Source of the DNA: an uncultured virus (IMG/VR IMGVR_UViG_3300029911_000018)
Lineage: Duplodnaviria > Heunggongvirae > Uroviricota > Caudoviricetes
Virus record (IMG/VR): IMGVR_UViG_3300029911_000018
Direction: 5' to 3' (one strand)
DNA: 64,000 nucleotides
This document shows positions 1-64,000 of the stretch, piece by piece. The number at the start of each line of letters is the position of its first letter. Positions within the stretch are counted from its first letter, which is position 1. The notes beneath the pieces are model-generated. The model worked only from the letters and a program-made list of their open reading frames with translations. It did no database searches and was not told where the DNA came from. The position numbers and the translations under genes were made by a program.

Positions 1-270
1 GTCTGCCGTGGATTTGCACCCTTGGCGAAAACGTAGCTGTCAATCTTCTCAACGACTCGCGTAACCAAATCCTTTTCTTCCATGGGGTTCTCCAAAACCT
101 ATGGCGGTTTACGGACTCCGCCAAACGACCTGACTTATAGCTCAGGCAGCGTTCCGGCAGCTAACGGGTCGCCGAACGGACTCGGCCAGTTTAACCACAC
201 TGGCATGGAGTGCTGAGTTCCCACATCCAAACAACGGGGCATTTGGTACCCCATGTGGTTCATCAGCAAT

Positions 271-347
271 TGGTTGCGGAACTCGGCCCCGACCCGAGCG
301 GTTTCTAGCTTATGAGGCTAGTGAGACTCCCTTTCTCCATTTCCGCG
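271..347 (-). tRNA. tRNA-Met(CAT), initiator-like, atypical T-loop
   Basis: Cloverleaf CGCGGAA...TTCCGCA-A-CCA with C1:A72 mismatch; anticodon arm CTAGC-CTCATAA-GCTAG; T-loop GTCGGGG is non-canonical. Confidence 0.75.
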
Positions 348-471
348 TCTTGTTGTGTGGACTTTGCCTACCACACAGATTTCATTTCCTCTGCTCACAA
401 TACATCGAACAGAAGTGGCGTTCATCAAACGCCGTACTCGTTGTGAAGGGCTGCTTGCAGGTCAGGCTCAG

Positions 472-684
472 CTATTCCCGCAACCTCACAAGGCGCGGAT
501 CATCTTCTGCATTATCAACCAGCTTTGCGCGAGTCTGCGGTCCGTCCTCCACATTCTGCATCCTTCTTCCATGCATCCCGCTCGCAATCAGAAGCCGCCT
601 AAGCTCCCTCCATTGCTCAAGCTCTTGGAGGTCTATTCTTGGGTTCTTCCGGACAATTTCTTCGAGATCAATCTTTGACGGCAT
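472..684 (-). CDS. hypothetical protein (start MPSKIDLEE)
   Basis: AGGAG RBS before ATG at 684; the longer ORF start overlaps a tRNA-like element. Confidence 0.6.
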   Translation of the reverse strand: MPSKIDLEEIVRKNPRIDLQELEQWRELRRLLIASGMHGRRMQNVEDGPQTRAKLVDNAEDDPRLVRLRE

Positions 685-716
685 AACGTTGCTCCTGTCG
701 TTACATAAAGGGTCAT

Positions 717-791
717 CGACCGCGTGACGGACTTGAGCCGCCATATCCTACCTCTCAGCGAGATAGTCGCTTTAATTAAGCTACCACGGTC
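717..791 (-). tRNA. atypical tRNA-like RNA with 9-nt anticodon loop
   Basis: Acceptor GACCGTG/CGCGGTC, D arm GCTT..AAGC, stem CTATC/GGTAG closing TCGCTGAGA, T arm GGCGG-CTCAAGT-CCGTC. Confidence 0.55.
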
Positions 792-875
792 AAACTTTGA
801 AGGCCGTCTGATGGATTACTCTACCATCAACCATCGCATTACCGACGCGGCGGGTAGGTGCGCTGAACAACGGCC

Positions 876-959
876 TTACTTGGTACAATCCTTCGCGTGT
901 TGAGTACGCTTCCTCTTAGAGGGTACTTTCTTTCCGCAAAAACCGCAAGTGTACTTCAT
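876..959 (-). CDS. 27-aa putative zinc-finger microprotein
   Basis: MKYTCGFCGKKVPSKRKRTQHAKDCTK (CxxC..H..C), AAGGA RBS. Confidence 0.55.
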   Translation of the reverse strand: MKYTCGFCGKKVPSKRKRTQHAKDCTK

Positions 960-983
960 CACGCTTCCTTCTCAAATCAAACT

Positions 984-1060
984 TGGGCGCGGGGGCTGGA
1001 TTCGAACCAGCGACCTGAAGGTTATGGGCCTTCCGAGCTACCAGACTGCTCCACCCCGCA
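984..1060 (-). tRNA. tRNA-Met(CAT), fMet-like body
   Basis: TGCGGGGTGGAGCAGTCTGGTAGCTCG..GAAGG-CCCATAA-CCTTC..GTTCGAATC..CCA. Confidence 0.9.
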
Positions 1061-1220
1061 TATCCGGGTTCGACATTAGTCTACCCGGCTCAGAGACTTG
1101 CCTCGAATACCGCTACTTGATTTAGCTACACACAGGCCACTAACCCAAGACAGTCGATTTGATACTTCATTCAGAGGGTCGCTCTACACACATAATACTC
1201 AAAGTCAGCTAAGTTGGCTA

Positions 1221-1727
1221 CTAAATTTTTTCGCCCTTAGCTTTCTCTTCTTCTGCTACTTCCTCATTATACTTCAAACGCTGGGCAAGTTCCTTATCCA
1301 CCCACGCAATTTCCTGTGGAAATTCTTTAAATTGTTTACGAGCCTCAGCGAGTGTCATCTTCCAAATCGGTTGAACCGTACCAACCCCACCGACATCCTT
1401 GTTCTTCCAAACCCACTGGCAGAAGGGGCTTTCTACCCAACAATGCCAATAGGTTCCTAAATCGTCACCCCAGTAGTCTTCCAACTTACAGGGCTCATCA
1501 TCCGGTTCGTCTCCCCACTTGCGTTCCCAATTACAAATGAACTTGGGAAGCTTCACATGTGAGAGCCATTCGCATATGTGGGTGCAACAATCCCACGCAA
1601 AAAATTCAAGTGCAAGCCAGTACCAAGCACACTCTTCCAAATGGATAGAGATTTCAGTGTCTTCGCCTGTGCCCCCGCCGAGCCAGAGACCTGACCAGCG
1701 ACGTACTCTCCAGTTGAACAACTTCAT
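1221..1727 (-). CDS. hypothetical protein
   Basis: 168-aa ORF in the minus-strand gene run. Confidence 0.6.
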   Translation of the reverse strand: MKLFNWRVRRWSGLWLGGGTGEDTEISIHLEECAWYWLALEFFAWDCCTHICEWLSHVKLPKFICNWERKWGDEPDDEPCKLEDYWGDDLGTYWHCWVESPFCQWVWKNKDVGGVGTVQPIWKMTLAEARKQFKEFPQEIAWVDKELAQRLKYNEEVAEEEKAKGEKI

Positions 1728-1832
1728 GGTTGGTTATTCCTTTCGGGGTACATCTTCTTCTCGGCGACTTGAAAGTTGAAAACCTTCCTTCCGATTTTCA
1801 CCGTCCCGAACGGTACGCTCTGCCAGACTGAG

Positions 1833-2051
1833 CTACACCCCGATTAACCTCTTCGCATCTTCCGCCGCGTCGATGTCCTCCCAAGCCTTCGCTTGAAAGC
1901 AGTCGTCGCAGTCCACCTTCGTCTCCACAGTGTCAATCTCATGCGTGGTCACCCCTGTGCGGCCACAGTAGGTGACATGCAGCGTGGTGGGCATCCTGTA
2001 CAGACCCTCGGTCGCCATCCCTGTGTAACGTTTGCGTGATAGATGCATCAT
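1833..2051 (-). CDS. hypothetical protein
   Basis: Abuts the stop codon of the release-factor gene. Confidence 0.55.
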   Translation of the reverse strand: MMHLSRKRYTGMATEGLYRMPTTLHVTYCGRTGVTTHEIDTVETKVDCDDCFQAKAWEDIDAAEDAKRLIGV

Positions 2052-2712
2052 TTACCAAATCCCCCGTACGTAGTTTGAGTACGTCCAAACCTGTCCAGTC
2101 ACGTGGTCTGTGACCTTCCCATCCTGCTCCCGGATAGTGCGGCGTTTATCCCCCCGCTGGCCGGTGCCTATCTGCTGGCGACGGTCGGCTACTTCCTTGC
2201 CTACCTTTGCCTCTCGCTCCAACGCTTCCAGCTTAGCACTCAGGATGATGAGAGCCAACTCTTTATTACGATACTGACTGCGTTCCGCCTCACAGCGCAC
2301 CATCAACCCGCTTGGAAGATGATGAACCCGAACTGCGGTTTCAACCTTATTGACGTTCTGCCCACCCTTACCACCACTTCGCATTGTGTCCCATTCAAGG
2401 TCTTTGGGGTCGATGCTGAATGTTGTGGTTACCCTCTCTTCAAAGACGGCTACAGTGATTGTTGATGTCTGGCGTCGGCCTCGTCTTTCGGTCGGCGGGA
2501 CTCGTTGCCACCGATGACCTCCAGACTCATTAGCAAAGACCTGCTCAACGTCTTTCCCCGTTACGCGGAATACTGCAATACCGGGTCGCGTCTCAAGAAT
2601 CTCAACGCTAAAGACCCCTCCGCTGACCCAGCCTTGCATAAATAGCCAACTGGTCAGCCACTAGAAGCTTGGCGTCATCGCCACCTTCTGCTGCTCGAAT
2701 TTCAACAATCAT
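2052..2712 (-). CDS. class I peptide chain release factor (RF1-like, lacking domain 1) with programmed +1 frameshift at 2608-2613
   Basis: Frame 0 MIVEIRAAEGGDDA..RRGL then CTT-TAG-C preceded by GGAGGGGT; +1 frame has E.G.HR.QRVPPTE.RGR.QTST and GGQNVNK. Confidence 0.9.
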
Positions 2713-2725
2713 ACTGCCTCCAAAG

Positions 2726-2802
2726 TGGTTCAGGGAGGTGGACTCGAACCACGCTATTCGTTCGACCTTATGAGGGTGAACGCCATACCATCGGACCCCT
2801 GT
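2726..2802 (-). tRNA. degenerate tRNA(CAT)
   Basis: CTCATAA loop, GTTCGAGTC T-arm, CCA end; D arm poorly formed. Confidence 0.55.
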
Positions 2803-2981
2803 GTAATCTGCATGGCCCCTTGGCGGGGCCATAAGCGCCCTAGACTTTCGTCCTCGGCACCGTTCGTCGCAACACTCAATAGCGTCCAACTATTGAGCAC
2901 GGTATCAGCATGACTTAAATCCAACGCCCTCTGGATGAAGGCTGCACGAATTCAGCGGTCGGTTGCTGGCCTACGTTAAAT

Positions 2982-3059
2982 TGGTCGGGGTGGAGGGATT
3001 TGAACCCCCGATACCTTGCTCCCAAAGCAAGTGCGTTAGCCAGACTACGCTACACCCCG
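2982..3059 (-). tRNA. tRNA-Pro(TGG)
   Basis: CGGGGTG..CTTGC-TTTGGGA-GCAAG..ACCA. Confidence 0.92.
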
Positions 3060-3176
3060 TTGAATTGCTGTGGGACTCAGACTCTAGGTGGGAACGACCC
3101 ACCGCACTGTACCCCGCTTGATAAGCAGTTGGCCGTTACCCTACTGAACCAGCACGCTCAGGCCACACAGCAAACT

Positions 3177-3252
3177 TGGCCCCCATGGTAGGAGTTGAAC
3201 CTACATCCCTCGGCCTCAACATGCCGGTGCTCTACCGTTGAGCTACATCGGG
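3177..3252 (-). tRNA. tRNA-Asn-like (GTT) with 8-nt anticodon loop
   Basis: Canonical D/T arms, G73-CCA, CGGC-ATGTTGAG-GCCG. Confidence 0.6.
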
Positions 3253-3266
3253 GATAAATCTAAACT

Positions 3267-3343
3267 TGGTCAGCCCGGAGAGATTCGAACTCTCGACCCC
3301 ACCCACCCCAAGGGTGTGCGCTACCAGACTGCGCTACGGGCTG
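3267..3343 (-). tRNA. tRNA-Pro(GGG)
   Basis: CACCC-TTGGGGT-GGGTG anticodon arm, CCA. Confidence 0.92.
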
Positions 3344-3366
3344 AAACTCTACAATACTACAAAACT

Positions 3367-3443
3367 TGGTCAGGGTGAGAGGATTTGAACCTCCGACTTC
3401 TCGTATCCGAAACGAGGACTCTACCAGACTGAGCTACACCCTG
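3367..3443 (-). tRNA. tRNA-Pro(CGG)
   Basis: CTCGT-TTCGGAT-ACGAG anticodon arm, CCA. Confidence 0.92.
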
Positions 3444-3455
3444 ATGGTAAAAACT

Positions 3456-3543
3456 TGGTCGGGGTGAAGGGACTCGAACCCTCAGTGCGCTTAAGCTCCT
3501 GTTTCCAAAACAGGTCGGCTACCATCTACCGATTTACACCCCG
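3456..3543 (-). tRNA. tRNA-Pro(TGG) with long variable arm
   Basis: CCTGT-TTTGGAA-ACAGG, extra arm GCTTAAGC, CCA. Confidence 0.85.
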
Positions 3544-3645
3544 ATACGACAACATGAACACCGGGGATGAGAAAGTGGAAATTAGGGAAGTTGGAAATCA
3601 ACCCTTCATCACATCCCGGCGTGGCCGCACGGGATGCTGAGGTCT

Positions 3646-3714
3646 CTAGTGGACTTCAGTCCCGTGCAACATAGGGCACGGTCGAAACGAACGGGTTGGT
3701 CGTGTGAAACTCAT
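3646..3714 (-). promoter_or_regulatory. leader peptide upstream of the tRNA-Pro array (probably leaderless mRNA)
   Basis: MSFTRPTRSFRPCPMLHGTEVH (CCA, CCG, CCT); ATG is 6 nt after TATTAT; alternative pairings and a C-rich tract downstream. Confidence 0.65.
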
Positions 3715-3850
3715 ATATACATAATACACAGAAAGTCGGTAAGTTCAAACACTATTTTTGAATATTCTCTATTTTCTTTTTCCACAGGTCGGGAGTATAC
3801 TCTGAACAGCAGGGTCATACCGACCCTCTGGATACCCATGGGAGGATAGT

Positions 3851-4111
3851 ATGAATCTTGAAGACTTCAAAAATCAACTGAGGATGGACATCCGGCGTAT
3901 GCAAGCCGCGTTGGCCGCACTCGAAGGATCAGCAATGGCGGAAACCCCGAAACTATCAGCAAAGACCAAAGAGAAGATTTCCAATAGCATGAAGGCAAAC
4001 TGGGCAGGTGGGCGGAAACGTACCTTATCCAAGGCTGTGAAGATCAAGATCGCGGCCTCACAACGTGCCCGTTGGGCGAAGCAGAAGGAAGCAGCAGCAG
4101 CGGCGGCGTAA
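3851..4111 (+). CDS. small basic protein with repeated KIS..K/R.RW motifs
   Basis: GGAGG RBS; paralog of 4282-4608. Confidence 0.75.
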   Translation: MNLEDFKNQLRMDIRRMQAALAALEGSAMAETPKLSAKTKEKISNSMKANWAGGRKRTLSKAVKIKIAASQRARWAKQKEAAAAAA

Positions 4112-4132
4112 CTTCTCTTAGGTCTTCTTACC

Positions 4133-4165
4133 ACCCCCACAGAGAGTACCTGTGGGGGTTATTTT
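4133..4165 (+). terminator. intrinsic terminator
   Basis: CCCCCACAG..CTGTGGGGG followed by TTATTTT. Confidence 0.75.
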
Positions 4166-4281
4166 ATCCCGTGTCCCTTTTTGACCATACGCCTCACCAA
4201 GCATTAAGTAGACTCCGAAATAACCCGTCGTACAACCTTAACTAGGGGGTTGCATCTGATGGGATTGTAAGAGGAGGATAC

Positions 4282-4608
4282 ATGGATTTTGACGACATTG
4301 TTAACGAACTCAGGGTTCAGCAGCGCCGGATCAATGCGGCTCTTGTTGCTCTTGTGGGGACGGCTCAGGCCGACGCTCCGGTAACACAACCTGCACCAAA
4401 GATCACTGCAACCCCCAACCACCGTACAACCCGTCGTTCTTCAATGTCTTCAGGAGTGAAGCGGAAGATTTCGCTTGCCATGAAGCAGAACTGGGCAAGC
4501 CGGAAGCCTAAGCTCAAGTTGTCGCCGGAAATCAAGAGCAAGATTTCTTCCTCACAGAAGGCACGCTGGGCGTCGATCAAGGCAGCGGCTCAACAGATGG
4601 CAGCTTAG
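4282..4608 (+). CDS. small basic protein, paralog of 3851-4111
   Basis: GAGGAGG RBS; shared AAL.AL.G and Q.ARWA motifs. Confidence 0.75.
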   Translation: MDFDDIVNELRVQQRRINAALVALVGTAQADAPVTQPAPKITATPNHRTTRRSSMSSGVKRKISLAMKQNWASRKPKLKLSPEIKSKISSSQKARWASIKAAAQQMAA

Positions 4609-4697
4609 CTGCTCATTCCACCAAAGTGGACTCTGACCTCCATGAGCAGCTTGCCGAGGATGTTCTCGCCTCGTGGCTCATGGGGGCCTTGCTTACA
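4605..4697 (-). pseudogene. duplicated 3' end of the NADAR gene
   Basis: CKQGPHEPRGENILGKLLMEVR vs CRQGPHEPEGLNHLGRILMEVR in 5212-5709. Confidence 0.8.
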
Positions 4698-4702
4698 TTA
4701 CA

Positions 4703-5164
4703 TTACAGAAACCGCGTCCACTCCCTCGACTTAAGCTGCCAACCCCTGTATGCCTTAATTTTCCCACTCGTAAGTTTGTGAAACTGACGGTAGCTGCTGC
4801 TGTTGATTCGACAAAATTCTTTCAAATTACTCATCTGCACTTCTATTCCATCTGGATTAGTCAAAGTGTAGGTAACTCGATGTTTGGCGTTATGTCTAGC
4901 CTTGTCACTAAGCTGAGTCCCCTTAGCGGGGCGATTTGCTTGCAGAGCTACAAGTGTGACGGCGGGGACGGGGAGCCCTTTGTGTGACTGAGAAAGACGT
5001 TTCTTTCGAGCACCTGAAATCTTTCGCCCCTTAAGGGCTAAGCTAATTTTCTTCCCCACTTCGGGGGAGCACGAACCGGGAGCAGATTCCGTGCGCTTGG
5101 GAGGAAGCGGGATGGATGCGGTCGCGGGAGTGATTTTTGTCCACTGATACATAACTAGCTCCAA
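4703..5164 (-). CDS. NUMOD3-motif protein (homing endonuclease DNA-binding part)
   Basis: KKISLALKGRKIS..KKRLSQSHKG; C-terminal YTLTNPDG..NLKEFCR..YRGW. Confidence 0.7.
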   Translation of the reverse strand: MELVMYQWTKITPATASIPLPPKRTESAPGSCSPEVGKKISLALKGRKISGARKKRLSQSHKGLPVPAVTLVALQANRPAKGTQLSDKARHNAKHRVTYTLTNPDGIEVQMSNLKEFCRINSSSYRQFHKLTSGKIKAYRGWQLKSREWTRFL

Positions 5165-5211
5165 GTATACAGGATGTATCCACCCCTACAATAAGGTGGA
5201 TAGTCGAGTTA

Positions 5212-5709
5212 TTATGCCTGTAATTCCCTTTTACTGTATGTAGAGTAGTATTCGCGAACCTCCATGAGAATCCGACCAAGGTGGTTCAATCCCTCCGGTT
5301 CATGTGGCCCTTGTCTACAAGTCCCATCACACACCCCGAAGAATAGGTCATGCCAATTATTTCCTTCCACCAACTCCGCTGTGAAGGTTGAGATGAGTTT
5401 CCGACGAAGAATAGTTGGGTAGAATTTCTGCATCAGCAAATCCCGCATGATGCCTATGTTCACTTCCTTCCAATCTGGCCGGAGCTTGCCACTGTCTGAA
5501 ATGGCCTTACCCATGCGCTTAGCCCGACCCGCCGTTACCCCGGCGTAGAGAAACTTCTCCCGCTCTTTCAAGTTGAGTGTTTTAGCGGCCTGATACGCAT
5601 GTTCGACTGAAGGATAGGTCACTTCATCCAACACCACACTGCATGGGTAAAAGTTGGAGAGAAACCCCCACGGGTCTTTAAAACGGTCAATCAAAACGGG
5701 CAGGTCCAT
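5212..5709 (-). CDS. NADAR (YbiA-like) family protein
   Basis: FLSNFYP..YPSVEHAYQAAK..LVEGN.W.D.FFG..N.LG.ILMEVR. Confidence 0.92.
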   Translation of the reverse strand: MDLPVLIDRFKDPWGFLSNFYPCSVVLDEVTYPSVEHAYQAAKTLNLKEREKFLYAGVTAGRAKRMGKAISDSGKLRPDWKEVNIGIMRDLLMQKFYPTILRRKLISTFTAELVEGNNWHDLFFGVCDGTCRQGPHEPEGLNHLGRILMEVREYYSTYSKRELQA

Positions 5710-6119
5710 TAGTTCTTCTTTCCTGCAAGGAGCCGGTCAATCTCTCCTGCGTCATCCACATCTTTTACAATACTATGAAACACACATAGTGCATCAGTGG
5801 CTGCTGTAAAAATTCTACATATCTGTGGTCGGTCATCATAAATAGTGCAACGACCGTTCGTCCCGAGCTTTGGACAAGTGAACCATACATGAGCCCGTGT
5901 CCCCTTATGTGTGTGCCCACCAACCTCCAAGGGAATGTAGGGTAGTTTCTCCCTACGCATTGCAGCCTCGGCGTCTTTACGCCAACTATCCACCTTCCAT
6001 GAGCGGTATCGACCAACAGGTGTGGTAAGCATGAACCTCTTGCAACAATGCCCCGGCTCCGGGCATACGCCACAGAGCCGATTAGCTTGATGGTCAATGA
6101 TTGGGAATAGGCTACTCAA
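5709..6119 (-). CDS. YkgJ-like cysteine-cluster protein
   Basis: CxxC..GHCC and CP.L...GRCTIYDDRPQICRIF. Confidence 0.8.
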   Translation of the reverse strand: MSSLFPIIDHQANRLCGVCPEPGHCCKRFMLTTPVGRYRSWKVDSWRKDAEAAMRREKLPYIPLEVGGHTHKGTRAHVWFTCPKLGTNGRCTIYDDRPQICRIFTAATDALCVFHSIVKDVDDAGEIDRLLAGKKN

Positions 6120-6489
6120 GGGCAGTGGCGACCTCGCTAAGGAATTCTTTTGAATCGATGGCCTTGTCCAGCACCTTCACGAGGTTCAGGGGCGGGTAGT
6201 TCTTCAAAACGTTACGTACAAACGAAGGGTCTGAAGAAAACATCAACACCCGCTGTTTGTCATTATTACGGAGCACTCGTCGCATCAACTCGGCTCCATC
6301 CATGTGAGGCATAGACCAATCGCTTAGGACGAGGGTGAAGCCGTCGTTTGACCCACGGTAGGTTGCAAGCCCCTCAACCCCGTCCTGAGCCTCTACAACG
6401 TCAAAACCAGCCCCTTTAAGGATGGTTCCGAAATACTCCCGGCAGTTCTTGTCGTCATCCACTAAAAGTACACGAGTTGATAGATTCAT
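6112..6489 (-). CDS. single-domain response regulator receiver (CheY-like)
   Basis: VLLVDDD..A.DG.EGL..LVLSDWSMPHMDG. Confidence 0.9.
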   Translation of the reverse strand: MNLSTRVLLVDDDKNCREYFGTILKGAGFDVVEAQDGVEGLATYRGSNDGFTLVLSDWSMPHMDGAELMRRVLRNNDKQRVLMFSSDPSFVRNVLKNYPPLNLVKVLDKAIDSKEFLSEVATALE

Positions 6490-6638
6490 ATCCTCGGCCT
6501 CTTCAAAATAGCTTCACGCTGCTCCAGCGTCCAATACCCCAAGTCAAACTCTGCCTTCGTAATAGAGATGAATTTTGGTTGTTCATGTGCGTAGTTAAGT
6601 GAATAGCCTTCCCGGTCTTCTGTCACCCCCACGATGAA

Positions 6639-6857
6639 TCAACCCTTTCCTGTAGCCTTGACTCCCCGTGAACGGAGAGATGAATCCAGAGACTGTTCCT
6701 TAATAGCCGCGTCGGAGAACACCAGACCATACCTATCCCCAAAGATGGCGGTAGCAAGACGTACAGCCTTGTACATATCCCGGAGGTATACCATCTCTTC
6801 GTCAGTGAGGTGGTCACCCATGGCGAACGCTTGAATAAGAGCACGAGGTTCTTTCAT
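6639..6857 (-). CDS. hypothetical protein
   Basis: ATGA overlap with the upstream ORF. Confidence 0.55.
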   Translation of the reverse strand: MKEPRALIQAFAMGDHLTDEEMVYLRDMYKAVRLATAIFGDRYGLVFSDAAIKEQSLDSSLRSRGVKATGKG

Positions 6858-7197
6858 GCTCCATCCCGCTTCCCAGACTTTCCATCCGCAATACCGCGCT
6901 CGTAGGAGATTCGCATGGTTTGCTGAAGCACCATGTTAACGGCATCCCGAAGGCTCCGGCCAGCACCAAGCTCCATGAGAATGTAGCCGGTCCAATAGTT
7001 GAGCAACTCGACAAAAGACATCTCTTCCAGAGTCTTTTCGTGAGACGACTTACTTGCCTTTGGCATGGGTTCCCTTCTTGGCCTCGTTGACGGCCTTGGC
7101 GACAACACGAGTCGCCTTGGTGGTGTCACGACGGGCGTGCCCCTTGATGGGAGTGTTGCACTCAGCGCAGCGGGTGGATTTGGGCATCGTAAGTCTC

Positions 7198-7431
7198 CTA
7201 GTAGTTTTTGTGGGCGTCCCAGCCGCCACCTTCGTAGTCAATCTCTTCCTCGCGGTGTGAGAAACTACCCCGCAGGAGAGCCGCGTACTGCCCTGTTCGT
7301 TGTTCCTGCTTGACTGCCTTGCAGGATTTAGAGCAAAACCGAGCCCATCCGCGTTTGACATCAGCGAAACGAGCAGTGAAAGACTTACCACACTGCTTGT
7401 TCTCGCATTTACGCTCAACTCGCGTTGGCAT
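7198..7431 (-). CDS. small Cys-rich phage protein
   Basis: C...CGK.F..R.AD.KRGW.RFCSKSCK; GAGG RBS; promoter TATACT upstream. Confidence 0.7.
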   Translation of the reverse strand: MPTRVERKCENKQCGKSFTARFADVKRGWARFCSKSCKAVKQEQRTGQYAALLRGSFSHREEEIDYEGGGWDAHKNY

Positions 7432-7529
7432 CTATTACCTCACACACTCAGTATACCGGGAGTATAGAGGTTTTGGATAGTATTTTAGGGAATTTTTTTA
7501 TGGGTAGGTAGCAAAGCAAAGTCGCACCC

Positions 7530-7943
7530 TTATTTCAGCTTATCTCGTACAACCTTATCAGGTGACAACCCATCTTGCCGGTAGTCCTCTAATAGAGCCA
7601 GAGAGTAATCGGCGATAGTAGTGTTAGAGCAATCACCCCAAACCTCAATAATCAATTCGGCGACTCTTTTATACCACGCTATCTTATCCATCTCATTCCT
7701 GACTTCACGAAGCCTATGAATGAAGGAGCGTTTGTCCAGTTCAATAGCCCCAAGCATTACAGCAACGGCACGCCTTGGTCTGAGCAAATCGTAGTGAGGG
7801 AACGATGTCGGCTGGAACCATTGCCTCTTCATACCGATAGCATCCGCCATGGCGTGAAGCTCATCTATAGTATCCGCAATCATGTGGCAAGCATACTTCC
7901 ATCGGCCATACTGTACTTAACGGATTGGATCGACATAAACCAT
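7530..7943 (-). pseudogene. DUF4031 family gene with in-frame TAA at codon 9
   Basis: MVYVDPIR*VQYGRWKYACHMIADTIDELHAMA..IGMKRQWFQ..HYDL. Confidence 0.7.
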
Positions 7944-8362
7944 TAAGCAGGTATAAACGGCTGGTTCTTTTGTTCCCAGCCGTAGCAAAGATCACATTCG
8001 CAACAGAAGCCCTCTTCATCGTGCTCCTCGGCCAAATGTCCACATCTACAGACACGCCTGACGTATCGGGAGCATCCTGTGTCGTGTCCTCCCCGTAAAT
8101 CGCGTTCACATTCTCCGCACTCAAGCCCCACGTGTTCTCCGAAGATGGTTCACCCACACTTGTTTCGCAGCATCCCTCATCGCGTTACGAGTGTCAATGC
8201 AGCTATCGCAACCATAGCTTTTAGGCCCACCACCACATTCAGGACAACAGTCACAAGAGGGAATATCATCCTCAAAAGGGTCTCTGCAAAACTGACAAGC
8301 ACGTCTAATGGTCACCGGCATTTTTCTTATCCCTCACACTGTAAAATTCATTACCATGCATG

Positions 8363-8698
8363 TTAATACCCTAAATCCTCACCTCTCCAAGCATACAAAT
8401 CATCAATAGCCAACTCATCCAGTCGGCCTATATTCTTGGCTCCGAAGTTTGGGGTTTGGGCATGACAGTTGGGACACAGAAAACGGATGTTATCCGGTTC
8501 ATTGTTCAGCCAGTCGCCATCAATGTGGTCGATTTGAAGAACAATCGGTCGGCCTATCCATTCAGGGTTTTTGTGTAAGGGACATCTAGGATCAGAGCAC
8601 CGATAGGGGACACCTGATTCCAACATAGCCCGTCGCAAGCGAGTCACATGCTCTCGATGTTTCTTGCGATTCCTAACTAGAATCTGGCTCCAGTGCAT
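8363..8698 (-). CDS. HNH endonuclease
   Basis: LQIDHIDGDWLNN...NIRFLCPNCHAQT. Confidence 0.85.
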   Translation of the reverse strand: MHWSQILVRNRKKHREHVTRLRRAMLESGVPYRCSDPRCPLHKNPEWIGRPIVLQIDHIDGDWLNNEPDNIRFLCPNCHAQTPNFGAKNIGRLDELAIDDLYAWRGEDLGY

Positions 8699-8710
8699 TC
8701 ATTGTAATAC

Positions 8711-8798
8711 TGGTACCCGACCCCGGACTCGAACCGGGAACCGCATTTCGCTTCTCGGGAGTTTAAGCCCCGCGCCTTTGCCATTTGACCAGTCGGGC
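8711..8798 (-). tRNA. tRNA-Leu(TAA)
   Basis: CGGGG-CTTAAAC-TCCCG, long variable arm, CCA. Confidence 0.9.
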
Positions 8799-8805
8799 AT
8801 AACTT

Positions 8806-8894
8806 TGGTCGGGAAGGTGGGACTTGAACCCACAACCGTTTCACACTTATCGAGTGTTTGAGACTCGCGCCTTTGCCAATTTGACCACATCCCG
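8806..8894 (-). tRNA. tRNA-Leu(CAA)
   Basis: CGAGT-CTCAAAC-ACTCG, long variable arm. Confidence 0.9.
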
Positions 8895-9010
8895 ATTTGA
8901 AACTATTGGAGACCAGTTACTCAATCGCCTTGGCGTGTATCTCGCCTACCACAGCTTTCGCCAGTCATACGGGGATCAGCGTACGTCCGTTTCACAGACT
9001 TATCCAAATT

Positions 9011-9097
9011 TGGTGCGCCCGAAGGGACTCGAACCCATACCCCCTTGCGGGGATTAGCACCTCAAGCTAACGCGGCTACCAATTACGCCACGGGCGC
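9011..9097 (-). tRNA. tRNA-Leu(GAG)
   Basis: TTAGC-TTGAGGT-GCTAA. Confidence 0.92.
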
Positions 9098-9158
9098 AAA
9101 CTTCTACTACAACAAAACTTGGTGCTTCACATTCTTACCACAAGTGCCTGTGCCAGAA

Positions 9159-9236
9159 TGGTAGCCGAGGTGGGATTCGAACCCACACTGTACGGATTTT
9201 GAGACCGTTGCCTCCTGCCAGTTGCGCTACTCGGCC
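9159..9236 (-). tRNA. tRNA-Leu(CAA), short variable loop
   Basis: ACGGT-CTCAAAA-TCCGT, CCA. Confidence 0.85.
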
Positions 9237-9251
9237 ATTACATCAAAACTT

Positions 9252-9335
9252 TGGTAGCCCCACTCGGACTCGAACCGAGACGCCTTTCGACATTAGTTCC
9301 TAAGACTAACGTGTCTGCCATTCCACCATGGGGCC
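9252..9335 (-). tRNA. tRNA-Leu(TAG)
   Basis: TTAGT-CTTAGGA-ACTAA. Confidence 0.92.
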
Positions 9336-9343
9336 GTTAAAAC

Positions 9344-9574
9344 CTATCGCTCCGTACGCTGCGTCTTCGGAAGGTCGAGACCCCAGCCACGCTGGATATT
9401 CTCGGAGTCCTGACGCATGTACACAGCCGCAACTTTCCATTCACCACTCTCGGGCTCATCCTTCAGGGTGATAACAGAGCCGCGCTTCACACCTCGGTTA
9501 GCGGGAACCCACGCCACCTTACAGTGAATACCGCGTTCTGACTCTTGCTGCAACATTGTTTGAACTAATTCCAT
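9344..9574 (-). CDS. hypothetical protein
   Basis: 76-aa ORF (MELVQ..) between tRNAs. Confidence 0.55.
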   Translation of the reverse strand: MELVQTMLQQESERGIHCKVAWVPANRGVKRGSVITLKDEPESGEWKVAAVYMRQDSENIQRGWGLDLPKTQRTER

Positions 9575-9591
9575 TTCTTTCTCTTTCTTTA

Positions 9592-9679
9592 TGGTGCCCG
9601 GAGAGGGATTCGAACCCCCACGAGAATTAACCCACTGGCTTCTAAGACCAGCGCGTCTCGCCAATTTCGCCATCCGGGC
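9592..9679 (-). tRNA. tRNA-Leu(TAG)
   Basis: CTGGT-CTTAGAA-GCCAG. Confidence 0.92.
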
Positions 9680-9684
9680 ACATC

Positions 9685-10323
9685 TTAAATTCGACCCCTT
9701 CTCCATCCAATCAAAACGTAAGAGGTCAAATCGTTTTGCTTAATCTTGATGGCTCTTTCACCGTCCGTTACCCAACGAGTACCGAACTGTGAATTCTTAT
9801 CCCCCGCTCTATTCACCAATGCCATCTTTGCTTTGGTGTCCGCCCTGTGCTTCCGACCAGTCCAAGTGCGTTTACTCGCCGCTGAAATCTTAGCTGACAC
9901 ATCCGGTTCAACACCATGTTCCCTAATCTGGTTGGCCCGAGCCTCACTCATCATCTTGTAATGCTGTGGGTCTCGATGACTCTGAGAACTGTGTGACACT
10001 CTGGCGGCATTGGCGTAGTCGGCCAACCCTTCTCGATTGATATAGTCAAACCCACCAGAGCCCCCTTTTCTCAAATTCATACAGAGAGGGTTACCCCGCC
10101 AACATTGAATCAACTCATCCTCTTTGCCAAATGCTGATTCAACATCGAGGTAGATGAACAGGACTTCCTTATGGAAGTTTTGTTCCCCATATTTTGCAAC
10201 GGCTCGTTTGATGTATGTACCGGAACCGAGGTACGCATCATCAGGGTCTTTCGTTTTGTGAACCCCGAAGTAGAACTTGCCGTTGAGCAGGTTGACGGTT
10301 TTGTAAACCGTGTAGTATGTCAT
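9685..10323 (-). CDS. GIY-YIG (Seg-like) homing endonuclease with NUMOD3
   Basis: VYKTVNLLNGKFYFGVH..YLGSG..KYGEQNF.KE..MNL..GG.GG. Confidence 0.9.
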   Translation of the reverse strand: MTYYTVYKTVNLLNGKFYFGVHKTKDPDDAYLGSGTYIKRAVAKYGEQNFHKEVLFIYLDVESAFGKEDELIQCWRGNPLCMNLRKGGSGGFDYINREGLADYANAARVSHSSQSHRDPQHYKMMSEARANQIREHGVEPDVSAKISAASKRTWTGRKHRADTKAKMALVNRAGDKNSQFGTRWVTDGERAIKIKQNDLTSYVLIGWRRGRI

Positions 10324-10368
10324 GAACCTATCAGTGCCCTCTACATAAGATACTGATAATCACGAATG

Positions 10369-10453
10369 TGCATGGAGTAGGATTTGAACCTACGTAGCCC
10401 CAAGGGGCGGGTGTTTTACAGACACCTAGTTTTAACCACTCACTCATCCATGC
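10369..10453 (-). tRNA. tRNA-Tyr(GTA), no encoded CCA
   Basis: GGTGT-CTGTAAA-ACACC, long variable arm. Confidence 0.9.
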
Positions 10454-10460
10454 AAACTTT

Positions 10461-10553
10461 TGGTGCGTCCGACAGGATTTGAACCTGTTGTGTTTACCGC
10501 TTGGGTGCCGAGTTTACAGCCCGGTGCCACTCCCCCGTCGTGACCGCGAACGC
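10461..10553 (-). tRNA. tRNA-Tyr(GTA), unusual D arm
   Basis: CCGGG-CTGTAAA-CTCGG, CCA. Confidence 0.82.
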
Positions 10554-10554
10554 A

Positions 10555-10716
10555 TTACTGCTTCGGAACATGTTGAAGATGAAGTGTACGCACAGCCTCA
10601 AGGTTACGCTGTGCTGCTTCTCTCGTAGTTCCCGAGGTCACCAGACCCCAAGTTCTATCTTCAGCCACCCAACGCTTTGTTTCCGCGTCGAGCCAAAATT
10701 GTTCCGTTTCAAACAT
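10555..10716 (-). CDS. orphan HicB-like antitoxin domain (53 aa)
   Basis: MFETEQFWLDAETKRWVAEDRTWGLVTSGTTREAAQRNLEAVRTLHL; GGAG RBS. Confidence 0.6.
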   Translation of the reverse strand: MFETEQFWLDAETKRWVAEDRTWGLVTSGTTREAAQRNLEAVRTLHLQHVPKQ

Positions 10717-10724
10717 CTTTCTCC

Positions 10725-10754
10725 AAAAACAAAAGCCGCCCCAATCGGGGCGGC
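10725..10754 (-). terminator. attenuator terminator
   Basis: GCCGCCCC-GATT-GGGGCGGC-TTTTGTTTTT. Confidence 0.9.
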
Positions 10755-10780
10755 TTCGTGATTCATCTGAACTTTGGGGT

Positions 10781-10873
10781 TTAGATTGAGCCCCCTTCAG
10801 ACGACACGAAGCCGTTGCTAAGCAGGTAATACAAGCTTAGGCTAAGGTTCGAGTTGACTGATAAGCGGTTCAT
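10781..10873 (-). promoter_or_regulatory. Leu/Tyr leader peptide with antiterminator
   Basis: MNRLSVNSNLSLSLYYLLSNGFVSSEGGSI; 10790-10814 is complementary to 10751-10779. Confidence 0.85.
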
Positions 10874-11012
10874 ATTCTTCCTCTCGGGCAGTGCCCGTTT
10901 CACATCTGTATACATAATACCGCGAAAGTTGAGGTTTTCAACACTGTTTTTGAATTTATTTTCATAGCTTATGGATTTTTCACTTTCCACCTCCTCTGTA
11001 GGAGGGTTTGAC

Positions 11013-11756
11013 ATGCCAAATCCAAATGTGAAACTCGGTCGCAAAGCCGTTAAGACCGACTCAAGAACTTTGAAGCTTTCCCCTTATATGAAGATGTTAC
11101 CCCCGCCCCCGGCCTCTGTGGACTGGACGAAGGGGAACACCTCGTGGGGGATGATGCTGAATGACACCCTTGGTTGCTGCACCATTGCCGGAGCCGCGCA
11201 CGCTATTCAAGTGTGGAGCACTGAAACCGGCAGTGAAGTTACCGTACCTGATTCTACTGTACTTCAATATTATGAGCAGTGGGATGGGTATGTAAACGGC
11301 AACCCGTCAACCGACAACGGGGGTGTCGAACTCGATGTTCTCAATAAATGGAAGTCACAGGGGCTCCTCGGTCACAAGTTAGTGGCCTTTGCTGATCCAC
11401 AGGTTCGCAACCACACAGAGATTATGCAAGCAATCAACCTCTTCGGTGGTGTTTACATCGGGATGCAAGTTCCCAACTACATCATCAACAACATCCCGGC
11501 TCTGTGGCAGATTGCGACCGCAGGACAGGACACTGGCATTGATGGTGGGCACTGTGTGTTTGTCTGTGGTTATGATGCAGTGGGGGTATCCTTCATCTCG
11601 TGGGGACAGGTCTACAAGATGACATGGGCCTACTGGGATGTGTATGTGGATGAGGCACACGCCCTACTCTCGCAGGACTGGATAAACTCCAAGGGAGTTG
11701 ATGTCCAAGGCTTCGACCTTGCACAACTGCAAACTGACTTATCTCAAATCAGCTAA
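11013..11756 (+). CDS. papain-like (C1) cysteine peptidase
   Basis: PASVDW..LGCCTIA..GGHCVFVCGYD..SWG; AGGAGG RBS. Confidence 0.85.
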   Translation: MPNPNVKLGRKAVKTDSRTLKLSPYMKMLPPPPASVDWTKGNTSWGMMLNDTLGCCTIAGAAHAIQVWSTETGSEVTVPDSTVLQYYEQWDGYVNGNPSTDNGGVELDVLNKWKSQGLLGHKLVAFADPQVRNHTEIMQAINLFGGVYIGMQVPNYIINNIPALWQIATAGQDTGIDGGHCVFVCGYDAVGVSFISWGQVYKMTWAYWDVYVDEAHALLSQDWINSKGVDVQGFDLAQLQTDLSQIS

Positions 11757-11757
11757 C

Positions 11758-11785
11758 AAAAAGCCACCCAGTTGGGTGGCTTTTC
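11758..11785. terminator. bidirectional terminator
   Basis: AAAAAGCCACCCA-GT-TGGGTGGCTTTT between convergent genes. Confidence 0.8.
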
Positions 11786-12104
11786 TCTTGCTCTCAAGAG
11801 TAGGGGTTGTGGTGATGCTTGTGGTGGTGCTTGTGATACCATTCGCTGGCATGAATACGACGCCAGAAATCCTCACAGATTTCCGCTGCGTGTTCAGGAT
11901 AAGCTTGAACGAATCGTGCCCATGCACGCTCTCTGGCTTCGACACCTTCAGCATCACAAATCCAACCGTAAGCGATGGTCTCCCAATACTGGACATCGTC
12001 TACACCGCTTGGGGTCGCTGGCTGCTTTGAAGCTACCGGCTTTTTCTTTTTACCAAAAATACCCATATGATTATCCATCCTCATATAAGAACTGAGTAAT
12101 CGTT

Positions 12105-12431
12105 TTAGTGACCGTACCAAATCTTGGTCAGATAGATACCCATAATGGAACCTAAAGCACCCCCGATGGTGTACCCAATACCGCCCCACAAGCCGCGAGA
12201 ATCATCCTTAATAGCCAACCGGGATATTACCATTGCCATCATGAATGCCTGAGCCCCATACACAGAGTCCACAATAACCGTCCAGACGTAGTTACCCTGT
12301 GCTGTAGCCCGGATGCTGGCTACGAAGAGGAAATACGAGGAGAACTGAGTAATGGCAAAAAATAGGCACTGCCCCAAGGGTGTCTTGGGAGCATGAAGGT
12401 TACTCAACCACCTGTTGATGCGGTTCCACAC
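12105..12431 (-). CDS. small membrane protein
   Basis: Several hydrophobic segments. Confidence 0.6.
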   Translation of the reverse strand: MWNRINRWLSNLHAPKTPLGQCLFFAITQFSSYFLFVASIRATAQGNYVWTVIVDSVYGAQAFMMAMVISRLAIKDDSRGLWGGIGYTIGGALGSIMGIYLTKIWYGH

Positions 12432-12452
12432 TATTTACGTGTCTCCTCAACT

Positions 12453-12863
12453 TTAAGCATACCTCACCCTCTCTACCCCGGCTCTGCGGCGTCTATAACT
12501 CCAATCAACGGTTACGTGGTAACTGGCGTAAAACCAATCCATCTTCTCCGCACCACCACATTCCGATGCTCCTGATTCAAACCCCAACGCTTCGTACTCT
12601 TGCAACAAACCCTCCAAGTCAGGTTGAATGAATTGCCGCCATACATCTACCTCTTGGTTAGTTCTATATTTGGGGGAATGAATTTGGACTGCGGCCTGAT
12701 AATCCCCTTTACCAACCGCCTCAAGCTGCGCCATGGTCATATAATCCCTAAACTCTTGAGTCCAAGGTTCACCCATCACTATGACCCATTTACTTAGTAG
12801 TTTTTCGTTCTTCAATTCATAGGCTTCATCAGACCACTTACGAGCAGTTTGAACCGAAATCAT
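12453..12863 (-). CDS. hypothetical protein
   Basis: ATGA-coupled ORF. Confidence 0.6.
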   Translation of the reverse strand: MISVQTARKWSDEAYELKNEKLLSKWVIVMGEPWTQEFRDYMTMAQLEAVGKGDYQAAVQIHSPKYRTNQEVDVWRQFIQPDLEGLLQEYEALGFESGASECGGAEKMDWFYASYHVTVDWSYRRRRAGVERVRYA

Positions 12864-13819
12864 CCGCGTACTCCCTCAGTCAGTTCCAACATTGAATACT
12901 GCGCCTTCAGCTTTTCAAACGCCTTCTTAAGGTGTGTGCCATATTGGTCGGTAACAATAAGCACTGAATTCATACGGGGGATCATGATACACATCTCCGA
13001 GGTGATGTCGTGGGCAGCGAAGACCTCATCCATAATCTTTCGGGCGAACAGAACCTCTTGTAGAATTTCACCGCCAGATTTCGAGAAGAATGGGTATGGA
13101 ATCCCTTCGGCCATAAATCCAGTTGTGGCGAAGCTACCACCGGGAGAGCCGAAAGTGGCCTTTGCCATGGTCGGACCTGAGTCTGGAGCCCAGTGGATAT
13201 AGAAGGGTTTAAGGTTTGGTAGCGTTTTGAGGTACTTGTCACCGCCGACGCCGAGCATGGATATGTTACGACTGTCGGAGAAGGCTGGTGTGGTACCAAT
13301 GGGAGAGAGGCGGTAGCTTACCTGAGGAGTGAACTGTGCGAGAATCTTCAACGACTTGAGCGTACTCAACACATTATTGTGTTGCTTCTCCTCATCGGTC
13401 GATGCATTCTTCACCATTTTTGCCTTAGGCTCAAAAGGATTGAGCTTAGCGTCCTTCGGCCATGTAGCCTTCAACTTGTCCACCTCCGCTTGAGCATCCG
13501 ATGTCAGATAAGCCATGCCGGTATATGACTGAAGGTTTAACAGCACCTGAGTGAAGAGAGCGTAATCAAGTTGATTGTAGAGACAACGAAGGACAGCCAG
13601 CTTGTCATAGCCGGTTGGCTCTGACTTAATTTCTGGACCTGAGGCAATCCAACAATCACGAAACATCTTGTTAAGAAGCGTGCTGCCGTGGTCGGTGCGG
13701 CTGAATTCAAGATGCTCAAAAGTCTTCTTGAATTCAGCTTGCATGGCTTCTTCAGACAAAAATACTTCATGGATTCGAGCGGCGAATGTGTCAGCGACAC
13801 GTTGGTAAATCTCTTGCAT
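12860..13819 (-). CDS. hypothetical protein
   Basis: 319-aa ORF with GGAG RBS. Confidence 0.75.
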   Translation of the reverse strand: MQEIYQRVADTFAARIHEVFLSEEAMQAEFKKTFEHLEFSRTDHGSTLLNKMFRDCWIASGPEIKSEPTGYDKLAVLRCLYNQLDYALFTQVLLNLQSYTGMAYLTSDAQAEVDKLKATWPKDAKLNPFEPKAKMVKNASTDEEKQHNNVLSTLKSLKILAQFTPQVSYRLSPIGTTPAFSDSRNISMLGVGGDKYLKTLPNLKPFYIHWAPDSGPTMAKATFGSPGGSFATTGFMAEGIPYPFFSKSGGEILQEVLFARKIMDEVFAAHDITSEMCIMIPRMNSVLIVTDQYGTHLKKAFEKLKAQYSMLELTEGVRG

Positions 13820-14061
13820 AATTTAACTCCCTAATTTTCTTTTCAGGTAAGCTATGCGCTTCTCCCTACGTTCTTGCTTACCCATAAGCTCCGAGTAATC
13901 GGGACATCCACAGGAAGGGCAACAGACACCACCGTCTGCCCAAAACTCAACCCCCATGCGGTCGAGATAGCGTTCTGTACGTTCCACACTTCGCACAAGG
14001 TTGTTCAACTCAACCCGTAACGGGCTCAGTTTCTCTCTGCGGAACAAACGTGAGAACCAAC

Positions 14062-14823
14062 TCATCCCCCAACTTCCGGCTCTTCTTCATACTCTTCGTA
14101 TAACCGGCAGATTTCCTGCACAAGTGGGTGACGAACAATATCCTCATCCTCTAAATCCTGAAAATGGATATTGTCGGTTTTGTCTCTTAGAACGTCCTCA
14201 GCATGAAGCAACCCCGACTTACTTTTCACAGGTAGATCAATCTGCGTCACGTCGCCAGTGATGACAACCTTAGAGCCCTCCCCCATACGAGTGAGCAACA
14301 TCTTCATCTGGTCTTGTGTGGTGTTCTGCGCTTCATCGAGAATGACAAACGCATGGTTCAATGTACGGCCTCGCATGAAGGCCAAGGCAGCTACTTCAAT
14401 GCGGCCTTCATCAAGATACTGGTCAACCTGTTGTGGGGGCATCATAGCGTACAGAGCGTCATAAAGAGGACGAAGGTATGGATCAACCTTCTCTTGCATA
14501 GAGCCGGGGAGGAACCCAATCTTCTCACCAGCTTCAACCGCAGGACGGACGAGAATGAGACGGTTGTCCTTCTTTGCCAACCATTGAACAGCCTTGGCGA
14601 CCGCCAGCCATGTCTTGCCTGTACCGGCTGGGCCGATAGCAAATACCATGTCCTTGGAATCAATCGCGTCAAGGTATGCCTTCTGATTAACTGTCTTGGG
14701 AGACACCTTCATAACACCTAACCTAGCAGAGGGGTGGTGAGGCGACTTAGGTGCCCCCTCTTCCTCTTCCCATGCTGCTGGTTTCTTTCTCGCCGCGACC
14801 TTCTTCTTATATGAGTTGCCCAC
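14062..14823 (-). CDS. phoH: PhoH family ATPase
   Basis: [51 protein letters not shown]. Confidence 0.97.
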
Positions 14824-15042
14824 TAAGGTACGCTCCTCTTTCCTTTAGTTGCGTGGATATACTACCCTCCAGTTCAGAGAAAGGAATGACGATGACCGTA
14901 TCAGGGTCTTGACGAGTTATCTCTGCACGGAACTTGATAATCTCATCCTTGGAATGAGGGTCATCTGCGTTTGGAACAAACACCATCTTGAAATCGCCCC
15001 TGAGATTGTCGGGCGATGGGTCACCGGGTAAACGCATTGTCA

Positions 15043-16029
15043 TTAGTTATACCTTCCTTTTCTATATCCTTGACATTTAATACAAAGTTTTTGCCCCCTA
15101 ATGGCATCTCTTTTTACACAATTAAAGCAGGGGCTTCGACCCACCTGTACAGCTTCTTCTAATCGTTGTTTCTTGCGAAGCTTACTTTTCTGTTTGTGAA
15201 TCCTGACTCGACAACTCAGACAGTACACAGCGTGTTCACGACCTTCAATTACCTCATTGCATTCATCACAACGATGCTCGTACCGCTGAATGCTATCGGC
15301 GAGGGTTTTCTTCCTATCTAAGAATAAAGAGGCACCATTATACAACCGCCTTGCGAGTAATGCTGCATTGTAAGAGTAGTACACCAATGTGCTTATTTTA
15401 TACTGTGTTCCGATTGTGCCTTCAATCCCACAAAATTCCTTGAAGGAGTTAATCACATCTCTTGTGCCTACCAGCCCCAAGTGAGGGCAGTTGTTCCCTT
15501 TGTTGTACCCTAAGTAACCGTCACCATCTACCACGCCTCGCCAAAAATCACGGTTGTGTCGTAATTCTGGGGCGACGGTTGCGGTGAGGCTCTTGCGTTC
15601 GGTGATACCATAAAATTTGAGAGCATTGACAATGTGCTCACTGGTCACCTCTAATCGTGCAGCAGCCCCGAGATGACTAGGAGCTACTTTGGTGTCTGTC
15701 TGGATGAATTGACGAAATTTCTCAACGTGTGCCCAATCCTCAACACCAAGCTCCAACACCACCTTCGGGTACTTCCCCCGCAGGTAGTGTATACACCCAT
15801 CTGCAAGTAAAAACCCCATCCAATAGGCTGACTCAGGAGTTATCTGGTCAAATGCGCCTTCATTGTGAATCGGTATCCTAAAATCCGACTTAGCCGCAAC
15901 TCCACTCCTTGCCAGAACATTACATACAGTCTGGGCACAAACGGCGAACTGCGCCCCGACTGACTTACAGGTGCCCCCTGATAAGTAGGCTTCAACTATT
16001 TCATCGTCATTTCGTTTTAAGGATTTCAT
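15043..16029 (-). CDS. free-standing LAGLIDADG homing endonuclease
   Basis: AYWMGFLLADGCI and FWRGVVDGDG. Confidence 0.9.
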   Translation of the reverse strand: MKSLKRNDDEIVEAYLSGGTCKSVGAQFAVCAQTVCNVLARSGVAAKSDFRIPIHNEGAFDQITPESAYWMGFLLADGCIHYLRGKYPKVVLELGVEDWAHVEKFRQFIQTDTKVAPSHLGAAARLEVTSEHIVNALKFYGITERKSLTATVAPELRHNRDFWRGVVDGDGYLGYNKGNNCPHLGLVGTRDVINSFKEFCGIEGTIGTQYKISTLVYYSYNAALLARRLYNGASLFLDRKKTLADSIQRYEHRCDECNEVIEGREHAVYCLSCRVRIHKQKSKLRKKQRLEEAVQVGRSPCFNCVKRDAIRGQKLCIKCQGYRKGRYN

Positions 16030-16417
16030 CTATAGACCTCAGTAACGAGGTCCATAGTTCTTTTTCTTGATAGCTATCCAAGGATTTCCATCGCTTTTCA
16101 ACAAGAACAGTGACAGCCACGATTAGCTTGAACAAGGAACCGTCATCTTTTCCCTCTAGTTGTGCTTGTTTGGCGTAGTTAATGGCGTCAAGCATTTCCT
16201 GCCCGAGGTCAGTAAAAACATCACGACCGTTGAACGCCCTCAAGCGAGAGCCGTACTTTTTCTCCCCCATACGAATTCGCGCTTCAATATCGTCAGCAAG
16301 GGAATCAAGCTGCATTGAGCGCAGGGCGAGGGCGGCTTCAACAGCGATATCTACGCCATTTCCAGTGGGGTTGGGTTGTATCTTAGTGGCTAAGTCAACA
16401 GTAGGGTCTAGGGGCAT
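16007..16417 (-). CDS. conserved phage protein (G.KKYG..E.LDA..Y motif)
   Basis: R..MGEKKYG..QEMLDAINY. Confidence 0.6.
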   Translation of the reverse strand: MPLDPTVDLATKIQPNPTGNGVDIAVEAALALRSMQLDSLADDIEARIRMGEKKYGSRLRAFNGRDVFTDLGQEMLDAINYAKQAQLEGKDDGSLFKLIVAVTVLVEKRWKSLDSYQEKELWTSLLRSIDEILKTK

Positions 16418-16682
16418 GTACTCCTCCAGCCCTCTAATACCGTAGATTAGGCGTTCTTATACCACTCAGGGTCAACCTTTTCAAGTGCCTTACCTAATTT
16501 ACTGGGGTAGACAACTGCCGACTCCTCTTCGTTACCATCCTCGGCTGTACCAAAGTAGATAACATCGTGGTCGAAAGTTAGCTGGGCAACTTCCTTGTAG
16601 AACGTCTCCAGTTTTTGAAGACGTTCACGAAGGTGGTAATCCGCTGTTGGGTTTGAATCGTCACTCAAGCGAATGAAAGACA

Positions 16683-17405
16683 TTACTCTACTCTCCCGGA
16701 GTCCTTCAAAGACTCTTTATACTCTAAGTACGCTGGCATCTTGAGAGCCATCTTAGCCTTGATTTCTTCGATGCTCACTGGGTAGAAATCCCAACAGTCC
16801 ACACCCACGTCGAACGACAGGGAGTGTGGAATCTCAGGAAGCATTCCGTGACTGTGCCCATACAAATGCCATGAAGCATGGAATGAATTTCTCCACACTC
16901 GCATCGCGTAATGACAGAGAGCGATAAGCTGCTTGTCACCGTCGAAGTAGGGGGCTCCGAGATTGATTTCTTCAAGTGAACGGTACCACACATACAGCCG
17001 TTCCTGCACCAACCGCTGAGCGCACCAGTCCGGGTCGATTGCGAAGTGGTTAGGAGCATACGCCCCATCCTGCTTCGCTACCCTCTCCAGAATTTCATCA
17101 TGATTTCCCTTGATGGCGAAAGTCTGGCCGTTCATACGACGACGGTAACCTATTGCCTTTTCGACGGTGGTCTTGAGGAAGATATCCCCAAGGTCGTACA
17201 CAAGGTCACCCTTCCGCACACGCTCGTTGTGGCGGGAGATAATCGTCTCGGTCATCTCCTCAGTGGAGGAGAACTGAGGACGAGGCACCTTAGCGCCGGG
17301 AAGCAATATCCCATCGGCGTCAACCATCCCCTTAATCATGAAAGGGTGGTCAAGGTGGTCGTCTGACCGGAAGAAAATGTTTGGGTATCCCTTTAGTACG
17401 TTCAT
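16683..17405 (-). CDS. calcineurin-like metallophosphoesterase
   Basis: SDDH, DLGD, GNHD, CHY, GHSH, DVGVD. Confidence 0.85.
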   Translation of the reverse strand: MNVLKGYPNIFFRSDDHLDHPFMIKGMVDADGILLPGAKVPRPQFSSTEEMTETIISRHNERVRKGDLVYDLGDIFLKTTVEKAIGYRRRMNGQTFAIKGNHDEILERVAKQDGAYAPNHFAIDPDWCAQRLVQERLYVWYRSLEEINLGAPYFDGDKQLIALCHYAMRVWRNSFHASWHLYGHSHGMLPEIPHSLSFDVGVDCWDFYPVSIEEIKAKMALKMPAYLEYKESLKDSGRVE

Positions 17406-17881
17406 TCTTCTATAGTACAGGAAAGCTGGGTCAAGAACAAGATTTAAGGTTTTTGGGGTCGGTAAACCGACCATCCGCATATGGTGCTTTCCACCCACAG
17501 TAGGAGCACACCTTACCCGTGTTCCAGTGTTGTTGACCATACCCGCTGTCCCACTCCCACCGATAGTCGCTGGTCTCTGAGTGGTCACAACCATTCTTGA
17601 TTATCTCAGCAATAAGAGCGGTGGTTTCAGCGTGATACTTATTGGATAACCTACTCCATGCTGCTCTCTTTCGAGCTAATAGGCTCTTTGCTTGTTTTAC
17701 AGTTCGCATGTATTGTCCCCCTCCACTATGCCGCTGGCAACTTCCTCGTACTGACAACCATCGCATTGGATGATGTCAGGCTTATTATTGAACATGCAGC
17801 GATACTTGCTACCGCACTTAGGACAGGGCTCACAGCCATACATGTTCGCCGTCTTTGAATCGTAGTCAACAACACTACTAT

Positions 17882-18892
17882 TCATAGTTCACACAACTCC
17901 TTCACAAGGTTCAAAAGTGATTGCTCATCCGGGGGGCAGATGAGCTTGAGCACTTCACTCGGGTCCGTAGCTTCAATGTCGCTCACCTGTTCATCCATCG
18001 CAATGAAAAATTCTTTTATCTCATCTGACTTGGCAACATCTTGCACCGGCTTGTCTACCGCCTTGAACGCAATGTTCAATGGACTTACTGGAACTTCCTT
18101 TTCTTTGTAGCGAACGCCATCAGTAGCAAATGAAAGTATGGTAGCGACCACAGAACGGTCCAACTCGTCATAGTCATAAGCAGCACGAGCAAGTGAACCG
18201 AGATTGACGTGCGTGATGTTACCTACCTCAACGGTTTCATGTCGAGAGTGGTCGTGGCCCCACAACATGTAGTCGTAATCAAGGTGCTTAATTTGGTTAT
18301 ATCCGATGGCTTCACCAAACATTCCACCACCATTTCCCGGTTCTCCATAAGCATGAACAATGGCAATCCTATAAGTGGCCTCTGAAGGGCGCGGACCAGA
18401 CGCTAGAAGTCGCTGTAGGGCTCCCTCTCCGCTGTGTTCATACGGGAAGGTCTCTACCAACACCCTCACTGTCTCATCCTCGTTAACAAACAGTACCGGC
18501 TCATCGTTGAGGTTGTGATAGGCTCCGGCAGCAACAAGGATACCTAACGGTTGATGGGGGAGAGAGTCCATACGGTCGTACAAAATGTCATGATTGCCGA
18601 TAGCCCCATATACTTGTCTCGTTGGAAACTGGCGAAGCTGACGCAGCAGGGCGAAGAGCAGGGGCAATCCATTGGCAGGGGATTTGGGGTTCTTAACGTG
18701 GAATACGTCGCCGCCGCAAAGTCCGATGCCATGTATCTTATGCGTCAAATCGCAAATGAATTTAACCTTGTTGAGGATGGCGCTTTGATAGTCGTCTTGA
18801 CGACGACCGGGAGGTCTAGTGGATGTGTGCCAGTCGGTGCTGTACACAAAGTTCACCTTATCGTGATGTAGTTTTACAGTCTTCACTCGCAA
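17882..18892 (-). CDS. SbcD/Mre11-like nuclease
   Basis: TDWH, GGDVF, GNHD, GHDH, N.GSL.R. Confidence 0.88.
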   Translation of the reverse strand: MRVKTVKLHHDKVNFVYSTDWHTSTRPPGRRQDDYQSAILNKVKFICDLTHKIHGIGLCGGDVFHVKNPKSPANGLPLLFALLRQLRQFPTRQVYGAIGNHDILYDRMDSLPHQPLGILVAAGAYHNLNDEPVLFVNEDETVRVLVETFPYEHSGEGALQRLLASGPRPSEATYRIAIVHAYGEPGNGGGMFGEAIGYNQIKHLDYDYMLWGHDHSRHETVEVGNITHVNLGSLARAAYDYDELDRSVVATILSFATDGVRYKEKEVPVSPLNIAFKAVDKPVQDVAKSDEIKEFFIAMDEQVSDIEATDPSEVLKLICPPDEQSLLNLVKELCEL

Positions 18893-19390
18893 CCTTCAAT
18901 TTCAGTAAATCTTCAAGCAGGGCTCTACGTGCAGCGGTGGCGACCAATTGAATAGCATCGTTCCGAGCTTTCGTATCATGCCCGGTGTTGTTATCTAAAT
19001 AACTCCAGTAGAAAGCGACCACCTGACCCCGAATGTCGAAGCGTACTGCTGAACTACCATAGGTGTATTCATAGTAGTAGCACTTATTCGGGCAATCCTC
19101 AGACTCCTCGGATAGATAGCAATCTTCATAACCACGGAAATCGTTGGTCTTTGAATAACAAACTGGACATTCACTCATTGCTTGAATCCAATCTGTTTAA
19201 GTCTTCGCTGGGCCAGTTCAACCCGTGCCCAAAGCTCTTGTCCCACCGGGCAGATTCCACTCTCATCATCACAAACAGCACAAGAGTCCAAATGGACTTT
19301 CATATCCTCGTAGAGTGATAGAGAATGCTCAACCACCTCTATCTGTCGAGAGGCGGTCATTCTAATGCGGTGGCTCAAGGTGCTCTCCAG

Positions 19391-19807
19391 TTAATCCATG
19401 TCGTACGGCACTGCGTACTCCCCACCTGTCATTGGGTAGATATACTTCAAAGGAAGTTCCAGTTCTTTGGCGAAAGCTATTTCAGCGGTTACACCTTTAG
19501 ACTTATCCCAGCCATCTAGGCACAACACCCAAATTCCATCACAACGAGAAAGCATCGCCTCATCATATTGTTTCCAATACTCCCAATGTCCGGGAAGTTT
19601 ACACAAAGATGCAATCGGGTGCGTGTGACAGATAGGTGAGAAGAAAGACAAATTAGGAAACTTGTTCATCAAATAACCCATGGCCGCAGCAACGTGGATG
19701 TTGCGAATCTCTTCAACAGACCGATCAGGGCTGGAGTAAGGACTGGCGACGTAGATTAGTTTACCCAGTGGTTGTGACAAGTGCCCTCTCCCATTCTCCT
19801 GCTTCAT
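19391..19807 (-). CDS. DUF1937-like protein
   Basis: IYVASPYS..SPI.H.H..DGWDKSKGV.AEI. Confidence 0.8.
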   Translation of the reverse strand: MKQENGRGHLSQPLGKLIYVASPYSSPDRSVEEIRNIHVAAAMGYLMNKFPNLSFFSPICHTHPIASLCKLPGHWEYWKQYDEAMLSRCDGIWVLCLDGWDKSKGVTAEIAFAKELELPLKYIYPMTGGEYAVPYDMD

Positions 19808-20720
19808 TCTTGCGGAACTCGGCTACAAAAGCATCCCCATTTGAACCGTAAAGGCCGATGAGACTTTCACCTTTGTTGTAGTCACAACTGCCACATTGAT
19901 GTTCCAACCTAATGAACAGTTTATGGCCTTGACTGCAACTCATTGTTGACCAAGATGCGTTTGGGTCATGATCGTGATATTTACCTTGCTCATCGTAGTA
20001 ACTCTCATGGCACATACTGTGCATCCCCCAAGAGGAAGGCCAATCCAATCGGCTGACTTTACCCTCTTCAACACAAGCAGGACACCTCATGCTTCAACCT
20101 CCACTGGGTCATAAACCAGCTTGAAGATGCGAGATTTGCAAGTGGTTATCGTACCCTTGTCTTCGTCATAGATGAGGTAGTCATCAGGTTCGGCTGTGTG
20201 CTCAAACCCATCCTTATCTCTGACTTTCCAAAGAGCGTAGTCACGGTCGTCACCAAAGGGGTACTCTGAGCAACGCTTCTTGAAGCCATTCAGGAGTTTC
20301 AGTGAAAGGAGGGCCATCAAAGCCGGACGGACCCCAGTCGGGAGCAAGTATCTGAACTGCATCAACGACTATGTTCCTTTTCTTGTACTTCATCAGTCAT
20401 CCTTCCACTTAGGTACGCTCTGGCTCTCAAGTACAGCCGGTGACTCATCTGTCCATTTAATACCACGCATTCGGAGAACCTTAGCTCTGAATGCATCTCG
20501 TTCTTCTACGCTTTGAAACCAGAGGTGGAGTCCGGGTTGGCCTCCGCCAATTGTGCCTCGACCATTACATGTGCGGCAGGTTTGTTTGGCGAAGGTTCTA
20601 TCCCACCCATCTTCATAGGTTTCGTAGGTGGCAGTGCCACGGCCTCCACACTCTGTGCATCCCTGCTTAGTGCGACGACGGATGTTCTTCACCGCTTGTT
20701 CCAGTGTGTTTCTTAATCCA

Positions 20721-20930
20721 CTACCCTTGATTATTTCCAACGACATGTGTGAACCTCGGTACTTTCACACCATCCCCCACTTCCTCAAGAAAAACAGAAA
20801 GGGGACGGACCCAAATACTTCCGTGTTCGGTGTACACTACAACCTTTTCTCCGGTCTCGGTGTGTTCTCCCACACCGAGTACCGAACAGACCTTACCTTT
20901 GTAATGCAGGTATACTCCGGGCTCTACCAT
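20721..20930 (-). CDS. DUF1653-like protein
   Basis: G.YLHYKG..HTETGE..VVY..WVRP...F.E....RF. Confidence 0.85.
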   Translation of the reverse strand: MVEPGVYLHYKGKVCSVLGVGEHTETGEKVVVYTEHGSIWVRPLSVFLEEVGDGVKVPRFTHVVGNNQG

Positions 20931-21397
20931 TACTCAGACGCTGCAATCTTGACCTTGGCCGATTCCTGCCAACCTTCGTCAGATGACTTAGCGGCTTTAG
21001 CCGACGTGTCGATGACCTTATTCTCATCGCCACTAACCTTGGCCGAAACGTCGATGCCCTTGGCCTTTTCGACCTTGTTCTTCACATTGGCAACGAACGT
21101 CTCAATCTTCGACTCGACCGCAGCCTCCGTCTTTTCAATAGTGGTCTTGATTTCGGTAGTTGTCGCCTTGATCGTGGGCACTGCCTGAGCCTCAGCCTTC
21201 AATAAATTGGCGGTAACCTCGGCGATGAGAGCAGCAGCGTGGGACTTCAATTGCTGTTTGATGTCCACATACTCTCTCGCCAATTCCTCGTACTCAAAAT
21301 TGATGGTTGTGAGCACGACGTTGTTGTGGATGAGGGTGACATCAAACTTACCCTCTACGGTTTTTACATACTTAATTTCTGTGAATTCCACTGCCAT
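20930..21397 (-). CDS. hypothetical protein
   Basis: Coupled ORF with GGAG RBS. Confidence 0.65.
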   Translation of the reverse strand: MAVEFTEIKYVKTVEGKFDVTLIHNNVVLTTINFEYEELAREYVDIKQQLKSHAAALIAEVTANLLKAEAQAVPTIKATTTEIKTTIEKTEAAVESKIETFVANVKNKVEKAKGIDVSAKVSGDENKVIDTSAKAAKSSDEGWQESAKVKIAASE

Positions 21398-21697
21398 TTA
21401 GTTCTCCTGTAATTCGTTGTATTTCTTCATTAGGTCTTCACCCTCCACCAACTTACCTTCAATGGCGGTGAGTTCTTTTTCGAGTTGAGCCTTGAAGGAT
21501 GACTCCAACGTCCTCAACTCTTTGACAGTCATACCCTCCGGGTTTTCAACCCCGGACTCTTTGAGATTGCTATACGCTTGTTTGAGCCTTTGCTCTTCTA
21601 CACGAGCGTCACCGATGATCTTTTCGCGGTTAACACTCAAGGTCTTTACCTTGGCCTGTGCCGCACGCAGCCTATCTTGAACAGATTGTTCTGACAT
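21398..21697 (-). CDS. coiled-coil protein
   Basis: Heptad-rich 99-aa ORF. Confidence 0.65.
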   Translation of the reverse strand: MSEQSVQDRLRAAQAKVKTLSVNREKIIGDARVEEQRLKQAYSNLKESGVENPEGMTVKELRTLESSFKAQLEKELTAIEGKLVEGEDLMKKYNELQEN

Positions 21698-21872
21698 CTT
21701 TACTCCCTTATCTCAGCGTAATCAACACGGTGCCATGGAATAAACACTATGCCGTTTTCAGTCCAATACCCTCCAGCCTTCCTGAAGCCTTCTATCACAA
21801 ACTGGGCGTGCTGCTTACTGGGCTCTTCTGACTCATAGTTATAATCGCCGTCCCGCGTTCTGATGAAAACTG

Positions 21873-23102
21873 TTACTGACATACATGCTCCAATCCCTTG
21901 CCACATTTAGGACAAGTACCCGGCTTAACCTTTGGTAGCTTTCTCTCCGCTTCTTCCACTGCGAAAGCCTGTCGTAAAGTATCTAACTCGGCTTCCGCGA
22001 TTTCAAGCTGAGAATCGTAATCCTTGAGTTGATCAGCAAGTTCCTGATGAGCCTGATAAGCTTCAATGGCGACCGCTAAATATGAAATACTGCCATTCAA
22101 GGTTTTTACTTCGGTCAATTGTGAGTCAGTTTGTTCAATGATCGAAGTCAGTCGGTCGGAGTATTCTGTGCGCTGGAAACCGAACTTATCCAGAAGAGTG
22201 AGCAGTTCACACACTCCTTTATCCCTCTTGTAGATAATCAACACTTCTGCCCATGAAGCAGCCGTGGCATCAATAGCAGCTTCAAGCTTACGGAGGAATC
22301 GAGATACCGATAAGGATTGGCTGGCGGTCTCCAGATTTTCGGCGACCTGAAGTAAAGTATCCGCTTTAGTTAGGTTGGGTAAGGTAAGGGTATTCAGGAT
22401 CGTCTGTAGAGGCTGTAGACGCGCCTGATGGTAAAGAACCGACCCCAACTGCCCTACAAGCACCTCACGGGCTCTGATGTCCCTTTCCAAGGCAAGAACC
22501 GCGTCTGCAATAACTGTCGCACTGCCTGTGATTTCGAGTAAGGAGGCGCTTCGCTCCTCAGCTAAACGAATCTCAGAGGCCAGTGTGTTAGCCTCACTCT
22601 TCCGTTGAGTGATACGGAGGTTGGCTTCCTTCTTCCCGGCGTCCAACTTTTCCGTGCTGGAGAAGGCCCCAAGGACGGCGTTTATTTCTTGTGGTTTCCA
22701 ACGGTCAGAGTCGATCAGAAATTGGGCTTTGTTTTGATGAGCAAAAATAGGATCAATGCTATAGTCCCCTATCTTCATCTCACCGAACTTCAGCTTTTCA
22801 ATCTCCTCCGGTACCTTACCCCCAAGACTACTGTAGGTTTTTCCATCGAGGATGTATTTAGTCGAACCCTTTCGTTTACGGGACGCCTTGATGTTATGCC
22901 CGTCAACCTCAAGTTCTATTTCAAGTGGTTCTTCCTGATTGTTCCGTATAAAATCCTCAGGGATGTCATTACGAAGAACCCCCTTGAGGGCACGAAACAA
23001 AGAAGACTTGCCCCTGTTTGAGGGGCCGACCAAGACAGTCAGCCCCTCAATGTTCAAAGTCGCATCCGCCCACGGTTGAAAATTCTTGACACTAAGTCGC
23101 AT
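21873..23102 (-). CDS. SbcC/Rad50-like ATPase, N-terminal half
   Basis: KNFQ..GPSNRGKSS, coiled coil, terminal CPKCG zinc hook. Confidence 0.85.
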   Translation of the reverse strand: MRLSVKNFQPWADATLNIEGLTVLVGPSNRGKSSLFRALKGVLRNDIPEDFIRNNQEEPLEIELEVDGHNIKASRKRKGSTKYILDGKTYSSLGGKVPEEIEKLKFGEMKIGDYSIDPIFAHQNKAQFLIDSDRWKPQEINAVLGAFSSTEKLDAGKKEANLRITQRKSEANTLASEIRLAEERSASLLEITGSATVIADAVLALERDIRAREVLVGQLGSVLYHQARLQPLQTILNTLTLPNLTKADTLLQVAENLETASQSLSVSRFLRKLEAAIDATAASWAEVLIIYKRDKGVCELLTLLDKFGFQRTEYSDRLTSIIEQTDSQLTEVKTLNGSISYLAVAIEAYQAHQELADQLKDYDSQLEIAEAELDTLRQAFAVEEAERKLPKVKPGTCPKCGKGLEHVCQ

Positions 23103-24367
23103 CAGGCCAACTCATCATCTTCTTCCGGGTTGAAGCTGATTGTTTGCTTGCTCTCATCAAGGAAGTCCATCTCCTCAGAAGAGACCTCAGCAACAAACAT
23201 ATCCAGCTTGTCATCCACCGATTCATAAACCAGTGACCGCAGCTTGGCAATGACATCCGGGTCACGCTTCACAACGAGGGCTTCGAGGGCTTCCGCCTTG
23301 TTGGCGTATTGAGCGAAAGAGTCTTCCTTCGACTTACCAACATACCAACGCGCTCCCGAGTTTGTGATGTAACCGAATTGACGAGAGAGTTCAAGAATGT
23401 TGACACTCTCATCAATACCCTTGCCGGGTCGGATGTAAATGTTGCCCTTACGGAATCCAGCACCTGTAACCTTGTTTTTCAAAGTACGGACACGCACCTT
23501 GTTGATGGTTGGATCAGGCTTAGTTCCGGGGGCAGCAAGGTCAACGATGAAAAGGTCATCCGTTTCCATCTTCGCCATTTCCATTGGAGCCATGGCCTTC
23601 TCCAAAGTGAGTTCCAACATAACCGAAGGCATAAAGCGGCACATACGACCACCGGGCAGTGTGTAGATGCGATTCACGTAGTCATACTTGGTCGCATACT
23701 GGGCCTCACGGCTATTGTCGATACGGTCGCGTGTCTGGTTGACCATGAGAAGCGCGGCATCGTATTCCTGCAAGTAAGGGCGGAGAGTTTTATAGAAAAG
23801 ACTCATTGCCTTGGCATTTCCGCCGTAGTTGGCCTTGGCGAACTTACCGCTCTTGATGTCCTTCTCTTCAATCTTGGTATCCATGAAAGGGATGGAGTCA
23901 TTGACGAACAGCCTAACACCCATCTTCATGAGGCGGATGTGCTCCCACACGGCAGTCTGAACACTGCTGGGGTACATCAGGAAGCAGAAGTCCATGTCAA
24001 CGCCGAGCTTGCGGAGGTAGTCAGGAGTTGTGGTTGGCTCATAAGCAAAAAACCCAACCGGCTCACTCGTCTGCTTCTGATATTCAGCGACCATTGAGAT
24101 TGTGGTGGTTGACTTGCCAGCGCCTTCATCACCATGAATCTGCGTAACAGTTCCGTGGTGAGCCATCCCCTTCAGGCCAAGCACCCGGTCGAAGGTGATG
24201 TGGTTATAGGGTACGAGAGCCTCTTGAAAATCTGATTCGATAATTTGATAGTTTGCTGCGGTGTCCTTGCGACCTATGGAGAAGGCAGCACGGCGTTGTT
24301 CAGGTGTCCAGTCACGGGCGTGTCCGCTGGGCGCAGACGTAGATGATACTTGCTTTTTGGGCGGCAT
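23102..24367 (-). CDS. recA: RecA/UvsX-like recombinase
   Basis: GDEGAGKST, VNQTRD, PGG, KNKV, GARWY. Confidence 0.9.
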   Translation of the reverse strand: MPPKKQVSSTSAPSGHARDWTPEQRRAAFSIGRKDTAANYQIIESDFQEALVPYNHITFDRVLGLKGMAHHGTVTQIHGDEGAGKSTTTISMVAEYQKQTSEPVGFFAYEPTTTPDYLRKLGVDMDFCFLMYPSSVQTAVWEHIRLMKMGVRLFVNDSIPFMDTKIEEKDIKSGKFAKANYGGNAKAMSLFYKTLRPYLQEYDAALLMVNQTRDRIDNSREAQYATKYDYVNRIYTLPGGRMCRFMPSVMLELTLEKAMAPMEMAKMETDDLFIVDLAAPGTKPDPTINKVRVRTLKNKVTGAGFRKGNIYIRPGKGIDESVNILELSRQFGYITNSGARWYVGKSKEDSFAQYANKAEALEALVVKRDPDVIAKLRSLVYESVDDKLDMFVAEVSSEEMDFLDESKQTISFNPEEDDELA

Positions 24368-24380
24368 TTGTTTCCTCCGG

Positions 24381-25310
24381 TTAAATCGAGTACCCGATTC
24401 GCTCCAATTTGTTAGTATGACGCGATGCGTCGTTAACGATGAGCGTGTAGGTTTTTCGTGTATACGAGTAGAAATACTCTCGCCTATGTAGGAGTCCTTT
24501 AGTGATGATTTTGGCGTTCCTGCCCTTACCCTTCATCTCCTGATTGGCGTTACATAGAGACACCAAAAACTTCTCTGGTACCTCCTCAGGATGACCTAAA
24601 AGAATTGAGGTTGTATGCCGAGCCATCATAGAGAGAAGAACAGCATCGCAAGCGTCAGTATCCAATTTTGGGTATGTTGCCTTGTCAATGTATTCATACG
24701 CCTTATTGATGTTCTCAGCTTTGTTCTTCGCGCCGGTTTTAGTAAGGTTCATTAAAGACCGGAGCGTGGCTGCATTAGTGGTTAATACTCTAACTGTAGT
24801 GAACCTCGCCCACAGATTTGTCTCGAAAAACACCAAGTGCAGGATGCGGTTCAACGCCACTAGAAAGTCGTTCATGGGCGTTGGGTACTCCATGCTGATG
24901 ATGAGCCCTAAAGCTGGCGTTCTATTAACATAGCTGACACCGTTTTTTTCAACAACCCCCTGATTCCACGCTGTGGGGTCATTACCCATGATGTCTGTTG
25001 AAGCTTTGTCAATTAGGTCTCTAAGGTAGAGAGACATCATCTTCCCTCGAAGCCAGATAGGATCAGCGGAGGACTCAGGCTTGACGGAGCCAGCCAGCCT
25101 CCAAACAGCATGAGTCGTACCGTCTGCGCTTGGCTTAACTTGCATCAAAGCAAACCCGGTACGACTCATGGATGGATCAAGGCCGAGCACTAACCATTGT
25201 TGTACTTCTGGTAATGGGTCGGGGAGGGTGATTGGTGGTGCATTTTTAGCTTTTGTTGTCACACTACTTAATACTTGCTTTTGGCTCTTTCTTGTTCGCA
25301 GTATCATCAA
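24381..25310 (-). CDS. RuvC-like Holliday junction resolvase
   Basis: LGLDPSMSRTGFA..E..D.CDAV; next to recA. Confidence 0.75.
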   Translation of the reverse strand: MMILRTRKSQKQVLSSVTTKAKNAPPITLPDPLPEVQQWLVLGLDPSMSRTGFALMQVKPSADGTTHAVWRLAGSVKPESSADPIWLRGKMMSLYLRDLIDKASTDIMGNDPTAWNQGVVEKNGVSYVNRTPALGLIISMEYPTPMNDFLVALNRILHLVFFETNLWARFTTVRVLTTNAATLRSLMNLTKTGAKNKAENINKAYEYIDKATYPKLDTDACDAVLLSMMARHTTSILLGHPEEVPEKFLVSLCNANQEMKGKGRNAKIITKGLLHRREYFYSYTRKTYTLIVNDASRHTNKLERIGYSI

Positions 25311-26016
25311 GTAGTTTCTTTAACCGACTAACTGGAACGGCTACCTGCATCTGCCCTAAATCACCCGCATACACACCTACTGTAAAGGCACATATTTTCT
25401 GAGATGACTCACATATAACAGAAGCGCCTGAAGAGCCCCCGAGGACACCGGGAAGTTGAAGGATAACATCTCCTGTCCAATCTAGCTTACTTTCTTTATC
25501 GTGAATGGTGCGGTCAAGTTTACTCAAAGCGACGTATCCATGGAGTATCTGTTTACCCATACCTGCCGGGGACTCCACACTGACAATGGGTTCTCCACTA
25601 AGTGGATCATCCCCTAAATCTACAATTTCGAAGTGCGTCTTTGTTCTTACAAAAAGCAAGCACACGTCATCCCCCATTTCCTCTGAACCGCAACTAGAAC
25701 TCAAGGAACGAACGAACACCTTGTCTGTTCCAACCTCATCCAGAGATATAAAGGGTTGATGTTTATCATTGATGCAATGAGCCGCCGTGGCAAATATGTA
25801 AGCTTCCTGCTTGGGGTTGTAACCAATTGAGGTCGCTGTACAGGCAAACCTCATGCTGCCGTCGTCTTCTTGATGGAAAAGCAGCACAGTGGCTGGGTAT
25901 AGGGTGTTTTTAACGTAGTCTAACGTGGATGGTTTAGGTGTCGGAGATTGGGCGTACGTAAGTTGTCCCAACAACAAGGTTCCGAGCACAGAGACAGCGA
26001 TAGTCAGGGTTCTCAT
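25264..26016 (-). CDS. secreted trypsin-like serine protease
   Basis: Signal peptide, TAAHC, D, GGSSGA. Confidence 0.85.
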   Translation of the reverse strand: MRTLTIAVSVLGTLLLGQLTYAQSPTPKPSTLDYVKNTLYPATVLLFHQEDDGSMRFACTATSIGYNPKQEAYIFATAAHCINDKHQPFISLDEVGTDKVFVRSLSSSCGSEEMGDDVCLLFVRTKTHFEIVDLGDDPLSGEPIVSVESPAGMGKQILHGYVALSKLDRTIHDKESKLDWTGDVILQLPGVLGGSSGASVICESSQKICAFTVGVYAGDLGQMQVAVPVSRLKKLLDDTANKKEPKASIK

Positions 26017-26094
26017 ATAAGACCTCGGGGCATAGATTAGACTTTCACCCTTTGACTATGCGGTACCAAGTGTTAATTTTCGTTGACTTACAGT

Positions 26095-26874
26095 TTAGTA
26101 AACCCCAGCAGGAATCTCGATTTGAGTTATAGAGAACCCAGCTTCCTTAACCAGAGCTTCTTCCTCTTCAAGCCGGTTTGCCTTTATCTTCTTCATCCAG
26201 AACTTGATGCTACTGTTTTCCTTATCCTTGTACCAGAAATACCCGTTGTCCTTACCCCATTGATTCTTTTCAAATGGAATGGTCAGGCGGATACCTATTG
26301 TGGGGGTCTTAGCATAAGCGAGGACTTCCTCAATCGGGTACTTATCAAGTATGGTGAGCGTGGTCATAACATCGGCGAGAGCCTGATGAGGGAATGGATT
26401 GAGGAACCCATGATACGCCGCGAGACAGGTAAGTTGACGACTCCATCTCTTGTTGGGATACTCAATGTCGGTCAGAGTATCAATCCAGAACTTATCTTCA
26501 TCGAAATCTAAGCCACAGGATTTTATCCATGCAAGCAGGAAGGGCCGGTCGCATGTATTTCCATTATGAGCCACAATAACATCGGCCTGTTCATACATGT
26601 AAAGAAGCTGACGAAGTGCCTTGGTTGATTCCTTACCATACTTGGCAATTAACTCCAAAGGCAGCTTGGTGGCCTTCATCGCCTCTTCTTCAAAGGGAGC
26701 GCCCTCGGGGACTTGCACAAGGTATCCCATGGACAAAACGGCACGGTGGTTGTCGGTGTCCCAAAGCTGAGCACCAACCTCGCAGATGGCATGAACCTTT
26801 GGGTCCAATCCAAGGGTTTCAAAATCTAACCCCAAAACAAGCATACTCATTCTCCAACATTTCAGTCGTCTCAT
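26095..26874 (-). CDS. DnaQ-like DEDDh 3'-5' exonuclease
   Basis: DFET.G, AHN...D, HQALAD. Confidence 0.9.
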   Translation of the reverse strand: MRRLKCWRMSMLVLGLDFETLGLDPKVHAICEVGAQLWDTDNHRAVLSMGYLVQVPEGAPFEEEAMKATKLPLELIAKYGKESTKALRQLLYMYEQADVIVAHNGNTCDRPFLLAWIKSCGLDFDEDKFWIDTLTDIEYPNKRWSRQLTCLAAYHGFLNPFPHQALADVMTTLTILDKYPIEEVLAYAKTPTIGIRLTIPFEKNQWGKDNGYFWYKDKENSSIKFWMKKIKANRLEEEEALVKEAGFSITQIEIPAGVY

Positions 26875-26970
26875 TGCTAATACACCGTTTTAATTACAAT
26901 TGGAACCTGATGGCATAAATAAAGCCCCCTTGGTAGGGGGCTCATAGGGTTGTGTGTTTCAACATTTAGT

Positions 26971-27681
26971 TCAAATATCAATACCGGGCATTTTAGACTG
27001 AGCGTTCGAGCCCGGTTTAAACACCGCTTTGATGACTTCAGCGGTGTGCATCCAAACACCCTCTGGAAGTTCGGACTGACTGAACCACAACCACTCATCG
27101 AACTTTTCTTTCTCGCTCTCCGGGACATGCAAGTCTTCAGGGTTCACAGCAGTTCCGACATAGAACAGATTGATAAAATGCTTACCTTGCTCCGGGAACC
27201 AGTCGTTTGAAACTTTACCTGTGAACCACACATCCCTGAGTTGTAGGAAAGTCTCCTCCGCAACCTCACGCATGGCGGCGATAAGAGGAGCCTCACCAAA
27301 GTCTACCTTACCTCCGGGAAGGGAGTATTGCCCTGTGCCGAGAGGCCCTTTGCGCTTACCGAGAAGGACACGCTCCTCCTTGTCGAAGATGATGACACTA
27401 ACGGCCACACCGGGGTAAGCCATGGGACGGACGGGGTGGTACTCGGACATCAACTCTTTCAAATCTACTTTGCAGTCAGGGCAGTAGTAGTCGATGCCGG
27501 GTGCCAGCACTTCAACCTGACCACACTTTGGGCACCGGGGGGCTATTTCGCACCCGTTGAGACAGAAGGGCTCAAGGTTTGCGTAGCTTAGCACGCTTCC
27601 GCACTTCTCGCACGGGTACAGGTGCAGCAAGGGTAACACTGACCTGTGAACTAGGCTCAATTTTTGGCTGTTCGGCTTCAC
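26971..27681 (-). CDS. Nudix hydrolase (possible N-terminal Zn ribbon)
   Basis: PGGKVDFGE....AAMREVAEET. Confidence 0.9.
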   Translation of the reverse strand: MKPNSQKLSLVHRSVLPLLHLYPCEKCGSVLSYANLEPFCLNGCEIAPRCPKCGQVEVLAPGIDYYCPDCKVDLKELMSEYHPVRPMAYPGVAVSVIIFDKEERVLLGKRKGPLGTGQYSLPGGKVDFGEAPLIAAMREVAEETFLQLRDVWFTGKVSNDWFPEQGKHFINLFYVGTAVNPEDLHVPESEKEKFDEWLWFSQSELPEGVWMHTAEVIKAVFKPGSNAQSKMPGIDI

Positions 27682-28006
27682 GTTTCTTTTCCTCCCGCTC
27701 TCGTTGCTGCCGCTCCTGTTTTAGTGTCCTACCCTTCTCGGTTAGAAGTGGAAGAGGCCCTTTTCCGGTCTCTGTACTACCAGCGGCTATATCTACTATA
27801 TCACAGGCATCCAAAGTATCCATCAGGCGCACCGCGTCCACGTATCTGATGTGGAACTCCTTCTGCAACTCAAAGCACGAGGCGTGCTTCTGTTTCCTCA
27901 CAAACGCGAGTACCTGAGCGTAGTGTTGTTCGAACTGTAAGTCGTCCATTTTGAGTACCTGAGCGTAGTGTTGTTCGAACTGTAAGTCGTCCATTTTTAC
28001 ATCCAC
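27572..28006 (-). CDS. FtsK gamma-domain-like protein
   Basis: Y.QVLAFV...AS..LQ..F.I.Y..A.RLMD.L...IV. Confidence 0.65.
   Translation of the reverse strand: MDVKMDDLQFEQHYAQVLKMDDLQFEQHYAQVLAFVRKQKHASCFELQKEFHIRYVDAVRLMDTLDACDIVDIAAGSTETGKGPLPLLTEKGRTLKQERQQREREEKKREAEQPKIEPSSQVSVTLAAPVPVREVRKRAKLRKP
27908..27997. repeat. perfect 45-bp tandem duplication
   Basis: GAGTACCTGAGCG..GTCCATTTT x2. Confidence 0.97.
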
Positions 28007-28244
28007 ATCCTTTAGTGTTACCGCTCCGTAGGTTGTCTCCAGATGCTATAAACTGATTCCCGCAATGGCATTGACACTCTTTATAGTTTGGATACTTCCT
28101 CATCGCATTGAACAAGTAGGATGAACCAGTTTTTTGAGTGCGAGAATAGTAAAACTTCTTCTGAAGATATTGCTGAAGGTTGACCCCTTTGTGCTGACCG
28201 ATGTAAATCTTTCCTGTGACCTTGTTTGTTATGACATAAAAAAT
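27998..28244 (-). pseudogene. degenerate GIY-YIG homing endonuclease
   Basis: IFYVITNKVTGKIYIGQ..LFNAMRKY fused to C.CG..NLRSGNTKGCGC; ATT start in an RBS hairpin. Confidence 0.75.
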
Positions 28245-28288
28245 GGACTCCTTATTTTAAGGAGTCCATGAGTTGTGAAATTTTCTGA

Positions 28289-29143
28289 CTATGAAAGGTC
28301 TTCGATGTCTTCGAGGCTCGCTTCCTTGCCAGAACCTGCTTGATGACCAGACAACAGGGCACGCCACTCGATAAGGCTCAACTTACGTCCCAGCTTGCTG
28401 TTGAGCTTCTTACCCCCATCCTTGATGAACTGCTGAGCCTCAGCCTCAACTTCTGCTGCTAGTTCAGGGTTCAAAGACCACTTTGCCTTGGTGGAACGGA
28501 GTACAAACTCATACCCAATCCCACTGGTCTTCTTTGACATCACGATGTCAATGTCATACACCGAGGAGTCCTCAGGAGCAAGGCCGGATACCGAACGGAA
28601 GTTTGACCGAGACAGATCAACATATCCAATCTGCCATTCAACCGGAACCCCTTTTTCATAGCTGCCGGTCTTTGCGTCGGCGTTCGTATAGTGGATGGCA
28701 AGGGCAACGACGTGAATCATCCCTGCTTGATCGAGCTTAGCGCAGCAGAATGGTGTTTCATTGTCCTTGGCAGGAGCGCAACGGTAGGTACCCTTCTTCT
28801 CCACCTTATCGAGAAAGTGGGACTTACCAATCAGGGCGAGGGGCTTGCCGTCCTTACCCTTCAGAAAGGGCAGGAGAGCGAAACGAACAACCTTATCCTT
28901 ATCCGGGCGGATTCGGTCAAGGCCGTCACTACGTGAAATCAGCTTTTGGTCGCCGAATTCAACGCTTTCAAAAACCTCTTCTTCGTCAGCCGGTGCCACC
29001 GAAGTTTTTGTGGAAGACTTTACTGGTACTTCATCGTCTTCCAACTCAGCCTTAGCTGCTGAAACAGGGGTTGTGGTTGTGGGCGTTGGCTTGCTGGAAG
29101 CCACAGGGAGTTCATCCAATTCATCATTAGCGAATTGTTTCAT
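28289..29143 (-). CDS. putative single-stranded DNA-binding protein
   Basis: Recombination context, acidic C-terminal tail. Confidence 0.6.
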   Translation of the reverse strand: MKQFANDELDELPVASSKPTPTTTTPVSAAKAELEDDEVPVKSSTKTSVAPADEEEVFESVEFGDQKLISRSDGLDRIRPDKDKVVRFALLPFLKGKDGKPLALIGKSHFLDKVEKKGTYRCAPAKDNETPFCCAKLDQAGMIHVVALAIHYTNADAKTGSYEKGVPVEWQIGYVDLSRSNFRSVSGLAPEDSSVYDIDIVMSKKTSGIGYEFVLRSTKAKWSLNPELAAEVEAEAQQFIKDGGKKLNSKLGRKLSLIEWRALLSGHQAGSGKEASLEDIEDLS

Positions 29144-29214
29144 ATATCCTCTTTTTGTTTCGGTGTCTTGTTTCGGTTTCGAGTGTCTTTACTGCTTTTG
29201 TGTAGTGTTGCGTG

Positions 29215-29553
29215 CTATAAGGAAGCCTTACTCAAGTCTTCCTTATCTGCGACTTCAAGTTGCCTAAGCTTCCCGAGAGCCACAAACTTTACCTTACGTT
29301 TGGCGTTGGTCATCTTAGTCTCACCAGTGAAAGGTATCTTTCTATAAATACCCGGTTTGTGATGAATACTGAACTTACCAAAGCTATTTAATTTCATTGA
29401 AAAACTGTCAGAGCCAAGATTGTCAATTAGGGTATCTTCGATGCACTTAATGACCTTAGTGACAAGTTCCTCAGCTTCCTTCTTAGTGGATAAGTTGAGA
29501 ACTTGTTGAACTCGACCTATCAGCAGTTCCCGGCCTATGCGTGAATTTGCCAT
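29215..29553 (-). CDS. HU/IHF-like DNA-binding protein
   Basis: KKEA..FGKFSI..R..P.TGE....AKRKVKF...K.L. Confidence 0.9.
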   Translation of the reverse strand: MANSRIGRELLIGRVQQVLNLSTKKEAEELVTKVIKCIEDTLIDNLGSDSFSMKLNSFGKFSIHHKPGIYRKIPFTGETKMTNAKRKVKFVALGKLRQLEVADKEDLSKASL

Positions 29554-29649
29554 TATGACTAACCTCAAACCTTATGGTGTGCAGCTTGCGCTATATACCA
29601 TCTAATACTGAACTCTATAGTTGAATTTCCACAGTATTTACGGCAAAAC

Positions 29650-29678
29650 AAAAGACCCACCCCAATGGGGTGGGTCTA
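29650..29678 (-). terminator. intrinsic terminator
   Basis: AGACCCACCCC-ATT-GGGGTGGGTCT-TTT. Confidence 0.85.
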
Positions 29679-29695
29679 TGTTAGATACATTACAC

Positions 29696-30325
29696 TTAAT
29701 TCGACTTCACAGCGGCAGCGGCGGCGTCTTCTGCGACCTTATAGTTCTTTCTGACAGTCGCCCGTACCAACATTCTCTTAACCGCCAGATTCTGACTTAC
29801 TGTTGGGTTGAAGTAATACACCAAACCTGTGGATGCTGTGTAGAAATCCTGAGAACCAAGATGCCCCCAACGGAAATCCACCGTTGACCATGAGATGCTG
29901 GGGGTCACTCGATACTGAGTCCCGCCACCAATCAAGTAGGTAAACTGGTTAGGTGTAGTGTTGCTGAACGTGGAGTTACCAGCAGCAAAATCCGCAAACA
30001 CCCCAAACTGGTCAGAAGGGATATTTGTATGCTTCACGATACTGGAAACATCAGGTATAACATGGACCCCACCAAGATAGCTGTTGAATCCACCCGTGGA
30101 AGCAAGCACGGTATATTCACCGGCAGAAAGGCTGTTCCCTTTTTGTGCTCCCCAGTCAAACACGTCCAACAGCATCGTAGTTACATTACCGGCCCCCCAT
30201 TGGTTGTTGTAATGGATACCAACAGCCTCGGTTGCGGTCGAAACTACGAGACCATTTGTTTGTGCAGATAGGGCACCGGCCAAAGAAAGAACCCCTGCAA
30301 GGAGTAGGACGAAATACTTCTTCAT
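29696..30325 (-). CDS. exported, probable outer-membrane beta-barrel protein
   Basis: Signal peptide, alternating beta strands ending GLVYYF. Confidence 0.65.
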   Translation of the reverse strand: MKKYFVLLLAGVLSLAGALSAQTNGLVVSTATEAVGIHYNNQWGAGNVTTMLLDVFDWGAQKGNSLSAGEYTVLASTGGFNSYLGGVHVIPDVSSIVKHTNIPSDQFGVFADFAAGNSTFSNTTPNQFTYLIGGGTQYRVTPSISWSTVDFRWGHLGSQDFYTASTGLVYYFNPTVSQNLAVKRMLVRATVRKNYKVAEDAAAAAVKSN

Positions 30326-30360
30326 TTAGTTAATCTCCAAAGAGCCAATAGGCTCTCTCA

Positions 30361-31170
30361 CTAATACTCCGATTTCCAGATGTTTGAAATACGAAAGGCG
30401 CAGATGTAAGGATCGGTTCGCTTAGTTCGCCATAGGTCGAGTAGTTTGATAGTGTCATGCACCTTCGTGTAGTCCAGTTTCAACGTCTTAAAAAATTTGA
30501 CCTTTGATGGAGACGGATGAGGGTTGAACCTTGCCTTGCTCAATGTCGAATCATCATCCTTTTGAACCAACGTATAGACCGATAAGTCAATGTAGAGGCT
30601 GTGCAACCGTCTCTCTGGGGCTACTCCGGGAACCGAGAACCAGAGCTTATTCTCCCATGGCTGCGGCCATCGCTTACTCTCTGGTGGCATAGTGCCCGTT
30701 AAAAGCCACACAGCCGTCCATAGTGCCACGACTATGTCCTCGATGGTTCCTGACGACGCCAACTGGTCTGCCAGCCGGTCTACAAGGTCTTTATCGGGTT
30801 TATCCATATCCAGAAGAGTAGCGGCGTACCTCACAATAGCATTCGCTCCGGCTGAGCCTCTCGTAATTGGGTCCAGCGACCAAAATGCTGTATTGTCTCT
30901 GGCCTGAGGGGATAGAGTAGTGGTGGATTTGGAGGATAGAACACGAAACAGTTTAGGCGTATCATCTACTAACATGTCAGCATCTGTGACAACCTCGGTG
31001 AACACGCAAGAAACACCAAGGATTTTCTCTGCAAGCTTCTGCTGAACGTAATCCTCACCGACAAGAATGTTAAACCGTTTATGTACCTTGGAAGCTAACA
31101 TGACAGGTGCTGGATTGAACTCAGACACCCGCCTACCGGGTCTAAACTTTGGTTGGACTTTATCTGCCAC
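30361..31170 (-). CDS. hypothetical protein
   Basis: 269-aa ORF. Confidence 0.7.
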   Translation of the reverse strand: MADKVQPKFRPGRRVSEFNPAPVMLASKVHKRFNILVGEDYVQQKLAEKILGVSCVFTEVVTDADMLVDDTPKLFRVLSSKSTTTLSPQARDNTAFWSLDPITRGSAGANAIVRYAATLLDMDKPDKDLVDRLADQLASSGTIEDIVVALWTAVWLLTGTMPPESKRWPQPWENKLWFSVPGVAPERRLHSLYIDLSVYTLVQKDDDSTLSKARFNPHPSPSKVKFFKTLKLDYTKVHDTIKLLDLWRTKRTDPYICAFRISNIWKSEY

Positions 31171-31648
31171 ACAAGCTAATACCTAACTAACCCTAGAAAC
31201 CCGGAGTAGAATCTCAACCTCTTGTTCATTTATCTCTCCGGCGTGATACCACTTCATAACTCGCTCACGACTGAATATCATAGCCTCTGATTTACCCCAA
31301 TCGGAGGTGCAGTATTTTTCAAATGCGTGAGGAATGTAAGGTTCGTCGTCTCTCATATTTGTTTCTTCTTCCTTATGTAGAAGCGAAGCGTGGTCAAATC
31401 ATATCCTCGCTTTTCCAACTCATCCCACAGTGAGGGCTCATATGTTACCCAATCATGACGCTTGGCATCAATAGGCGCATCCCAGTTTAGATGTGCTCTT
31501 TCACTCCCCAATACGCTGTGCAGAAGGCGTGGGTCGGCACGTTGTGTTCCCGATCCGTTGTGATACACCACATCCTCGGAGCTATGCCGGTCGGCTTTGC
31601 CCCAGTAAATATGGAGTTCACCTTCTCGGACTATGGGTCTGCGTCTCA

Positions 31649-32338
31649 TTAAGTCATACTCAATTTAGGTTTGGCTGTTTGAAACTTGGCATGGGCTGTA
31701 GTCATATCCTCCACGAACTTTGAAGCGTCCAAAAGGTGGAGTAACACTCGCTTCCCATTTGGAGTTATAGCTACTCCTCCCTTTTTCACCTTTACAATAC
31801 CAAAGCTAGTACAGACGACTACCATAGTCTCAGCCAACTGGCTAACAAGGTCGCGTACAAACTCCTTCTGCTTTTCCTCCGACACAGCAACTCCAGTCTC
31901 ATCGGTGACTTTAAAACGAAGGTGCTTTTCTAAGGGCTCGATCAAATACTCGTGTTGTGGATTATCGAGTTCATTCAGAAAAATGACGAACAAAGGCCGC
32001 ATGACCTTTCCGAAGTGAGGATGAGCGCCATTCAATTGTTCGAAAATCAACTCACCTACAAGTAAGGTAACGCCAAATGTAGCCCCCCATTTATAGCCAT
32101 CATACGAGCTAGGCATCAATTGAAATTCAGTCAATGTGGGGTACTTGGCATACTTCTCTAATAACTTTTTCTGCTCAACTAAAAACGTGTTGGCCTGTAG
32201 CCGGGGGTTTTCTTCGAGAGAGTTATCACTTATAAGAGCCATCAACTCATTCTTGGCCTGAGTTATGATGGTTTTCTGAAGGAAAAGAACCTTCTTAAGA
32301 TCATCCACGTTTTTAAGCTGTACTATAGAATCATTCAC
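31649..32338 (-). CDS. hypothetical protein
   Basis: 229-aa ORF. Confidence 0.7.
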   Translation of the reverse strand: MNDSIVQLKNVDDLKKVLFLQKTIITQAKNELMALISDNSLEENPRLQANTFLVEQKKLLEKYAKYPTLTEFQLMPSSYDGYKWGATFGVTLLVGELIFEQLNGAHPHFGKVMRPLFVIFLNELDNPQHEYLIEPLEKHLRFKVTDETGVAVSEEKQKEFVRDLVSQLAETMVVVCTSFGIVKVKKGGVAITPNGKRVLLHLLDASKFVEDMTTAHAKFQTAKPKLSMT

Positions 32339-33368
32339 CTATTTGCCACCCGTCCGCCCCTTTTACGTCCACCCTTTTTACCCTGAGGTCGAAATAACCG
32401 TGCCCCTAACAGCAATGTGCTATCCACCGTTGACACCATTCTTGAACTGGTTGCTTGCGCTTCGAGATACTCCCGAACATACCCGTTCGCACCGCCGCGA
32501 TAATACAATGCAATGGATAGTTTTTCGAAAAAGGTCAGGTCTCTCCAAGATTTCATCATATCTATCTATTACGGAGTTTTCAGTAGTTTTGAAACTTCAT
32601 CCAATGGAATGACTGACTTTTTCAGTCGTCGGATACCAAGGCGGAAGCAGTGAATACTCAGCCACAAAGAGGGTCTACGCCACAGCAGGATGGACATGCT
32701 GTAGGAAGTCTGTTCATTGATGTCAGAGAGCACCTTGCGGTCGCGAAGGCCCGTGGCGGCAAGGTGGTCATAATATCCCCTATAGGCGCGGAGCACAAAC
32801 TGTGTGTGAAAGTCCAGTTCGACCGGGCTTGCCTGATAAGGGAGCAGCAAGGTTAGCAACGTATACAACATGTGTGCCTCCTTGGCTACACGCTATCTCG
32901 CTGCTGACCCCGGTTATTTAATCCCAAGCCTCAGCCAAAGGTAGCTCACCAAATTTGGAATAGTCCTGCATATTTCTGTAGAGCCACCCACCGTCACATG
33001 GTAGAAGTGGCCTCTATAAATATCAACGCACCATTCAATTTCATTGGTTTGTGATTTTAGCCGGAAATTGGGTGCCTGTTTGGTAAGAGAGAACCTCCGC
33101 TCACATACCAAAGCAACATCCATGGGGATGTGTGTTTGAACCGCAGTGATAACGGGGGCGACATCACGAGGTTGAGGGAATTTGGGGGTGCCTTTACGCA
33201 ATTAGCCCTCAAACTCATCGAAGTTGGGATTGTCATTGGGTGGCCGGGTTAAAGACATGGAAACCCGTTCGTACTCCCGCGCCGCGTGAGGCCGACGCCG
33301 AACGTAAGCGATATTGGGACCGGGAGAGTTGCGTCCAGAATTTCATCAAGCGTTTTCATGAGCCTCCT

Positions 33369-35219
33369 TTAGTTAGGCCATACCACGGCGTCCATCCACC
33401 ACTTTGGAAACAGTTTACCATTACGACCGAGGAAAGCGATGATAGCCGCATCCAGAATGAAGTGCTTCGCCTTATCCTCCTTGTGACGGTTGGAGCGGCC
33501 TGTAGCCTGTACCAGAGCCAAAGCAACGCGGCTGGCATACCATTCAGGGTCACGCTGCATACGAGCCTTGACATAAGGGTCGAGGCAGGGGAATGGTACC
33601 TTGACGATAACCGAGAACCGCGACAGGTCGTCCTTCAGGTCGAGCCCTTCCGTCATGCTTGGGGAGAAGAGAACGGTAGGGTTCTCAGACTCAATATGAC
33701 GACCAATTGCGATGTCGCGGTCACCGCTCGTGTGGGTAAGCACACGGTTGCGAGAACCCATACTGTCGGCCATGAACTTATTCACCTTATAACTATGGGT
33801 GTGAACGATGCCCTTATGAGCGGCGAACTTATCCATAATCTTACCAAGGAACTCAGCCACTTTTGGCATAGCAACATCAATCGAAGGTACCTGACCAGAC
33901 TGCCAGCACTTGCGGCACCCAGCACCCTTACGGTTCTCACGGCCAGCATCCTCAGGGTTGGAGCACTCCGGGCAAGCAACTTTGGTGCTGGACATGTTCG
34001 CAATCGGCTTGATGAATACAGGACGATTTTCAATCGGAAAGTCACAGTCAATGCGGCAGGTTACGGCATCATTGGCGTCGATGCCAAGGTTACGCATAAA
34101 GAACTTGAAATCACCAATGGTGGCCGACATAATGATGACCTTTTCGGCCTTGCTAAACAGAATCTCATCAGCGAACAGAGTGGCCGTCAAGGGCTTGATG
34201 ATGAGGCAACCAAACTCACTGCTGCCCTTGGTCTCATCAGTATAGGTAATCCAGTCGATGATGTTTTCAGCGGCGGAGTTTAGGAAGAGTACAAGCTTGC
34301 TTGTGAATCGGCGAAGGCTGTTCAACTTCTTACCCAACTTGGTAGCGGCTCCGGTACTCTTGTCTTCCTTGAGGTCTTCCAGTTCCGATGTCCACGTCAT
34401 GATGAGAGCCTGTGCAGCAGGAACAAAGGTCTCTGCCACCCACTCCACACCTTTGGTGGTCTGTCCCGGCTTCACAACGGGCATGGACAAAAAGTCGATA
34501 CCCACCTCCTCGCAACGAAAACGGTTAATGACAGTGTCGGCTTGCGAGAGAATCTGTCCTTCGGTGTTGTGCCCTTCATCAAGAATGAGCATTTTACGAG
34601 GTGAAAGCTGACCGGCGTGGGTGGTCTCACCCAAGTAGTAGGCGAAGTTAGTTACGCCGAGGGGGTTTTTCACAAACAACTTCTTGGCCTCTTTATATGG
34701 GCAGAAGGAGCACCCCTTCTTCCCCTCTTCATCCTCAGACTTTTCGGTACGGCAGAGCATCCCACCCGTTTCACAATCCACAAACTTTCCGGTCTCATCA
34801 TCTACAAACTCAGTGCAGGTATAATTCGAACGACCCTTGAGTTCCTTGAGACCGATGGACTCAAAATCACCCATGTACTGAGCAGTCAAACTTTTCTGCG
34901 GGGAGAGGATGTAGGCACCGGCTTCAAAACCGGGGCGAACGGGTTGAGTCTTGGCGTGAGAGCCAGCAGCGATGGCGATACCGGACTTACCAGAGCCTGT
35001 CGGGGCTTCGATGATAATGAACTTCTTGTTCTCGCGGTATGCCTGTTCAATGGCCTGAAATGCCTGTTCCTGAGCGGGACGGACCACAGGGAACGGAAAG
35101 TGATCGCGGATGTCGGAGGATGAAGCTAGATTGAGGTTCTTAAGGCTTCTCAGAGTCTCAGCTTGCGCCGAGGGGAAGTCAACCTTATTCGGAAAACCAA
35201 TTTGAACTAGCTCAGTCAT
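33369..35219 (-). CDS. DinG/XPD-family helicase
   Basis: EAPTGSGKS, Fe-S cysteines, DEGH, EGLDL, KVPFP, QATGR..R. Confidence 0.93.
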   Translation of the reverse strand: MTELVQIGFPNKVDFPSAQAETLRSLKNLNLASSSDIRDHFPFPVVRPAQEQAFQAIEQAYRENKKFIIIEAPTGSGKSGIAIAAGSHAKTQPVRPGFEAGAYILSPQKSLTAQYMGDFESIGLKELKGRSNYTCTEFVDDETGKFVDCETGGMLCRTEKSEDEEGKKGCSFCPYKEAKKLFVKNPLGVTNFAYYLGETTHAGQLSPRKMLILDEGHNTEGQILSQADTVINRFRCEEVGIDFLSMPVVKPGQTTKGVEWVAETFVPAAQALIMTWTSELEDLKEDKSTGAATKLGKKLNSLRRFTSKLVLFLNSAAENIIDWITYTDETKGSSEFGCLIIKPLTATLFADEILFSKAEKVIIMSATIGDFKFFMRNLGIDANDAVTCRIDCDFPIENRPVFIKPIANMSSTKVACPECSNPEDAGRENRKGAGCRKCWQSGQVPSIDVAMPKVAEFLGKIMDKFAAHKGIVHTHSYKVNKFMADSMGSRNRVLTHTSGDRDIAIGRHIESENPTVLFSPSMTEGLDLKDDLSRFSVIVKVPFPCLDPYVKARMQRDPEWYASRVALALVQATGRSNRHKEDKAKHFILDAAIIAFLGRNGKLFPKWWMDAVVWPN

Positions 35220-35282
35220 TTCTTCTCTCCACCATTAGTATACCGAAAACTCCACAGTTTTAGCTAGTTTTTAGGAAAAATT

Positions 35283-35951
35283 TTACACAATCACACAGAA
35301 GCAATCGGATGTGCAAGAGAACCCTTGAAGTTGTTCTTTTTCCAACAGTTGCCTGTGTTCCACTGACATGAATTCAGACACAGTCTCGGCCATCTCCGCT
35401 ACCTTAGCACGGAACACATCGTCAGACACCCGTCCGGGGTAGACCGATGACAAACCACGCAATTTGCTGGCATAGACAGTGCAGACATCGGTAGGGAGCC
35501 CACTGGAGGCGTTGTTAGAGCACTGAGCGAACAAGGCAACGGTTTCTTGTATACGCTGGAGGGGGTTGTCTACATGGTTGTAAAGACAAGTTAATCTCAC
35601 CCACAACTTCTGACAATCACTTAGACTATCCCATTGAAACGCAGAGCGAGATGTGAGAATAAACATCACGTCATCATACATTCGTTCGATTTTGAGGAAG
35701 TGTTCGGCTTTCCTAAACTCTTCAGGCTCCATACACAAGAACCTTTCACGGCGAGATGCTTTCTCCCGTTGCACAAGGAAAAGAGAACAGGCCGCTGAAC
35801 CAGCATTGCCAATGCAGCAAAGATGAAGTTGAGCATAGGGTACAGCCGCAAGAGTCCGCTCTGTGAACCTTTTCCCTTGCTCGATCAATTCGCGGCGAAG
35901 GTCTGTGAAGTCACGCTGGGGCGTGTCCAATGATTCAATTTCAATCCTCAT
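35283..35951 (-). CDS. hypothetical protein
   Basis: 222-aa ORF. Confidence 0.6.
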   Translation of the reverse strand: MRIEIESLDTPQRDFTDLRRELIEQGKRFTERTLAAVPYAQLHLCCIGNAGSAACSLFLVQREKASRRERFLCMEPEEFRKAEHFLKIERMYDDVMFILTSRSAFQWDSLSDCQKLWVRLTCLYNHVDNPLQRIQETVALFAQCSNNASSGLPTDVCTVYASKLRGLSSVYPGRVSDDVFRAKVAEMAETVSEFMSVEHRQLLEKEQLQGFSCTSDCFCVIV

Positions 35952-35973
35952 AGTCCTATAATACTAGGTTAAT

Positions 35974-36708
35974 TTACTGATAAACCCACGTACTACCATT
36001 AAACAACACCATCAGGGTTGTAGAACTTGCCGGTGTTCCAGAACCAGCCGCTGTGCCACCCCAAGCAGGGCTACCTGAAGCATCTGAGATAACAGCCAAT
36101 TGTCCTGCAACAGGCGAGACCGGGAGTGCCGAGTATAGCACAGGAGTTAAAACGACCTGATTAACTACCCTAGAGAGAGGGTAGGAGATGAAAGAGAATT
36201 GAACATAACTATTCGATGTCCCACCAACTTGATAGATAAAACCAAGCGGTTGAATCAAATTAGGGATAGTGGGTACAGCTAACTGAACTGAGCCGGGTTG
36301 TGTAGTGCTCAAATAAACGGTGGCTCCAACGTTGGCCGGAGCAAACCCAGTTGTAAACGGACAGCTAACGATCCCCTCAGTGGTGATAATGACTGTAGCA
36401 TTCATAGCCGCACCTACTGACACAAACCCCATAGCGGGGGCATTATCTGTGGACAAAGCCGAAGCTAGTTTGGCGTATATAGTGGAGCCTGAATAATACA
36501 GACTTACCAATTGTCCCACTTGTAGAGCGACCGCAGCTTGAGCGATTACAGGAGTTGAACTGGTAAAAAAACTACCATCCAATGCCCCTTCAGCGTTAAG
36601 CAAAACAGGGGCGAAGGCATCCGCTGAACTCCCAGTGTATACGGAGACACCGGGGGTGATGTCAATCAGATTCGTGGTTTGATTAAAGATGCATAGCTTT
36701 GTAGACAT
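35974..36708 (-). CDS. probable virion decoration/fibre protein
   Basis: Ser/Thr/Gly-rich beta content, G..VYLS...PG motif. Confidence 0.6.
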   Translation of the reverse strand: MSTKLCIFNQTTNLIDITPGVSVYTGSSADAFAPVLLNAEGALDGSFFTSSTPVIAQAAVALQVGQLVSLYYSGSTIYAKLASALSTDNAPAMGFVSVGAAMNATVIITTEGIVSCPFTTGFAPANVGATVYLSTTQPGSVQLAVPTIPNLIQPLGFIYQVGGTSNSYVQFSFISYPLSRVVNQVVLTPVLYSALPVSPVAGQLAVISDASGSPAWGGTAAGSGTPASSTTLMVLFNGSTWVYQ

Positions 36709-37392
36709 TTATCGCGTCCTCGGGGGCCAGTGAACTCTTTTATTTTTCCATTCGGCTAACTCAGGAAACTGTTTGTCGGCATCAGTGTCATGCATCAAAT
36801 TAGCCGGATTTGGAGGTGTCTCGTGATGGTCTCCGGGTTGAGCCGTGTCATCAATGTTCTTCTGATTCTCACGATTGGCAAGCTCTCCTGAACCCTCAAA
36901 AACCTCTCCGCTGATGTCATACCCATAGGCCGTTTTTCCTGTTAAACTGGAAAACCTGTTCTTAGAAGGACTACTCGCTGCACGTGTCAGGCTTTCTAAA
37001 ACCCCATGAACCTTTGCCAAAGAATAGGACTGGAACAAAACGGCGGAGGAGAAATTTTCCGAGTTAGCGTACATTACAGAGATTTCGAAGTCATGACGTG
37101 CATTTTGCATATACCGCTTAACCATCGGCATCCAAGAAACTTGAGGGATAACATCCAACAGACTCAACACAAGTTCGCGGAGTTTAGGCTCTGTTTGTTT
37201 GAACAGAATAGAATCATGTTCTGGTGCCTTTAAACCCTCCCAAATCATGACGATGTCATTGTAAGTATCCCGAAGCCAATTAACATCCTGCGGCCATGTC
37301 TGTCCATCCTGAAGCAATTCATTACGAAACCTTGGCTTACTCTCCAGCGGGTGGACAGGCGAGGCGGCTAGTTTGGCAGGTTTCAATCTCAT
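36709..37392 (-). CDS. hypothetical protein
   Basis: ORF coupled to 35974-36708. Confidence 0.6.
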   Translation of the reverse strand: MRLKPAKLAASPVHPLESKPRFRNELLQDGQTWPQDVNWLRDTYNDIVMIWEGLKAPEHDSILFKQTEPKLRELVLSLLDVIPQVSWMPMVKRYMQNARHDFEISVMYANSENFSSAVLFQSYSLAKVHGVLESLTRAASSPSKNRFSSLTGKTAYGYDISGEVFEGSGELANRENQKNIDDTAQPGDHHETPPNPANLMHDTDADKQFPELAEWKNKRVHWPPRTR

Positions 37393-37548
37393 CGTAGGTT
37401 CCCTACAAGAGGAAATGAAAAGCCAAAATTTCACAGCTACCGGGTTTATAGTAGAGGCTGCTTGCTGATGAAGGTGTTTATCGAGTAGTTAATGTAGTAA
37501 TTTTGTGCCCTTACTCGTGTGAGGGTGACCTTCCACAGGATGGAAGGC

Positions 37549-37586
37549 AGAGAGGCTGGGAAGCTCTGTTCCCAGCCTCTTTTTAT
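37549..37586 (+). terminator. strong terminator
   Basis: AGAGGCTGGGAA..TTCCCAGCCTCT-TTTTAT. Confidence 0.85.
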
Positions 37587-38356
37587 ATTTCAAATTCCGC
37601 GACCGCATACCTCGTCCACTTACGTTCCTTAGGGTACCCATGAGGGTTACACACTACTCGGGTTTCACCCAGCATGTAATCGCAAGTCAAGTGCGTATGA
37701 CCATGCACCCACAGACGAGGCTTCTTATCCAAAATAAGCGGTGTCTCATCGGAAACAAAGAACCGATTGATGGGACTCTCGGCGTACATCCTGTTGGTAC
37801 TCAAGTTTGAGGGAAGGTGATGAGACAACACAACTGTATCCGGGCGAATCAGTTTATTGCCGTTCTCACGAAACTCTGTGTTTTTCTGATACACCCAATC
37901 GTGAATATCCTCAATATACTTGAAGTCGTTCAATTGGTGCTCGTATATCTGGTTCAGCGGGTCGAATGGAAACCACATGGCTCCGCCGTAGAAATGAACA
38001 CCATCAATCGTAGCTTCACTATTCTCCAACACAATGTAGTTATCCGGCAGAAGGTCGCGGATGAATTTCTCAACATCGGCACCCACCTTTGAACTGTAAT
38101 ATTCGTGGTTGCCAAAAGTGTAGAGCACCCATTTAGCTTTCTCGCCCAAGAAATCGAACACACGGCGGCACTCATTCCGCGTCTGATGAGCGGGGACTAC
38201 GATGTCTCCGGGGAGGAAGAGGACATCCAAATCTGGAACGAAGGGGATGCGACCCAAGGCATCGAAAGGATTACCATAGTAGAACTCGGTGTGGCAATCC
38301 GAAATTAACTGGGCTTTCACTGTATACACTCCCGTTCCATATACTCGCCGTAGCAC
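37583..38356 (-). CDS. metallophosphoesterase
   Basis: ISDCH.E, GDI, GNHEYY, SHH.PS, HGHTH, CNP.GY. Confidence 0.9.
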   Translation of the reverse strand: MLRRVYGTGVYTVKAQLISDCHTEFYYGNPFDALGRIPFVPDLDVLFLPGDIVVPAHQTRNECRRVFDFLGEKAKWVLYTFGNHEYYSSKVGADVEKFIRDLLPDNYIVLENSEATIDGVHFYGGAMWFPFDPLNQIYEHQLNDFKYIEDIHDWVYQKNTEFRENGNKLIRPDTVVLSHHLPSNLSTNRMYAESPINRFFVSDETPLILDKKPRLWVHGHTHLTCDYMLGETRVVCNPHGYPKERKWTRYAVAEFEI

Positions 38357-38751
38357 TCACCGCCCGGTTGATAGAGTGGAATCTCTGGCAGTAGCTTTGT
38401 GGGAGCCGACTTCACCTTCTTGACCGCTGCTTTCTTAGGGGATTTCGGCGGAGCCGCAGGAATTGGTGCAGCCCACAACTTCTCAAGAAGGGGTGTTGCC
38501 CGACGAATGAACTTCGCCCGGATACGCTTGCGGTGCTCTCTCCACTTCTTGAGACCGGCTTCGTTGTCTTTCCTGAGATAAGGTGCCCCGTACTTCGCCA
38601 CATTCTTGTGGTGTTTTTCCAATATTTGTGAGGCTACTTGGTCGCCCAACTTCATGGCGAATCCTTTGGGAGTTGTATACTTCGTGCCATAATAGGTGAC
38701 GGTCGTAAGTTTTTCGATTTTGATGTTCGACCACTCGTTGAAGAAGGCCAT
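38317..38751 (-). CDS. hypothetical basic protein
   Basis: Coupled ORF. Confidence 0.6.
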   Translation of the reverse strand: MAFFNEWSNIKIEKLTTVTYYGTKYTTPKGFAMKLGDQVASQILEKHHKNVAKYGAPYLRKDNEAGLKKWREHRKRIRAKFIRRATPLLEKLWAAPIPAAPPKSPKKAAVKKVKSAPTKLLPEIPLYQPGGECYGEYMERECIQ

Positions 38752-39167
38752 TAGCTCACCACCAGCTTACGGGACGGTATCACCATAGGAAGGGCACCTT
38801 CAAATAGCCGCAACGCCTCCTTGGTGCCTTCAGGGCTCCGGGGGATGAAGTGCTCGTACGTACCCCAACCGTTGGGAGCATTGAACGCTTCGAACCGGGG
38901 ACGGTCACCCTTCATCAAGGCAAGTCCGGTGGTGAGCGGCTCGATTAGTTCCTTAGCCTTGGTGATGCCAAGCCGCTCTGGACGCCATAGGTGCTGGTAG
39001 ATGCCAGCTTCCATCGCCATCTTGTTCAAGTTGTGGGTGATGTTCTGGTCGAAGACTACATCGGTTTCGGCGGACTTGCCGGTGCCGTCGCAATCGGGGC
39101 AGTTCTTGCAACGTTCGCAGGGAACCTCACGAGGCTCACCCTGTACTAGCCCCACATCTAGGCTCAT
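38751..39167 (-). CDS. conserved phage hypothetical protein
   Basis: MSLDV..NITHNL..MA..AGIY..LWRPE..NGWG.Y. Confidence 0.7.
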   Translation of the reverse strand: MSLDVGLVQGEPREVPCERCKNCPDCDGTGKSAETDVVFDQNITHNLNKMAMEAGIYQHLWRPERLGITKAKELIEPLTTGLALMKGDRPRFEAFNAPNGWGTYEHFIPRSPEGTKEALRLFEGALPMVIPSRKLVVS

Positions 39168-39314
39168 GTCGTACCTTCTTTCTTCAATACTCGTAATCCG
39201 CCGCCACATAACAACTCTTCTGATTGTTACCCCCGTCCACGCGGTTCACTCTTGAAAGGATAGCTGCCTTTAGGCCAACCTCCCCAATCAGGTACTCTTC
39301 TAATACTCAGAATT

Positions 39315-39390
39315 TGGTGTCGCCGATGGGAATCGAACCCACCATCATCTGATTGAAAGTCAGAGGTCCAGACCGATAGACGGCGGCGAC
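39315..39390 (-). tRNA. tRNA-Glu(TTC)
   Basis: TCTGA-CTTTCAA-TCAGA, CCA. Confidence 0.88.
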
Positions 39391-39444
39391 AAACTTAAAT
39401 CCGGGTGCCTTACGTTGACTCCTCGATACACGAAACTCATAACT

Positions 39445-39559
39445 TGGTGCCGGGGTAGGTATCGAAGCCTACAAACTCACAAAACCCGTTCGCATAAACG
39501 GGCATACTTTGTGATGCCTATGGATGCCTCCAGCGAATCTACCAATTCTTCCACCCGGC
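39445..39559 (-). ncRNA. tRNA-Leu-like RNA with no normal anticodon and a giant variable arm
   Basis: GCCGGG/CCCGGC-A-CCA, GAATTGGTAGA D loop, ~40-nt extra hairpin. Confidence 0.65.
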
Positions 39560-39565
39560 GTAGCT

Positions 39566-39641
39566 TGGTGCCCTCGGTAGGAATCGAACCTACGACTTCT
39601 TCCGTGTGAAGGAAGCACTCGTACCGCTGAGTTACGAGGGC
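39566..39641 (-). tRNA. tRNA-Val(CAC)
   Basis: CTTCC-TTCACAC-GGAAG. Confidence 0.92.
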
Positions 39642-39650
39642 GAAACTTAT

Positions 39651-39835
39651 TCTCAAGGAGGGGCATCGAACCCCCATCTCCGCCACGAACGGGCGGTGTC
39701 CTTACCGCTTGTCACTCCGACATCAGAGGCTATTACTAGCTTGGTGCTGACGGAACCCAGTTACATGCTGCTCAGTATATCGACAGCGGAGCAACATTTA
39801 CCCGTCATTGCTCTGCCATGTTAGACGACCTTGAA
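39651..39835 (-). tRNA. tRNA-Glu(TTC)-like gene interrupted by a ~110-nt insertion in the D loop
   Basis: TTCAAGG/CCTTGAG acceptor; GTCT..GGAC D stem; CCGCC-CGTTCGT-GGCGG. Confidence 0.65.
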
Positions 39836-39838
39836 ACT

Positions 39839-39913
39839 TGGTAGCCCTAGAGGGAGTCGAACCCTCATTCTCACCTTGAAAGGGTGCCTTCCTAGCCGTT
39901 AGAAGATAGGGCC
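39839..39913 (-). tRNA. tRNA-Glu(TTC)
   Basis: CACC-CTTTCAA-GGTG. Confidence 0.9.
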
Positions 39914-39933
39914 ATAAACTACCACCGATTACT

Positions 39934-40009
39934 TGGACGCGGAGACGAGGATTTAACTCGTGTCTCAACCTTTGCAGGGTCGCGCCTGATTCGCCTCGGC
40001 CACTCCGCA
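39934..40009 (-). tRNA. tRNA-Cys(GCA)
   Basis: CGACC-CTGCAAA-GGTTG, U73. Confidence 0.82.
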
Positions 40010-40346
40010 TTAAAAACTCTTGCTTCTGCTGGCACACAGGCCGCACAAAGGTGCTTTGCCTCGTGCTTGAAACTCTGTCCCGACCCCGTCTCGAAAACTA
40101 CAGTGAAGCCAATATCATCGAAGTGTGGGCACTCTGGTATACCTTCCAACTTGCAGAACTCCGATAGTTCATAAGCCATCACCATCGTGATCCTCAGGGT
40201 GGTAAGCATCCCACACTTTCAATACCGCAATCAAAACAAAAATACCAATCAAAACGAAAAAAGTTCCAACATCAACGTGCCCGGTGAAACCATACTCGGG
40301 AGTCCATGGTGCTTGCATAGTAGACCTCTACTATGCTTCTCATATT

Positions 40347-40421
40347 TGGTAGCCCTACGGGGTGTCGAACCCCGGTTGTCAGGTTGAGAACCTGCTTTCC
40401 TAACCGCTAGAAGATAGGGCC
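40347..40421 (-). tRNA. tRNA-Glu(CTC)
   Basis: CAGG-TTCTCAA-CCTG. Confidence 0.9.
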
Positions 40422-40432
40422 AAACTACAAAC

Positions 40433-40519
40433 TAGTGACGAGTGAAGGATTCGAACCTTCGTTCCCGCCCTTCGCATAAAGCTACTAAGCGAGTTTTTAG
40501 GCCACTAAAGTAACCCGTC
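40433..40519 (-). ncRNA. tRNA-like RNA with ~13-nt anticodon loop
   Basis: GACGGGT/ACTCGTC acceptor, GAAGG-TTCGAAT-CCTTC T arm. Confidence 0.6.
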
Positions 40520-40827
40520 AAACTGGAGCCGAGGGGGCGTGGTTATCCGCCACGGGATTTCCCTTACTCGGCATAAACTCGATTAACTGCGTCCGTCTTC
40601 ACTTTACTAGCCACCCGCCAAGGTCATGGTTGGGGAAGCAACTTTCGCTAGAGCTATCTTGGTGACCCCTACTCTTCCTTTCGGTACCATGGGTATGGGT
40701 CAGAGCCCATAAATCACCGCAGCCTTCACAGCGTGACAAAGCGACTTGCCACTTACGCACTAAGATACACCGTGTTCTGTAATCACACTATGCACTGTGA
40801 AACTTGGTGGATGTGACAGGAGTCGAG

Positions 40828-41040
40828 CTACACACCCAAAACCTCTTCTACCGCTTCATCAACGGTGGCGATGGCAATCACTTTGCCAGTTTCTGTCGTT
40901 CTCGGCCACCGTAGTTTACCTATGCATTCATCACCCTTATACACGCAGATACTGTACTTCCCGCTTCTCTCACCATCGTTCTCACATAGTGATAAAGTCG
41001 GGTCTTTCGAAATTGCAATTACTGCGTCAATAAAAGTCAT
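40828..41040 (-). CDS. hypothetical protein
   Basis: ATGA-coupled small ORF inside the tRNA array. Confidence 0.55.
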   Translation of the reverse strand: MTFIDAVIAISKDPTLSLCENDGERSGKYSICVYKGDECIGKLRWPRTTETGKVIAIATVDEAVEEVLGV

Positions 41041-41219
41041 TCACCCTCATCCACCAACTCAACCAAGAGTTGTATAGCTTCAATCTCGCGGTCTCCAACC
41101 TGTGAGACCTTACCTGTTACTGTGTCCGTGACCTTGAGCGGCCATTGCTTTGCCTTGATGTCGGCGATGCTGACAGTCGGACAGCTTACTAACGTGAACT
41201 CAGGTACACTATACTTCAT
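41037..41219 (-). CDS. hypothetical protein
   Basis: Small coupled ORF. Confidence 0.5.
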   Translation of the reverse strand: MKYSVPEFTLVSCPTVSIADIKAKQWPLKVTDTVTGKVSQVGDREIEAIQLLVELVDEGE

Positions 41220-41402
41220 TCAATCCACACTTCTCACAAAGGTCAGGGTCGTCTTCATCGCTGAGTGGTGCCTTACAACTCAAGCACCGCTTGTATGTGT
41301 CGGGCTCTTCCAACCCCGCGTACCACGGACTGCAAATACATTCACCCACACAAACATCGTTTTCGCAAACCGCGTTGAACTTCATCTCTTCCTAACTATT
41401 CA

Positions 41403-41506
41403 TGCAACAGGTGGGATTCGAACCCACGGCGTCCATAACAATCCGCCAGCGATATAGGCCCTTAACCATGAGACGTGGAATGCTCTACCAACTGAGCTAC
41501 CATTGC
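41403..41506 (-). ncRNA. tRNA with ~40-nt anticodon-loop region (intron-like insertion)
   Basis: Perfect D arm TAGCTCAGTTGGTAGAGC and T arm GTGGGTTCGAATCCCAC. Confidence 0.7.
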
Positions 41507-41606
41507 ACAAACTTGGTGGACGCAGGGGACTTGGCACCCCATCGCTCGGCGTTACCACTATGGACGCCCACATTTCAATTCCTTAAGCCGAGTTCCGGAC
41601 TTAACT

Positions 41607-41685
41607 TGGTGGAGCTATGGGGACTCGAACCCCACTGGATTCCTCATTGCGAATGAGGTGAACACCCCCGGCATTCCCTAGCCCC
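41607..41685 (-). tRNA. tRNA-Ala(CGC)
   Basis: G3:U70, CCTCA-TTCGCAA-TGAGG. Confidence 0.88.
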
Positions 41686-41769
41686 AAACTTTCGGGAGGA
41701 GAGGTTCTACGCATCTCACACGTTGAGAGCAAATCCCCTCTATCTCCCTGCATCTGTCAGACTGTCGTG

Positions 41770-41837
41770 TAGACACGGAGAGATTCGAACTCTCATTTCC
41801 CCTCGATAGGGGCGTCCTACCATTAGACGACGAGCCT
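41770..41837 (-). pseudogene. degenerate tRNA (Glu-like body, 6-nt loop)
   Basis: TCGTCTAATGGTAGGAC D arm; CCCC-TATCGA-GGGG; normal T arm. Confidence 0.55.
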
Positions 41838-42445
41838 CAGCCCGACAAACCCTTAACCCAAACACTTACCGAACTCTTTGCAACCCCGAGTAAAGCTGCG
41901 ATTTGGGCTTTACAAATTCCTTGTTCAAACAACTCCTGCGCTTTCATTCGTTCAACCGCTTTTATATTTCTCAACCTTGCGGCGGCGGAGCCTATCGCTG
42001 ATAATCCTCTTTGCTTTGCCATCTCCGATGACCCACGAGCGCCACTACGATTGAAATTGTTGCGAATCATATCCCGATAGTTAGCGTCTGTCTTCCAACG
42101 CTCCGCGCTGTTAGTCCTATTGGCCGCTCGAACCCTCCACCCTTGGTTGGGTTGCTGATTTATCCAGTCGAAGCCACCACTCCCACCTTGTCTCAGGTTG
42201 TAGCACAAAGGGTCGGCTCGATACGTTTCAATCAGTTCGTATTCTTTAGCAAATGCCTCCCCTGAGTTGTCGAAGATGAAGCACACGTTCTTTATGAACG
42301 ACTGCTCACCGTGCTTACGAATCGCCGCCTTCAGAACCTTACCTGACCCAAGGTACCCGTCGTACGGGTTCTTGGTTTTGTGGACGCCGAAGTAATACTT
42401 TCCGTTCACCAAATTCTGTGTTCGATACACTGTGTAAAATATCAT
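41837..42445 (-). CDS. GIY-YIG (Seg-like) homing endonuclease, C-terminal HTH
   Basis: Nuclease domain paralogous to 9685-10323; AQIAALLGVAKSSVSVW. Confidence 0.9.
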   Translation of the reverse strand: MIFYTVYRTQNLVNGKYYFGVHKTKNPYDGYLGSGKVLKAAIRKHGEQSFIKNVCFIFDNSGEAFAKEYELIETYRADPLCYNLRQGGSGGFDWINQQPNQGWRVRAANRTNSAERWKTDANYRDMIRNNFNRSGARGSSEMAKQRGLSAIGSAAARLRNIKAVERMKAQELFEQGICKAQIAALLGVAKSSVSVWVKGLSG

Positions 42446-42511
42446 GAACCTATCAGCCTCTCAGGTTTCTGAGGACTTAACCTCTACTAAAGAGGTTGAT
42501 AGTCACGAATG

Positions 42512-42584
42512 TGCGCCTTGTAGGAATCGAACCTACGGTCCCTTCCATGTCAAGGAAGTGCTCTAGCCGCTGAGCCAAAGGCGC
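42512..42584 (-). tRNA. tRNA-Val(GAC), no encoded CCA
   Basis: CTTCC-TTGACAT-GGAAG. Confidence 0.9.
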
Positions 42585-42658
42585 AAAACTAGTTAGCGGC
42601 TGCAAGCGCGTCCGTCCTGCATTTAATCCCTAAACCTGAGGGAACCACACTTTAAAGT

Positions 42659-42735
42659 TGGCGGGGACGACGGGGCTCGAACCCGCGACCTCTACCGTGA
42701 CAGGGTAGCGTTCTAACCAACTGAACTACATCCCC
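42659..42735 (-). tRNA. tRNA-Asp(GTC)
   Basis: CTACC-CTGTCAC-GGTAG, G73. Confidence 0.93.
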
Positions 42736-42745
42736 AACTTCAAAC

Positions 42746-42820
42746 TGGCGGAGACGGCGAGGGTTGAACTCGTATATTCTTCCGTGACAGGGAAGCCCAT
42801 TGCCATTATGGTACGTCTCC
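42746..42820 (-). tRNA. tRNA-Asp(GTC)
   Basis: CTTCC-CTGTCAC-GGAAG, G73. Confidence 0.85.
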
Positions 42821-42914
42821 TCAAGGGTGTGTTCCGCAGCTTTTAGTTCTCACTGCAAGCCCTAAGCCCGTGCGCCTTTGTGCGGTACGACGTTAGGTGC
42901 TACCCTTTGAAACT

Positions 42915-42990
42915 TGGCGGGGCTGATGGGACTCTAACCCACGATAGACGGCTCGACAAGCCGCTGCATTAGACGCTATGCTACAACCCC
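42915..42990 (-). tRNA. tRNA-Asp(GTC)
   Basis: GCGGC-TTGTCGA-GCCGT, G73. Confidence 0.82.
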
Positions 42991-42991
42991 T

Positions 42992-43172
42992 TGGTGGACG
43001 TGTCGTGCCGCTTACGCTGTCATTTAACGACCGGGTACCTCATCTCTCTAATTACGAGTGTGCTGTTCAACTGCACACACCCATACGATTTGAGCTACCA
43101 CAACAGTGTCGTTCAGTAGAGCCATTTGGCTGGATTGTTCATACCCGAAGGGAACTCTCCGGCATCACATCC
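42992..43172 (-). ncRNA. ~180-nt structured RNA ending in ACCA
   Basis: GGATGTG/CACGTCC and TGCCG/CGGCA closing stems; CGGGTAT/GTACCCG inner stem. Confidence 0.5.
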
Positions 43173-43184
43173 TCTACTAAAATT

Positions 43185-43260
43185 TGGTGGACCTAGAGGG
43201 GATTGAACCCTCGACTTCTTCCATGCCATGGAAGCACTCTCCCACTGAGTTACAGGCCCC
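43185..43260 (-). tRNA. tRNA-Ala(GGC)
   Basis: CTTCC-ATGGCAT-GGAAG, G3:U70. Confidence 0.93.
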
Positions 43261-43267
43261 TAAAACA

Positions 43268-43477
43268 TCAAAACCTTTTGCCACTGTTCAGCATATTTAT
43301 CCTTTCTAATACCGAGGGCTCCGTCAACAGCAGACGTAAATTCTCATTCGGCTGTGTTGGCCTTTCCAACATTGCAACAAACTCTTGCCACTGCTCAGGA
43401 CTGAGGCGAATGTTGTTCTCTTCACCAGCCAGTCGGGTATGAACGCTTCTCATGTCGGCATCGAAGTTAATCTTCAT
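43268..43477 (-). CDS. orphan DUF1778/TacA-like antitoxin C-terminal domain
   Basis: IRLSPEQWQEFVAMLERPTQPNENLRLLL; AGGAG RBS. Confidence 0.7.
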   Translation of the reverse strand: MKINFDADMRSVHTRLAGEENNIRLSPEQWQEFVAMLERPTQPNENLRLLLTEPSVLERINMLNSGKRF

Positions 43478-43493
43478 CGCTCTCCTTTCAAAT

Positions 43494-43569
43494 TGGAGGC
43501 GATGATGGGATTCGAACCCATGCATAACGGTTTTGCAGACCGCCGCGTTAACCACTTCGCCACATCGCC
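43494..43569 (-). tRNA. tRNA-Cys(GCA)
   Basis: GCGGT-CTGCAAA-ACCGT, U73. Confidence 0.93.
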
Positions 43570-43587
43570 TATAACACCAACAAAACT

Positions 43588-43661
43588 TGGAGCGGATAGT
43601 CAGATTTGAACTGACGGTGACAGGGTGGAAGCCTGTTGCCTTACCGCTTGGCTATACCCGC
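43588..43661 (-). tRNA. tRNA-Gly(TCC)
   Basis: ACAGG-CTTCCAC-CCTGT, U73. Confidence 0.9.
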
Positions 43662-43667
43662 TTTGAA

Positions 43668-43802
43668 TCAGAGATATTTTCGTACCTCCAGTGGTCCGAA
43701 TCGGTAGCTCTCATATGAGCTACATCCCCACATAAGAGAACTGTTCAATCGGAAGGTCTTTCCAAAAGACCAACTCCGCCACCAGAAATAGTACCTCCAC
43801 AT
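43668..43802 (-). CDS. 44-aa aromatic-rich microprotein
   Basis: GAGGAG RBS; MWRYYFWWRSWSFGK.. Confidence 0.45.
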   Translation of the reverse strand: MWRYYFWWRSWSFGKTFRLNSSLMWGCSSYESYRFGPLEVRKYL

Positions 43803-43887
43803 ATCTCCTCAATTTCTCGACGCCTCTCCGCCGTGCCACACCACTTTAGTCCGCAGGACTCGGTAGGTGTCACCCCGCTTAAAACTC

Positions 43888-44283
43888 TGCACTAGACTTA
43901 TAGCCGGAGTTCTGTCCAGAGGGTTACCCCTCCTGTACAATCATTCGTCTCGGCCAGCCGTTACCGTCTGGCTCTAGCCCCCAACCCGCCGATTCATAAC
44001 GGTACGAGCAGTACCTGTCGGCCTATTTGAGGTTGCACCGCGTAGAGATTGCCCGTTTCACCCGAATTTAATCGGCTCGTCTCTGTTGCTCTAATCGTCA
44101 CACTCAACATCGGACGGGTTGTTCCCATAGGGTTGGTGGAAATCAACCAGACGTATAGCTGCGTCCCCTTACGCTACGTCCCCGAACAAGTGTGCTAGGG
44201 TGTTACCCTATACGCTGCTCTGTGGTGCTCCGAACTTCCTCGAAGTGGTATTGCGCCACGTCGCGATTGTCCAGTCTAGTGCA
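43888..44283 (-). ncRNA. rnpB: RNase P RNA
   Basis: P1 TGCACTAGACT/AGTCTAGTGCA; P4 halves GAGGAAGTTCGGAGC and ACAGAACTCCGGCTATA; GCAACAGA, GGGTGAAACGG, GGTAAC loop. Confidence 0.92.
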
Positions 44284-44310
44284 TACTTAATGAAACCGAG
44301 GCCGAAGCTG

Positions 44311-44655
44311 TTACTGTACTGCCGACGTGCGCTGTACTGCCACGCTACGAAGGTAAGCACGCATCTCGTCCGAGAACTCATTGAACATCTCACCCTTATC
44401 CAACCAGTGCAAAATGGTCTCCCAGTTCTCTTCCTCAGGCGTCCACTGACCCTCCAAGCCGTAGCAAGAGCAGTGACCGCCACTTACTGAGAACAGCTTC
44501 CCGTCCTTCTCGAACAGAACGAATGCCGAACCCGAATAGTCCTCGTAGCTATACACCGCTGCGTAGACCAACGCATCCTTCAATTCATCCTGACCAATAT
44601 TGAACTGGTCGCATACATCCTCAACGCTGCCGAACCTATCTACAAATACTTCCAT
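44311..44655 (-). CDS. conserved phage hypothetical protein
   Basis: Y..EDYSG.A.VLF..DGKL..V.G.HCSCYGLEGQW. Confidence 0.7.
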   Translation of the reverse strand: MEVFVDRFGSVEDVCDQFNIGQDELKDALVYAAVYSYEDYSGSAFVLFEKDGKLFSVSGGHCSCYGLEGQWTPEEENWETILHWLDKGEMFNEFSDEMRAYLRSVAVQRTSAVQ

Positions 44656-44724
44656 CGTTTTCTCCTTGTGGTACAAACCATCGAGAGAAACGGTGAGGTA
44701 ATTGTTCGACCTCGGTTTCAAATT

Positions 44725-44803
44725 TGGTGGACCGTCAGAGATTTGAACTCTGCTGATATTCTGTGTGCAAGACAGATAAACACTCCTAGCATTTCCACGG
44801 CCC
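44725..44803 (-). tRNA. tRNA-Ala(TGC)
   Basis: TCTGT-CTTGCAC-ACAGA, G3:U70. Confidence 0.85.
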
Positions 44804-44940
44804 AATATTGTCAAACATCATGTAATCACCGGCTGGCCGGGATTAAAAATCTTGGTGGCTTTGGCTCACGCCGGGGCACCACCCGCGCCCCTCGAAGTAA
44901 ACTTACCCAGTCTTGTGGACTGGAGTCTTGCTCCAGAGCT

Positions 44941-45015
44941 TGGAGCGGCTGGTGGGATTCGAACCCACGACCTCTTCCTTGGCAAGGAAGCGTTCTACCA
45001 CTGAACTACAGCCGC
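44941..45015 (-). tRNA. tRNA-Gly(GCC)
   Basis: CTTCC-TTGCCAA-GGAAG. Confidence 0.93.
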
Positions 45016-45045
45016 ATATACTTCAATACTGCAAAAACCAAAACT

Positions 45046-45121
45046 TGGTGCTCCAAGTGGGACTCGAACCCACGATAGTCTGCTTGTAGGGCAGATGATT
45101 TAGCCGCTAATCTACCGGAGC
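45046..45121 (-). tRNA. tRNA-Val(TAC)
   Basis: TCTGC-CCTACAA-GCAGA. Confidence 0.9.
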
Positions 45122-45133
45122 AATCTTTACTGC

Positions 45134-45165
45134 AAAAACGAAAGGCCAGCCTTTTCGGCTGGCCT
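45134..45165 (-). terminator. attenuator terminator
   Basis: AGGCCAGCC-GAAAA-GGCTGGCCT-TTCGTTTTT. Confidence 0.9.
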
Positions 45166-45185
45166 CGGTTTCGATTTCAGACTGG

Positions 45186-45329
45186 TTAGTTAGTCTTAAT
45201 CTCTCCCGAGGCCATGGTATCCTCTCCCGCGCAACCGGCTTCAGCGGCTGCGACAGCTACGACTACGCCCACGACGCCAGTGTTCGGTGCGTCCATGGTG
45301 TTAATCGAAATGTTGGTACGGATAGTCAT
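45186..45329 (-). promoter_or_regulatory. Val/Ala/Gly/Glu/Asp/Cys leader peptide with antiterminator
   Basis: MTIRTNISINTMDAPNTGVVGVVVAVAAAEAGCAGEDTMASGEIKTN; TGGCCTCGG (45206-45214) pairs with the terminator 5' arm. Confidence 0.88.
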
Positions 45330-45897
45330 GGTGTTTGTCCTTCTGTTACATAATACGCAGAAAGTTGAAATTTGTGCAAGCTGTTTTTCATTTATTTTCA
45401 CAGCTTATGTTTCAACCCACGCACCTGTACAAGGTGAAATTCCTCGGTGTGCTGCCTGTGTTGCACCACCCAAACTCGGCTTGACGTTAGTCTGGAACCG
45501 GACCATCGAACCCGGTATCTCCGAGGAACCCATAAACTGAGAGTACCACCACCCCGTTGTGGAAATCAACCCCCATGTGCCTTACGATAACCATCGGCTA
45601 TCGAATTCAACAATGAAATGGATTGGCCTTTTGTCTCCACTTTCACTTTCCGGGTTCGAGGTTCCCGCCTGCAAACGATACTTCACCCTCGAATACCCCG
45701 CCAGTTGCTTCCCAAGAAGTATCACCTCATTCATAATACACAATTCAGAGGTGCTAACACAACCAAATTTGAAAACTCCCGAGGGAGGGACGGTTCAGTC
45801 AGGTTTATCTGTGCCGTCCAATCCTTCCCGAAACCCTTGCGGGTTTGCGTACCTGACGAATTAAATCCATAGTACACCAACGAGGAAGAAACCGCAA

Positions 45898-46221
45898 CTA
45901 CCTGCCATTTTTGATGACGTTTATCCATCCCTGTGTTTGCTCACTTACAGTAGGTGTGGGTTTTACCGTCTTGCGGGTTCGAGGCTTGGAAGTCTCGAAC
46001 CGCTCGGTCTCCGCAGCGTACCGCACTAGAGCTTGCCGCAGATTCATAGCAGCCTCGTAACCCTCCAGTGCAGACTCACAGCCTTGGCACCGCCCTATAA
46101 TGGCACCACGGCCATGTGCAGGGTTGTAGCGTGGGTGCTTGGGACACCGCAGTGTCAGTTTGCTCTTGGATACAGTCTTCAGCCGCAGCTTGGTGGCGTC
46201 GTCAAAGCAGAACTTCAACAT
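45898..46221 (-). CDS. hypothetical Zn-binding protein
   Basis: CPKH..CQGC; AGGAG RBS. Confidence 0.6.
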   Translation of the reverse strand: MLKFCFDDATKLRLKTVSKSKLTLRCPKHPRYNPAHGRGAIIGRCQGCESALEGYEAAMNLRQALVRYAAETERFETSKPRTRKTVKPTPTVSEQTQGWINVIKNGR

Positions 46222-46222
46222 G

Positions 46223-46867
46223 TCATCTCTCCTGTTGTTTGCAGTCGCAGTCTTCTTCGCAGGGTTCCATACTCAGTTGATACGCATCAATGGACTCCCG
46301 CACATCTTGTGTTCCCCAACAAATGTAGCTATGGGCTCCATTACCCAAGTGATGCCCCTCTTTGGCGAATAGCTCATACTCACCAGCACCAAGGTCCACC
46401 AGCGTGAACCCATACTTCATCGCCAGTTCAATAATCGTCAACTCGACCGGCGGACGCTTTGTGGTCGTCTTGGGTGTTGTCGGCTCCAGTGGAAAGTCAG
46501 CACCCCAAGCGAAAATCTGCTTGTACTTGCCGGGGTAGCGGCGATAGCGGGGGTGGTTCCGCATCTTGTCGTGGTCTACCCCACGAGTGTGGGCTAATTC
46601 GTGAGCAATGACAAAAGCAAAGTCCACCTTATCCGGGTTGTGTTTGCTTACCCGAACACACATGGAGTTTGACCGAAGCGTGGCGTACCCTGAGCTACTA
46701 CCAGTACTATTGCGGGTGTATACTACCCGCACATGAAGAGCCGGGGCTCCCCGTTTACACAAGTCAGGCCGCTCATCCTTTGCCACATGTGCGATGAAGG
46801 CTTTGATATGGTCTGACCGCCAATGCGTTTTGTTGTTCAGTTCGATTCGCATGTCTTTATTATACAC
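46223..46867 (-). CDS. zincin-like metallopeptidase
   Basis: VIAHELAHTRGVDH. Confidence 0.7.
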   Translation of the reverse strand: MYNKDMRIELNNKTHWRSDHIKAFIAHVAKDERPDLCKRGAPALHVRVVYTRNSTGSSSGYATLRSNSMCVRVSKHNPDKVDFAFVIAHELAHTRGVDHDKMRNHPRYRRYPGKYKQIFAWGADFPLEPTTPKTTTKRPPVELTIIELAMKYGFTLVDLGAGEYELFAKEGHHLGNGAHSYICWGTQDVRESIDAYQLSMEPCEEDCDCKQQER

Positions 46868-47012
46868 CCACAGGTGCCTTAAACCTCTGATTATACACGT
46901 TTTAAGGTAATGTTTATCGAACTCACCAACGTAAACCCTTTATTTTCAACAAAAAATTTTATCAAATTTTCCTCTTGACACGCTATTTTCCATTTTCGGT
47001 TATTATGACTGT

Positions 47013-47402
47013 ATGAACACTAAATCGTCCCGCGAAGAGCGGTTTGCAGCTTGGACAGAGGAAATGATGAAGGCCGAGGCAACTGTCACGGCTGTGGTCA
47101 AAACGGTTGTAGACAAATACGACCCAGAACAGCTTTTGAAGATCGGTTGTCCTTCGGACGAGTATGATTCGGTATGTTCCATCATCGCGGGTGCGATTGT
47201 GCGGGAGGGGATGCATCAAATAACAAAGCAGGAGTTGGGAAACCTTATTGCCTTTGCATGGCAATATGAGTTCGGTCCATGGACAACACCTGTTCGTTAT
47301 TACTCCGTGTTTTACACGATAGCCGAGGAGATTCACCCGTTGATTCCAGAGTATGACCTAAGAATCAACTCTCAGGTTCAGACTCTTCCATCTCCAGAAT
47401 AA
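47013..47402 (+). CDS. DUF1871-like protein
   Basis: YDP..L...GCP.DEYD; own TTGACA..TATTAT promoter. Confidence 0.65.
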   Translation: MNTKSSREERFAAWTEEMMKAEATVTAVVKTVVDKYDPEQLLKIGCPSDEYDSVCSIIAGAIVREGMHQITKQELGNLIAFAWQYEFGPWTTPVRYYSVFYTIAEEIHPLIPEYDLRINSQVQTLPSPE

Positions 47403-47952
47403 TCTCAGTTTCATCCAAGCGGAGTCTTAGATAATCCTCATTGCATTGTTTTGCAAGGACACCAACACCCTCCACCATACCAAATTCGTGTGCTGAGATA
47501 AGAACTTCTCCACCAAATCGGTGAACAAAAACTGCGAGAAGTTGAAGTAATACCTCTTCTCGCAGTTCCTGTGGATTGACAATCTCAAAGCCGGGGTCAC
47601 TCATCACGTAAACCTCTTGATGCTAAAGGGTCAGAAAGTTCAAGCGATGATTTTCTTAAGGCTACCTGCCGCCTGAGCTACACGGGCTGTCTCGCTTGGT
47701 GAAGCAACGATAAGGGGAGATATTTCAACCTCAACAAGAGCAATCTGATTACGTGGAAGAAGGGTGAATTTACCCCCCTCCTTCTTCAACATACCCACTT
47801 GAGAATATTGACCCATCATCTGATTGATGGCTGCTTCAGCCGCGTCAGCAGGACATTTAATGTCCTGCTCAACCACGGAGCCATCAAGTTTGGTTATAAC
47901 GAAGTGTAGATTAGTTTCCATTCAATCCTCACTGGTTAATACTGGTTTTTAG

Positions 47953-50202
47953 TTAAACCAGTTCGCAAAACCCACCGGCACAGGCCAACGTCTCCTGAAG
48001 CTTGGTGTTGTCTTCCTCTTCGATGAGTTCCTTGTAGTCCACATCGACATACTCACGTTGAAGGTCACACCAATACTTCCAGTTGTGAACCTCCTTCAGG
48101 CAGTAGGTCATCTGCTTCCTGTCTCCCTCGAAATAGCGGTCAGCAAACTGACGAGCCCGACGAACCCAATCAGCTTTAGCCAAGCATTCCAGATAAGCCC
48201 TGCGGTCTTCGATAGTTTCGAAGTCAACATTCTCATCTGAAGTGGTAGCGATAGAATCACAATCCAAGGTGTTGACACCAGTAACGTAGTCACAAGCCAA
48301 CCACAAGTTATCGTCAAACCGGGCAAGACCATCCACGATTAACCCTGATGCCATCAAAGAGCCGTCACCATACATCTTCACAATCTCAGCCGGGGTGTGA
48401 ATAGCCACAAACGGAGCTTGTGGATAGTCAAGGTCTCCTGTGTTAGATAACAATGAAATACCAGCGAAATCCTCGCGGTGTCCATAGATGTATGCTTCCA
48501 CCTCATCCCACTCGTTCGGCTTCACGTTGATCGTATTCGAAACGTTATGCCTCAAAAATGATTGAGCGCAGAGTTCATGATTACGCCCTGCGGCGACCCA
48601 GTTGTTTTGCGTCAAACTGACAAGCTCCAGTAACTTAAGCGCGGTTACATCCTTCTTCGTTCTTGCCCCCTCAGGGACTTCAATACAAAAGGAAATAATC
48701 TCGTCGGTACCATTTTTACTCCAGACACTTTTCTCAACCGCACGTGGGTTCCTCTGTTGAAAGAACTGAAGTGGGGCTTCAAGCATGTTGGCCTGTACAC
48801 GACGGATATAACGCTTCGAGTGGTGAGCGTGAATACCTGAAGAAGTCCCAAGGATGCAGGACGTGGTCCCGGCTGGCTTAACACATGTGCAACGGGCGGC
48901 TTGACGAATACCAATTTTGGCGGCTATCTCCTTGTTGACTGCGACCACAAGTGCTGCCATCTCCCGTTGAATCTCTGGATCAAACAAAACCTCAGGACTG
49001 TCCATCATCCCTGTGATGGAAACACCTAGAAGAGCCTCACGACGCACAATATTCTCGGTGGTCACCCCAAGATATGAGAAGTCTGTGTAACCGGCCTGTG
49101 CAGTACCTATAATGGCAGCAGCACGAGCAGCAATAGCAAAGTCTTCCTTCGTCTTGCACTTCTTACCGTTAATCTCGCAAAGGTTGCAAAATGCCCACCC
49201 CGACAGGCCAGTGGTAAGGTCAACTGGAAACATCCCAATCTCACCACACGGGTTGTACATTATCTCGGTGGAGTCCGACCAGACAAATCCCGGTTCACCA
49301 AACTGACGTACCGACTCCATCAAATCATGAAAACTCTCCGGATTAGTAACACCTCGAACGAGCACGACTGAGTTGTTCGACCGACCACGCTGGGGGTTGG
49401 TGTAGTACCAATCTCCTGTTTTGGCCTTAATCATCAAATCATCGTTGGGTGAAAACAAACAGATGGTGGCAGAGCGACGAACCCCGCCGCTGAGCACAGC
49501 ATCACTGGCGTGCATCATGATGTCATAAGCATCAATCGAACGAAGACGAGTCTGACCACTTGCTACACAGCGGTCAAGCAGTTCCCGAATAGCTTCAAGA
49601 GATTTCATCAACGGTTCGGAGCCGGGAGCCTTACCTACACCTGAGGATAGTTTCGAACCCTTTGAACGAATAAGGTCGAAGTTGAATTTCACTTCAAACC
49701 CCGCCCAGTCAGGAGAATCAGGATGAGGATGGTATGTGGCTAAGAGCACACCCAGAGCATCAGCCCAACCCTCAATGGAGTCAGGAATAACAAACTCACG
49801 AATAGGACGATTTACAAGGTTGGAATGGAAGTCAGGAAGTTTAGCGATATGGTGTTGCTGAACAGAGAAACCCACACCGGCTCCACAGAGAAGCAACCAA
49901 AAACCTTCTTGAAAAAACCGAAGCCGGTCACAATAAGAAACGGTGCAGTTATACACACGGGCGTGTTTACTGAGGGCTGGTGCTCCGGCGTATTGAAGTG
50001 CTCGTTGACTCCCAAGTACACGCTTTGCCTTGGATTGTTCAAAAGCCCAAGTTAGTTCATCAGTGATTTGGGGGTAGCGGGATAGGTGCATTTCTAGCAC
50101 CCGGTCGATGGCTTCATTCCATGTATCTCTACGCTTCAAGTCAGAGTTGTAACGAGCGTATTTGGAATGAAAAGTGTAAGACTGAAGAGCCTTGATAGAC
50201 AT
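47953..50202 (-). CDS. nrdJ: class II (B12-dependent) ribonucleotide reductase
   Basis: YNC, GGVRRSA, NPCGEI, CNL.EIN, KPAGT, C-terminal CAGGFC; no beta-subunit gene nearby. Confidence 0.92.
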   Translation of the reverse strand: MSIKALQSYTFHSKYARYNSDLKRRDTWNEAIDRVLEMHLSRYPQITDELTWAFEQSKAKRVLGSQRALQYAGAPALSKHARVYNCTVSYCDRLRFFQEGFWLLLCGAGVGFSVQQHHIAKLPDFHSNLVNRPIREFVIPDSIEGWADALGVLLATYHPHPDSPDWAGFEVKFNFDLIRSKGSKLSSGVGKAPGSEPLMKSLEAIRELLDRCVASGQTRLRSIDAYDIMMHASDAVLSGGVRRSATICLFSPNDDLMIKAKTGDWYYTNPQRGRSNNSVVLVRGVTNPESFHDLMESVRQFGEPGFVWSDSTEIMYNPCGEIGMFPVDLTTGLSGWAFCNLCEINGKKCKTKEDFAIAARAAAIIGTAQAGYTDFSYLGVTTENIVRREALLGVSITGMMDSPEVLFDPEIQREMAALVVAVNKEIAAKIGIRQAARCTCVKPAGTTSCILGTSSGIHAHHSKRYIRRVQANMLEAPLQFFQQRNPRAVEKSVWSKNGTDEIISFCIEVPEGARTKKDVTALKLLELVSLTQNNWVAAGRNHELCAQSFLRHNVSNTINVKPNEWDEVEAYIYGHREDFAGISLLSNTGDLDYPQAPFVAIHTPAEIVKMYGDGSLMASGLIVDGLARFDDNLWLACDYVTGVNTLDCDSIATTSDENVDFETIEDRRAYLECLAKADWVRRARQFADRYFEGDRKQMTYCLKEVHNWKYWCDLQREYVDVDYKELIEEEDNTKLQETLACAGGFCELV

Positions 50203-50422
50203 AGGTATGCGATGATTTCCTTAAAGGTTGAATGTCGGATTGTTTACCGCGACGTGGTGCGTAATTAGGGTTTGGAATTGAAGGACTCCACTTACTGGCG
50301 ATTTCCTCTCATTATCCGATTTCGCAGTAAGACTGGAGTTTTGTACTCTATGCTTCACGGCTTAAATGGCTACTTTTCTCAATACCACTGATGTTTCTAT
50401 TTTGTATAGAAAATCGAGGGTC

Positions 50423-51430
50423 TTACTCGATAGCTTTACAGTTGATACCCACACAGTTGTCCACAATTCGACGCCACACTGGCTCCCCCGTATTGTTGAT
50501 AGCTTGGTTGTCGGTTTTGCACAGCCACGCTTGAAAACTTTCCTTGCTGCGGTGGTTGGTAGTTATTACAATTTGACCCTCAGTTTCATCAATTGCACAA
50601 ATCAACTCAAACAGCTTGTTGGCTTTGAACTCTGTCAACCGGGATTTATCAATTTCCTCAATGACAACGCAAGAAGTTCGACCGAGTTGCTTGTTTTTCC
50701 GAATACGGTTGGGTGAAAGAGTGGGGGCATCTGCATCATCAGGGTGGTTCTGATAATCCAGCAGTGATTGAATGTATGTATCCCAGTTGATGTAATGAAT
50801 CCAGAATGAATCAACATAAGTGTTGAACCCATACCTATCTTCGAGATGGTCATTCCAAGTGCGCTCCAATGCACTTCTAACCAAGGCGGTAGCGTAGGTA
50901 GTCTTTCCCGTGCCGGGAGCACCATAGAAAAAGTAACCCTTGTTCTGGTTGTCCCTCAAAAAGCGAATGATCCTCACTTGACGTTCTCTACTCATTTTGG
51001 AGTTGGAAGATGGCAGCAGTGATAACACGTTGGATTGCTGATACCGGCTAGGCAGAAGCCGTTTCAGGTAGTCTCTCTTCTCCTTCATCTTGACTTCGAT
51101 AGGGCAGGGTTTATTTACAGTTTGGCGTCTTCCCGTGTCTTCTCCACCTTCAATCCATGTCTGAACCACAGGTATTTTACCCGTCCCTTTACAAAGGAAA
51201 CACGGTTCTATGCCGAACATGATAGCATCGTAAGTTTTAGCAGAGATAGGATTATCAGGGTGATAAGGGCTCTCTACAGTGCGCCAGTAGGGGGCAGGAG
51301 GGTTGGGCTTGAAAGTACCCTGCTCCATCTCTTCGCGGATGCGTTCCAGTTCATCCTCGGCGTCTATCTTATCCTCTCGAAAAACATCTTCAAAATCGAG
51401 ACCCTCATGGGGCTTAACTTCTTCAGTCAT
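50423..51430 (-). CDS. DnaC/IstB-like ATPase (helicase loader)
   Basis: YGAPGTGKT, IEEIDK, IVITTN. Confidence 0.8.
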   Translation of the reverse strand: MTEEVKPHEGLDFEDVFREDKIDAEDELERIREEMEQGTFKPNPPAPYWRTVESPYHPDNPISAKTYDAIMFGIEPCFLCKGTGKIPVVQTWIEGGEDTGRRQTVNKPCPIEVKMKEKRDYLKRLLPSRYQQSNVLSLLPSSNSKMSRERQVRIIRFLRDNQNKGYFFYGAPGTGKTTYATALVRSALERTWNDHLEDRYGFNTYVDSFWIHYINWDTYIQSLLDYQNHPDDADAPTLSPNRIRKNKQLGRTSCVVIEEIDKSRLTEFKANKLFELICAIDETEGQIVITTNHRSKESFQAWLCKTDNQAINNTGEPVWRRIVDNCVGINCKAIE

Positions 51431-51432
51431 GA

Positions 51433-51993
51433 CTAACCTTCCACCCTTTTTAATACCGCAGCGGCCTCAACATCTGAGGTAAATATGAAAAACTCGCAAT
51501 CCCAAACAACTCCGGTGGATGCATGAAAGTAAGCCCCAAAATCAGCATAAGCACACAACCCTTTTTCGAAAAGAGAAGACACTCGGGCCTGACACGCCTT
51601 GTAATCAGCAGAGCCCACCATAAAACCATCGGCCTTTGTGTTACACCAGACATTAGCCGGGATGGACGAAACCCTTGTGTGTTTTTTGCCTTTCTGGTTA
51701 ACCCTCCAAACTTTAATGAGACCAGAGGCGTGCTTAACTAAGGTCACCATCGGGTCATTGGCTTTCGCCAGATAATCCACGGAGGAGAATTTAGGATTAT
51801 CGGAGGTGTTCTCCGTTACAGCCCACGTCATGAACTCTTTGAGTTCAGTAGGAGTGAGGCTGTGCTCTTTAAGTAAAGGGCGGATATATTTCACCCAAGG
51901 CATTAGGTTTGTTACTCCCATTAGTTGCTTGAAGTGAACAACACAGTCGGTAGCTTCCGGGTCTTTAGGCAAGTTCGTCATCTTCTTCCTCAA
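51433..51993 (-). CDS. hypothetical replication-cluster protein
   Basis: Between initiator and loader. Confidence 0.6.
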   Translation of the reverse strand: MRKKMTNLPKDPEATDCVVHFKQLMGVTNLMPWVKYIRPLLKEHSLTPTELKEFMTWAVTENTSDNPKFSSVDYLAKANDPMVTLVKHASGLIKVWRVNQKGKKHTRVSSIPANVWCNTKADGFMVGSADYKACQARVSSLFEKGLCAYADFGAYFHASTGVVWDCEFFIFTSDVEAAAVLKRVEG

Positions 51994-52522
51994 TACTCAA
52001 ATTACCTACCCTTTCCTGCTCAGTTTCGGTGAAGTTAGAATGTGATTCTAACTGTATATGTGACTGTGTATGTGTATGTATATGTGAAGGCATGGCTGGA
52101 GCATATGCTTGGACGATGCTCGTAGCAATGCTTGGAGCATCACCTGTAGCATCCTTACCCCATCTTGCTTTAGCGGCGTTTGATGCCTTCTCCGACGCCT
52201 TCTTAGAGCGTACCTTCTCCTTATCCACTCGCTTCTGATGCCACATACCCTCCCCATCTTGTTGAAAATACTCATCAAGAATTGCACCAACCACTTTTTC
52301 GGCTCTATCATTCCACAGTTTAGCAATCCTAATCAGGGTTGAAATGTTGTTGGGTAAGCATCCTCTTTTCCAGCAGTGGAGCATAAGCAGTAGGTATGCT
52401 CCACTGCTCTCCGCATCAAGGTGCATTGTGTCGGCCAGAAAATCGCCAATGTAAAACGGCATCCAGAAGTCTGCTGACTTATGCTCAGTAGCATCCGATT
52501 CGTTGGTAGTTTTCTTGCTCAT
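51965..52522 (-). CDS. DUF1376/YdaU-like replication initiator
   Basis: WMPFYIGDFLADTMHL....GAYLLL...W..QKR...E. Confidence 0.85.
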   Translation of the reverse strand: MSKKTTNESDATEHKSADFWMPFYIGDFLADTMHLDAESSGAYLLLMLHCWKRGCLPNNISTLIRIAKLWNDRAEKVVGAILDEYFQQDGEGMWHQKRVDKEKVRSKKASEKASNAAKARWGKDATGDAPSIATSIVQAYAPAMPSHIHTHTQSHIQLESHSNFTETEQERVGNLSIEEEDDELA

Positions 52523-54063
52523 ATTCCAAGCTCTTCCTCAGTGAAATTCCCGAGTGTCTCGGGGGATTTATTGTCGCCAACCTGTTTAGTAACTCCGTCC
52601 TTCATATATTCAAACGCCCCGCTATTTGGGTTGAGCATCATTTTGATTGTGGGGGCGCGACGACCCTTACGTTGCTTAATCTGTTGAATTTCAATCTGGT
52701 CCCCCATTTTCATGTCGTCATCCGACCAGACAGAAAGACACAGGTCAAGATCATGTTGGAACTCAGAGACGGTAGAGATGGCATTCAAATCGTAACGAGC
52801 CTCCCCTTCCTCAGCCTTCTGAGCCTTCTTGTTGCCTTCACGGTTGACTTGAATAGGGGTAAGTACAACGAGCCCTTTGTTGCTATCAAACGAACGGGTA
52901 AGTCCTTGTACATCATGCACAAGCTTCTTTTGTGCTTGTTCACGGAATCGAGCATCACCCGGAGTATCCAAACGACCTATATAGTCAATGATGAGGATGT
53001 CATACTGGTTAGCTTTGTGGTTTTGATTGAGATGGTCAACAATACTATCCCAGTCGCGGAACTGCTGACAATCGAGGAGTCCCGGTAAATTCTTCCGAGT
53101 CTCAATGTCTTTCAATATCCGACTCAGGTTGGCTAAGTCTTGCGGTGTAATTTTGCTTTTTTCTCCATCCCAGTCATTTAGGGGTGGTAACTCAAAGTCA
53201 TAATCAGGATGCGATTGGTGAAGGAACGCCATGAACTCCCAAATTTCTTGGGGGTTATGCTCTGTCGAGCAGTAAAGAATGTGCGCTCCCTGCTTGAGCC
53301 AGTTGTAGCAGATGAAGTTTGTCAGTGTGGTTTTACCATCACCTGACATACCCAATGCGGCAAGGAACCTCAAATTCTGCTTGCCTACCTTAACGCACTC
53401 ATCTATATGTGGGAGGCCAATAGGGAATCGGTCACCTTTATTTTCCTTCAGCCGGTCAACCACTCCCTCGCGAATAGTTTGTGTCTTCTCATGGAGAATA
53501 CCTGCGGGTGCGGGTATCTCAGGGGTGAAGTCTTGGGCAAGCTGTCCACGCAGCCATGAGATGGCAGCATCTGGTCCTGACTCTTTTAACTTGTCAGGGG
53601 TCTCATTACCATTGGCAATCCCACCAGCCACTTTACATTGATTTGCAATCCATCTTTTTCGGGCGGTTGCAAGTAAGGTATCAAACAATAGGTTATTATC
53701 CAGAGTAAGGTCTTCACTCTCTGACGTATATTCGGCCAACTGGGTTATGTTATCGTTGAGCCCCTCAATTTGTTTGAACTCTTTTATCTGGTCTGTGTTG
53801 TGGGTTACGTAATAGAGTAGAGCGCCTACACTTCCCGGAGAACGTTGCCGCTTCTGATAGTGTAGTATAACTGCTCGAAATGTAGGAAGGTTTACAGTCT
53901 CATCCCTATCACCATCTACCCAACGTCGGGCTATCCATAGAAAGGCCGACTTATTTTGCAGGTAAAAGGAGTATAGGTCTTTGGTGCAGAGACGATACAC
54001 CATCTCAGTGAGGTAGGCTGGCATTGTTAATCCCCATTCATAGTCTCTCTTCCCCATCTTCAT
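52519..54063 (-). CDS. DnaB-like replicative helicase
   Basis: GMSGDGKTT, STE, IIDY, QVNR, KQR. Confidence 0.8.
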   Translation of the reverse strand: MKMGKRDYEWGLTMPAYLTEMVYRLCTKDLYSFYLQNKSAFLWIARRWVDGDRDETVNLPTFRAVILHYQKRQRSPGSVGALLYYVTHNTDQIKEFKQIEGLNDNITQLAEYTSESEDLTLDNNLLFDTLLATARKRWIANQCKVAGGIANGNETPDKLKESGPDAAISWLRGQLAQDFTPEIPAPAGILHEKTQTIREGVVDRLKENKGDRFPIGLPHIDECVKVGKQNLRFLAALGMSGDGKTTLTNFICYNWLKQGAHILYCSTEHNPQEIWEFMAFLHQSHPDYDFELPPLNDWDGEKSKITPQDLANLSRILKDIETRKNLPGLLDCQQFRDWDSIVDHLNQNHKANQYDILIIDYIGRLDTPGDARFREQAQKKLVHDVQGLTRSFDSNKGLVVLTPIQVNREGNKKAQKAEEGEARYDLNAISTVSEFQHDLDLCLSVWSDDDMKMGDQIEIQQIKQRKGRRAPTIKMMLNPNSGAFEYMKDGVTKQVGDNKSPETLGNFTEEELGI

Positions 54064-54202
54064 TGAAAAGAGAGGTAGGCAGTGATGGGGTAGCTGCCTA
54101 CCATAGTGTTACGTCGGGGTGTACGTGCCCGAATAACCCTTAATACTCGGTTCGTGCGGTGACAGCGATTTTAGAGAAAGCGGCTTTTCGTTCATTCGAT
54201 GT

Positions 54203-54706
54203 ATGGAACAGTTAGAACAGGTTGAAGTTAAGCTTCTAAACTATACCTTTCAGTTCAAAAAAATGAGATGGCGTGAGCACGCCGCCATTAAGTTTGAGAA
54301 GGGTAAAGACCCCCAGCGAATTCTGTTGGCTCACGCTTTGTTGACGGTCTCCGGGATTAAGCCTAGTTTTGAAGAAGCTATGCGTGTGATGGCAGCAATC
54401 CCGGCTCCTTACGTGGACCGAGTGTTCAAGGTTTGGCGGAGCTCTTTCCCTCCGGCCCGGAAGTTTACTACATCCATGTTGTATTGTGCCCCGGAGCCTG
54501 TTCAATATAGTAAACAGGTTGAATTGGATGAGGGTGAAGAGGATGTGGTTCATGATAGGTCGATGCAAGAGATGGAGTCTAAGTTTGGGTCTCAGGAGTT
54601 AGCTGAGACCCGTGAGTTAGAACAGAGAATCCTACTCGCCGCCCAACGTAAAGAGGGTGGTTACCGTGGGGCAGTTAGAGCCACCGAGGATAAGAATGGT
54701 AAGTAA
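54203..54706 (+). CDS. hypothetical protein (tail cluster)
   Basis: First plus-strand gene of the late block. Confidence 0.65.
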   Translation: MEQLEQVEVKLLNYTFQFKKMRWREHAAIKFEKGKDPQRILLAHALLTVSGIKPSFEEAMRVMAAIPAPYVDRVFKVWRSSFPPARKFTTSMLYCAPEPVQYSKQVELDEGEEDVVHDRSMQEMESKFGSQELAETRELEQRILLAAQRKEGGYRGAVRATEDKNGK

Positions 54707-55796
54707 AAACCAACTCAGGAATGCAGCTAAGCAAAACCCCAACATCCCATCGGGTGTAGACCTGATGCGGAAAATCAATGAGGGGGTGTCTCAGAAGACT
54801 CCTAGTGAATACATCCAGACCGTCCGCACCTCTATTGTTGATAACTGTGATGAGCTTCTTGAGGTAGGAGCCCGTATCCGGCCTATGTTGGTTGAAGGTA
54901 AGCAGATTGGGTGGGTAAGAGGTATTCATCATACAGAACGTCGTAGGTTGTCCCGATGGTTGTTCGATTCAAACGAGTATCTCGTGACAGTTCTTACTCT
55001 GGCTACAACTCTTACTCGACCAGAGATAGAGGATTTAAGCCCATTGGAGTTCCGCAATCTGATTATGTTAGTTCAGAAAATGTCTGATTACGACATTTCT
55101 CTTTTCCCCTATATATCAGCGTTCACCAGTACATTTGTCTCCGAGAACCTGTGGCATGGTCAAGGAACACGTCTTACATCGTTTGAGAATCGAGTTATTG
55201 ACCTCCCTGATGGGAACACTATGAAGATTCTAGTGCCTTCGGATCACGCTCGACTGTGGGCTTCTTTGTGTGTCTACCGGGAGCAAGCAAAGGTGCGATT
55301 GGATGCAAGCTGGAACGCCGTCTTGCAGGTTCGTCCTATGGCAGGAAAGAGTGTAGACCCCTTGGCGGCAGAGTTGAAAAAGACATCCCGGCAGCTTGCC
55401 GCGAATAGTATGGAACCATGGGAGAGCCTTGTCAAATCCCACGAGGCTACTGACCTCGATGATGGCTGGGCTCACGCGGAAAACTTGGAGACCCGTGAAG
55501 GTATGCTCAAGGAACTCCATGGTATGTTGGCGAACGACCGTCATGAGCAGCTTATGGCGAAGTTCGAGAAGCAGCAAATTGACGCAGCCGAGGAGCGTAG
55601 GAAGGCGATTGAAGCCATGTCTCGTCGTCGCGGTGGTCCGGGTATCAATGAAGAGACCATCCGGGTGGAGACAGATGCTGATGTACGTCAAAGGGAGAAA
55701 GACCTTAAAAAAGGTAGAATGGCTCCGGCTCCAATTGACCGCAGTAAGACGGAGACCACACCCAATCCGGTGGAGAGAATAAAGCGGTATCAGTGA
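54696..55796 (+). CDS. hypothetical protein (tail cluster)
   Basis: GAGGA RBS, long ORF. Confidence 0.7.
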   Translation: MVSKNQLRNAAKQNPNIPSGVDLMRKINEGVSQKTPSEYIQTVRTSIVDNCDELLEVGARIRPMLVEGKQIGWVRGIHHTERRRLSRWLFDSNEYLVTVLTLATTLTRPEIEDLSPLEFRNLIMLVQKMSDYDISLFPYISAFTSTFVSENLWHGQGTRLTSFENRVIDLPDGNTMKILVPSDHARLWASLCVYREQAKVRLDASWNAVLQVRPMAGKSVDPLAAELKKTSRQLAANSMEPWESLVKSHEATDLDDGWAHAENLETREGMLKELHGMLANDRHEQLMAKFEKQQIDAAEERRKAIEAMSRRRGGPGINEETIRVETDADVRQREKDLKKGRMAPAPIDRSKTETTPNPVERIKRYQ

Positions 55797-56008
55797 TTTT
55801 TATTTTAAGGACTTGAGGAACCTCAAGGTAGAGGAGTGATTTATGAAAATCAACACCACACGTTCGGTATCAAATGGCTTCGAGTTAGACCGGGACGACT
55901 CGATTCCCGGCCTACTCAAAGAACTTGATGCCTTCATTCATAATCCCGACGAGCATGAGCGGGTTATGGCCGCATTTGACCAACAACACTGCAAAAAGTA
56001 CAGCGAGA

Positions 56009-56587
56009 CTACAACCGCGACGGCCAAGGTCGAGGCCATTTGAGGTAATCATGACCATAACGTTCAATCATATAACCCCTCACGTCTCTATCCATCGTGT
56101 CATATTGATGGGTACAAACTTCAAGATTTGCTTGGTTGAATTGCTCTTGAATGCTTAATCGTTTTGGCTTGGGTTCCTTCGGTGGGTCAAATAAACGATG
56201 GCGGATATACCGTTGCAGGATGCCGACGATGAGGAAGGCGAAGAGCAGGGAGACATCCCCTTCCTTAGACATGTTCTTTATGATGAAATCGCCTTCGGCT
56301 GCGGCAATCACAATGGATATAATCCCACCGAAAACGGTGTACAAGGGAGCATAAAAGAAGGTGAAAATCGCGAGGACCGTAAAAGTCGGAACGAGGATTG
56401 AGGCCAGTGACAAGGGCTCCCCATTGCACAACTGGATTATTGGGTAGATAAGACCGAGGGTGACAACGAGGACAAGAAAAAGGACACCCTTAACACCATC
56501 AATAACAAATTGAACAGGGGTCAACACCGTGTTCATGGTTTCGTAGTACGCATTTTGTGGGTTTTGGTTTTCCATGGACTCCTCCAC
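56009..56587 (-). CDS. membrane protein
   Basis: Multiple TM segments; own TATACT promoter. Confidence 0.65.
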   Translation of the reverse strand: MEESMENQNPQNAYYETMNTVLTPVQFVIDGVKGVLFLVLVVTLGLIYPIIQLCNGEPLSLASILVPTFTVLAIFTFFYAPLYTVFGGIISIVIAAAEGDFIIKNMSKEGDVSLLFAFLIVGILQRYIRHRLFDPPKEPKPKRLSIQEQFNQANLEVCTHQYDTMDRDVRGYMIERYGHDYLKWPRPWPSRL

Positions 56588-56656
56588 TCACAGTATACCA
56601 ACAACACATAAGTTTTAGCTAGTTTTTAGGAACTATTTCATCTAATAGGAGCTTTT

Positions 56657-57289
56657 ATGGAAGACAACGTTTATGTATTACCCTCTGAGAAGATTGAGAC
56701 CGCTGTTCCAACAGCCACTCCAACAGCCACTATACCAGTTAACAAACCCACTTCTATCGAAGATATTATCGCCGGTCTAAGGGGGTTTGGGGTTGAGGAA
56801 AATGAAGAGATTTTGACTTTTACCAGTCGGACAGGTAGAAACGTTAGGCTTCGCATCACTAATATGCCTACCGATGAAGAACTTAACGCTCTCGTATCCG
56901 CTGAAGAATTTAAGGGATACGCATGGGTTCAACGCATTCGAGTGGAAATACTCTCTCGTTCCATATCTTGGATTGATGGGGTAGATATTCGAAGCCTTCG
57001 GGAGCAAAAGGCGGCTATTACCGACGTAGATGGTGTTAAGCGTGATGTTCAAATAGTTCTCCGCAATGTCATCTTAGGTTGGGGGCAAGAACTGGTGCAG
57101 ACTCTTTGGAAGATTGCCATGGTTCACTCTGACAAGATCGAAAAACGGTATCAGGCGGAATTCCCGGACTCTACCATTATGACTGAAGTTGAACGTCGAT
57201 TTATGGAGACAGTGATGCGGGAGATTGAAGATACCAGCAAGGAAATAATTGAAGATTCAGTAAAACAAATGTTTGAAAAGGAAGAGTAA
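56657..57289 (+). CDS. probable tail assembly chaperone
   Basis: Acidic ORF directly before the tape-measure-like gene. Confidence 0.55.
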   Translation: MEDNVYVLPSEKIETAVPTATPTATIPVNKPTSIEDIIAGLRGFGVEENEEILTFTSRTGRNVRLRITNMPTDEELNALVSAEEFKGYAWVQRIRVEILSRSISWIDGVDIRSLREQKAAITDVDGVKRDVQIVLRNVILGWGQELVQTLWKIAMVHSDKIEKRYQAEFPDSTIMTEVERRFMETVMREIEDTSKEIIEDSVKQMFEKEE

Positions 57290-57292
57290 CTA

Positions 57293-60200
57293 ATGCCCGA
57301 AGACCTACCTGCTGACGATACAACAAGCACAGGAAGTGCTGCCCCCGGCGAAGCTGCGAATATTGGACAAGCCACAGCTTCTGTGGATGTTTCTGTTGCT
57401 GCCCTTCGGATGGCACAATCAGTGGATAAACTGGTTAATAGACTGGAGGAATTCTTTGAGTTTCAAAAAAAGGCATTTGAAGCAACAGCAACTAGTGCCG
57501 AAGATTTGGTGAACCATACAGGGAGTGTGAGGGATAACCTCAAGTCTATCATTGCAGCTTCGAAGAAGCTAAGTCAGAATATAAGCTTTGGACAGGCTAC
57601 AAAAGAGGTTCAAAAGATGCGAAGCGAAGTTGAGCATCTTTTGAAGACCACTAAAGAAAATACGACAGAACACCGTAATCTTAGGCGTGTTCAAACTGAT
57701 TTGATAGAAGGGGAAAGGCTACTTGAGAAGCATAAAGGGGAGTCAAATAAGTCATTAAAATCCGATGTGGAACTCGCTAAGCAACTTAAAACCATTATGC
57801 ACTCGGTAGAAGATAGCACCGTTAAAATAACCAGCGCCTATAACACTGTAAAAACAGGAAAACTCAACCAAGCATTCATGAATATACATGATGTCATGGG
57901 TCGCGGTGGCGCTCGTGTTCATAATTTAAGGCGGACGGCACAACGAGCGCATGATGTGAAATTAGATCGAGAGGATAAGACTGCGGAGAAGAAAGCGCAG
58001 TGGGAGGATAACAAGAAAAACCTCATTAAAAAAATAAAGGAGAGACCTGACGCAGATGTCTTCTTCGATTGGGAGGGTAATTTTGATATGAAGAGGGCAT
58101 TTAACCATCCAGAGACTAAAAAACTGATGATGGACACTATGCTTAGCGGCGGCAGTGAGGGGAAAGGACCAAGTAATTGGATTGATCGTAAAATTGCAGC
58201 ACATGCAATGGGAGGTTTTGGGTTTACAAACCAAATGGCCGGTAAGTTAATGGAAGAGACCGGAGGTTCGGGTGCAGTGGGGGGTGTACTTGGGGGTGTA
58301 CTTGGGGGTGCTGAAAGTTTGGGCGCTGGAGCTTTGACCAAACTAGCTGGTCCTATTGGTCTTGGCATTGCTGGTACGCTTGCTGTTAAGGACACCTTTG
58401 ATGCGGTAGCTAAGCAGAGCCAAGAGATGGAGAAAAGTCTCGGTAAAGGGGGTATATTCACAGGTGAGCATGGTGGTCTTGAGGGGATGATGAATGCCAA
58501 AGACAACCTCAGGGCTTTTGGGTTAAACAGGTTTGGTGTCACTACAGAACGCAATATAGCCGTTGCTCAAGCTATGCAAGAGTCAGGAGTTAACATTTCC
58601 GGGCTTGCTAACAAAGGCACAGGTATGAGAGATAGCGGGGTGGGGGACATCGCAGAAATTGCTATGAAACAGGCTCGTGAACTGGGTTTGAGTGATGTTG
58701 AAGGAACGAAGCAGACTCTTAAAATGATGCAGAACTATAAGCTTACTTTGGATGGTACACAAACTTTTTTCAGGACTGTTGGAAAGGACATCACTGCTGC
58801 GGGGCTTTCAACAGGGAAATATCTGGAGTTACTTGATGATGTTACCGGGCAGTTCGATAGTATGGGTAAGTCTATTGAAACTGTAACAACTCTTTTACGT
58901 GCTATGGGCAACAGCGGGACTGAGGACGCCGATCAGTTGAAAGAGAACCTCACTTCGCTTATGGGTAAACCTCAGACTGATGAGCAGAGTCTATTTGGAA
59001 TGTTCTCAATGTCGAACCCGGCTTTTCAGAGGTATGCTAAGAGTCAGCAAGACAACGCTGCCACACAAATTAAAAAGTATAAAGACACCATCGACCAAGC
59101 GTTGACTCACATGAATGCCCCACAAGGTGCTTCTGAAGAGATTTGGAAGGGGTTGGATTTAACAAAGACCAAAGATTTAGACACCGCTAAGTCTAGGTTT
59201 GATGAAATTAAAGAGAAAGTAGGGGGGGTATCTAATCCATTCACAACTGCTGTAGGCCCCAATCTTCTAAATGCAAAAAATGCAATGGCGACTGCTGAGG
59301 CGTCGAAGATGGGAAGGTTAAACGCCGCCACTATAGGGGGGGTCACAGATGATAATGCTCTTTCAAGAATGAACTCAACAATGAATGATTTGAACAATGT
59401 ACTTGACACCGCAGGGACATCCACTGAAGAGCTTGTTACAAATTCTACAAAAGCATTAAACACAAATCCACTTCTACAAAAACAAGTGTCAGAGCCTTTA
59501 GGTTTAGACCCGCATAAGATGTTGCGGATAAGTGCGGCTGTGGGAGACATATCTGACTCTATCGTTAATGAGTTTTATAATGGGCTTTCGGCTTCCTCCA
59601 CAGCGGGAATGGGTAAGGAGGCTATTGATGCCGAGTATGGAAAACAACTTACAGCCCTTGGTATACAATACAAGCCCGGTGAAGCCCAAAAGACGTATCA
59701 ATCTATGGACAAAAATGTTTTGAAAGAGAAAAACCATGTGGCCTTGATGCAACGAGGGGCACTTACTGGAGCCGTCAGTGATTCAGTAATCACTAAAAGT
59801 CTTGACGATCATCATAAAGATTCAATAGAGACTGTGTTGAAGAACAACGCAGATTTGGCTATGGGGACAAGGACAACCAACGGGTACCTAGAGGGTATAG
59901 AAGATGCTTTAATCAATAAAGCAGGATGGCTACAAAAAATGTTCGACATCATGGATAGTCACTGGGGGTTAAAAGCGGATGTTAAAGGGACCGCTGCTGC
60001 AAAAGAGGCTGCGACCAGCAACCAAGCGATGTCGGATTCTGAGTTGTTAAATCAAATTGTCAATTCAATTAAGCCGGATGGATCAGGCACTAATTGGGAT
60101 TGGGTTGATCCCGCAGCTAAGGGGGCGGCTAAAGGTAAATCGGCTTCATTTATTCAGCAACGTCTACAAGAACTTGAGCCTCTTGCAGCAGCCGGAAATT

Positions 60201-60649
60201 TAGGGGATCGAAAAAAAGAATACGACGAGTTCTTCGCCGCAAGAGCGGAAATGATGAACGACTTCAAATTACAGATGACTGGTCGGGGGGCTTTTGCCGG
60301 ACTTTCGGCGGAACAAAGGGCTCAAGGAAACGCAGGGATCGGTTATGACAAAACCACAGGTAAGGTTATCTCTTTGGTAGGCCCTCCTGATGTGAAGCAA
60401 GCAGGAGACACTCCAGCAGCGACTAAAGTGAAATCACAAACCCCAACAGTTGGTAATGTCAACAGTGGCAACTCTACTACGACGACAAACAATACGCTTG
60501 TTGGTGGACAACAAGTTCAAGCGGCAACTCCCGGTGCAGGAAAAGCCAAAGAACAGAAAACTCAAACACCAGCACCGGCAGGGGCTCCTGTTCAGACTCC
60601 GCCACCTCATCTTTCTGGTAATTCAGGGGTCTCCGTTGGAGGTTGGTAA
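57293..60649 (+). CDS. tape-measure-like protein
   Basis: 1118 aa, helical, Ala/Gly-rich, tail context. Confidence 0.7.
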   Translation: MPEDLPADDTTSTGSAAPGEAANIGQATASVDVSVAALRMAQSVDKLVNRLEEFFEFQKKAFEATATSAEDLVNHTGSVRDNLKSIIAASKKLSQNISFGQATKEVQKMRSEVEHLLKTTKENTTEHRNLRRVQTDLIEGERLLEKHKGESNKSLKSDVELAKQLKTIMHSVEDSTVKITSAYNTVKTGKLNQAFMNIHDVMGRGGARVHNLRRTAQRAHDVKLDREDKTAEKKAQWEDNKKNLIKKIKERPDADVFFDWEGNFDMKRAFNHPETKKLMMDTMLSGGSEGKGPSNWIDRKIAAHAMGGFGFTNQMAGKLMEETGGSGAVGGVLGGVLGGAESLGAGALTKLAGPIGLGIAGTLAVKDTFDAVAKQSQEMEKSLGKGGIFTGEHGGLEGMMNAKDNLRAFGLNRFGVTTERNIAVAQAMQESGVNISGLANKGTGMRDSGVGDIAEIAMKQARELGLSDVEGTKQTLKMMQNYKLTLDGTQTFFRTVGKDITAAGLSTGKYLELLDDVTGQFDSMGKSIETVTTLLRAMGNSGTEDADQLKENLTSLMGKPQTDEQSLFGMFSMSNPAFQRYAKSQQDNAATQIKKYKDTIDQALTHMNAPQGASEEIWKGLDLTKTKDLDTAKSRFDEIKEKVGGVSNPFTTAVGPNLLNAKNAMATAEASKMGRLNAATIGGVTDDNALSRMNSTMNDLNNVLDTAGTSTEELVTNSTKALNTNPLLQKQVSEPLGLDPHKMLRISAAVGDISDSIVNEFYNGLSASSTAGMGKEAIDAEYGKQLTALGIQYKPGEAQKTYQSMDKNVLKEKNHVALMQRGALTGAVSDSVITKSLDDHHKDSIETVLKNNADLAMGTRTTNGYLEGIEDALINKAGWLQKMFDIMDSHWGLKADVKGTAAAKEAATSNQAMSDSELLNQIVNSIKPDGSGTNWDWVDPAAKGAAKGKSASFIQQRLQELEPLAAAGNLGDRKKEYDEFFAARAEMMNDFKLQMTGRGAFAGLSAEQRAQGNAGIGYDKTTGKVISLVGPPDVKQAGDTPAATKVKSQTPTVGNVNSGNSTTTTNNTLVGGQQVQAATPGAGKAKEQKTQTPAPAGAPVQTPPPHLSGNSGVSVGGW

Positions 60650-60652
60650 TCT

Positions 60653-62011
60653 ATGCCTAACTCATCAACAGTAACCAACTCGCAACAAACCGTGGTCTCC
60701 GCTGCGAATAACTGGAACGCGGCGAACCCCACCCGACCTCAAATCGACCCTAACATTTTGTTGGGGATCATGATGCAAGAGTCTGGAGGGAATCCAAATG
60801 CCATCAACTACAACTCTAATGGGAGTGTTGATTATGGTTTGATGCAGTTGAATACTGGCTCATTTCCTAACGCGGCGTCTTTAAGCCCCGGTGATAATGT
60901 CACCACAGGGACAGCTTATTTTGGGCAGTTGATGAATACCTTCAATGGAAATACCTATCAAGCCATCGCTGCATATAACTCAGGGGCGGGTAGCGTCATG
61001 AAGAACGGCATCACCAACCCTAAATATGTAGATGGAGTTCTTCAAAAGGCTGGAGGGGATTACAGCGGAGGCACTATTTATGATGGAACAAACTCCGGTG
61101 GCAACCCTTCGTGGGCCACACAACCAGTTACTGGTATGGCCGCTCAACCATTGAACAACAATACGCAGAATGTTGACCTAAATGCCTTGGTGCCACAGAT
61201 CGTAATCCAAGAAGGGCTGGACAACACACCGTGGTACGACGACTATGGTCTGATAACGGGAAATCCAAGGCTTCGCGCTGAAGTACAACCCGTAAGTTTT
61301 CAAGTCATACTGCATGACAACAAAAGCTTTCTACTCTCATCCAAAGGGGAAACAGGAAACCCAATTCAGATTCAGTTGAACGCTTCCATGAAGAGTGTTA
61401 ACTGGTCAATGAAACATATTTACCATCACCAACGCACTCGTACGGCTCACCATATTACGATGTGGGGTATGCAAGCTGACCTCATTGAGGGGCAATGCAC
61501 GACTGGAGTCTTTATGAACCAGTTTGGTTTAACCGACTACTACAGCACCCGCACTATCAATGATGGTTTGAAGAAGTTGATTACCAGTGGTCAAGCGTTC
61601 GATGATGTCATGAATAATGCAGCCAAAGGAAACCCCTTCTTCACTCAGACGGATGCTTTTCGTGTAGCGGCACAGGATGCCTTCATGGAGTTTTTAGCTC
61701 TTTTCAAAATGAATGGGTCGGTTTGGTTTTGGAATAATGTGTACACAGATGACTTAGGCAACTCACGCGATTGGACAGGAATACAGGCTTGGTCGCCCAC
61801 GCTTGGTATGAGTTCCGCCCAAAAAAATGGAAGGAACAATGACGTACTCACTCGCGGCGGTGTGCTCATGTCCTATCGCAACTTTGTGTATCAAGGTTAC
61901 TTTAAGACCCTTCAGTGGACGATAGACGCACGCAATCCTTTCAAATGGGACTTCTCATTTACATTTCAGGTGGAGAAAACGGTAGGTCAGCAATTCATTC
62001 CTGACAGGTAA
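60653..62011 (+). CDS. virion lytic transglycosylase fused to tail/baseplate domain
   Basis: QESGGNPNA..GLMQL..AAYNSG. Confidence 0.85.
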   Translation: MPNSSTVTNSQQTVVSAANNWNAANPTRPQIDPNILLGIMMQESGGNPNAINYNSNGSVDYGLMQLNTGSFPNAASLSPGDNVTTGTAYFGQLMNTFNGNTYQAIAAYNSGAGSVMKNGITNPKYVDGVLQKAGGDYSGGTIYDGTNSGGNPSWATQPVTGMAAQPLNNNTQNVDLNALVPQIVIQEGLDNTPWYDDYGLITGNPRLRAEVQPVSFQVILHDNKSFLLSSKGETGNPIQIQLNASMKSVNWSMKHIYHHQRTRTAHHITMWGMQADLIEGQCTTGVFMNQFGLTDYYSTRTINDGLKKLITSGQAFDDVMNNAAKGNPFFTQTDAFRVAAQDAFMEFLALFKMNGSVWFWNNVYTDDLGNSRDWTGIQAWSPTLGMSSAQKNGRNNDVLTRGGVLMSYRNFVYQGYFKTLQWTIDARNPFKWDFSFTFQVEKTVGQQFIPDR

Positions 62012-62014
62012 ATT

Positions 62015-63301
62015 ATGACAACATCTAACACAACCACGCCTATCGGACCTTTTTCGGAGAATAGCCCCTCTCCGACGATTACCCCCACTACGCCTGCCTC
62101 TCAAACGCCGGTAAATGCTACATCCACCAATCCGAATAGTCGTGGGGTCAATGACCTTAGTGACATCCGTCCAACGCCAAATCTTTCACCGCTACCAACT
62201 CGTGCGGAAAAGCGGTTAATCCCTACAATGGTGGATGCAACACAGATTCAACAGAATTTTTTCACCTCATCGGGAGGGCAACTTGCACAAGCTCTCGGAT
62301 TGCACCCACAGAATACAGTTCATGACACCGACTTTTACACCTACGCAAAGTCGGAAGCTCGACGGTTACAAAATGGTGTGGATTACATTAAGATTCGTAT
62401 CCCTCATCGTGGTGTTCTTTCTAGTTCTCAGCTACCAGACACTAGTCAAGCAGCGGAGTTTAGGTTCTTAACTAACCCCTCCACGCTGACGGTCAATCGT
62501 CAAACTGTGGACTCTCAGTCCATGACTCGTGGCGGCTGGCAGTTTGGTGTGTGGGGTGAGGATACTTTCTTGGTTTCGATGCAAGGCACATCGGCGGGTT
62601 CATATTTCTCTCTCGGTACGACTGACGAGTTCTCTTATTATGCTGTGTCATATCGTAATCTTATGCAGCTTCAAGAGGTTTTTGAGAATAATGGGTATTG
62701 GTTTGAGGGGGAGGAATACAACGAGGGGCCTTTGGCAGCGGACTATCTCCGTCGTCGCATTCGTATGCACCAAGATGTTGAGTTGTGGTGTGGGAATTTT
62801 ATATGGTCGGGGATGTTTGATAGCTTTACCATCTCACAAGACGCTACTCAACCTTTCATGTTGACTTTTTCATTGAGTTTTTTCGTTTGGAAAGAAAGGT
62901 ACCGCACTACATCCCCTTATCAAAACAGCATTGCGAACAACATAGAGCGTGGGCATAGCTATAGTGCAATAGAGGGTCAAACCGATACAACCCAAACCAA
63001 CAATGCCTTGGCTCAATTCTCTTCTCCATCAACAGCGACTCAGGCACAGCTTTCGAGCGGCCAGTCTGCTGGTGTTGGTCTTACGCTTGGAAGCGATGGA
63101 CGCTACTATCCTCCTTCAAGCATCGTAAACGGGAACATGGTCGGGCCACCAGCCACCAATCAACCCTATGGGGGTTCTCCAGCCATCGCTGCTTCTATCT
63201 CTGAAGACTTATCCCCAAACGTCCCAACTACTGTGACAGACATCATGGGTGTCGGACCAATGAATGATTTGATGTTTCCTCAGAAGAGCCCACTGTTTTA
63301 A
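62015..63301 (+). CDS. baseplate/tail-tube-initiator-like protein
   Basis: NP.TL..TRGGW..WGE..G.F.SF..PF...FS.SF; resembles the C-terminus of the previous gene. Confidence 0.6.
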   Translation: MTTSNTTTPIGPFSENSPSPTITPTTPASQTPVNATSTNPNSRGVNDLSDIRPTPNLSPLPTRAEKRLIPTMVDATQIQQNFFTSSGGQLAQALGLHPQNTVHDTDFYTYAKSEARRLQNGVDYIKIRIPHRGVLSSSQLPDTSQAAEFRFLTNPSTLTVNRQTVDSQSMTRGGWQFGVWGEDTFLVSMQGTSAGSYFSLGTTDEFSYYAVSYRNLMQLQEVFENNGYWFEGEEYNEGPLAADYLRRRIRMHQDVELWCGNFIWSGMFDSFTISQDATQPFMLTFSLSFFVWKERYRTTSPYQNSIANNIERGHSYSAIEGQTDTTQTNNALAQFSSPSTATQAQLSSGQSAGVGLTLGSDGRYYPPSSIVNGNMVGPPATNQPYGGSPAIAASISEDLSPNVPTTVTDIMGVGPMNDLMFPQKSPLF

Positions 63302-63313
63302 TAGGAAGAATCT

Positions 63314-64000
63314 ATGGCTAATCAACAGACGACAACTTCAAACTCTCCTTCCACTCAAGGGATGATTCGCAACATCAATCAGACCGTTCAAGAGCGGGAA
63401 ATAATTAAGACCTGCCCCGACCTTATTGTGTATTTGGATGGGAAGACATATCTGCTTAATCCATATATTACGAACACCACCGCGAACCAGCCATACACGT
63501 TCGTCAGCTTCAATGATTATGTACAGAATTTTTCTTCTTCTTACGACGTGGATAATCTAGTCCCTTCAGCGAATTTTACCTTGCAGGTACCAAACTTTTC
63601 GAAATACCTTTTTCAATCACCGGGGGGTAACAACCTCATCGACACCATGATGGAGGTTCAGGTGTTTGCTAAGGGCTACTTCCTGTCAGGTGATGGTGGG
63701 AATACCATTTACTACAGGGTATTCAAGGGAGTCACTTCCCATGTGTCACACACTGACAATGGTATGTTCTTGGAAATTTCAATTCAATGCTTGGGGGTTC
63801 TGCACCTACTGGAACACATGTATGTTGACCTCAATCCTTCTTTGATGTCTAACTCGGAACGTCCAGTCACACCGATGACAAGCAACCAATCTCACATGAA
63901 CCCATATGAGATGCTTGCCGCAGAATTCCAGCAAGATATTTCATTCGAAGGGTTTGAATTGAACTCTATCCAGCAGGGTATTACGACCGGGGGGAGTGAT
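63314..64000 (+). CDS. probable baseplate hub protein (partial)
   Basis: Open to the window end; tail context. Confidence 0.5.
   Translation, partial: MANQQTTTSNSPSTQGMIRNINQTVQEREIIKTCPDLIVYLDGKTYLLNPYITNTTANQPYTFVSFNDYVQNFSSSYDVDNLVPSANFTLQVPNFSKYLFQSPGGNNLIDTMMEVQVFAKGYFLSGDGGNTIYYRVFKGVTSHVSHTDNGMFLEISIQCLGVLHLLEHMYVDLNPSLMSNSERPVTPMTSNQSHMNPYEMLAAEFQQDISFEGFELNSIQQGITTGGSD

Follow-up and report, generated by a model that had tools for sequence, protein, structure and literature searches.

Does a short open reading frame (ORF) lodged between two tRNA genes of a phage encode a functional protein, and if so, what could be the role of a product that resembles the toxin-binding end of a bacterial antitoxin? 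We have addressed these questions for an ORF within 64,000 nucleotides of viral DNA, the whole stretch analyzed, which we call the window. A sequence-only reading had placed an ORF at 43268..43477, and these coordinates are exact. Translation from 43477 to 43268 on the minus strand gives 69 amino acids and a stop codon, and the product (P0001) contains the motif that had been quoted. The principal features are as follows.

43477..43268, minus strand: 69-amino-acid, RHH-less TacA/DUF1778-like ORF (P0001), from its translation with stop, Pfam match and dN/dS
43480..43489, minus strand: Shine-Dalgarno-like GAAAGGAGAG just before the ATG; L003 and L004 are purine-rich at the equivalent place
43494..43569, minus strand: tRNA-Cys(GCA), upstream neighbor (ARAGORN, Rfam), likewise placed in L003
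43185..43259, minus strand: tRNA-Ala(GGC), downstream neighbor, likewise placed in L003
43588..43661, minus strand: tRNA-Gly(TCC), second gene upstream of the ORF, acceptor end GCG...CGC-U73-CCA
43427..43477, minus strand: residues 1-17, subfamily-specific N-terminus replacing the RHH domain, with a short strand-like stretch and a predicted helix 5-16
43301..43420, minus strand: toxin-binding hook, residues 20-59, with strand 23-25, helix 27-38, proline linker, helix 45-52 and TEPS tail

The gene and its phage

The ORF lies inside the tRNA array, as had been claimed, and with its ribosome-binding site it fills the 234-nt spacer between tRNA-Cys(GCA) and tRNA-Ala(GGC). It is separated by 16 nt from the CCA end of tRNA-Cys(GCA), with a purine-rich ribosome-binding site before its ATG, and its stop codon is 8 nt from tRNA-Ala(GGC). 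Short ORFs led by a Shine-Dalgarno sequence are frequent in the array, where a simple rule finds them in 5 of 19 spacers, so that the position of this one says little. A longer, 95-amino-acid version starting within tRNA-Cys was rejected because its read-through frame is not kept in a related phage, L003.

The gene is encoded by a large phage with a genome of about 310 kb. A protein identical to P0001 is present on 15 contigs, the largest of 310 kb, and an IMG/VR record is 100% identical to the locus over 10 kb. The window carries 31 tRNA genes (ARAGORN) together with genes for PhoH, RecA, ribonucleotide reductase and a transglycosylase. RNA runs containing the region are labelled as peat or permafrost metagenome; in one of four runs analyzed an RNA contig extends over the initial 73 nt of the ORF, and gives neither strand, level nor shared transcript. 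Scans for promoters and terminators around the gene returned chance levels, and searches with the ribonucleotide reductase and RNase P gave no clue to the host.

Comparison with L003 provides the evidence for selection. The orthologue there has 58 amino acids, the order Gly(TCC)-Cys(GCA)-ORF-Ala(GGC) is kept, and frame and ribosome-binding site are intact. Over the 58 aligned codons dS = 1.12, dN = 0.19 and dN/dS = 0.17, with 24 differences at third positions, 11 at first and 9 at second; a Fisher test for purifying selection on rounded counts gave p = 1.6e-6. The gene is genuine and evolves under purifying selection. These values, the preservation of frame, ribosome-binding site and gene order in L003, and an N-terminus conserved in seven proteins largely refute the idea that the ORF is a functionless, decaying remnant of a captured toxin-antitoxin (TA) operon, which we regard as extremely improbable. 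It is true that short TacA pieces are common in databases (16 of 20 TacA1-positive matches are without the RHH part), and that some resemble mis-called starts (P0078, P0109). Because mis-called starts also yield short pieces, we have counted only those with context or a shared motif.

In a profile search, the first eight of the best 120 of 386 matches constitute a subfamily. Seven of the eight have the sequence MKI(N/H)(F/L)DADM-x-x-VH-x-RLA, and the other is an N-terminally cut fragment. A subfamily profile built with five members scores the three outside it at 101-122 bits, compared with at most 58 bits for full-length TacA. Genomic context was seen for two members, those of the P0001 phage and L003; another, P0003, sits on a 346-kb contig. 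For P0002, read-through translation suggests that tRNA-Cys also precedes the ORF. A metagenome scan found two further copies of the P0001 phage and one ordinary TacAT operon (L007); L008-L010 from the same scan were dropped as chance matches. The gene is patchily distributed. Pfam family PF08681 passed its cut-off in none of 72 further viral records having a release-factor gene in common with the phage (16 of them at least 90% complete), while the identical search does detect the gene in records G001-G004. One weak match, L118, was rejected as it falls inside a 185-amino-acid ORF.

The toxin-binding hook and the N-terminal segment

The C-terminus of the protein had been likened to that of DUF1778 antitoxins, and the HMM search agrees. 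P0001 matches PF08681, TacA1 (DUF1778), with 29.6 bits against a curated cut-off of 21 bits (E = 6.8e-7; residues 19-51 against positions 43-75 of the 80 in the model). TacA1 is the sole Pfam family matched at E ≤ 10, and covers the C-terminal half only. The description of the protein as a fragment is apt for that half; residues 1-17, however, are a conserved segment of their own, and for this reason P0001 is more than a fragment. Other searches returned little. A single-sequence search of a 90% library found P0001 itself alone, PHROGs gave no match, annotated phages gave four weak matches (one in a Mycobacterium prophage), none covering 80%, and plasmids gave weak matches that were mostly DUF1778-annotated genes among the 40 listed of 148. 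The nearest full-length relatives are about 60% identical over 41 residues; the invariance of the TEPS tail among full-length matches is inflated by the word-based search.

Residues 20-59 are equivalent to βB-αC-αD of KacA. In KacAT the C-terminal strand, helix, proline linker and helix of the antitoxin wrap around a toxin monomer, with toxin contacts made by W61, V64, I68, N75 and L78 (PMC6698736). We mapped these residues via a full-length relative, and KacA W61, V64, I68, P71, N75 and L78 correspond to P0001 W30, F33, L37, P40, N44 and L47. The hook residues are thus kept. One residue speaks against neutralization. Loss of R77 in KacA abolished it (PMC6698736), and the corresponding residue in P0001 is N46. 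The subfamily has N here in 4 of 7 proteins and K in 3 of 7; R is found in 37 of 64 full-length relatives. Positions 44-46 as a whole are N-E-N/K in the subfamily, against mostly K-P-R in full-length relatives.

The predicted structure of P0001 has helices at 5-16, 27-38, 45-52 and 56-65 (pLDDT 79.7, pTM 0.41), and a fold search returned 7AK7 and 7AK8 as its best rows, none at E ≤ 0.001. A modelled complex with a toxin had been proposed as a check, and we folded residues 1-60 of P0001 with the L014 toxin, a stand-in chosen because the hook of its own antitoxin (P0041 cluster) is 59% identical over 41 residues. The complex scored 0.65, and the best of three controls 0.00. Of 157 solved complexes 116 attain the mark applied, as do 2 of 215 mismatched pairs. 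At least 62% of the contacts are common to the runs, and the pLDDT of the partner is at least 64. The modelled interface comprises residues 20-58, in the known binding mode, and residues 1-19 make no confident contact with the toxin. Since like complexes have already been solved, the score shows likeness, not binding. In the PDB, toxin complexes with antitoxin chains of 39-46 residues cover the hook segment (7AK8 by its title; 6GTQ and 9ILR with short chains). We conclude from the model that the hook keeps the shape of a binder, the score of 0.65 probably arising through likeness to the solved complexes. The phylum of the stand-in toxin, with matches in 11 of 201 sampled genomes, carries no information on the host of the phage.

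Could the hook have been put to another use? It might bind or modulate a different host enzyme of GNAT fold, or an unrelated protein, and no longer act on TA toxins. The most distinctive conserved part of the protein is its new N-terminus, which has no confident toxin contact, positions 44-46 differ consistently from those of full-length relatives, and our literature search found no anti-phage role of TacAT. Nevertheless the hydrophobic toxin-contact positions are retained and the binding mode of the model is the known one, and we consider such repurposing unlikely.

The RHH domain, which the sequence-only reading had reported missing, is indeed absent. Profiles match the C-terminal half only, upstream DNA is occupied by tRNA-Cys, and reading through in frame gives different sequences in the P0001 phage and in L003. 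Profile comparison with TacA (hhalign) aligns residues 12-61 only, leaving a putative ribbon unaligned; the end of the segment 1-17 shows a weak alignment to that of TacA helix B. Of all offsets, the one that places residues 2-8 on the RHH ribbon fits best; D/N then stands at a position that is R in 100 of 102 full-length proteins. The idea of the N-terminus as a relic ribbon was not supported, as p = 0.003 at the chosen offset becomes a non-significant 0.20 across all offsets. An Atlas search with residues 1-22 returned nothing usable. At a guess, the N-terminus may stand in for the RHH domain in dimerizing or in covering the dimer face of the toxin.

A putative ribbon-like strand lacking the DNA-binding arginine could serve a more aggressive role, in which P0001 would displace host TacA or poison the RHH dimer. 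The toxin would then be derepressed or triggered, and host translation shut down while the phage tRNAs carry on. The best-fitting offset of residues 2-8, with its D/N in place of R, is what such a role would lead one to expect, as is the absence of the RHH-dependent contacts that block toxin dimers. Set against this, the ribbon likeness has p = 0.20 over all offsets and is left unaligned by hhalign, and two other hook-only types, L004 and L164, are without this N-terminus. Moreover, all five phage tRNA-Gly genes examined end GCG...CGC-U-CCA. These are presumably the bases read by the toxins, and with such ordinary acceptor ends the phage would poison itself. Sabotage of this kind we regard as decidedly unlikely.

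Toxin genes and a putative function

No GNAT toxin gene is adjacent, in agreement with the earlier reading. Directly downstream of the ORF is tRNA-Ala, and none of the 92 window ORFs scanned, a set without short or overlapping ORFs, has a GNAT Pfam match. A toxin profile run against six frames of the window, L001, L003 and L004 gave nothing above 4.8 bits, compared with 221 bits for the control L007, and no match in records G001-G004 and G279 (G280 being the control). This search covered about 107 kb of the phage.

The toxin gene might lie elsewhere in the genome, P0001 being the antitoxin of a split TA pair that serves for addiction or for exclusion of competing phages. The search reached about one third of the roughly 310-kb genome, and TacAT operons do occur in viral records. 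Yet no toxin was found in those 107 kb nor in three other records. Furthermore, an RHH-bearing TacA lies upstream in 40 of 42 viral GNAT-toxin loci, the remaining two being cut by contig ends, so that each of the 40 toxins with upstream DNA present has its own adjacent full-length antitoxin. A split pair is therefore very unlikely.

Three hook-only types were found, that of P0001, L004 and L164, all in toxin-free viral records. L004, in a phage with a different tRNA order, is a 54-amino-acid gene flanked by tRNA-His and tRNA-Phe; its ribosome-binding site is good, and its product is without the 17-residue N-terminus of the P0001 subfamily. L164, a 65-amino-acid ORF beginning at the binding strand, is the weaker case because it has neither tRNAs nearby nor a clear ribosome-binding site. 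A tree of the hooks (40 columns; 58 rows, of which 45 are randomly chosen full-length proteins) resolves few branches and does not show independent capture, although the P0001 subfamily is split from the L004 and L164 types (94/89). The suggestion that the gene is co-induced with tRNA-Gly and tRNA-Ala found no support: its direct neighbors are Cys and Ala, and the other two types have different surroundings. The link to tRNA-Gly is weak.

The hook residues are kept and no toxin lies nearby, and we think it probable, if by no means certain, that P0001 is an orphan antitoxin, neutralizing host toxins of TacT type, acetyltransferases of Gly-tRNA, that are freed during infection. The phage would have taken the C-terminal hook of a TacA/DUF1778 antitoxin and lost the RHH domain and the toxin gene, the hook being retained in the tRNA cluster. 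Infection would stop synthesis of the host antitoxin, whereupon TacA would decay and leave the toxin free. The freed toxin would acetylate Gly-tRNA, including the ordinary tRNA-Gly of the phage, and translation would stall. P0001 may prevent this by wrapping the toxin monomer, strand 23-25 pairing with the toxin sheet and two helices acting as a clamp. As it is without the RHH domain it should be unable to repress the host operon, and would act only as a toxin inhibitor.

Several observations are consistent with this proposal. Most GNAT toxins tested acetylate Gly-tRNA, which is the sole substrate of 8 of 14; recognition by TacT involves both the acceptor stem and the amino acid (PMC9177977). 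Cells that lose a plasmid carrying tacAT under native expression are killed, with a survival of 1.4e-4, the lowest among six systems (PMC10899753), indicating that stopping the supply of antitoxin frees the toxin; host shut-off in infection would be expected to free it likewise. We assume that the acceptor end of the phage tRNA-Gly genes is the usual set of glycine identity elements, on which charging depends. Escape by way of its tRNAs would then be closed to the phage, and a protein inhibitor would be needed. We also count in favor a NADAR gene in the same window, from the family of known orphan anti-DarT antitoxins.

Other evidence stands against it, in addition to N46. Each KacAT toxin touches three antitoxin chains, partly via RHH helix A, which P0001 does not have, and full neutralization draws on all three (PMC6698736). 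Most TacA antitoxins, though not all, counter only their own toxin (PMC9431474, PMC10305079). The earlier suggestion of an anti-defense mimic has fared unevenly. Its mimicry has gained from the purifying selection, the kept contacts, the other hook-only genes and the modelled complex, but it presumes that TacAT is a defense. PADLOC matched none of the six toxins and antitoxins tried to any model, and Salmonella TacAT gave E. coli no defense against T7 (normalized AUC 0.142 against 0.158 for the control, MOI 1e-5; PMC13645617), in a test of narrow scope, one phage and one TacAT system. A broader reading is possible but somewhat doubtful. TacAT modules may form an unrecognized abortive barrier in soil and peat bacteria, from which several phage lineages would have captured the hook alone as a minimal type II mimic, perhaps of broader range than host TacA, and placed in tRNA arrays as a change of tRNA-Gly would offer no escape.

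How does the putative inhibitor relate to known systems? With TacA/AtaR/KacA (PF08681, GNAT-RHH type II TA) it shares the strand-helix-proline linker-helix hook and the toxin-contact residues. It differs in having no RHH domain and no adjoining toxin gene, in its new 17-residue N-terminus and in its location in a phage tRNA array. Thus P0001 would work like the toxin-binding half of TacA, yet is not a member of TacAT, as two features that define TacA, the RHH domain and the adjacent toxin, are missing. The antitoxin peptides in solved complexes (7AK8; short chains in 6GTQ/6GTR and 9ILR/9ILS) are the same segment as the hook, but to judge by titles and lengths these are laboratory constructs, whereas P0001 is encoded by a naturally occurring gene that selection maintains.

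Phage orphan antitoxins are already known as a kind, from AdfN, Dmd and DarG-like mimics. AdfN (NADAR, anti-DarTG1) is, like P0001, an antitoxin homologue carried by a phage without the toxin, and is also without an N-terminal part of the host antitoxin (PMC11825919); the DarG-like mimics are likewise phage-carried homologues with no toxin. However, these are enzymes that reverse a DNA modification and have a proven defense target, while P0001 is a putative stoichiometric type II binder whose putative target, a tRNA acetyltransferase, has an unproven role in defense. T4 Dmd, which binds RnlA and LsoA, can be likened to P0001 as a small phage protein directed at type II toxins that act on translation; it is described as a heterologous antitoxin (PMC10305079), and P0001 is a direct homologue of the binding domain of a host antitoxin. 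Phage tRNAs as a counter to tRNA-targeting defenses are discussed in PMC12409363. Our literature search, with most subscription papers outside it, found no phage-encoded TacA-like protein and no anti-phage GNAT-RHH system.

For the natural role of the large family of GNAT toxins, a phage gene that is under selection and encodes little more than a toxin-binding hook offers indirect evidence of importance during infection, and the question becomes testable with a protein of 58-69 residues. It would extend the theft of antitoxins by phages from enzymatic antitoxins to short, unstructured type II binders, which are hard to find by computation (PMC11825919). P0001 suggests a rule for finding more: an antitoxin C-terminus with no DNA-binding domain and no toxin.

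Other features of the window and of two other records

Further features were noted in the window, in L003 and in L004.

2055-2711, minus strand: short phage class-I release factor, with PCRF and RF-1 Pfam matches and VPPT and GGQ motifs
4282-4608, plus (opposite) strand: 108-amino-acid basic protein
5212-5709, minus strand: NADAR protein (78 bits), close to the first tRNA cluster; may be an orphan antitoxin against DarT, as AdfN is
8363-8698: HNH-like ORF
9685-10323 and 41837-42445, minus strand: two similar GIY-YIG-like ORFs beside tRNA genes
41403-41506 and 41770-41837, minus strand: two tRNA-like genes called by Rfam, not by ARAGORN; the first unusually long, at 104 nt
39315-45121, minus strand: the array, in which tRNA-Asp(GTC) and tRNA-Glu each occur three times and one tRNA-Ala call has anticodon AGC
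43885-44282, minus strand: bacterial class A RNase P RNA gene in the phage tRNA array (Rfam, 162.5 bits)
L003 6540-6612, plus strand: tRNA called by ARAGORN (anticodon TCA, label SeC) but, with a length of 73 nt, possibly a UGA suppressor
L004 6085-7494, plus strand: 469-amino-acid ORF beside the tRNA array, near the L004 hook-only gene

A +1 frameshift cassette like that of prfB divides the release factor near 2607-2625; it has an internal GGAGG followed by 3 nt, CTT, TAG and C. By a simple pattern, CTT and a stop codon lie near the shift site in 44 of 76 loci, the window included (31 TGA, 12 TAG and 1 TAA); one of the 44 has no upstream frame and several are near-duplicates. No TAG cassette is reported among 8,164 bacterial prfB genes (PMC12421855), and our literature search found no paper on a phage form of the cassette.

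The 108-amino-acid basic protein has no match in Pfam, PHROG or plasmids. We take it to resemble the small nucleoid-type proteins of Acidobacteria, which is a possible clue to the host. The 469-amino-acid ORF of L004 looks like Ro60/TROVE.

Annotated phages contain no DNA similar to the RNase P RNA gene. Contigs matching it occur in all four RNA runs analyzed, and the equivalent place in L003 holds an HNH-like ORF, with no RNase P gene evident on inspection. Of the GIY-YIG-like ORFs, that at 41837-42445 has a weak GIY-YIG and a clear HTH match, and the other is assigned by likeness to it. The first tRNA cluster contains five Pro-like and six Leu genes.

Follow-up and report, generated by a model that had tools for sequence, protein, structure and literature searches.

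The locus described here raises the question of whether a phage can gate the transcription of a tRNA array through the decoding of the very codons that the array serves. In the window, by which we mean the whole stretch of 64,000 nucleotides that was analyzed, a short open reading frame (ORF) with its own promoter and terminator stands directly ahead of 17 tRNA genes. From what its sequence holds, we consider it quite likely that this element is a ribosome-mediated (leader-peptide) transcription attenuator gating the phage tRNA array, and the giant uncultured phage that carries it would probably make the array tRNAs only when its ribosomes are short of them.

The leader ORF, its codons and its signals

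The array and the leader ORF consist of the following features:

39315..45121 (minus strand): tRNA array, 17 genes for Val, Ala, Gly, Glu, Asp and Cys (ARAGORN)
44282-43885 (minus strand): RNase P RNA gene embedded in the array (Rfam scan)
45186..45329 (minus strand): leader ORF, 47 codons plus a TAA stop at 45188-45186 (translation)
45219..45278 (minus strand): regulatory run, codons 18-37, 19 GNN codons and one TGC (translation)
45213..45253 (minus strand): nucleotide-invariant block, the last 13 run codons plus ACC ATG (alignment of four versions)
45338..45342 (minus strand): Shine-Dalgarno-like AAGGA, with the ATG 8 nt downstream (read from the sequence)

The sequence-only reading, a first inspection of this DNA made without database searches, had given 20 codons for the run and a set of anticodons for the array, and both hold. 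Indeed, translation of 45329-45186 returns exactly these codons at positions 18-37, and ARAGORN returns the listed anticodons for Val (tac, gac, cac), Gly (gcc, tcc), Glu (ttc twice, ctc), Asp (gtc three times), Cys (gca twice) and Ala (tgc, ggc, cgc), together with one odd 85-nt Ala call with anticodon agc. The run encodes exactly the six amino acids (Val, Ala, Gly, Glu, Asp and Cys) that the 17 downstream tRNAs carry, and such a composition is singular: with 19 GNN codons out of 20, the run is the single maximum among 127,876 sliding 20-codon windows taken over the six frames of the whole window, only seven of which hold at least 17 GNN codons, all of them inside the leader ORF. The leader codons that precede the run (1-17) are mostly Thr, Ile, Asn and Ser codons, which have no reader among the array tRNAs. 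As for a finer correspondence at the level of isoacceptors, the same reading had matched the absence of GGG from the leader with that of a tRNA-Gly(CCC). Both absences stand in the window, where ARAGORN finds no Gly ccc tRNA in the array, but the leader, which uses 14 of the 16 GNN codons, lacks GTT as well, and the match breaks down in two related genomes (G003 and G004), whose arrays carry a tRNA-Gly(ccc) while their leaders are still devoid of GGG.

The leader is framed by signals for the initiation and the termination of transcription, and by two segments that can pair with one another:

45350..45400 (minus strand): predicted promoter, with an A-rich stretch at 45400-45381, a -35-like hexamer at 45379-45374 and a -10 TATTAT at 45355-45350 (promoter scan)
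45362-45347 (minus strand): conserved 16-nt motif spanning the -10 (motif count)
45206..45214 (minus strand): segment 2, the antiterminator 5' strand, within codons 39-42 (exact complement of 45168-45160)
45173..45201 (minus strand): antiterminator inner hairpin, whose apical part contains the stop codon (folding)
45160..45168 (minus strand): segment 3, the antiterminator 3' strand, 7 nt of which are common to the terminator 5' arm (folding, covariation)
45132..45166 (minus strand): intrinsic terminator, its stem (45166-45157 / 45151-45142) closed by a loop of 5 nt and followed by a T run, 45141-45132 (terminator scan)

The predicted promoter is sigma-70-like, with 9 of 12 matches and a 17-nt spacer in the promoter scan. 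Its 16-nt motif occurs three times in the window against 0.36 expected (none of 100 shuffles reaches three), and all three copies lie on the minus strand, each upstream of a tRNA array. The terminator (45166-45142; 10 pairs, 7 of them G-C; hairpin energy -21.3 kcal/mol) is the strongest scan match in 38000-48000, and its stem ends 20 nt short of the first tRNA, tRNA-Val(tac), an interval too short for a further promoter; a simple promoter scan found no consensus-like minus-strand promoter in the upper array, and two weak minus-strand matches further in. The sequence just after the run had been proposed to pair with the 5' arm of this terminator, and 45214-45206 is in fact the exact reverse complement of 45168-45160, with a duplex energy of -19.6 kcal/mol that none of 200 shuffles equals in the window. 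Upstream of it, the invariant block folds, in predicted structures, as a small hairpin around the Cys codon (45253-45213), which shows no pairing with segment 2 and may act as a candidate pause hairpin for RNA polymerase. There is no counterpart of the trp segment 1 to sequester segment 2, and untranslated RNA would therefore read through. Rfam gave no match at E <= 1 in 45100-46000, leader and T-box families included, and its gathering-score scan of the whole window returned 29 tRNAs and one RNase P RNA, and nothing else.

The transcription, translation, read-through and switch direction that we infer from these parts would run as follows. Host RNA polymerase would start at the sigma-70-like promoter, and a ribosome would load on the 47-codon leader. 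Were the GNN and Cys codons of the run decoded fast, the ribosome would run past segment 2 and enter the stem-loop around the stop codon; segment 3 could then pair with segment 4, the terminator 3' arm, and the resulting terminator would stop transcription 20 nt before tRNA-Val. Were tRNAs for Val, Ala, Gly, Glu, Asp or Cys scarce, the ribosome would be slowed in the run and segments 2 and 3 would pair on emergence, a pairing that would block the terminator and let the polymerase enter the 17 tRNA genes and the RNase P RNA gene.

Conservation in related phages

Seven versions of the GNN leader were compared, drawn from IMG/VR and metagenome contigs, in which 21 true leaders were found among 89 pattern matches; they are diverged sequences from related uncultured phages, yet close relatives of each other, and two records that are identical across the region (G001 and G005) were not counted as extra versions. 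The order of promoter, Shine-Dalgarno, ORF, terminator and first tRNA is kept in the seven versions, and the relatives share the promoter layout (A-rich stretch, -35-like hexamer, -10 and motif). Likewise, the leader frame is open in all seven, over 38-47 codons, with indels of whole codons and the start codon kept; the stop codon lies 19-26 nt ahead of the conserved core of the terminator arm, and a single or double TGC is kept in the run. In the six versions scored, 18-19 GNN codons fall within the best 20-codon window, and the seventh (L080) has 15 of 20 in the window around its Cys codon. Neither the order of the Val, Ala and Gly residues nor the C-terminal tail of the peptide is conserved among the seven. 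At the nucleotide level, the 41-nt block is 100% identical in four versions (MAFFT alignment A1), without a single synonymous change, when the adjoining segments are 39-79% identical.

These observations bear on whether the ORF is translated at all. If the element acted only as RNA, for instance in processing, in stability or as an insulating terminator at the start of the tRNA precursor, the ORF would be incidental and untranslated. A GNN-rich sequence is G+C-rich and does form hairpins readily, and the Shine-Dalgarno is weak in two versions (a purine-rich GGA or GAGG lies 4-9 nt before the ATG in five of the seven versions, L044 and L047 having a weaker one). However, a merely incidental frame would hardly stay open through whole-codon indels, with its start codon kept and its stop codon held in the antiterminator loop in all seven versions, when neither the remaining two sense frames nor those of the antisense strand show conservation among the versions; nor does the RNA resemble any Rfam family, even at the permissive threshold given above. 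We thus regard this RNA-only explanation as very unlikely. As for the antisense strand, an ORF of 108 aa at 45214-45540 was considered as a real gene and rejected, neither its frame nor its length being conserved across versions; antisense frames are open here because reversed GNN codons cannot yield stops.

A translated ORF could, on the other hand, simply be a gene for an ordinary small hydrophobic protein rich in Val, Ala and Gly, followed by its own terminator, in which case other promoters or constitutive leak-through would account for transcription of the array, and the codon match would be a by-product of composition. In keeping with this, the open frame and a constant acidic, Cys-containing stretch are kept in the seven versions, and hydrophobic low-complexity peptides likewise conserve composition rather than order. 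Yet the C-terminal tail changes wholly while the RNA pairing encoded there persists, a block of 41 nt escapes synonymous change in four versions between much less similar flanks, and the hydrophobic stretch spans only about 12-18 residues and is interrupted by Arg or Pro in one version. Moreover, the leader peptide has no PHROG family match, only 20 nt separate its terminator from the first tRNA, and the simple scan gives the upper array no consensus-like promoter of its own. With the paralogous peptides described below, these points make a small-protein gene an unlikely explanation.

The persistence of the pairing is seen at several levels. The antiterminator is present in the minimum-free-energy fold of all seven versions before the terminator 3' arm exists, with an inner helix at the equivalent place in each despite differing sequences and with the stop codon within the antiterminator stem-loop. 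The terminator is the RNAalifold consensus of the seven versions, and one of its stem positions is G-C, A-U or C-G depending on the version. In six of the seven versions, no other part of the leader pairs better with the terminator arm than the segment that directly follows the run, and the shuffles that match this duplex number 0, 0, 18, 5, 3 and 2 of 200, respectively; the outer antiterminator helix of L042 is weak (-9.1 kcal/mol, equalled by 133 of 200 shuffles). With regard to covariation, segment 2 is out of register in some rows of the MAFFT alignments A1 and A2, and antiterminator pairs were counted not there but on a model-guided alignment of 12 attenuators, itself fitted to the structure. 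On this structure-fitted alignment, 76.5% of the antiterminator cells form pairs, a value that none of 500 shuffles reaches (65.4 +/- 2.3), and four of the nine pairs change on both sides, when slid controls are 29-53% paired with 0-1 such pairs.

The sequence-only reading had further held that stalling in the run should permit antitermination and that full translation should cause termination, and folds with a masked ribosome give a mixed picture. A mask the size of a ribosome at the stop codon flips the antiterminator to the terminator in four of the seven versions, but the window and L047, which have longer tails, keep the antiterminator in masked equilibrium folds (0.59 and 0.79, respectively) unless closure of the helix around the ribosome is barred; L044 favors the terminator under every masking condition in equilibrium folding. 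The direction of the switch might also be the opposite one, in which stalling at the end of the run would place the ribosome over segment 2 and bring about termination, and fast release would let the antiterminator re-form. With its A site on codons 34-37, a ribosome would in fact overlap part of 45214-45206, and the ribosome at the stop codon of the window does not itself cover segment 2. Nevertheless, at 16 of the 20 run codons a ribosome would be too far upstream to cover segment 2, a terminating ribosome is close enough at the stop to cover it in five of the seven versions, and a positive feedback in which tRNAs that run short are made even less has no evident use. This reversed sign therefore appears extremely improbable.

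How far the system extends was assessed from the sequences around it. A blastn search of 44000-47000 against the phage collection gave tRNA-level matches only, and a tblastn search with the RNR found no isolate above 47% identity and no cultured relative. Among the 15 loci of RNR relatives at 52-58% identity, 12 have no tRNA within 10 kb; since these distant relatives lack nearby tRNAs, the array and its leader would be confined to a narrow clade among the genomes searched.

Paralogous modules with other codon cassettes

The module of promoter, leader and terminator recurs before other arrays, namely Leu/Tyr, Thr/Ile/Gln and, more weakly, Pro arrays, and the window itself holds one such copy:

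10720..10926 (minus strand): paralogous attenuator, with a leader at 10873-10781 and a terminator at 10757-10731 (same promoter motif; covariance model)

This attenuator lies upstream of a tRNA-Tyr gene and six tRNA-Leu genes, and its 30-codon leader contains six Leu codons of five kinds and two Tyr codons, along with eight Ser and four Asn codons that have no reader among the tRNAs of its array. The window, G003 and G004 each have a Leu/Tyr leader ahead of Tyr/Leu tRNAs, and Thr/Ile/Gln leaders stand before Ile/Thr/Gln tRNAs in G003 and G006. Across four classes, the amino-acid set of a leader's own array is the most enriched one in 14 of 14 leaders, these sets having been defined after the arrays were seen. 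A covariance model built from the GNN attenuators alone finds all five Leu/Tyr and Thr/Ile attenuators in the loci searched (E from 6e-8 to 5e-3), that of the window at 10720..10926 with E = 3.4e-5. Within the Leu/Tyr leaders, the presence of a TTA codon tracks that of a tRNA-Leu(taa) gene in the array in three of three records (two yes/yes, one no/no). The paralogous peptides thus differ strongly in composition while each matches its own array, which further argues against the small-protein gene considered above.

The existence of distinct cassettes also bears on the signal that would be sensed. The attenuator could report general translation capacity or amino-acid supply rather than the specific tRNAs of its array. 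A stall anywhere before about codon 34 would free segment 2, the initial Thr, Ile, Asn and Ser codons included, RNA that is not translated would read through too, and classical attenuators sense charged tRNA and hence respond to amino acids. Against this, four paralogous leaders with four cassettes, each fitting its own array, would lack a reason, the tracking of tRNA-Leu(taa) by TTA would be unexplained, and so would the retention of the exact run codons. A report of general capacity or amino-acid supply thus strikes us as rather unlikely, and we favor an attenuator whose signal would be a shortage of tRNA, not of amino acids.

A proposed circuit and its known counterparts

That the element is an attenuator had first been read from a single sequence, and the comparison lends this view support through the order of the parts, the antiterminator found in all seven minimum-free-energy folds that precede the terminator 3' arm, the covariation and the matching paralogous cassettes. 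As the products of the array read the run, the circuit would constitute a negative feedback on tRNA supply. A broader reading, which we hold as a serious but tentative possibility, is that of a demand-driven tRNA supply split by codon family, in which paralogous attenuators would each gauge the decoding speed of their own array's codons and open that array, here with the phage RNase P RNA, only on shortage. Such a shortage might follow the decay of host tRNAs or their attack by tRNA-cleaving defense nucleases. Four metatranscriptome runs, in which 4-5% of the sampled words occur, cover only 44939-45009 and 45450-45519 and leave the leader uncovered, which is no evidence either way; the first patch corresponds to foreign tRNA-Gly-like contigs whose flanks are unlike those of the window, and the second to one unrelated 70-nt piece.

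Among known systems, the closest in design are the leader attenuators of enterobacterial amino-acid operons, such as trp, his, leu and pheA, and above all the multivalent ones, thr with its Thr and Ile codons and ilvGMEDA with its Ile, Val and Leu codons. The general scheme of leader-peptide attenuation is outlined in passages of PMC1183508 and PMC3082878. As in these operons, a promoter-proximal short ORF with regulatory codons precedes an intrinsic terminator placed before the first structural gene, and the antiterminator shares bases with the terminator 5' arm, its 5' strand lying where a ribosome that finishes the ORF would disrupt it; as in the multivalent ones, a single leader would sense several amino acids. 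Unlike them, the phage element would control tRNAs and an RNase P RNA instead of biosynthetic enzymes, its run samples six amino acids through 14 GNN codons where theirs repeat one or two, and it has three segments, without the segment 1 "protector" hairpin. It is also phage-borne, exists as several paralogous copies with swapped codon cassettes and matches no Rfam leader.

From a functional perspective, the E. coli pheST operon, in which leader-peptide attenuation through pheM controls the phenylalanyl-tRNA synthetase, is the nearest case, in that leader attenuation acts on a gene of the translation apparatus and decoding speed feeds back on decoding capacity. However, pheST is cellular and controls a synthetase for one amino acid, whereas the phage element would control tRNAs for six. 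T-boxes, which bind uncharged tRNA directly, need no translation and control synthetase and amino-acid genes rather than tRNA genes, similarly read the state of a specific tRNA and set read-through by a choice between terminator and antiterminator, but the phage element contains an ORF, lacks a specifier-loop architecture and is not matched by the Rfam T-box models. Two further leads were followed and rejected. The supposed attenuator-like leader of the E. coli tRNA-Phe gene pheU is not found in K-12, where the promoter directly adjoins the tRNA and there is neither an ORF nor a terminator. The second concerned regulatory small ORFs among the tRNAs of phage T5. Phage tRNA gene clusters interspersed with small ORFs and homing endonuclease genes are known from T4, and the annotation of T5 shows a similar mixture, like the array of the window; yet what it holds are small hypothetical ORFs and promoters directly before tRNAs, with no module of promoter, short ORF, terminator and tRNA annotated, and PMC4810235 has no passage in favor of regulatory small ORFs among the T5 tRNAs.

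Literature searches returned no report of tRNA genes controlled by a leader written in their own codons. Leader-peptide attenuation is a textbook mode of control for amino-acid operons; if the function proposed here were true, it would close a loop in which decoding speed feeds back directly on tRNA synthesis, and would account for these phages sorting their tRNA genes into arrays by codon family. With a length of about 230 nt, a sigma-70-type promoter and an intrinsic terminator, the module is moreover compact, and might serve as a sensor for a chosen tRNA pool. According to the current view, as put in PMC10264068 and PMC11464382, phages use their tRNAs to make up for host tRNAs that anticodon nucleases and similar defenses destroy, and the element provides a concrete, testable link to this view of phage tRNAs as replacements for defense-cleaved host tRNAs. 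If the demand-driven reading held, these would be the first tRNA genes autoregulated by their own products via the ribosome, and the phage would possess a built-in sensor of tRNA-targeting immunity.

The leader and the array that it precedes

The elements ahead of and within the tRNA array all lie on the minus strand:

45355-45350 (-): -10 TATTAT, with a 17-18 nt spacer from a -35-like hexamer and an A-rich stretch further upstream
8 nt before the leader ATG (-): AAGGA
45329 (ATG) to 45188-45186 (TAA) (-): leader ORF of 47 codons, by translation
45166-45142 (-): terminator-like site, a 10-bp stem then a T run, the strongest of the 10 kb scanned
starting at 45121 (-): tRNA-Val(tac), first tRNA of the array, 20 nt beyond the terminator stem
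45121 to 39315 (-): array of 17 tRNA genes (ARAGORN), all Val, Ala, Gly, Glu, Asp or Cys
43885-44282 (-): RNase P RNA gene, bacterial type A (Rfam RF00010, 162.5 bits, full length), embedded in the array

Translation returned exactly the codon list of the sequence-only reading, in which codons 18-37 of the leader (the run) comprise 19 GNN codons and one TGC. Among 127,876 sliding 20-codon windows in six frames, just seven hold at least 17 GNN codons, all within the leader ORF, where 19 of 20 is the single maximum. The proposal that the run mirrors the array held at the level of amino acids, as its six amino acids are exactly those served by the 17 downstream ARAGORN genes; the Thr, Ile, Asn and Ser codons at the leader start have no matching tRNAs there. 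The suggested tie between the absence of GGG and a missing tRNA-Gly(ccc) fell away, since two related IMG/VR records, G003 and G004, have Gly(ccc) and yet no GGG in their leaders. The leader peptide matched no PHROG family. An antisense ORF of 108 aa was rejected as a real gene, being not conserved; it stays open because GNN read backwards cannot give stops.

A 16-nt promoter motif occurs in three copies in the window (vs 0.36 expected), all on the minus strand and each upstream of a tRNA array. The RNase P RNA gene lies downstream of the putative attenuator and would therefore be co-regulated with the tRNAs that it processes; the main text of a huge-phage survey (PMC7162821) mentions neither attenuation, leaders nor RNase P. 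Contigs from four RNA libraries cover just two places in the window: a tRNA-Gly-like stretch, where the contigs are foreign, and an unrelated piece of 70 nt (45450-45519, upstream of the promoter). That piece matches a 553-nt contig with one difference, the contig being otherwise unlike the window, and has no Rfam match.

Several tRNA calls are odd (41403-41506, 41770-41837, 40435-40519 and 3460-3540, all minus strand), comprising two Rfam-only matches, one of them of 104 nt, an 85-nt Ala(agc) with a low Rfam score (36.5 bits) and an ARAGORN-only 81-nt Pro. Two different tRNA arrays each contain an ORF of about 200-210 aa (41837-42445 and 9685-10323, minus strand); these two ORFs are paralogous, share nearly the same N-terminus and, by motif reading, look like GIY-YIG homing endonucleases.

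Relatives, conservation and alternative pairing

The window is part of a large uncultured phage: its long ORFs match phage replication and lysis families (UvsX-like recombinase, helicases, DnaB-like helicase, endolysin-like domain), and IMG/VR records of up to 231 kb hold stretches near-identical or related to it (CheckV completeness estimate 74%). No close cultured phage was found, blastn against phages giving tRNA-level matches only, and the ribonucleotide reductase (RNR) protein of the window is at most 47% identical to those of phage isolates. A release-factor-like gene (2052-2889, minus strand) is seemingly split over overlapping frames, 2608-2889 and 2052-2639; its downstream part matches RF-1 domain PHROGs and just the last half of phrog_19918, and the split could reflect programmed frameshifting of the prfB type or disruption of the gene.

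Relatives of the leader were sought by an IMG/VR promoter-motif scan, a degenerate scan for the constant peptide part and a gapped scan of conserved pieces, the latter covering IMG/VR and metagenome contigs. Of 89 matches, 21 were true leaders (at least 15 of 20 GNN codons within an ORF of fewer than 120 codons), giving 10 distinct sequences. Of these we take seven to be independent versions, one to be a recombinant and two to be copies truncated at contig ends. With the neighbouring RNR protein as query, 16 loci were retrieved, 15 of which were examined: the array is present in three, with RNR at least 76% identical, and the other 12, at 52-58% identity, lack tRNAs within 10 kb.

Promoter, ORF (38-47 codons), terminator and tRNA-Val(tac) follow one another in this order in all seven versions, and in each of them the leader stop codon lies 19-26 nt upstream of the conserved core of the terminator arm. 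The best 20-codon window holds 18-19 GNN codons in the six versions scored; in the seventh (L080), which has two TGC codons where the others have one, a 20-codon window around the Cys codon holds 15. The versions differ in how their Val, Ala and Gly residues are arranged and in the entire C-terminal tail, and a 41-nt block at the run end shows zero synonymous changes in four versions, with flanks just 39-79% identical. Such a variable peptide with an invariant block is consistent with selection acting on the codons and the RNA rather than on a folded peptide, which speaks against one rival to attenuation, a small-protein gene; the further rivals considered are an element acting purely as RNA, a sensor of general translation and a switch of inverted sign.

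The sequence directly downstream of the run had been claimed to pair with the terminator 5' arm, and indeed the 9-mer 45214-45206 (segment 2, codons 39-42) complements 45168-45160 (segment 3) at every position; segment 3 overlaps that arm by 7 nt. Folding the RNA short of the terminator 3' arm gives, at minimum energy, a long stem-loop with this pairing as its 9-bp outer helix and the leader stop codon in its inner hairpin. The antiterminator is present in the minimum-energy fold of 7/7 versions, and in six of them the stretch that directly follows the run pairs better with the terminator arm than any other part of the leader, a pairing equalled by 0, 0, 18, 5, 3 and 2 dinucleotide shuffles per 200 trials; the outer helix of L042 is weak and is equalled by 133 of 200. 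By direct reading, two versions have one additional nucleotide in each segment, U in segment 2 and a matching A in segment 3; one version has a C to U change that gives a G-U pair, and in L080 the extra A is unmatched and forms a bulge. The terminator is the RNAalifold consensus, one stem position being G-C, A-U or C-G among versions.

A covariance model built from the seven GNN attenuators only was used to align 12 attenuators; in this alignment, which is fitted to structure and so leans towards it, 76.5% of antiterminator cells are paired vs 65.4 +/- 2.3 when shuffled (0/500 as high), four of the nine pairs change on both sides, and slid controls are 29-53% paired. Under equilibrium folding, masking a ribosome-sized footprint at the stop codon switches 4/7 versions from antiterminator to terminator; the window and L047 have a longer tail, and their flip requires a steric assumption, and L044 favours the terminator under every folding condition.

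Paralogous modules with other codon cassettes

The other two copies of the promoter motif precede the following elements:

10720-10926 (-): second attenuator, with the same promoter motif (copy at 10926), then leader, antiterminator and terminator before tRNA-Tyr and six tRNA-Leu
3646-3733 (-): 22-codon ORF almost directly after the third copy, with CCA, CCG and CCT, upstream of tRNA-Pro tgg/cgg/ggg

Among the 30 codons of the second leader are six for Leu (five different codons), eight for Ser and both of those for Tyr; a strong terminator and a 9-bp antiterminator follow. The Ser and Asn codons of this leader have no matching tRNAs in the array, and no tRNA-Ser is present; Leu, Tyr and Ser are the three tRNA classes with a long variable arm. 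G003 has the same leader layout upstream of a Tyr/Leu array, and G004 has a Leu/Tyr leader with all six Leu codons and an array with all five Leu anticodons. In 3/3 records, the presence or absence of TTA in the Leu/Tyr leader agrees with that of tRNA-Leu(taa) in the array.

A third leader in G003 contains seven Thr codons, with all four kinds represented, as well as two for Ile and two CAA codons for Gln; the array behind it encodes tRNAs for Ile, Thr(cgt, ggt, tgt) and Gln(ttg). This leader-array pair recurs in G006, another related record. A cross-table by coordinates shows, for 14/14 leaders, the strongest enrichment in the amino acids of the array that each precedes, with amino-acid sets defined after seeing the arrays and the four classes as independent units. 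The GNN-only covariance model finds all five Leu/Tyr and Thr/Ile attenuators in the loci searched (E 6e-8 to 5e-3); the modules are therefore paralogous, with codon cassettes swapped. The Pro ORF is probably leaderless, its ATG lying a few nt after the -10; no clear terminator was seen for it, and a homologous ORF in G003 (locus L128, around 8832) has six Pro codons before Pro tRNAs.

Among the Pro tRNAs of the window, ARAGORN calls one with a four-base anticodon, gttg (3177-3252, minus strand; Rfam tRNA 49.9 bits); it may be similar to frameshift-suppressor tRNAs, or the call may be wrong. Two loci from relatives, L127 and L132, carry a tRNA with anticodon cta, reading the amber stop (8324-8397 and 8918-8995, respectively). 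In both loci, 170-250 nt of G+C-rich sequence containing a short repeated motif separates the shared promoter from the Thr/Ile/Gln leader (6465-6650 and 7192-7420, respectively, both minus strand). G003 also has a tmRNA gene (L127 12375-12775).

Proposed control and its place among known systems

The thr and ilv operons have multivalent leader-peptide attenuators, and by analogy the phage element would work alike. The trp attenuator has a segment 1 without counterpart in the phage element, whose untranslated RNA should thus read through. An Rfam scan of the leader region gave no family match even at E <= 1, the tRNA region of phage T5, as annotated, contains no such leader-terminator module, and full-text literature searches turned up no account of tRNA genes controlled by a leader peptide. 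Escherichia coli pheU, considered as an attenuator-like precedent, was ruled out by reading its sequence.

Within the general scheme of leader-peptide attenuation (PMC1183508; PMC3082878), we propose that a ribosome reading the run fast would pass through segment 2 into the stem-loop with the stop codon; segment 3 would be left free, so that the terminator forms and transcription stops before tRNA-Val. If the ribosome were slowed in the run, segments 2 and 3 would pair on emergence and the polymerase would continue into the array. An invariant hairpin in the run may be the pause site coupling ribosome and polymerase.

By its anatomy, conservation, covariation and paralogous codon-swapped modules, the attenuator reading is well supported at the sequence level. 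Since the array products read the run, the switch would exert negative feedback on tRNA supply, and what we predict here is a known kind of control, leader-peptide attenuation, newly applied to tRNA genes by a phage.
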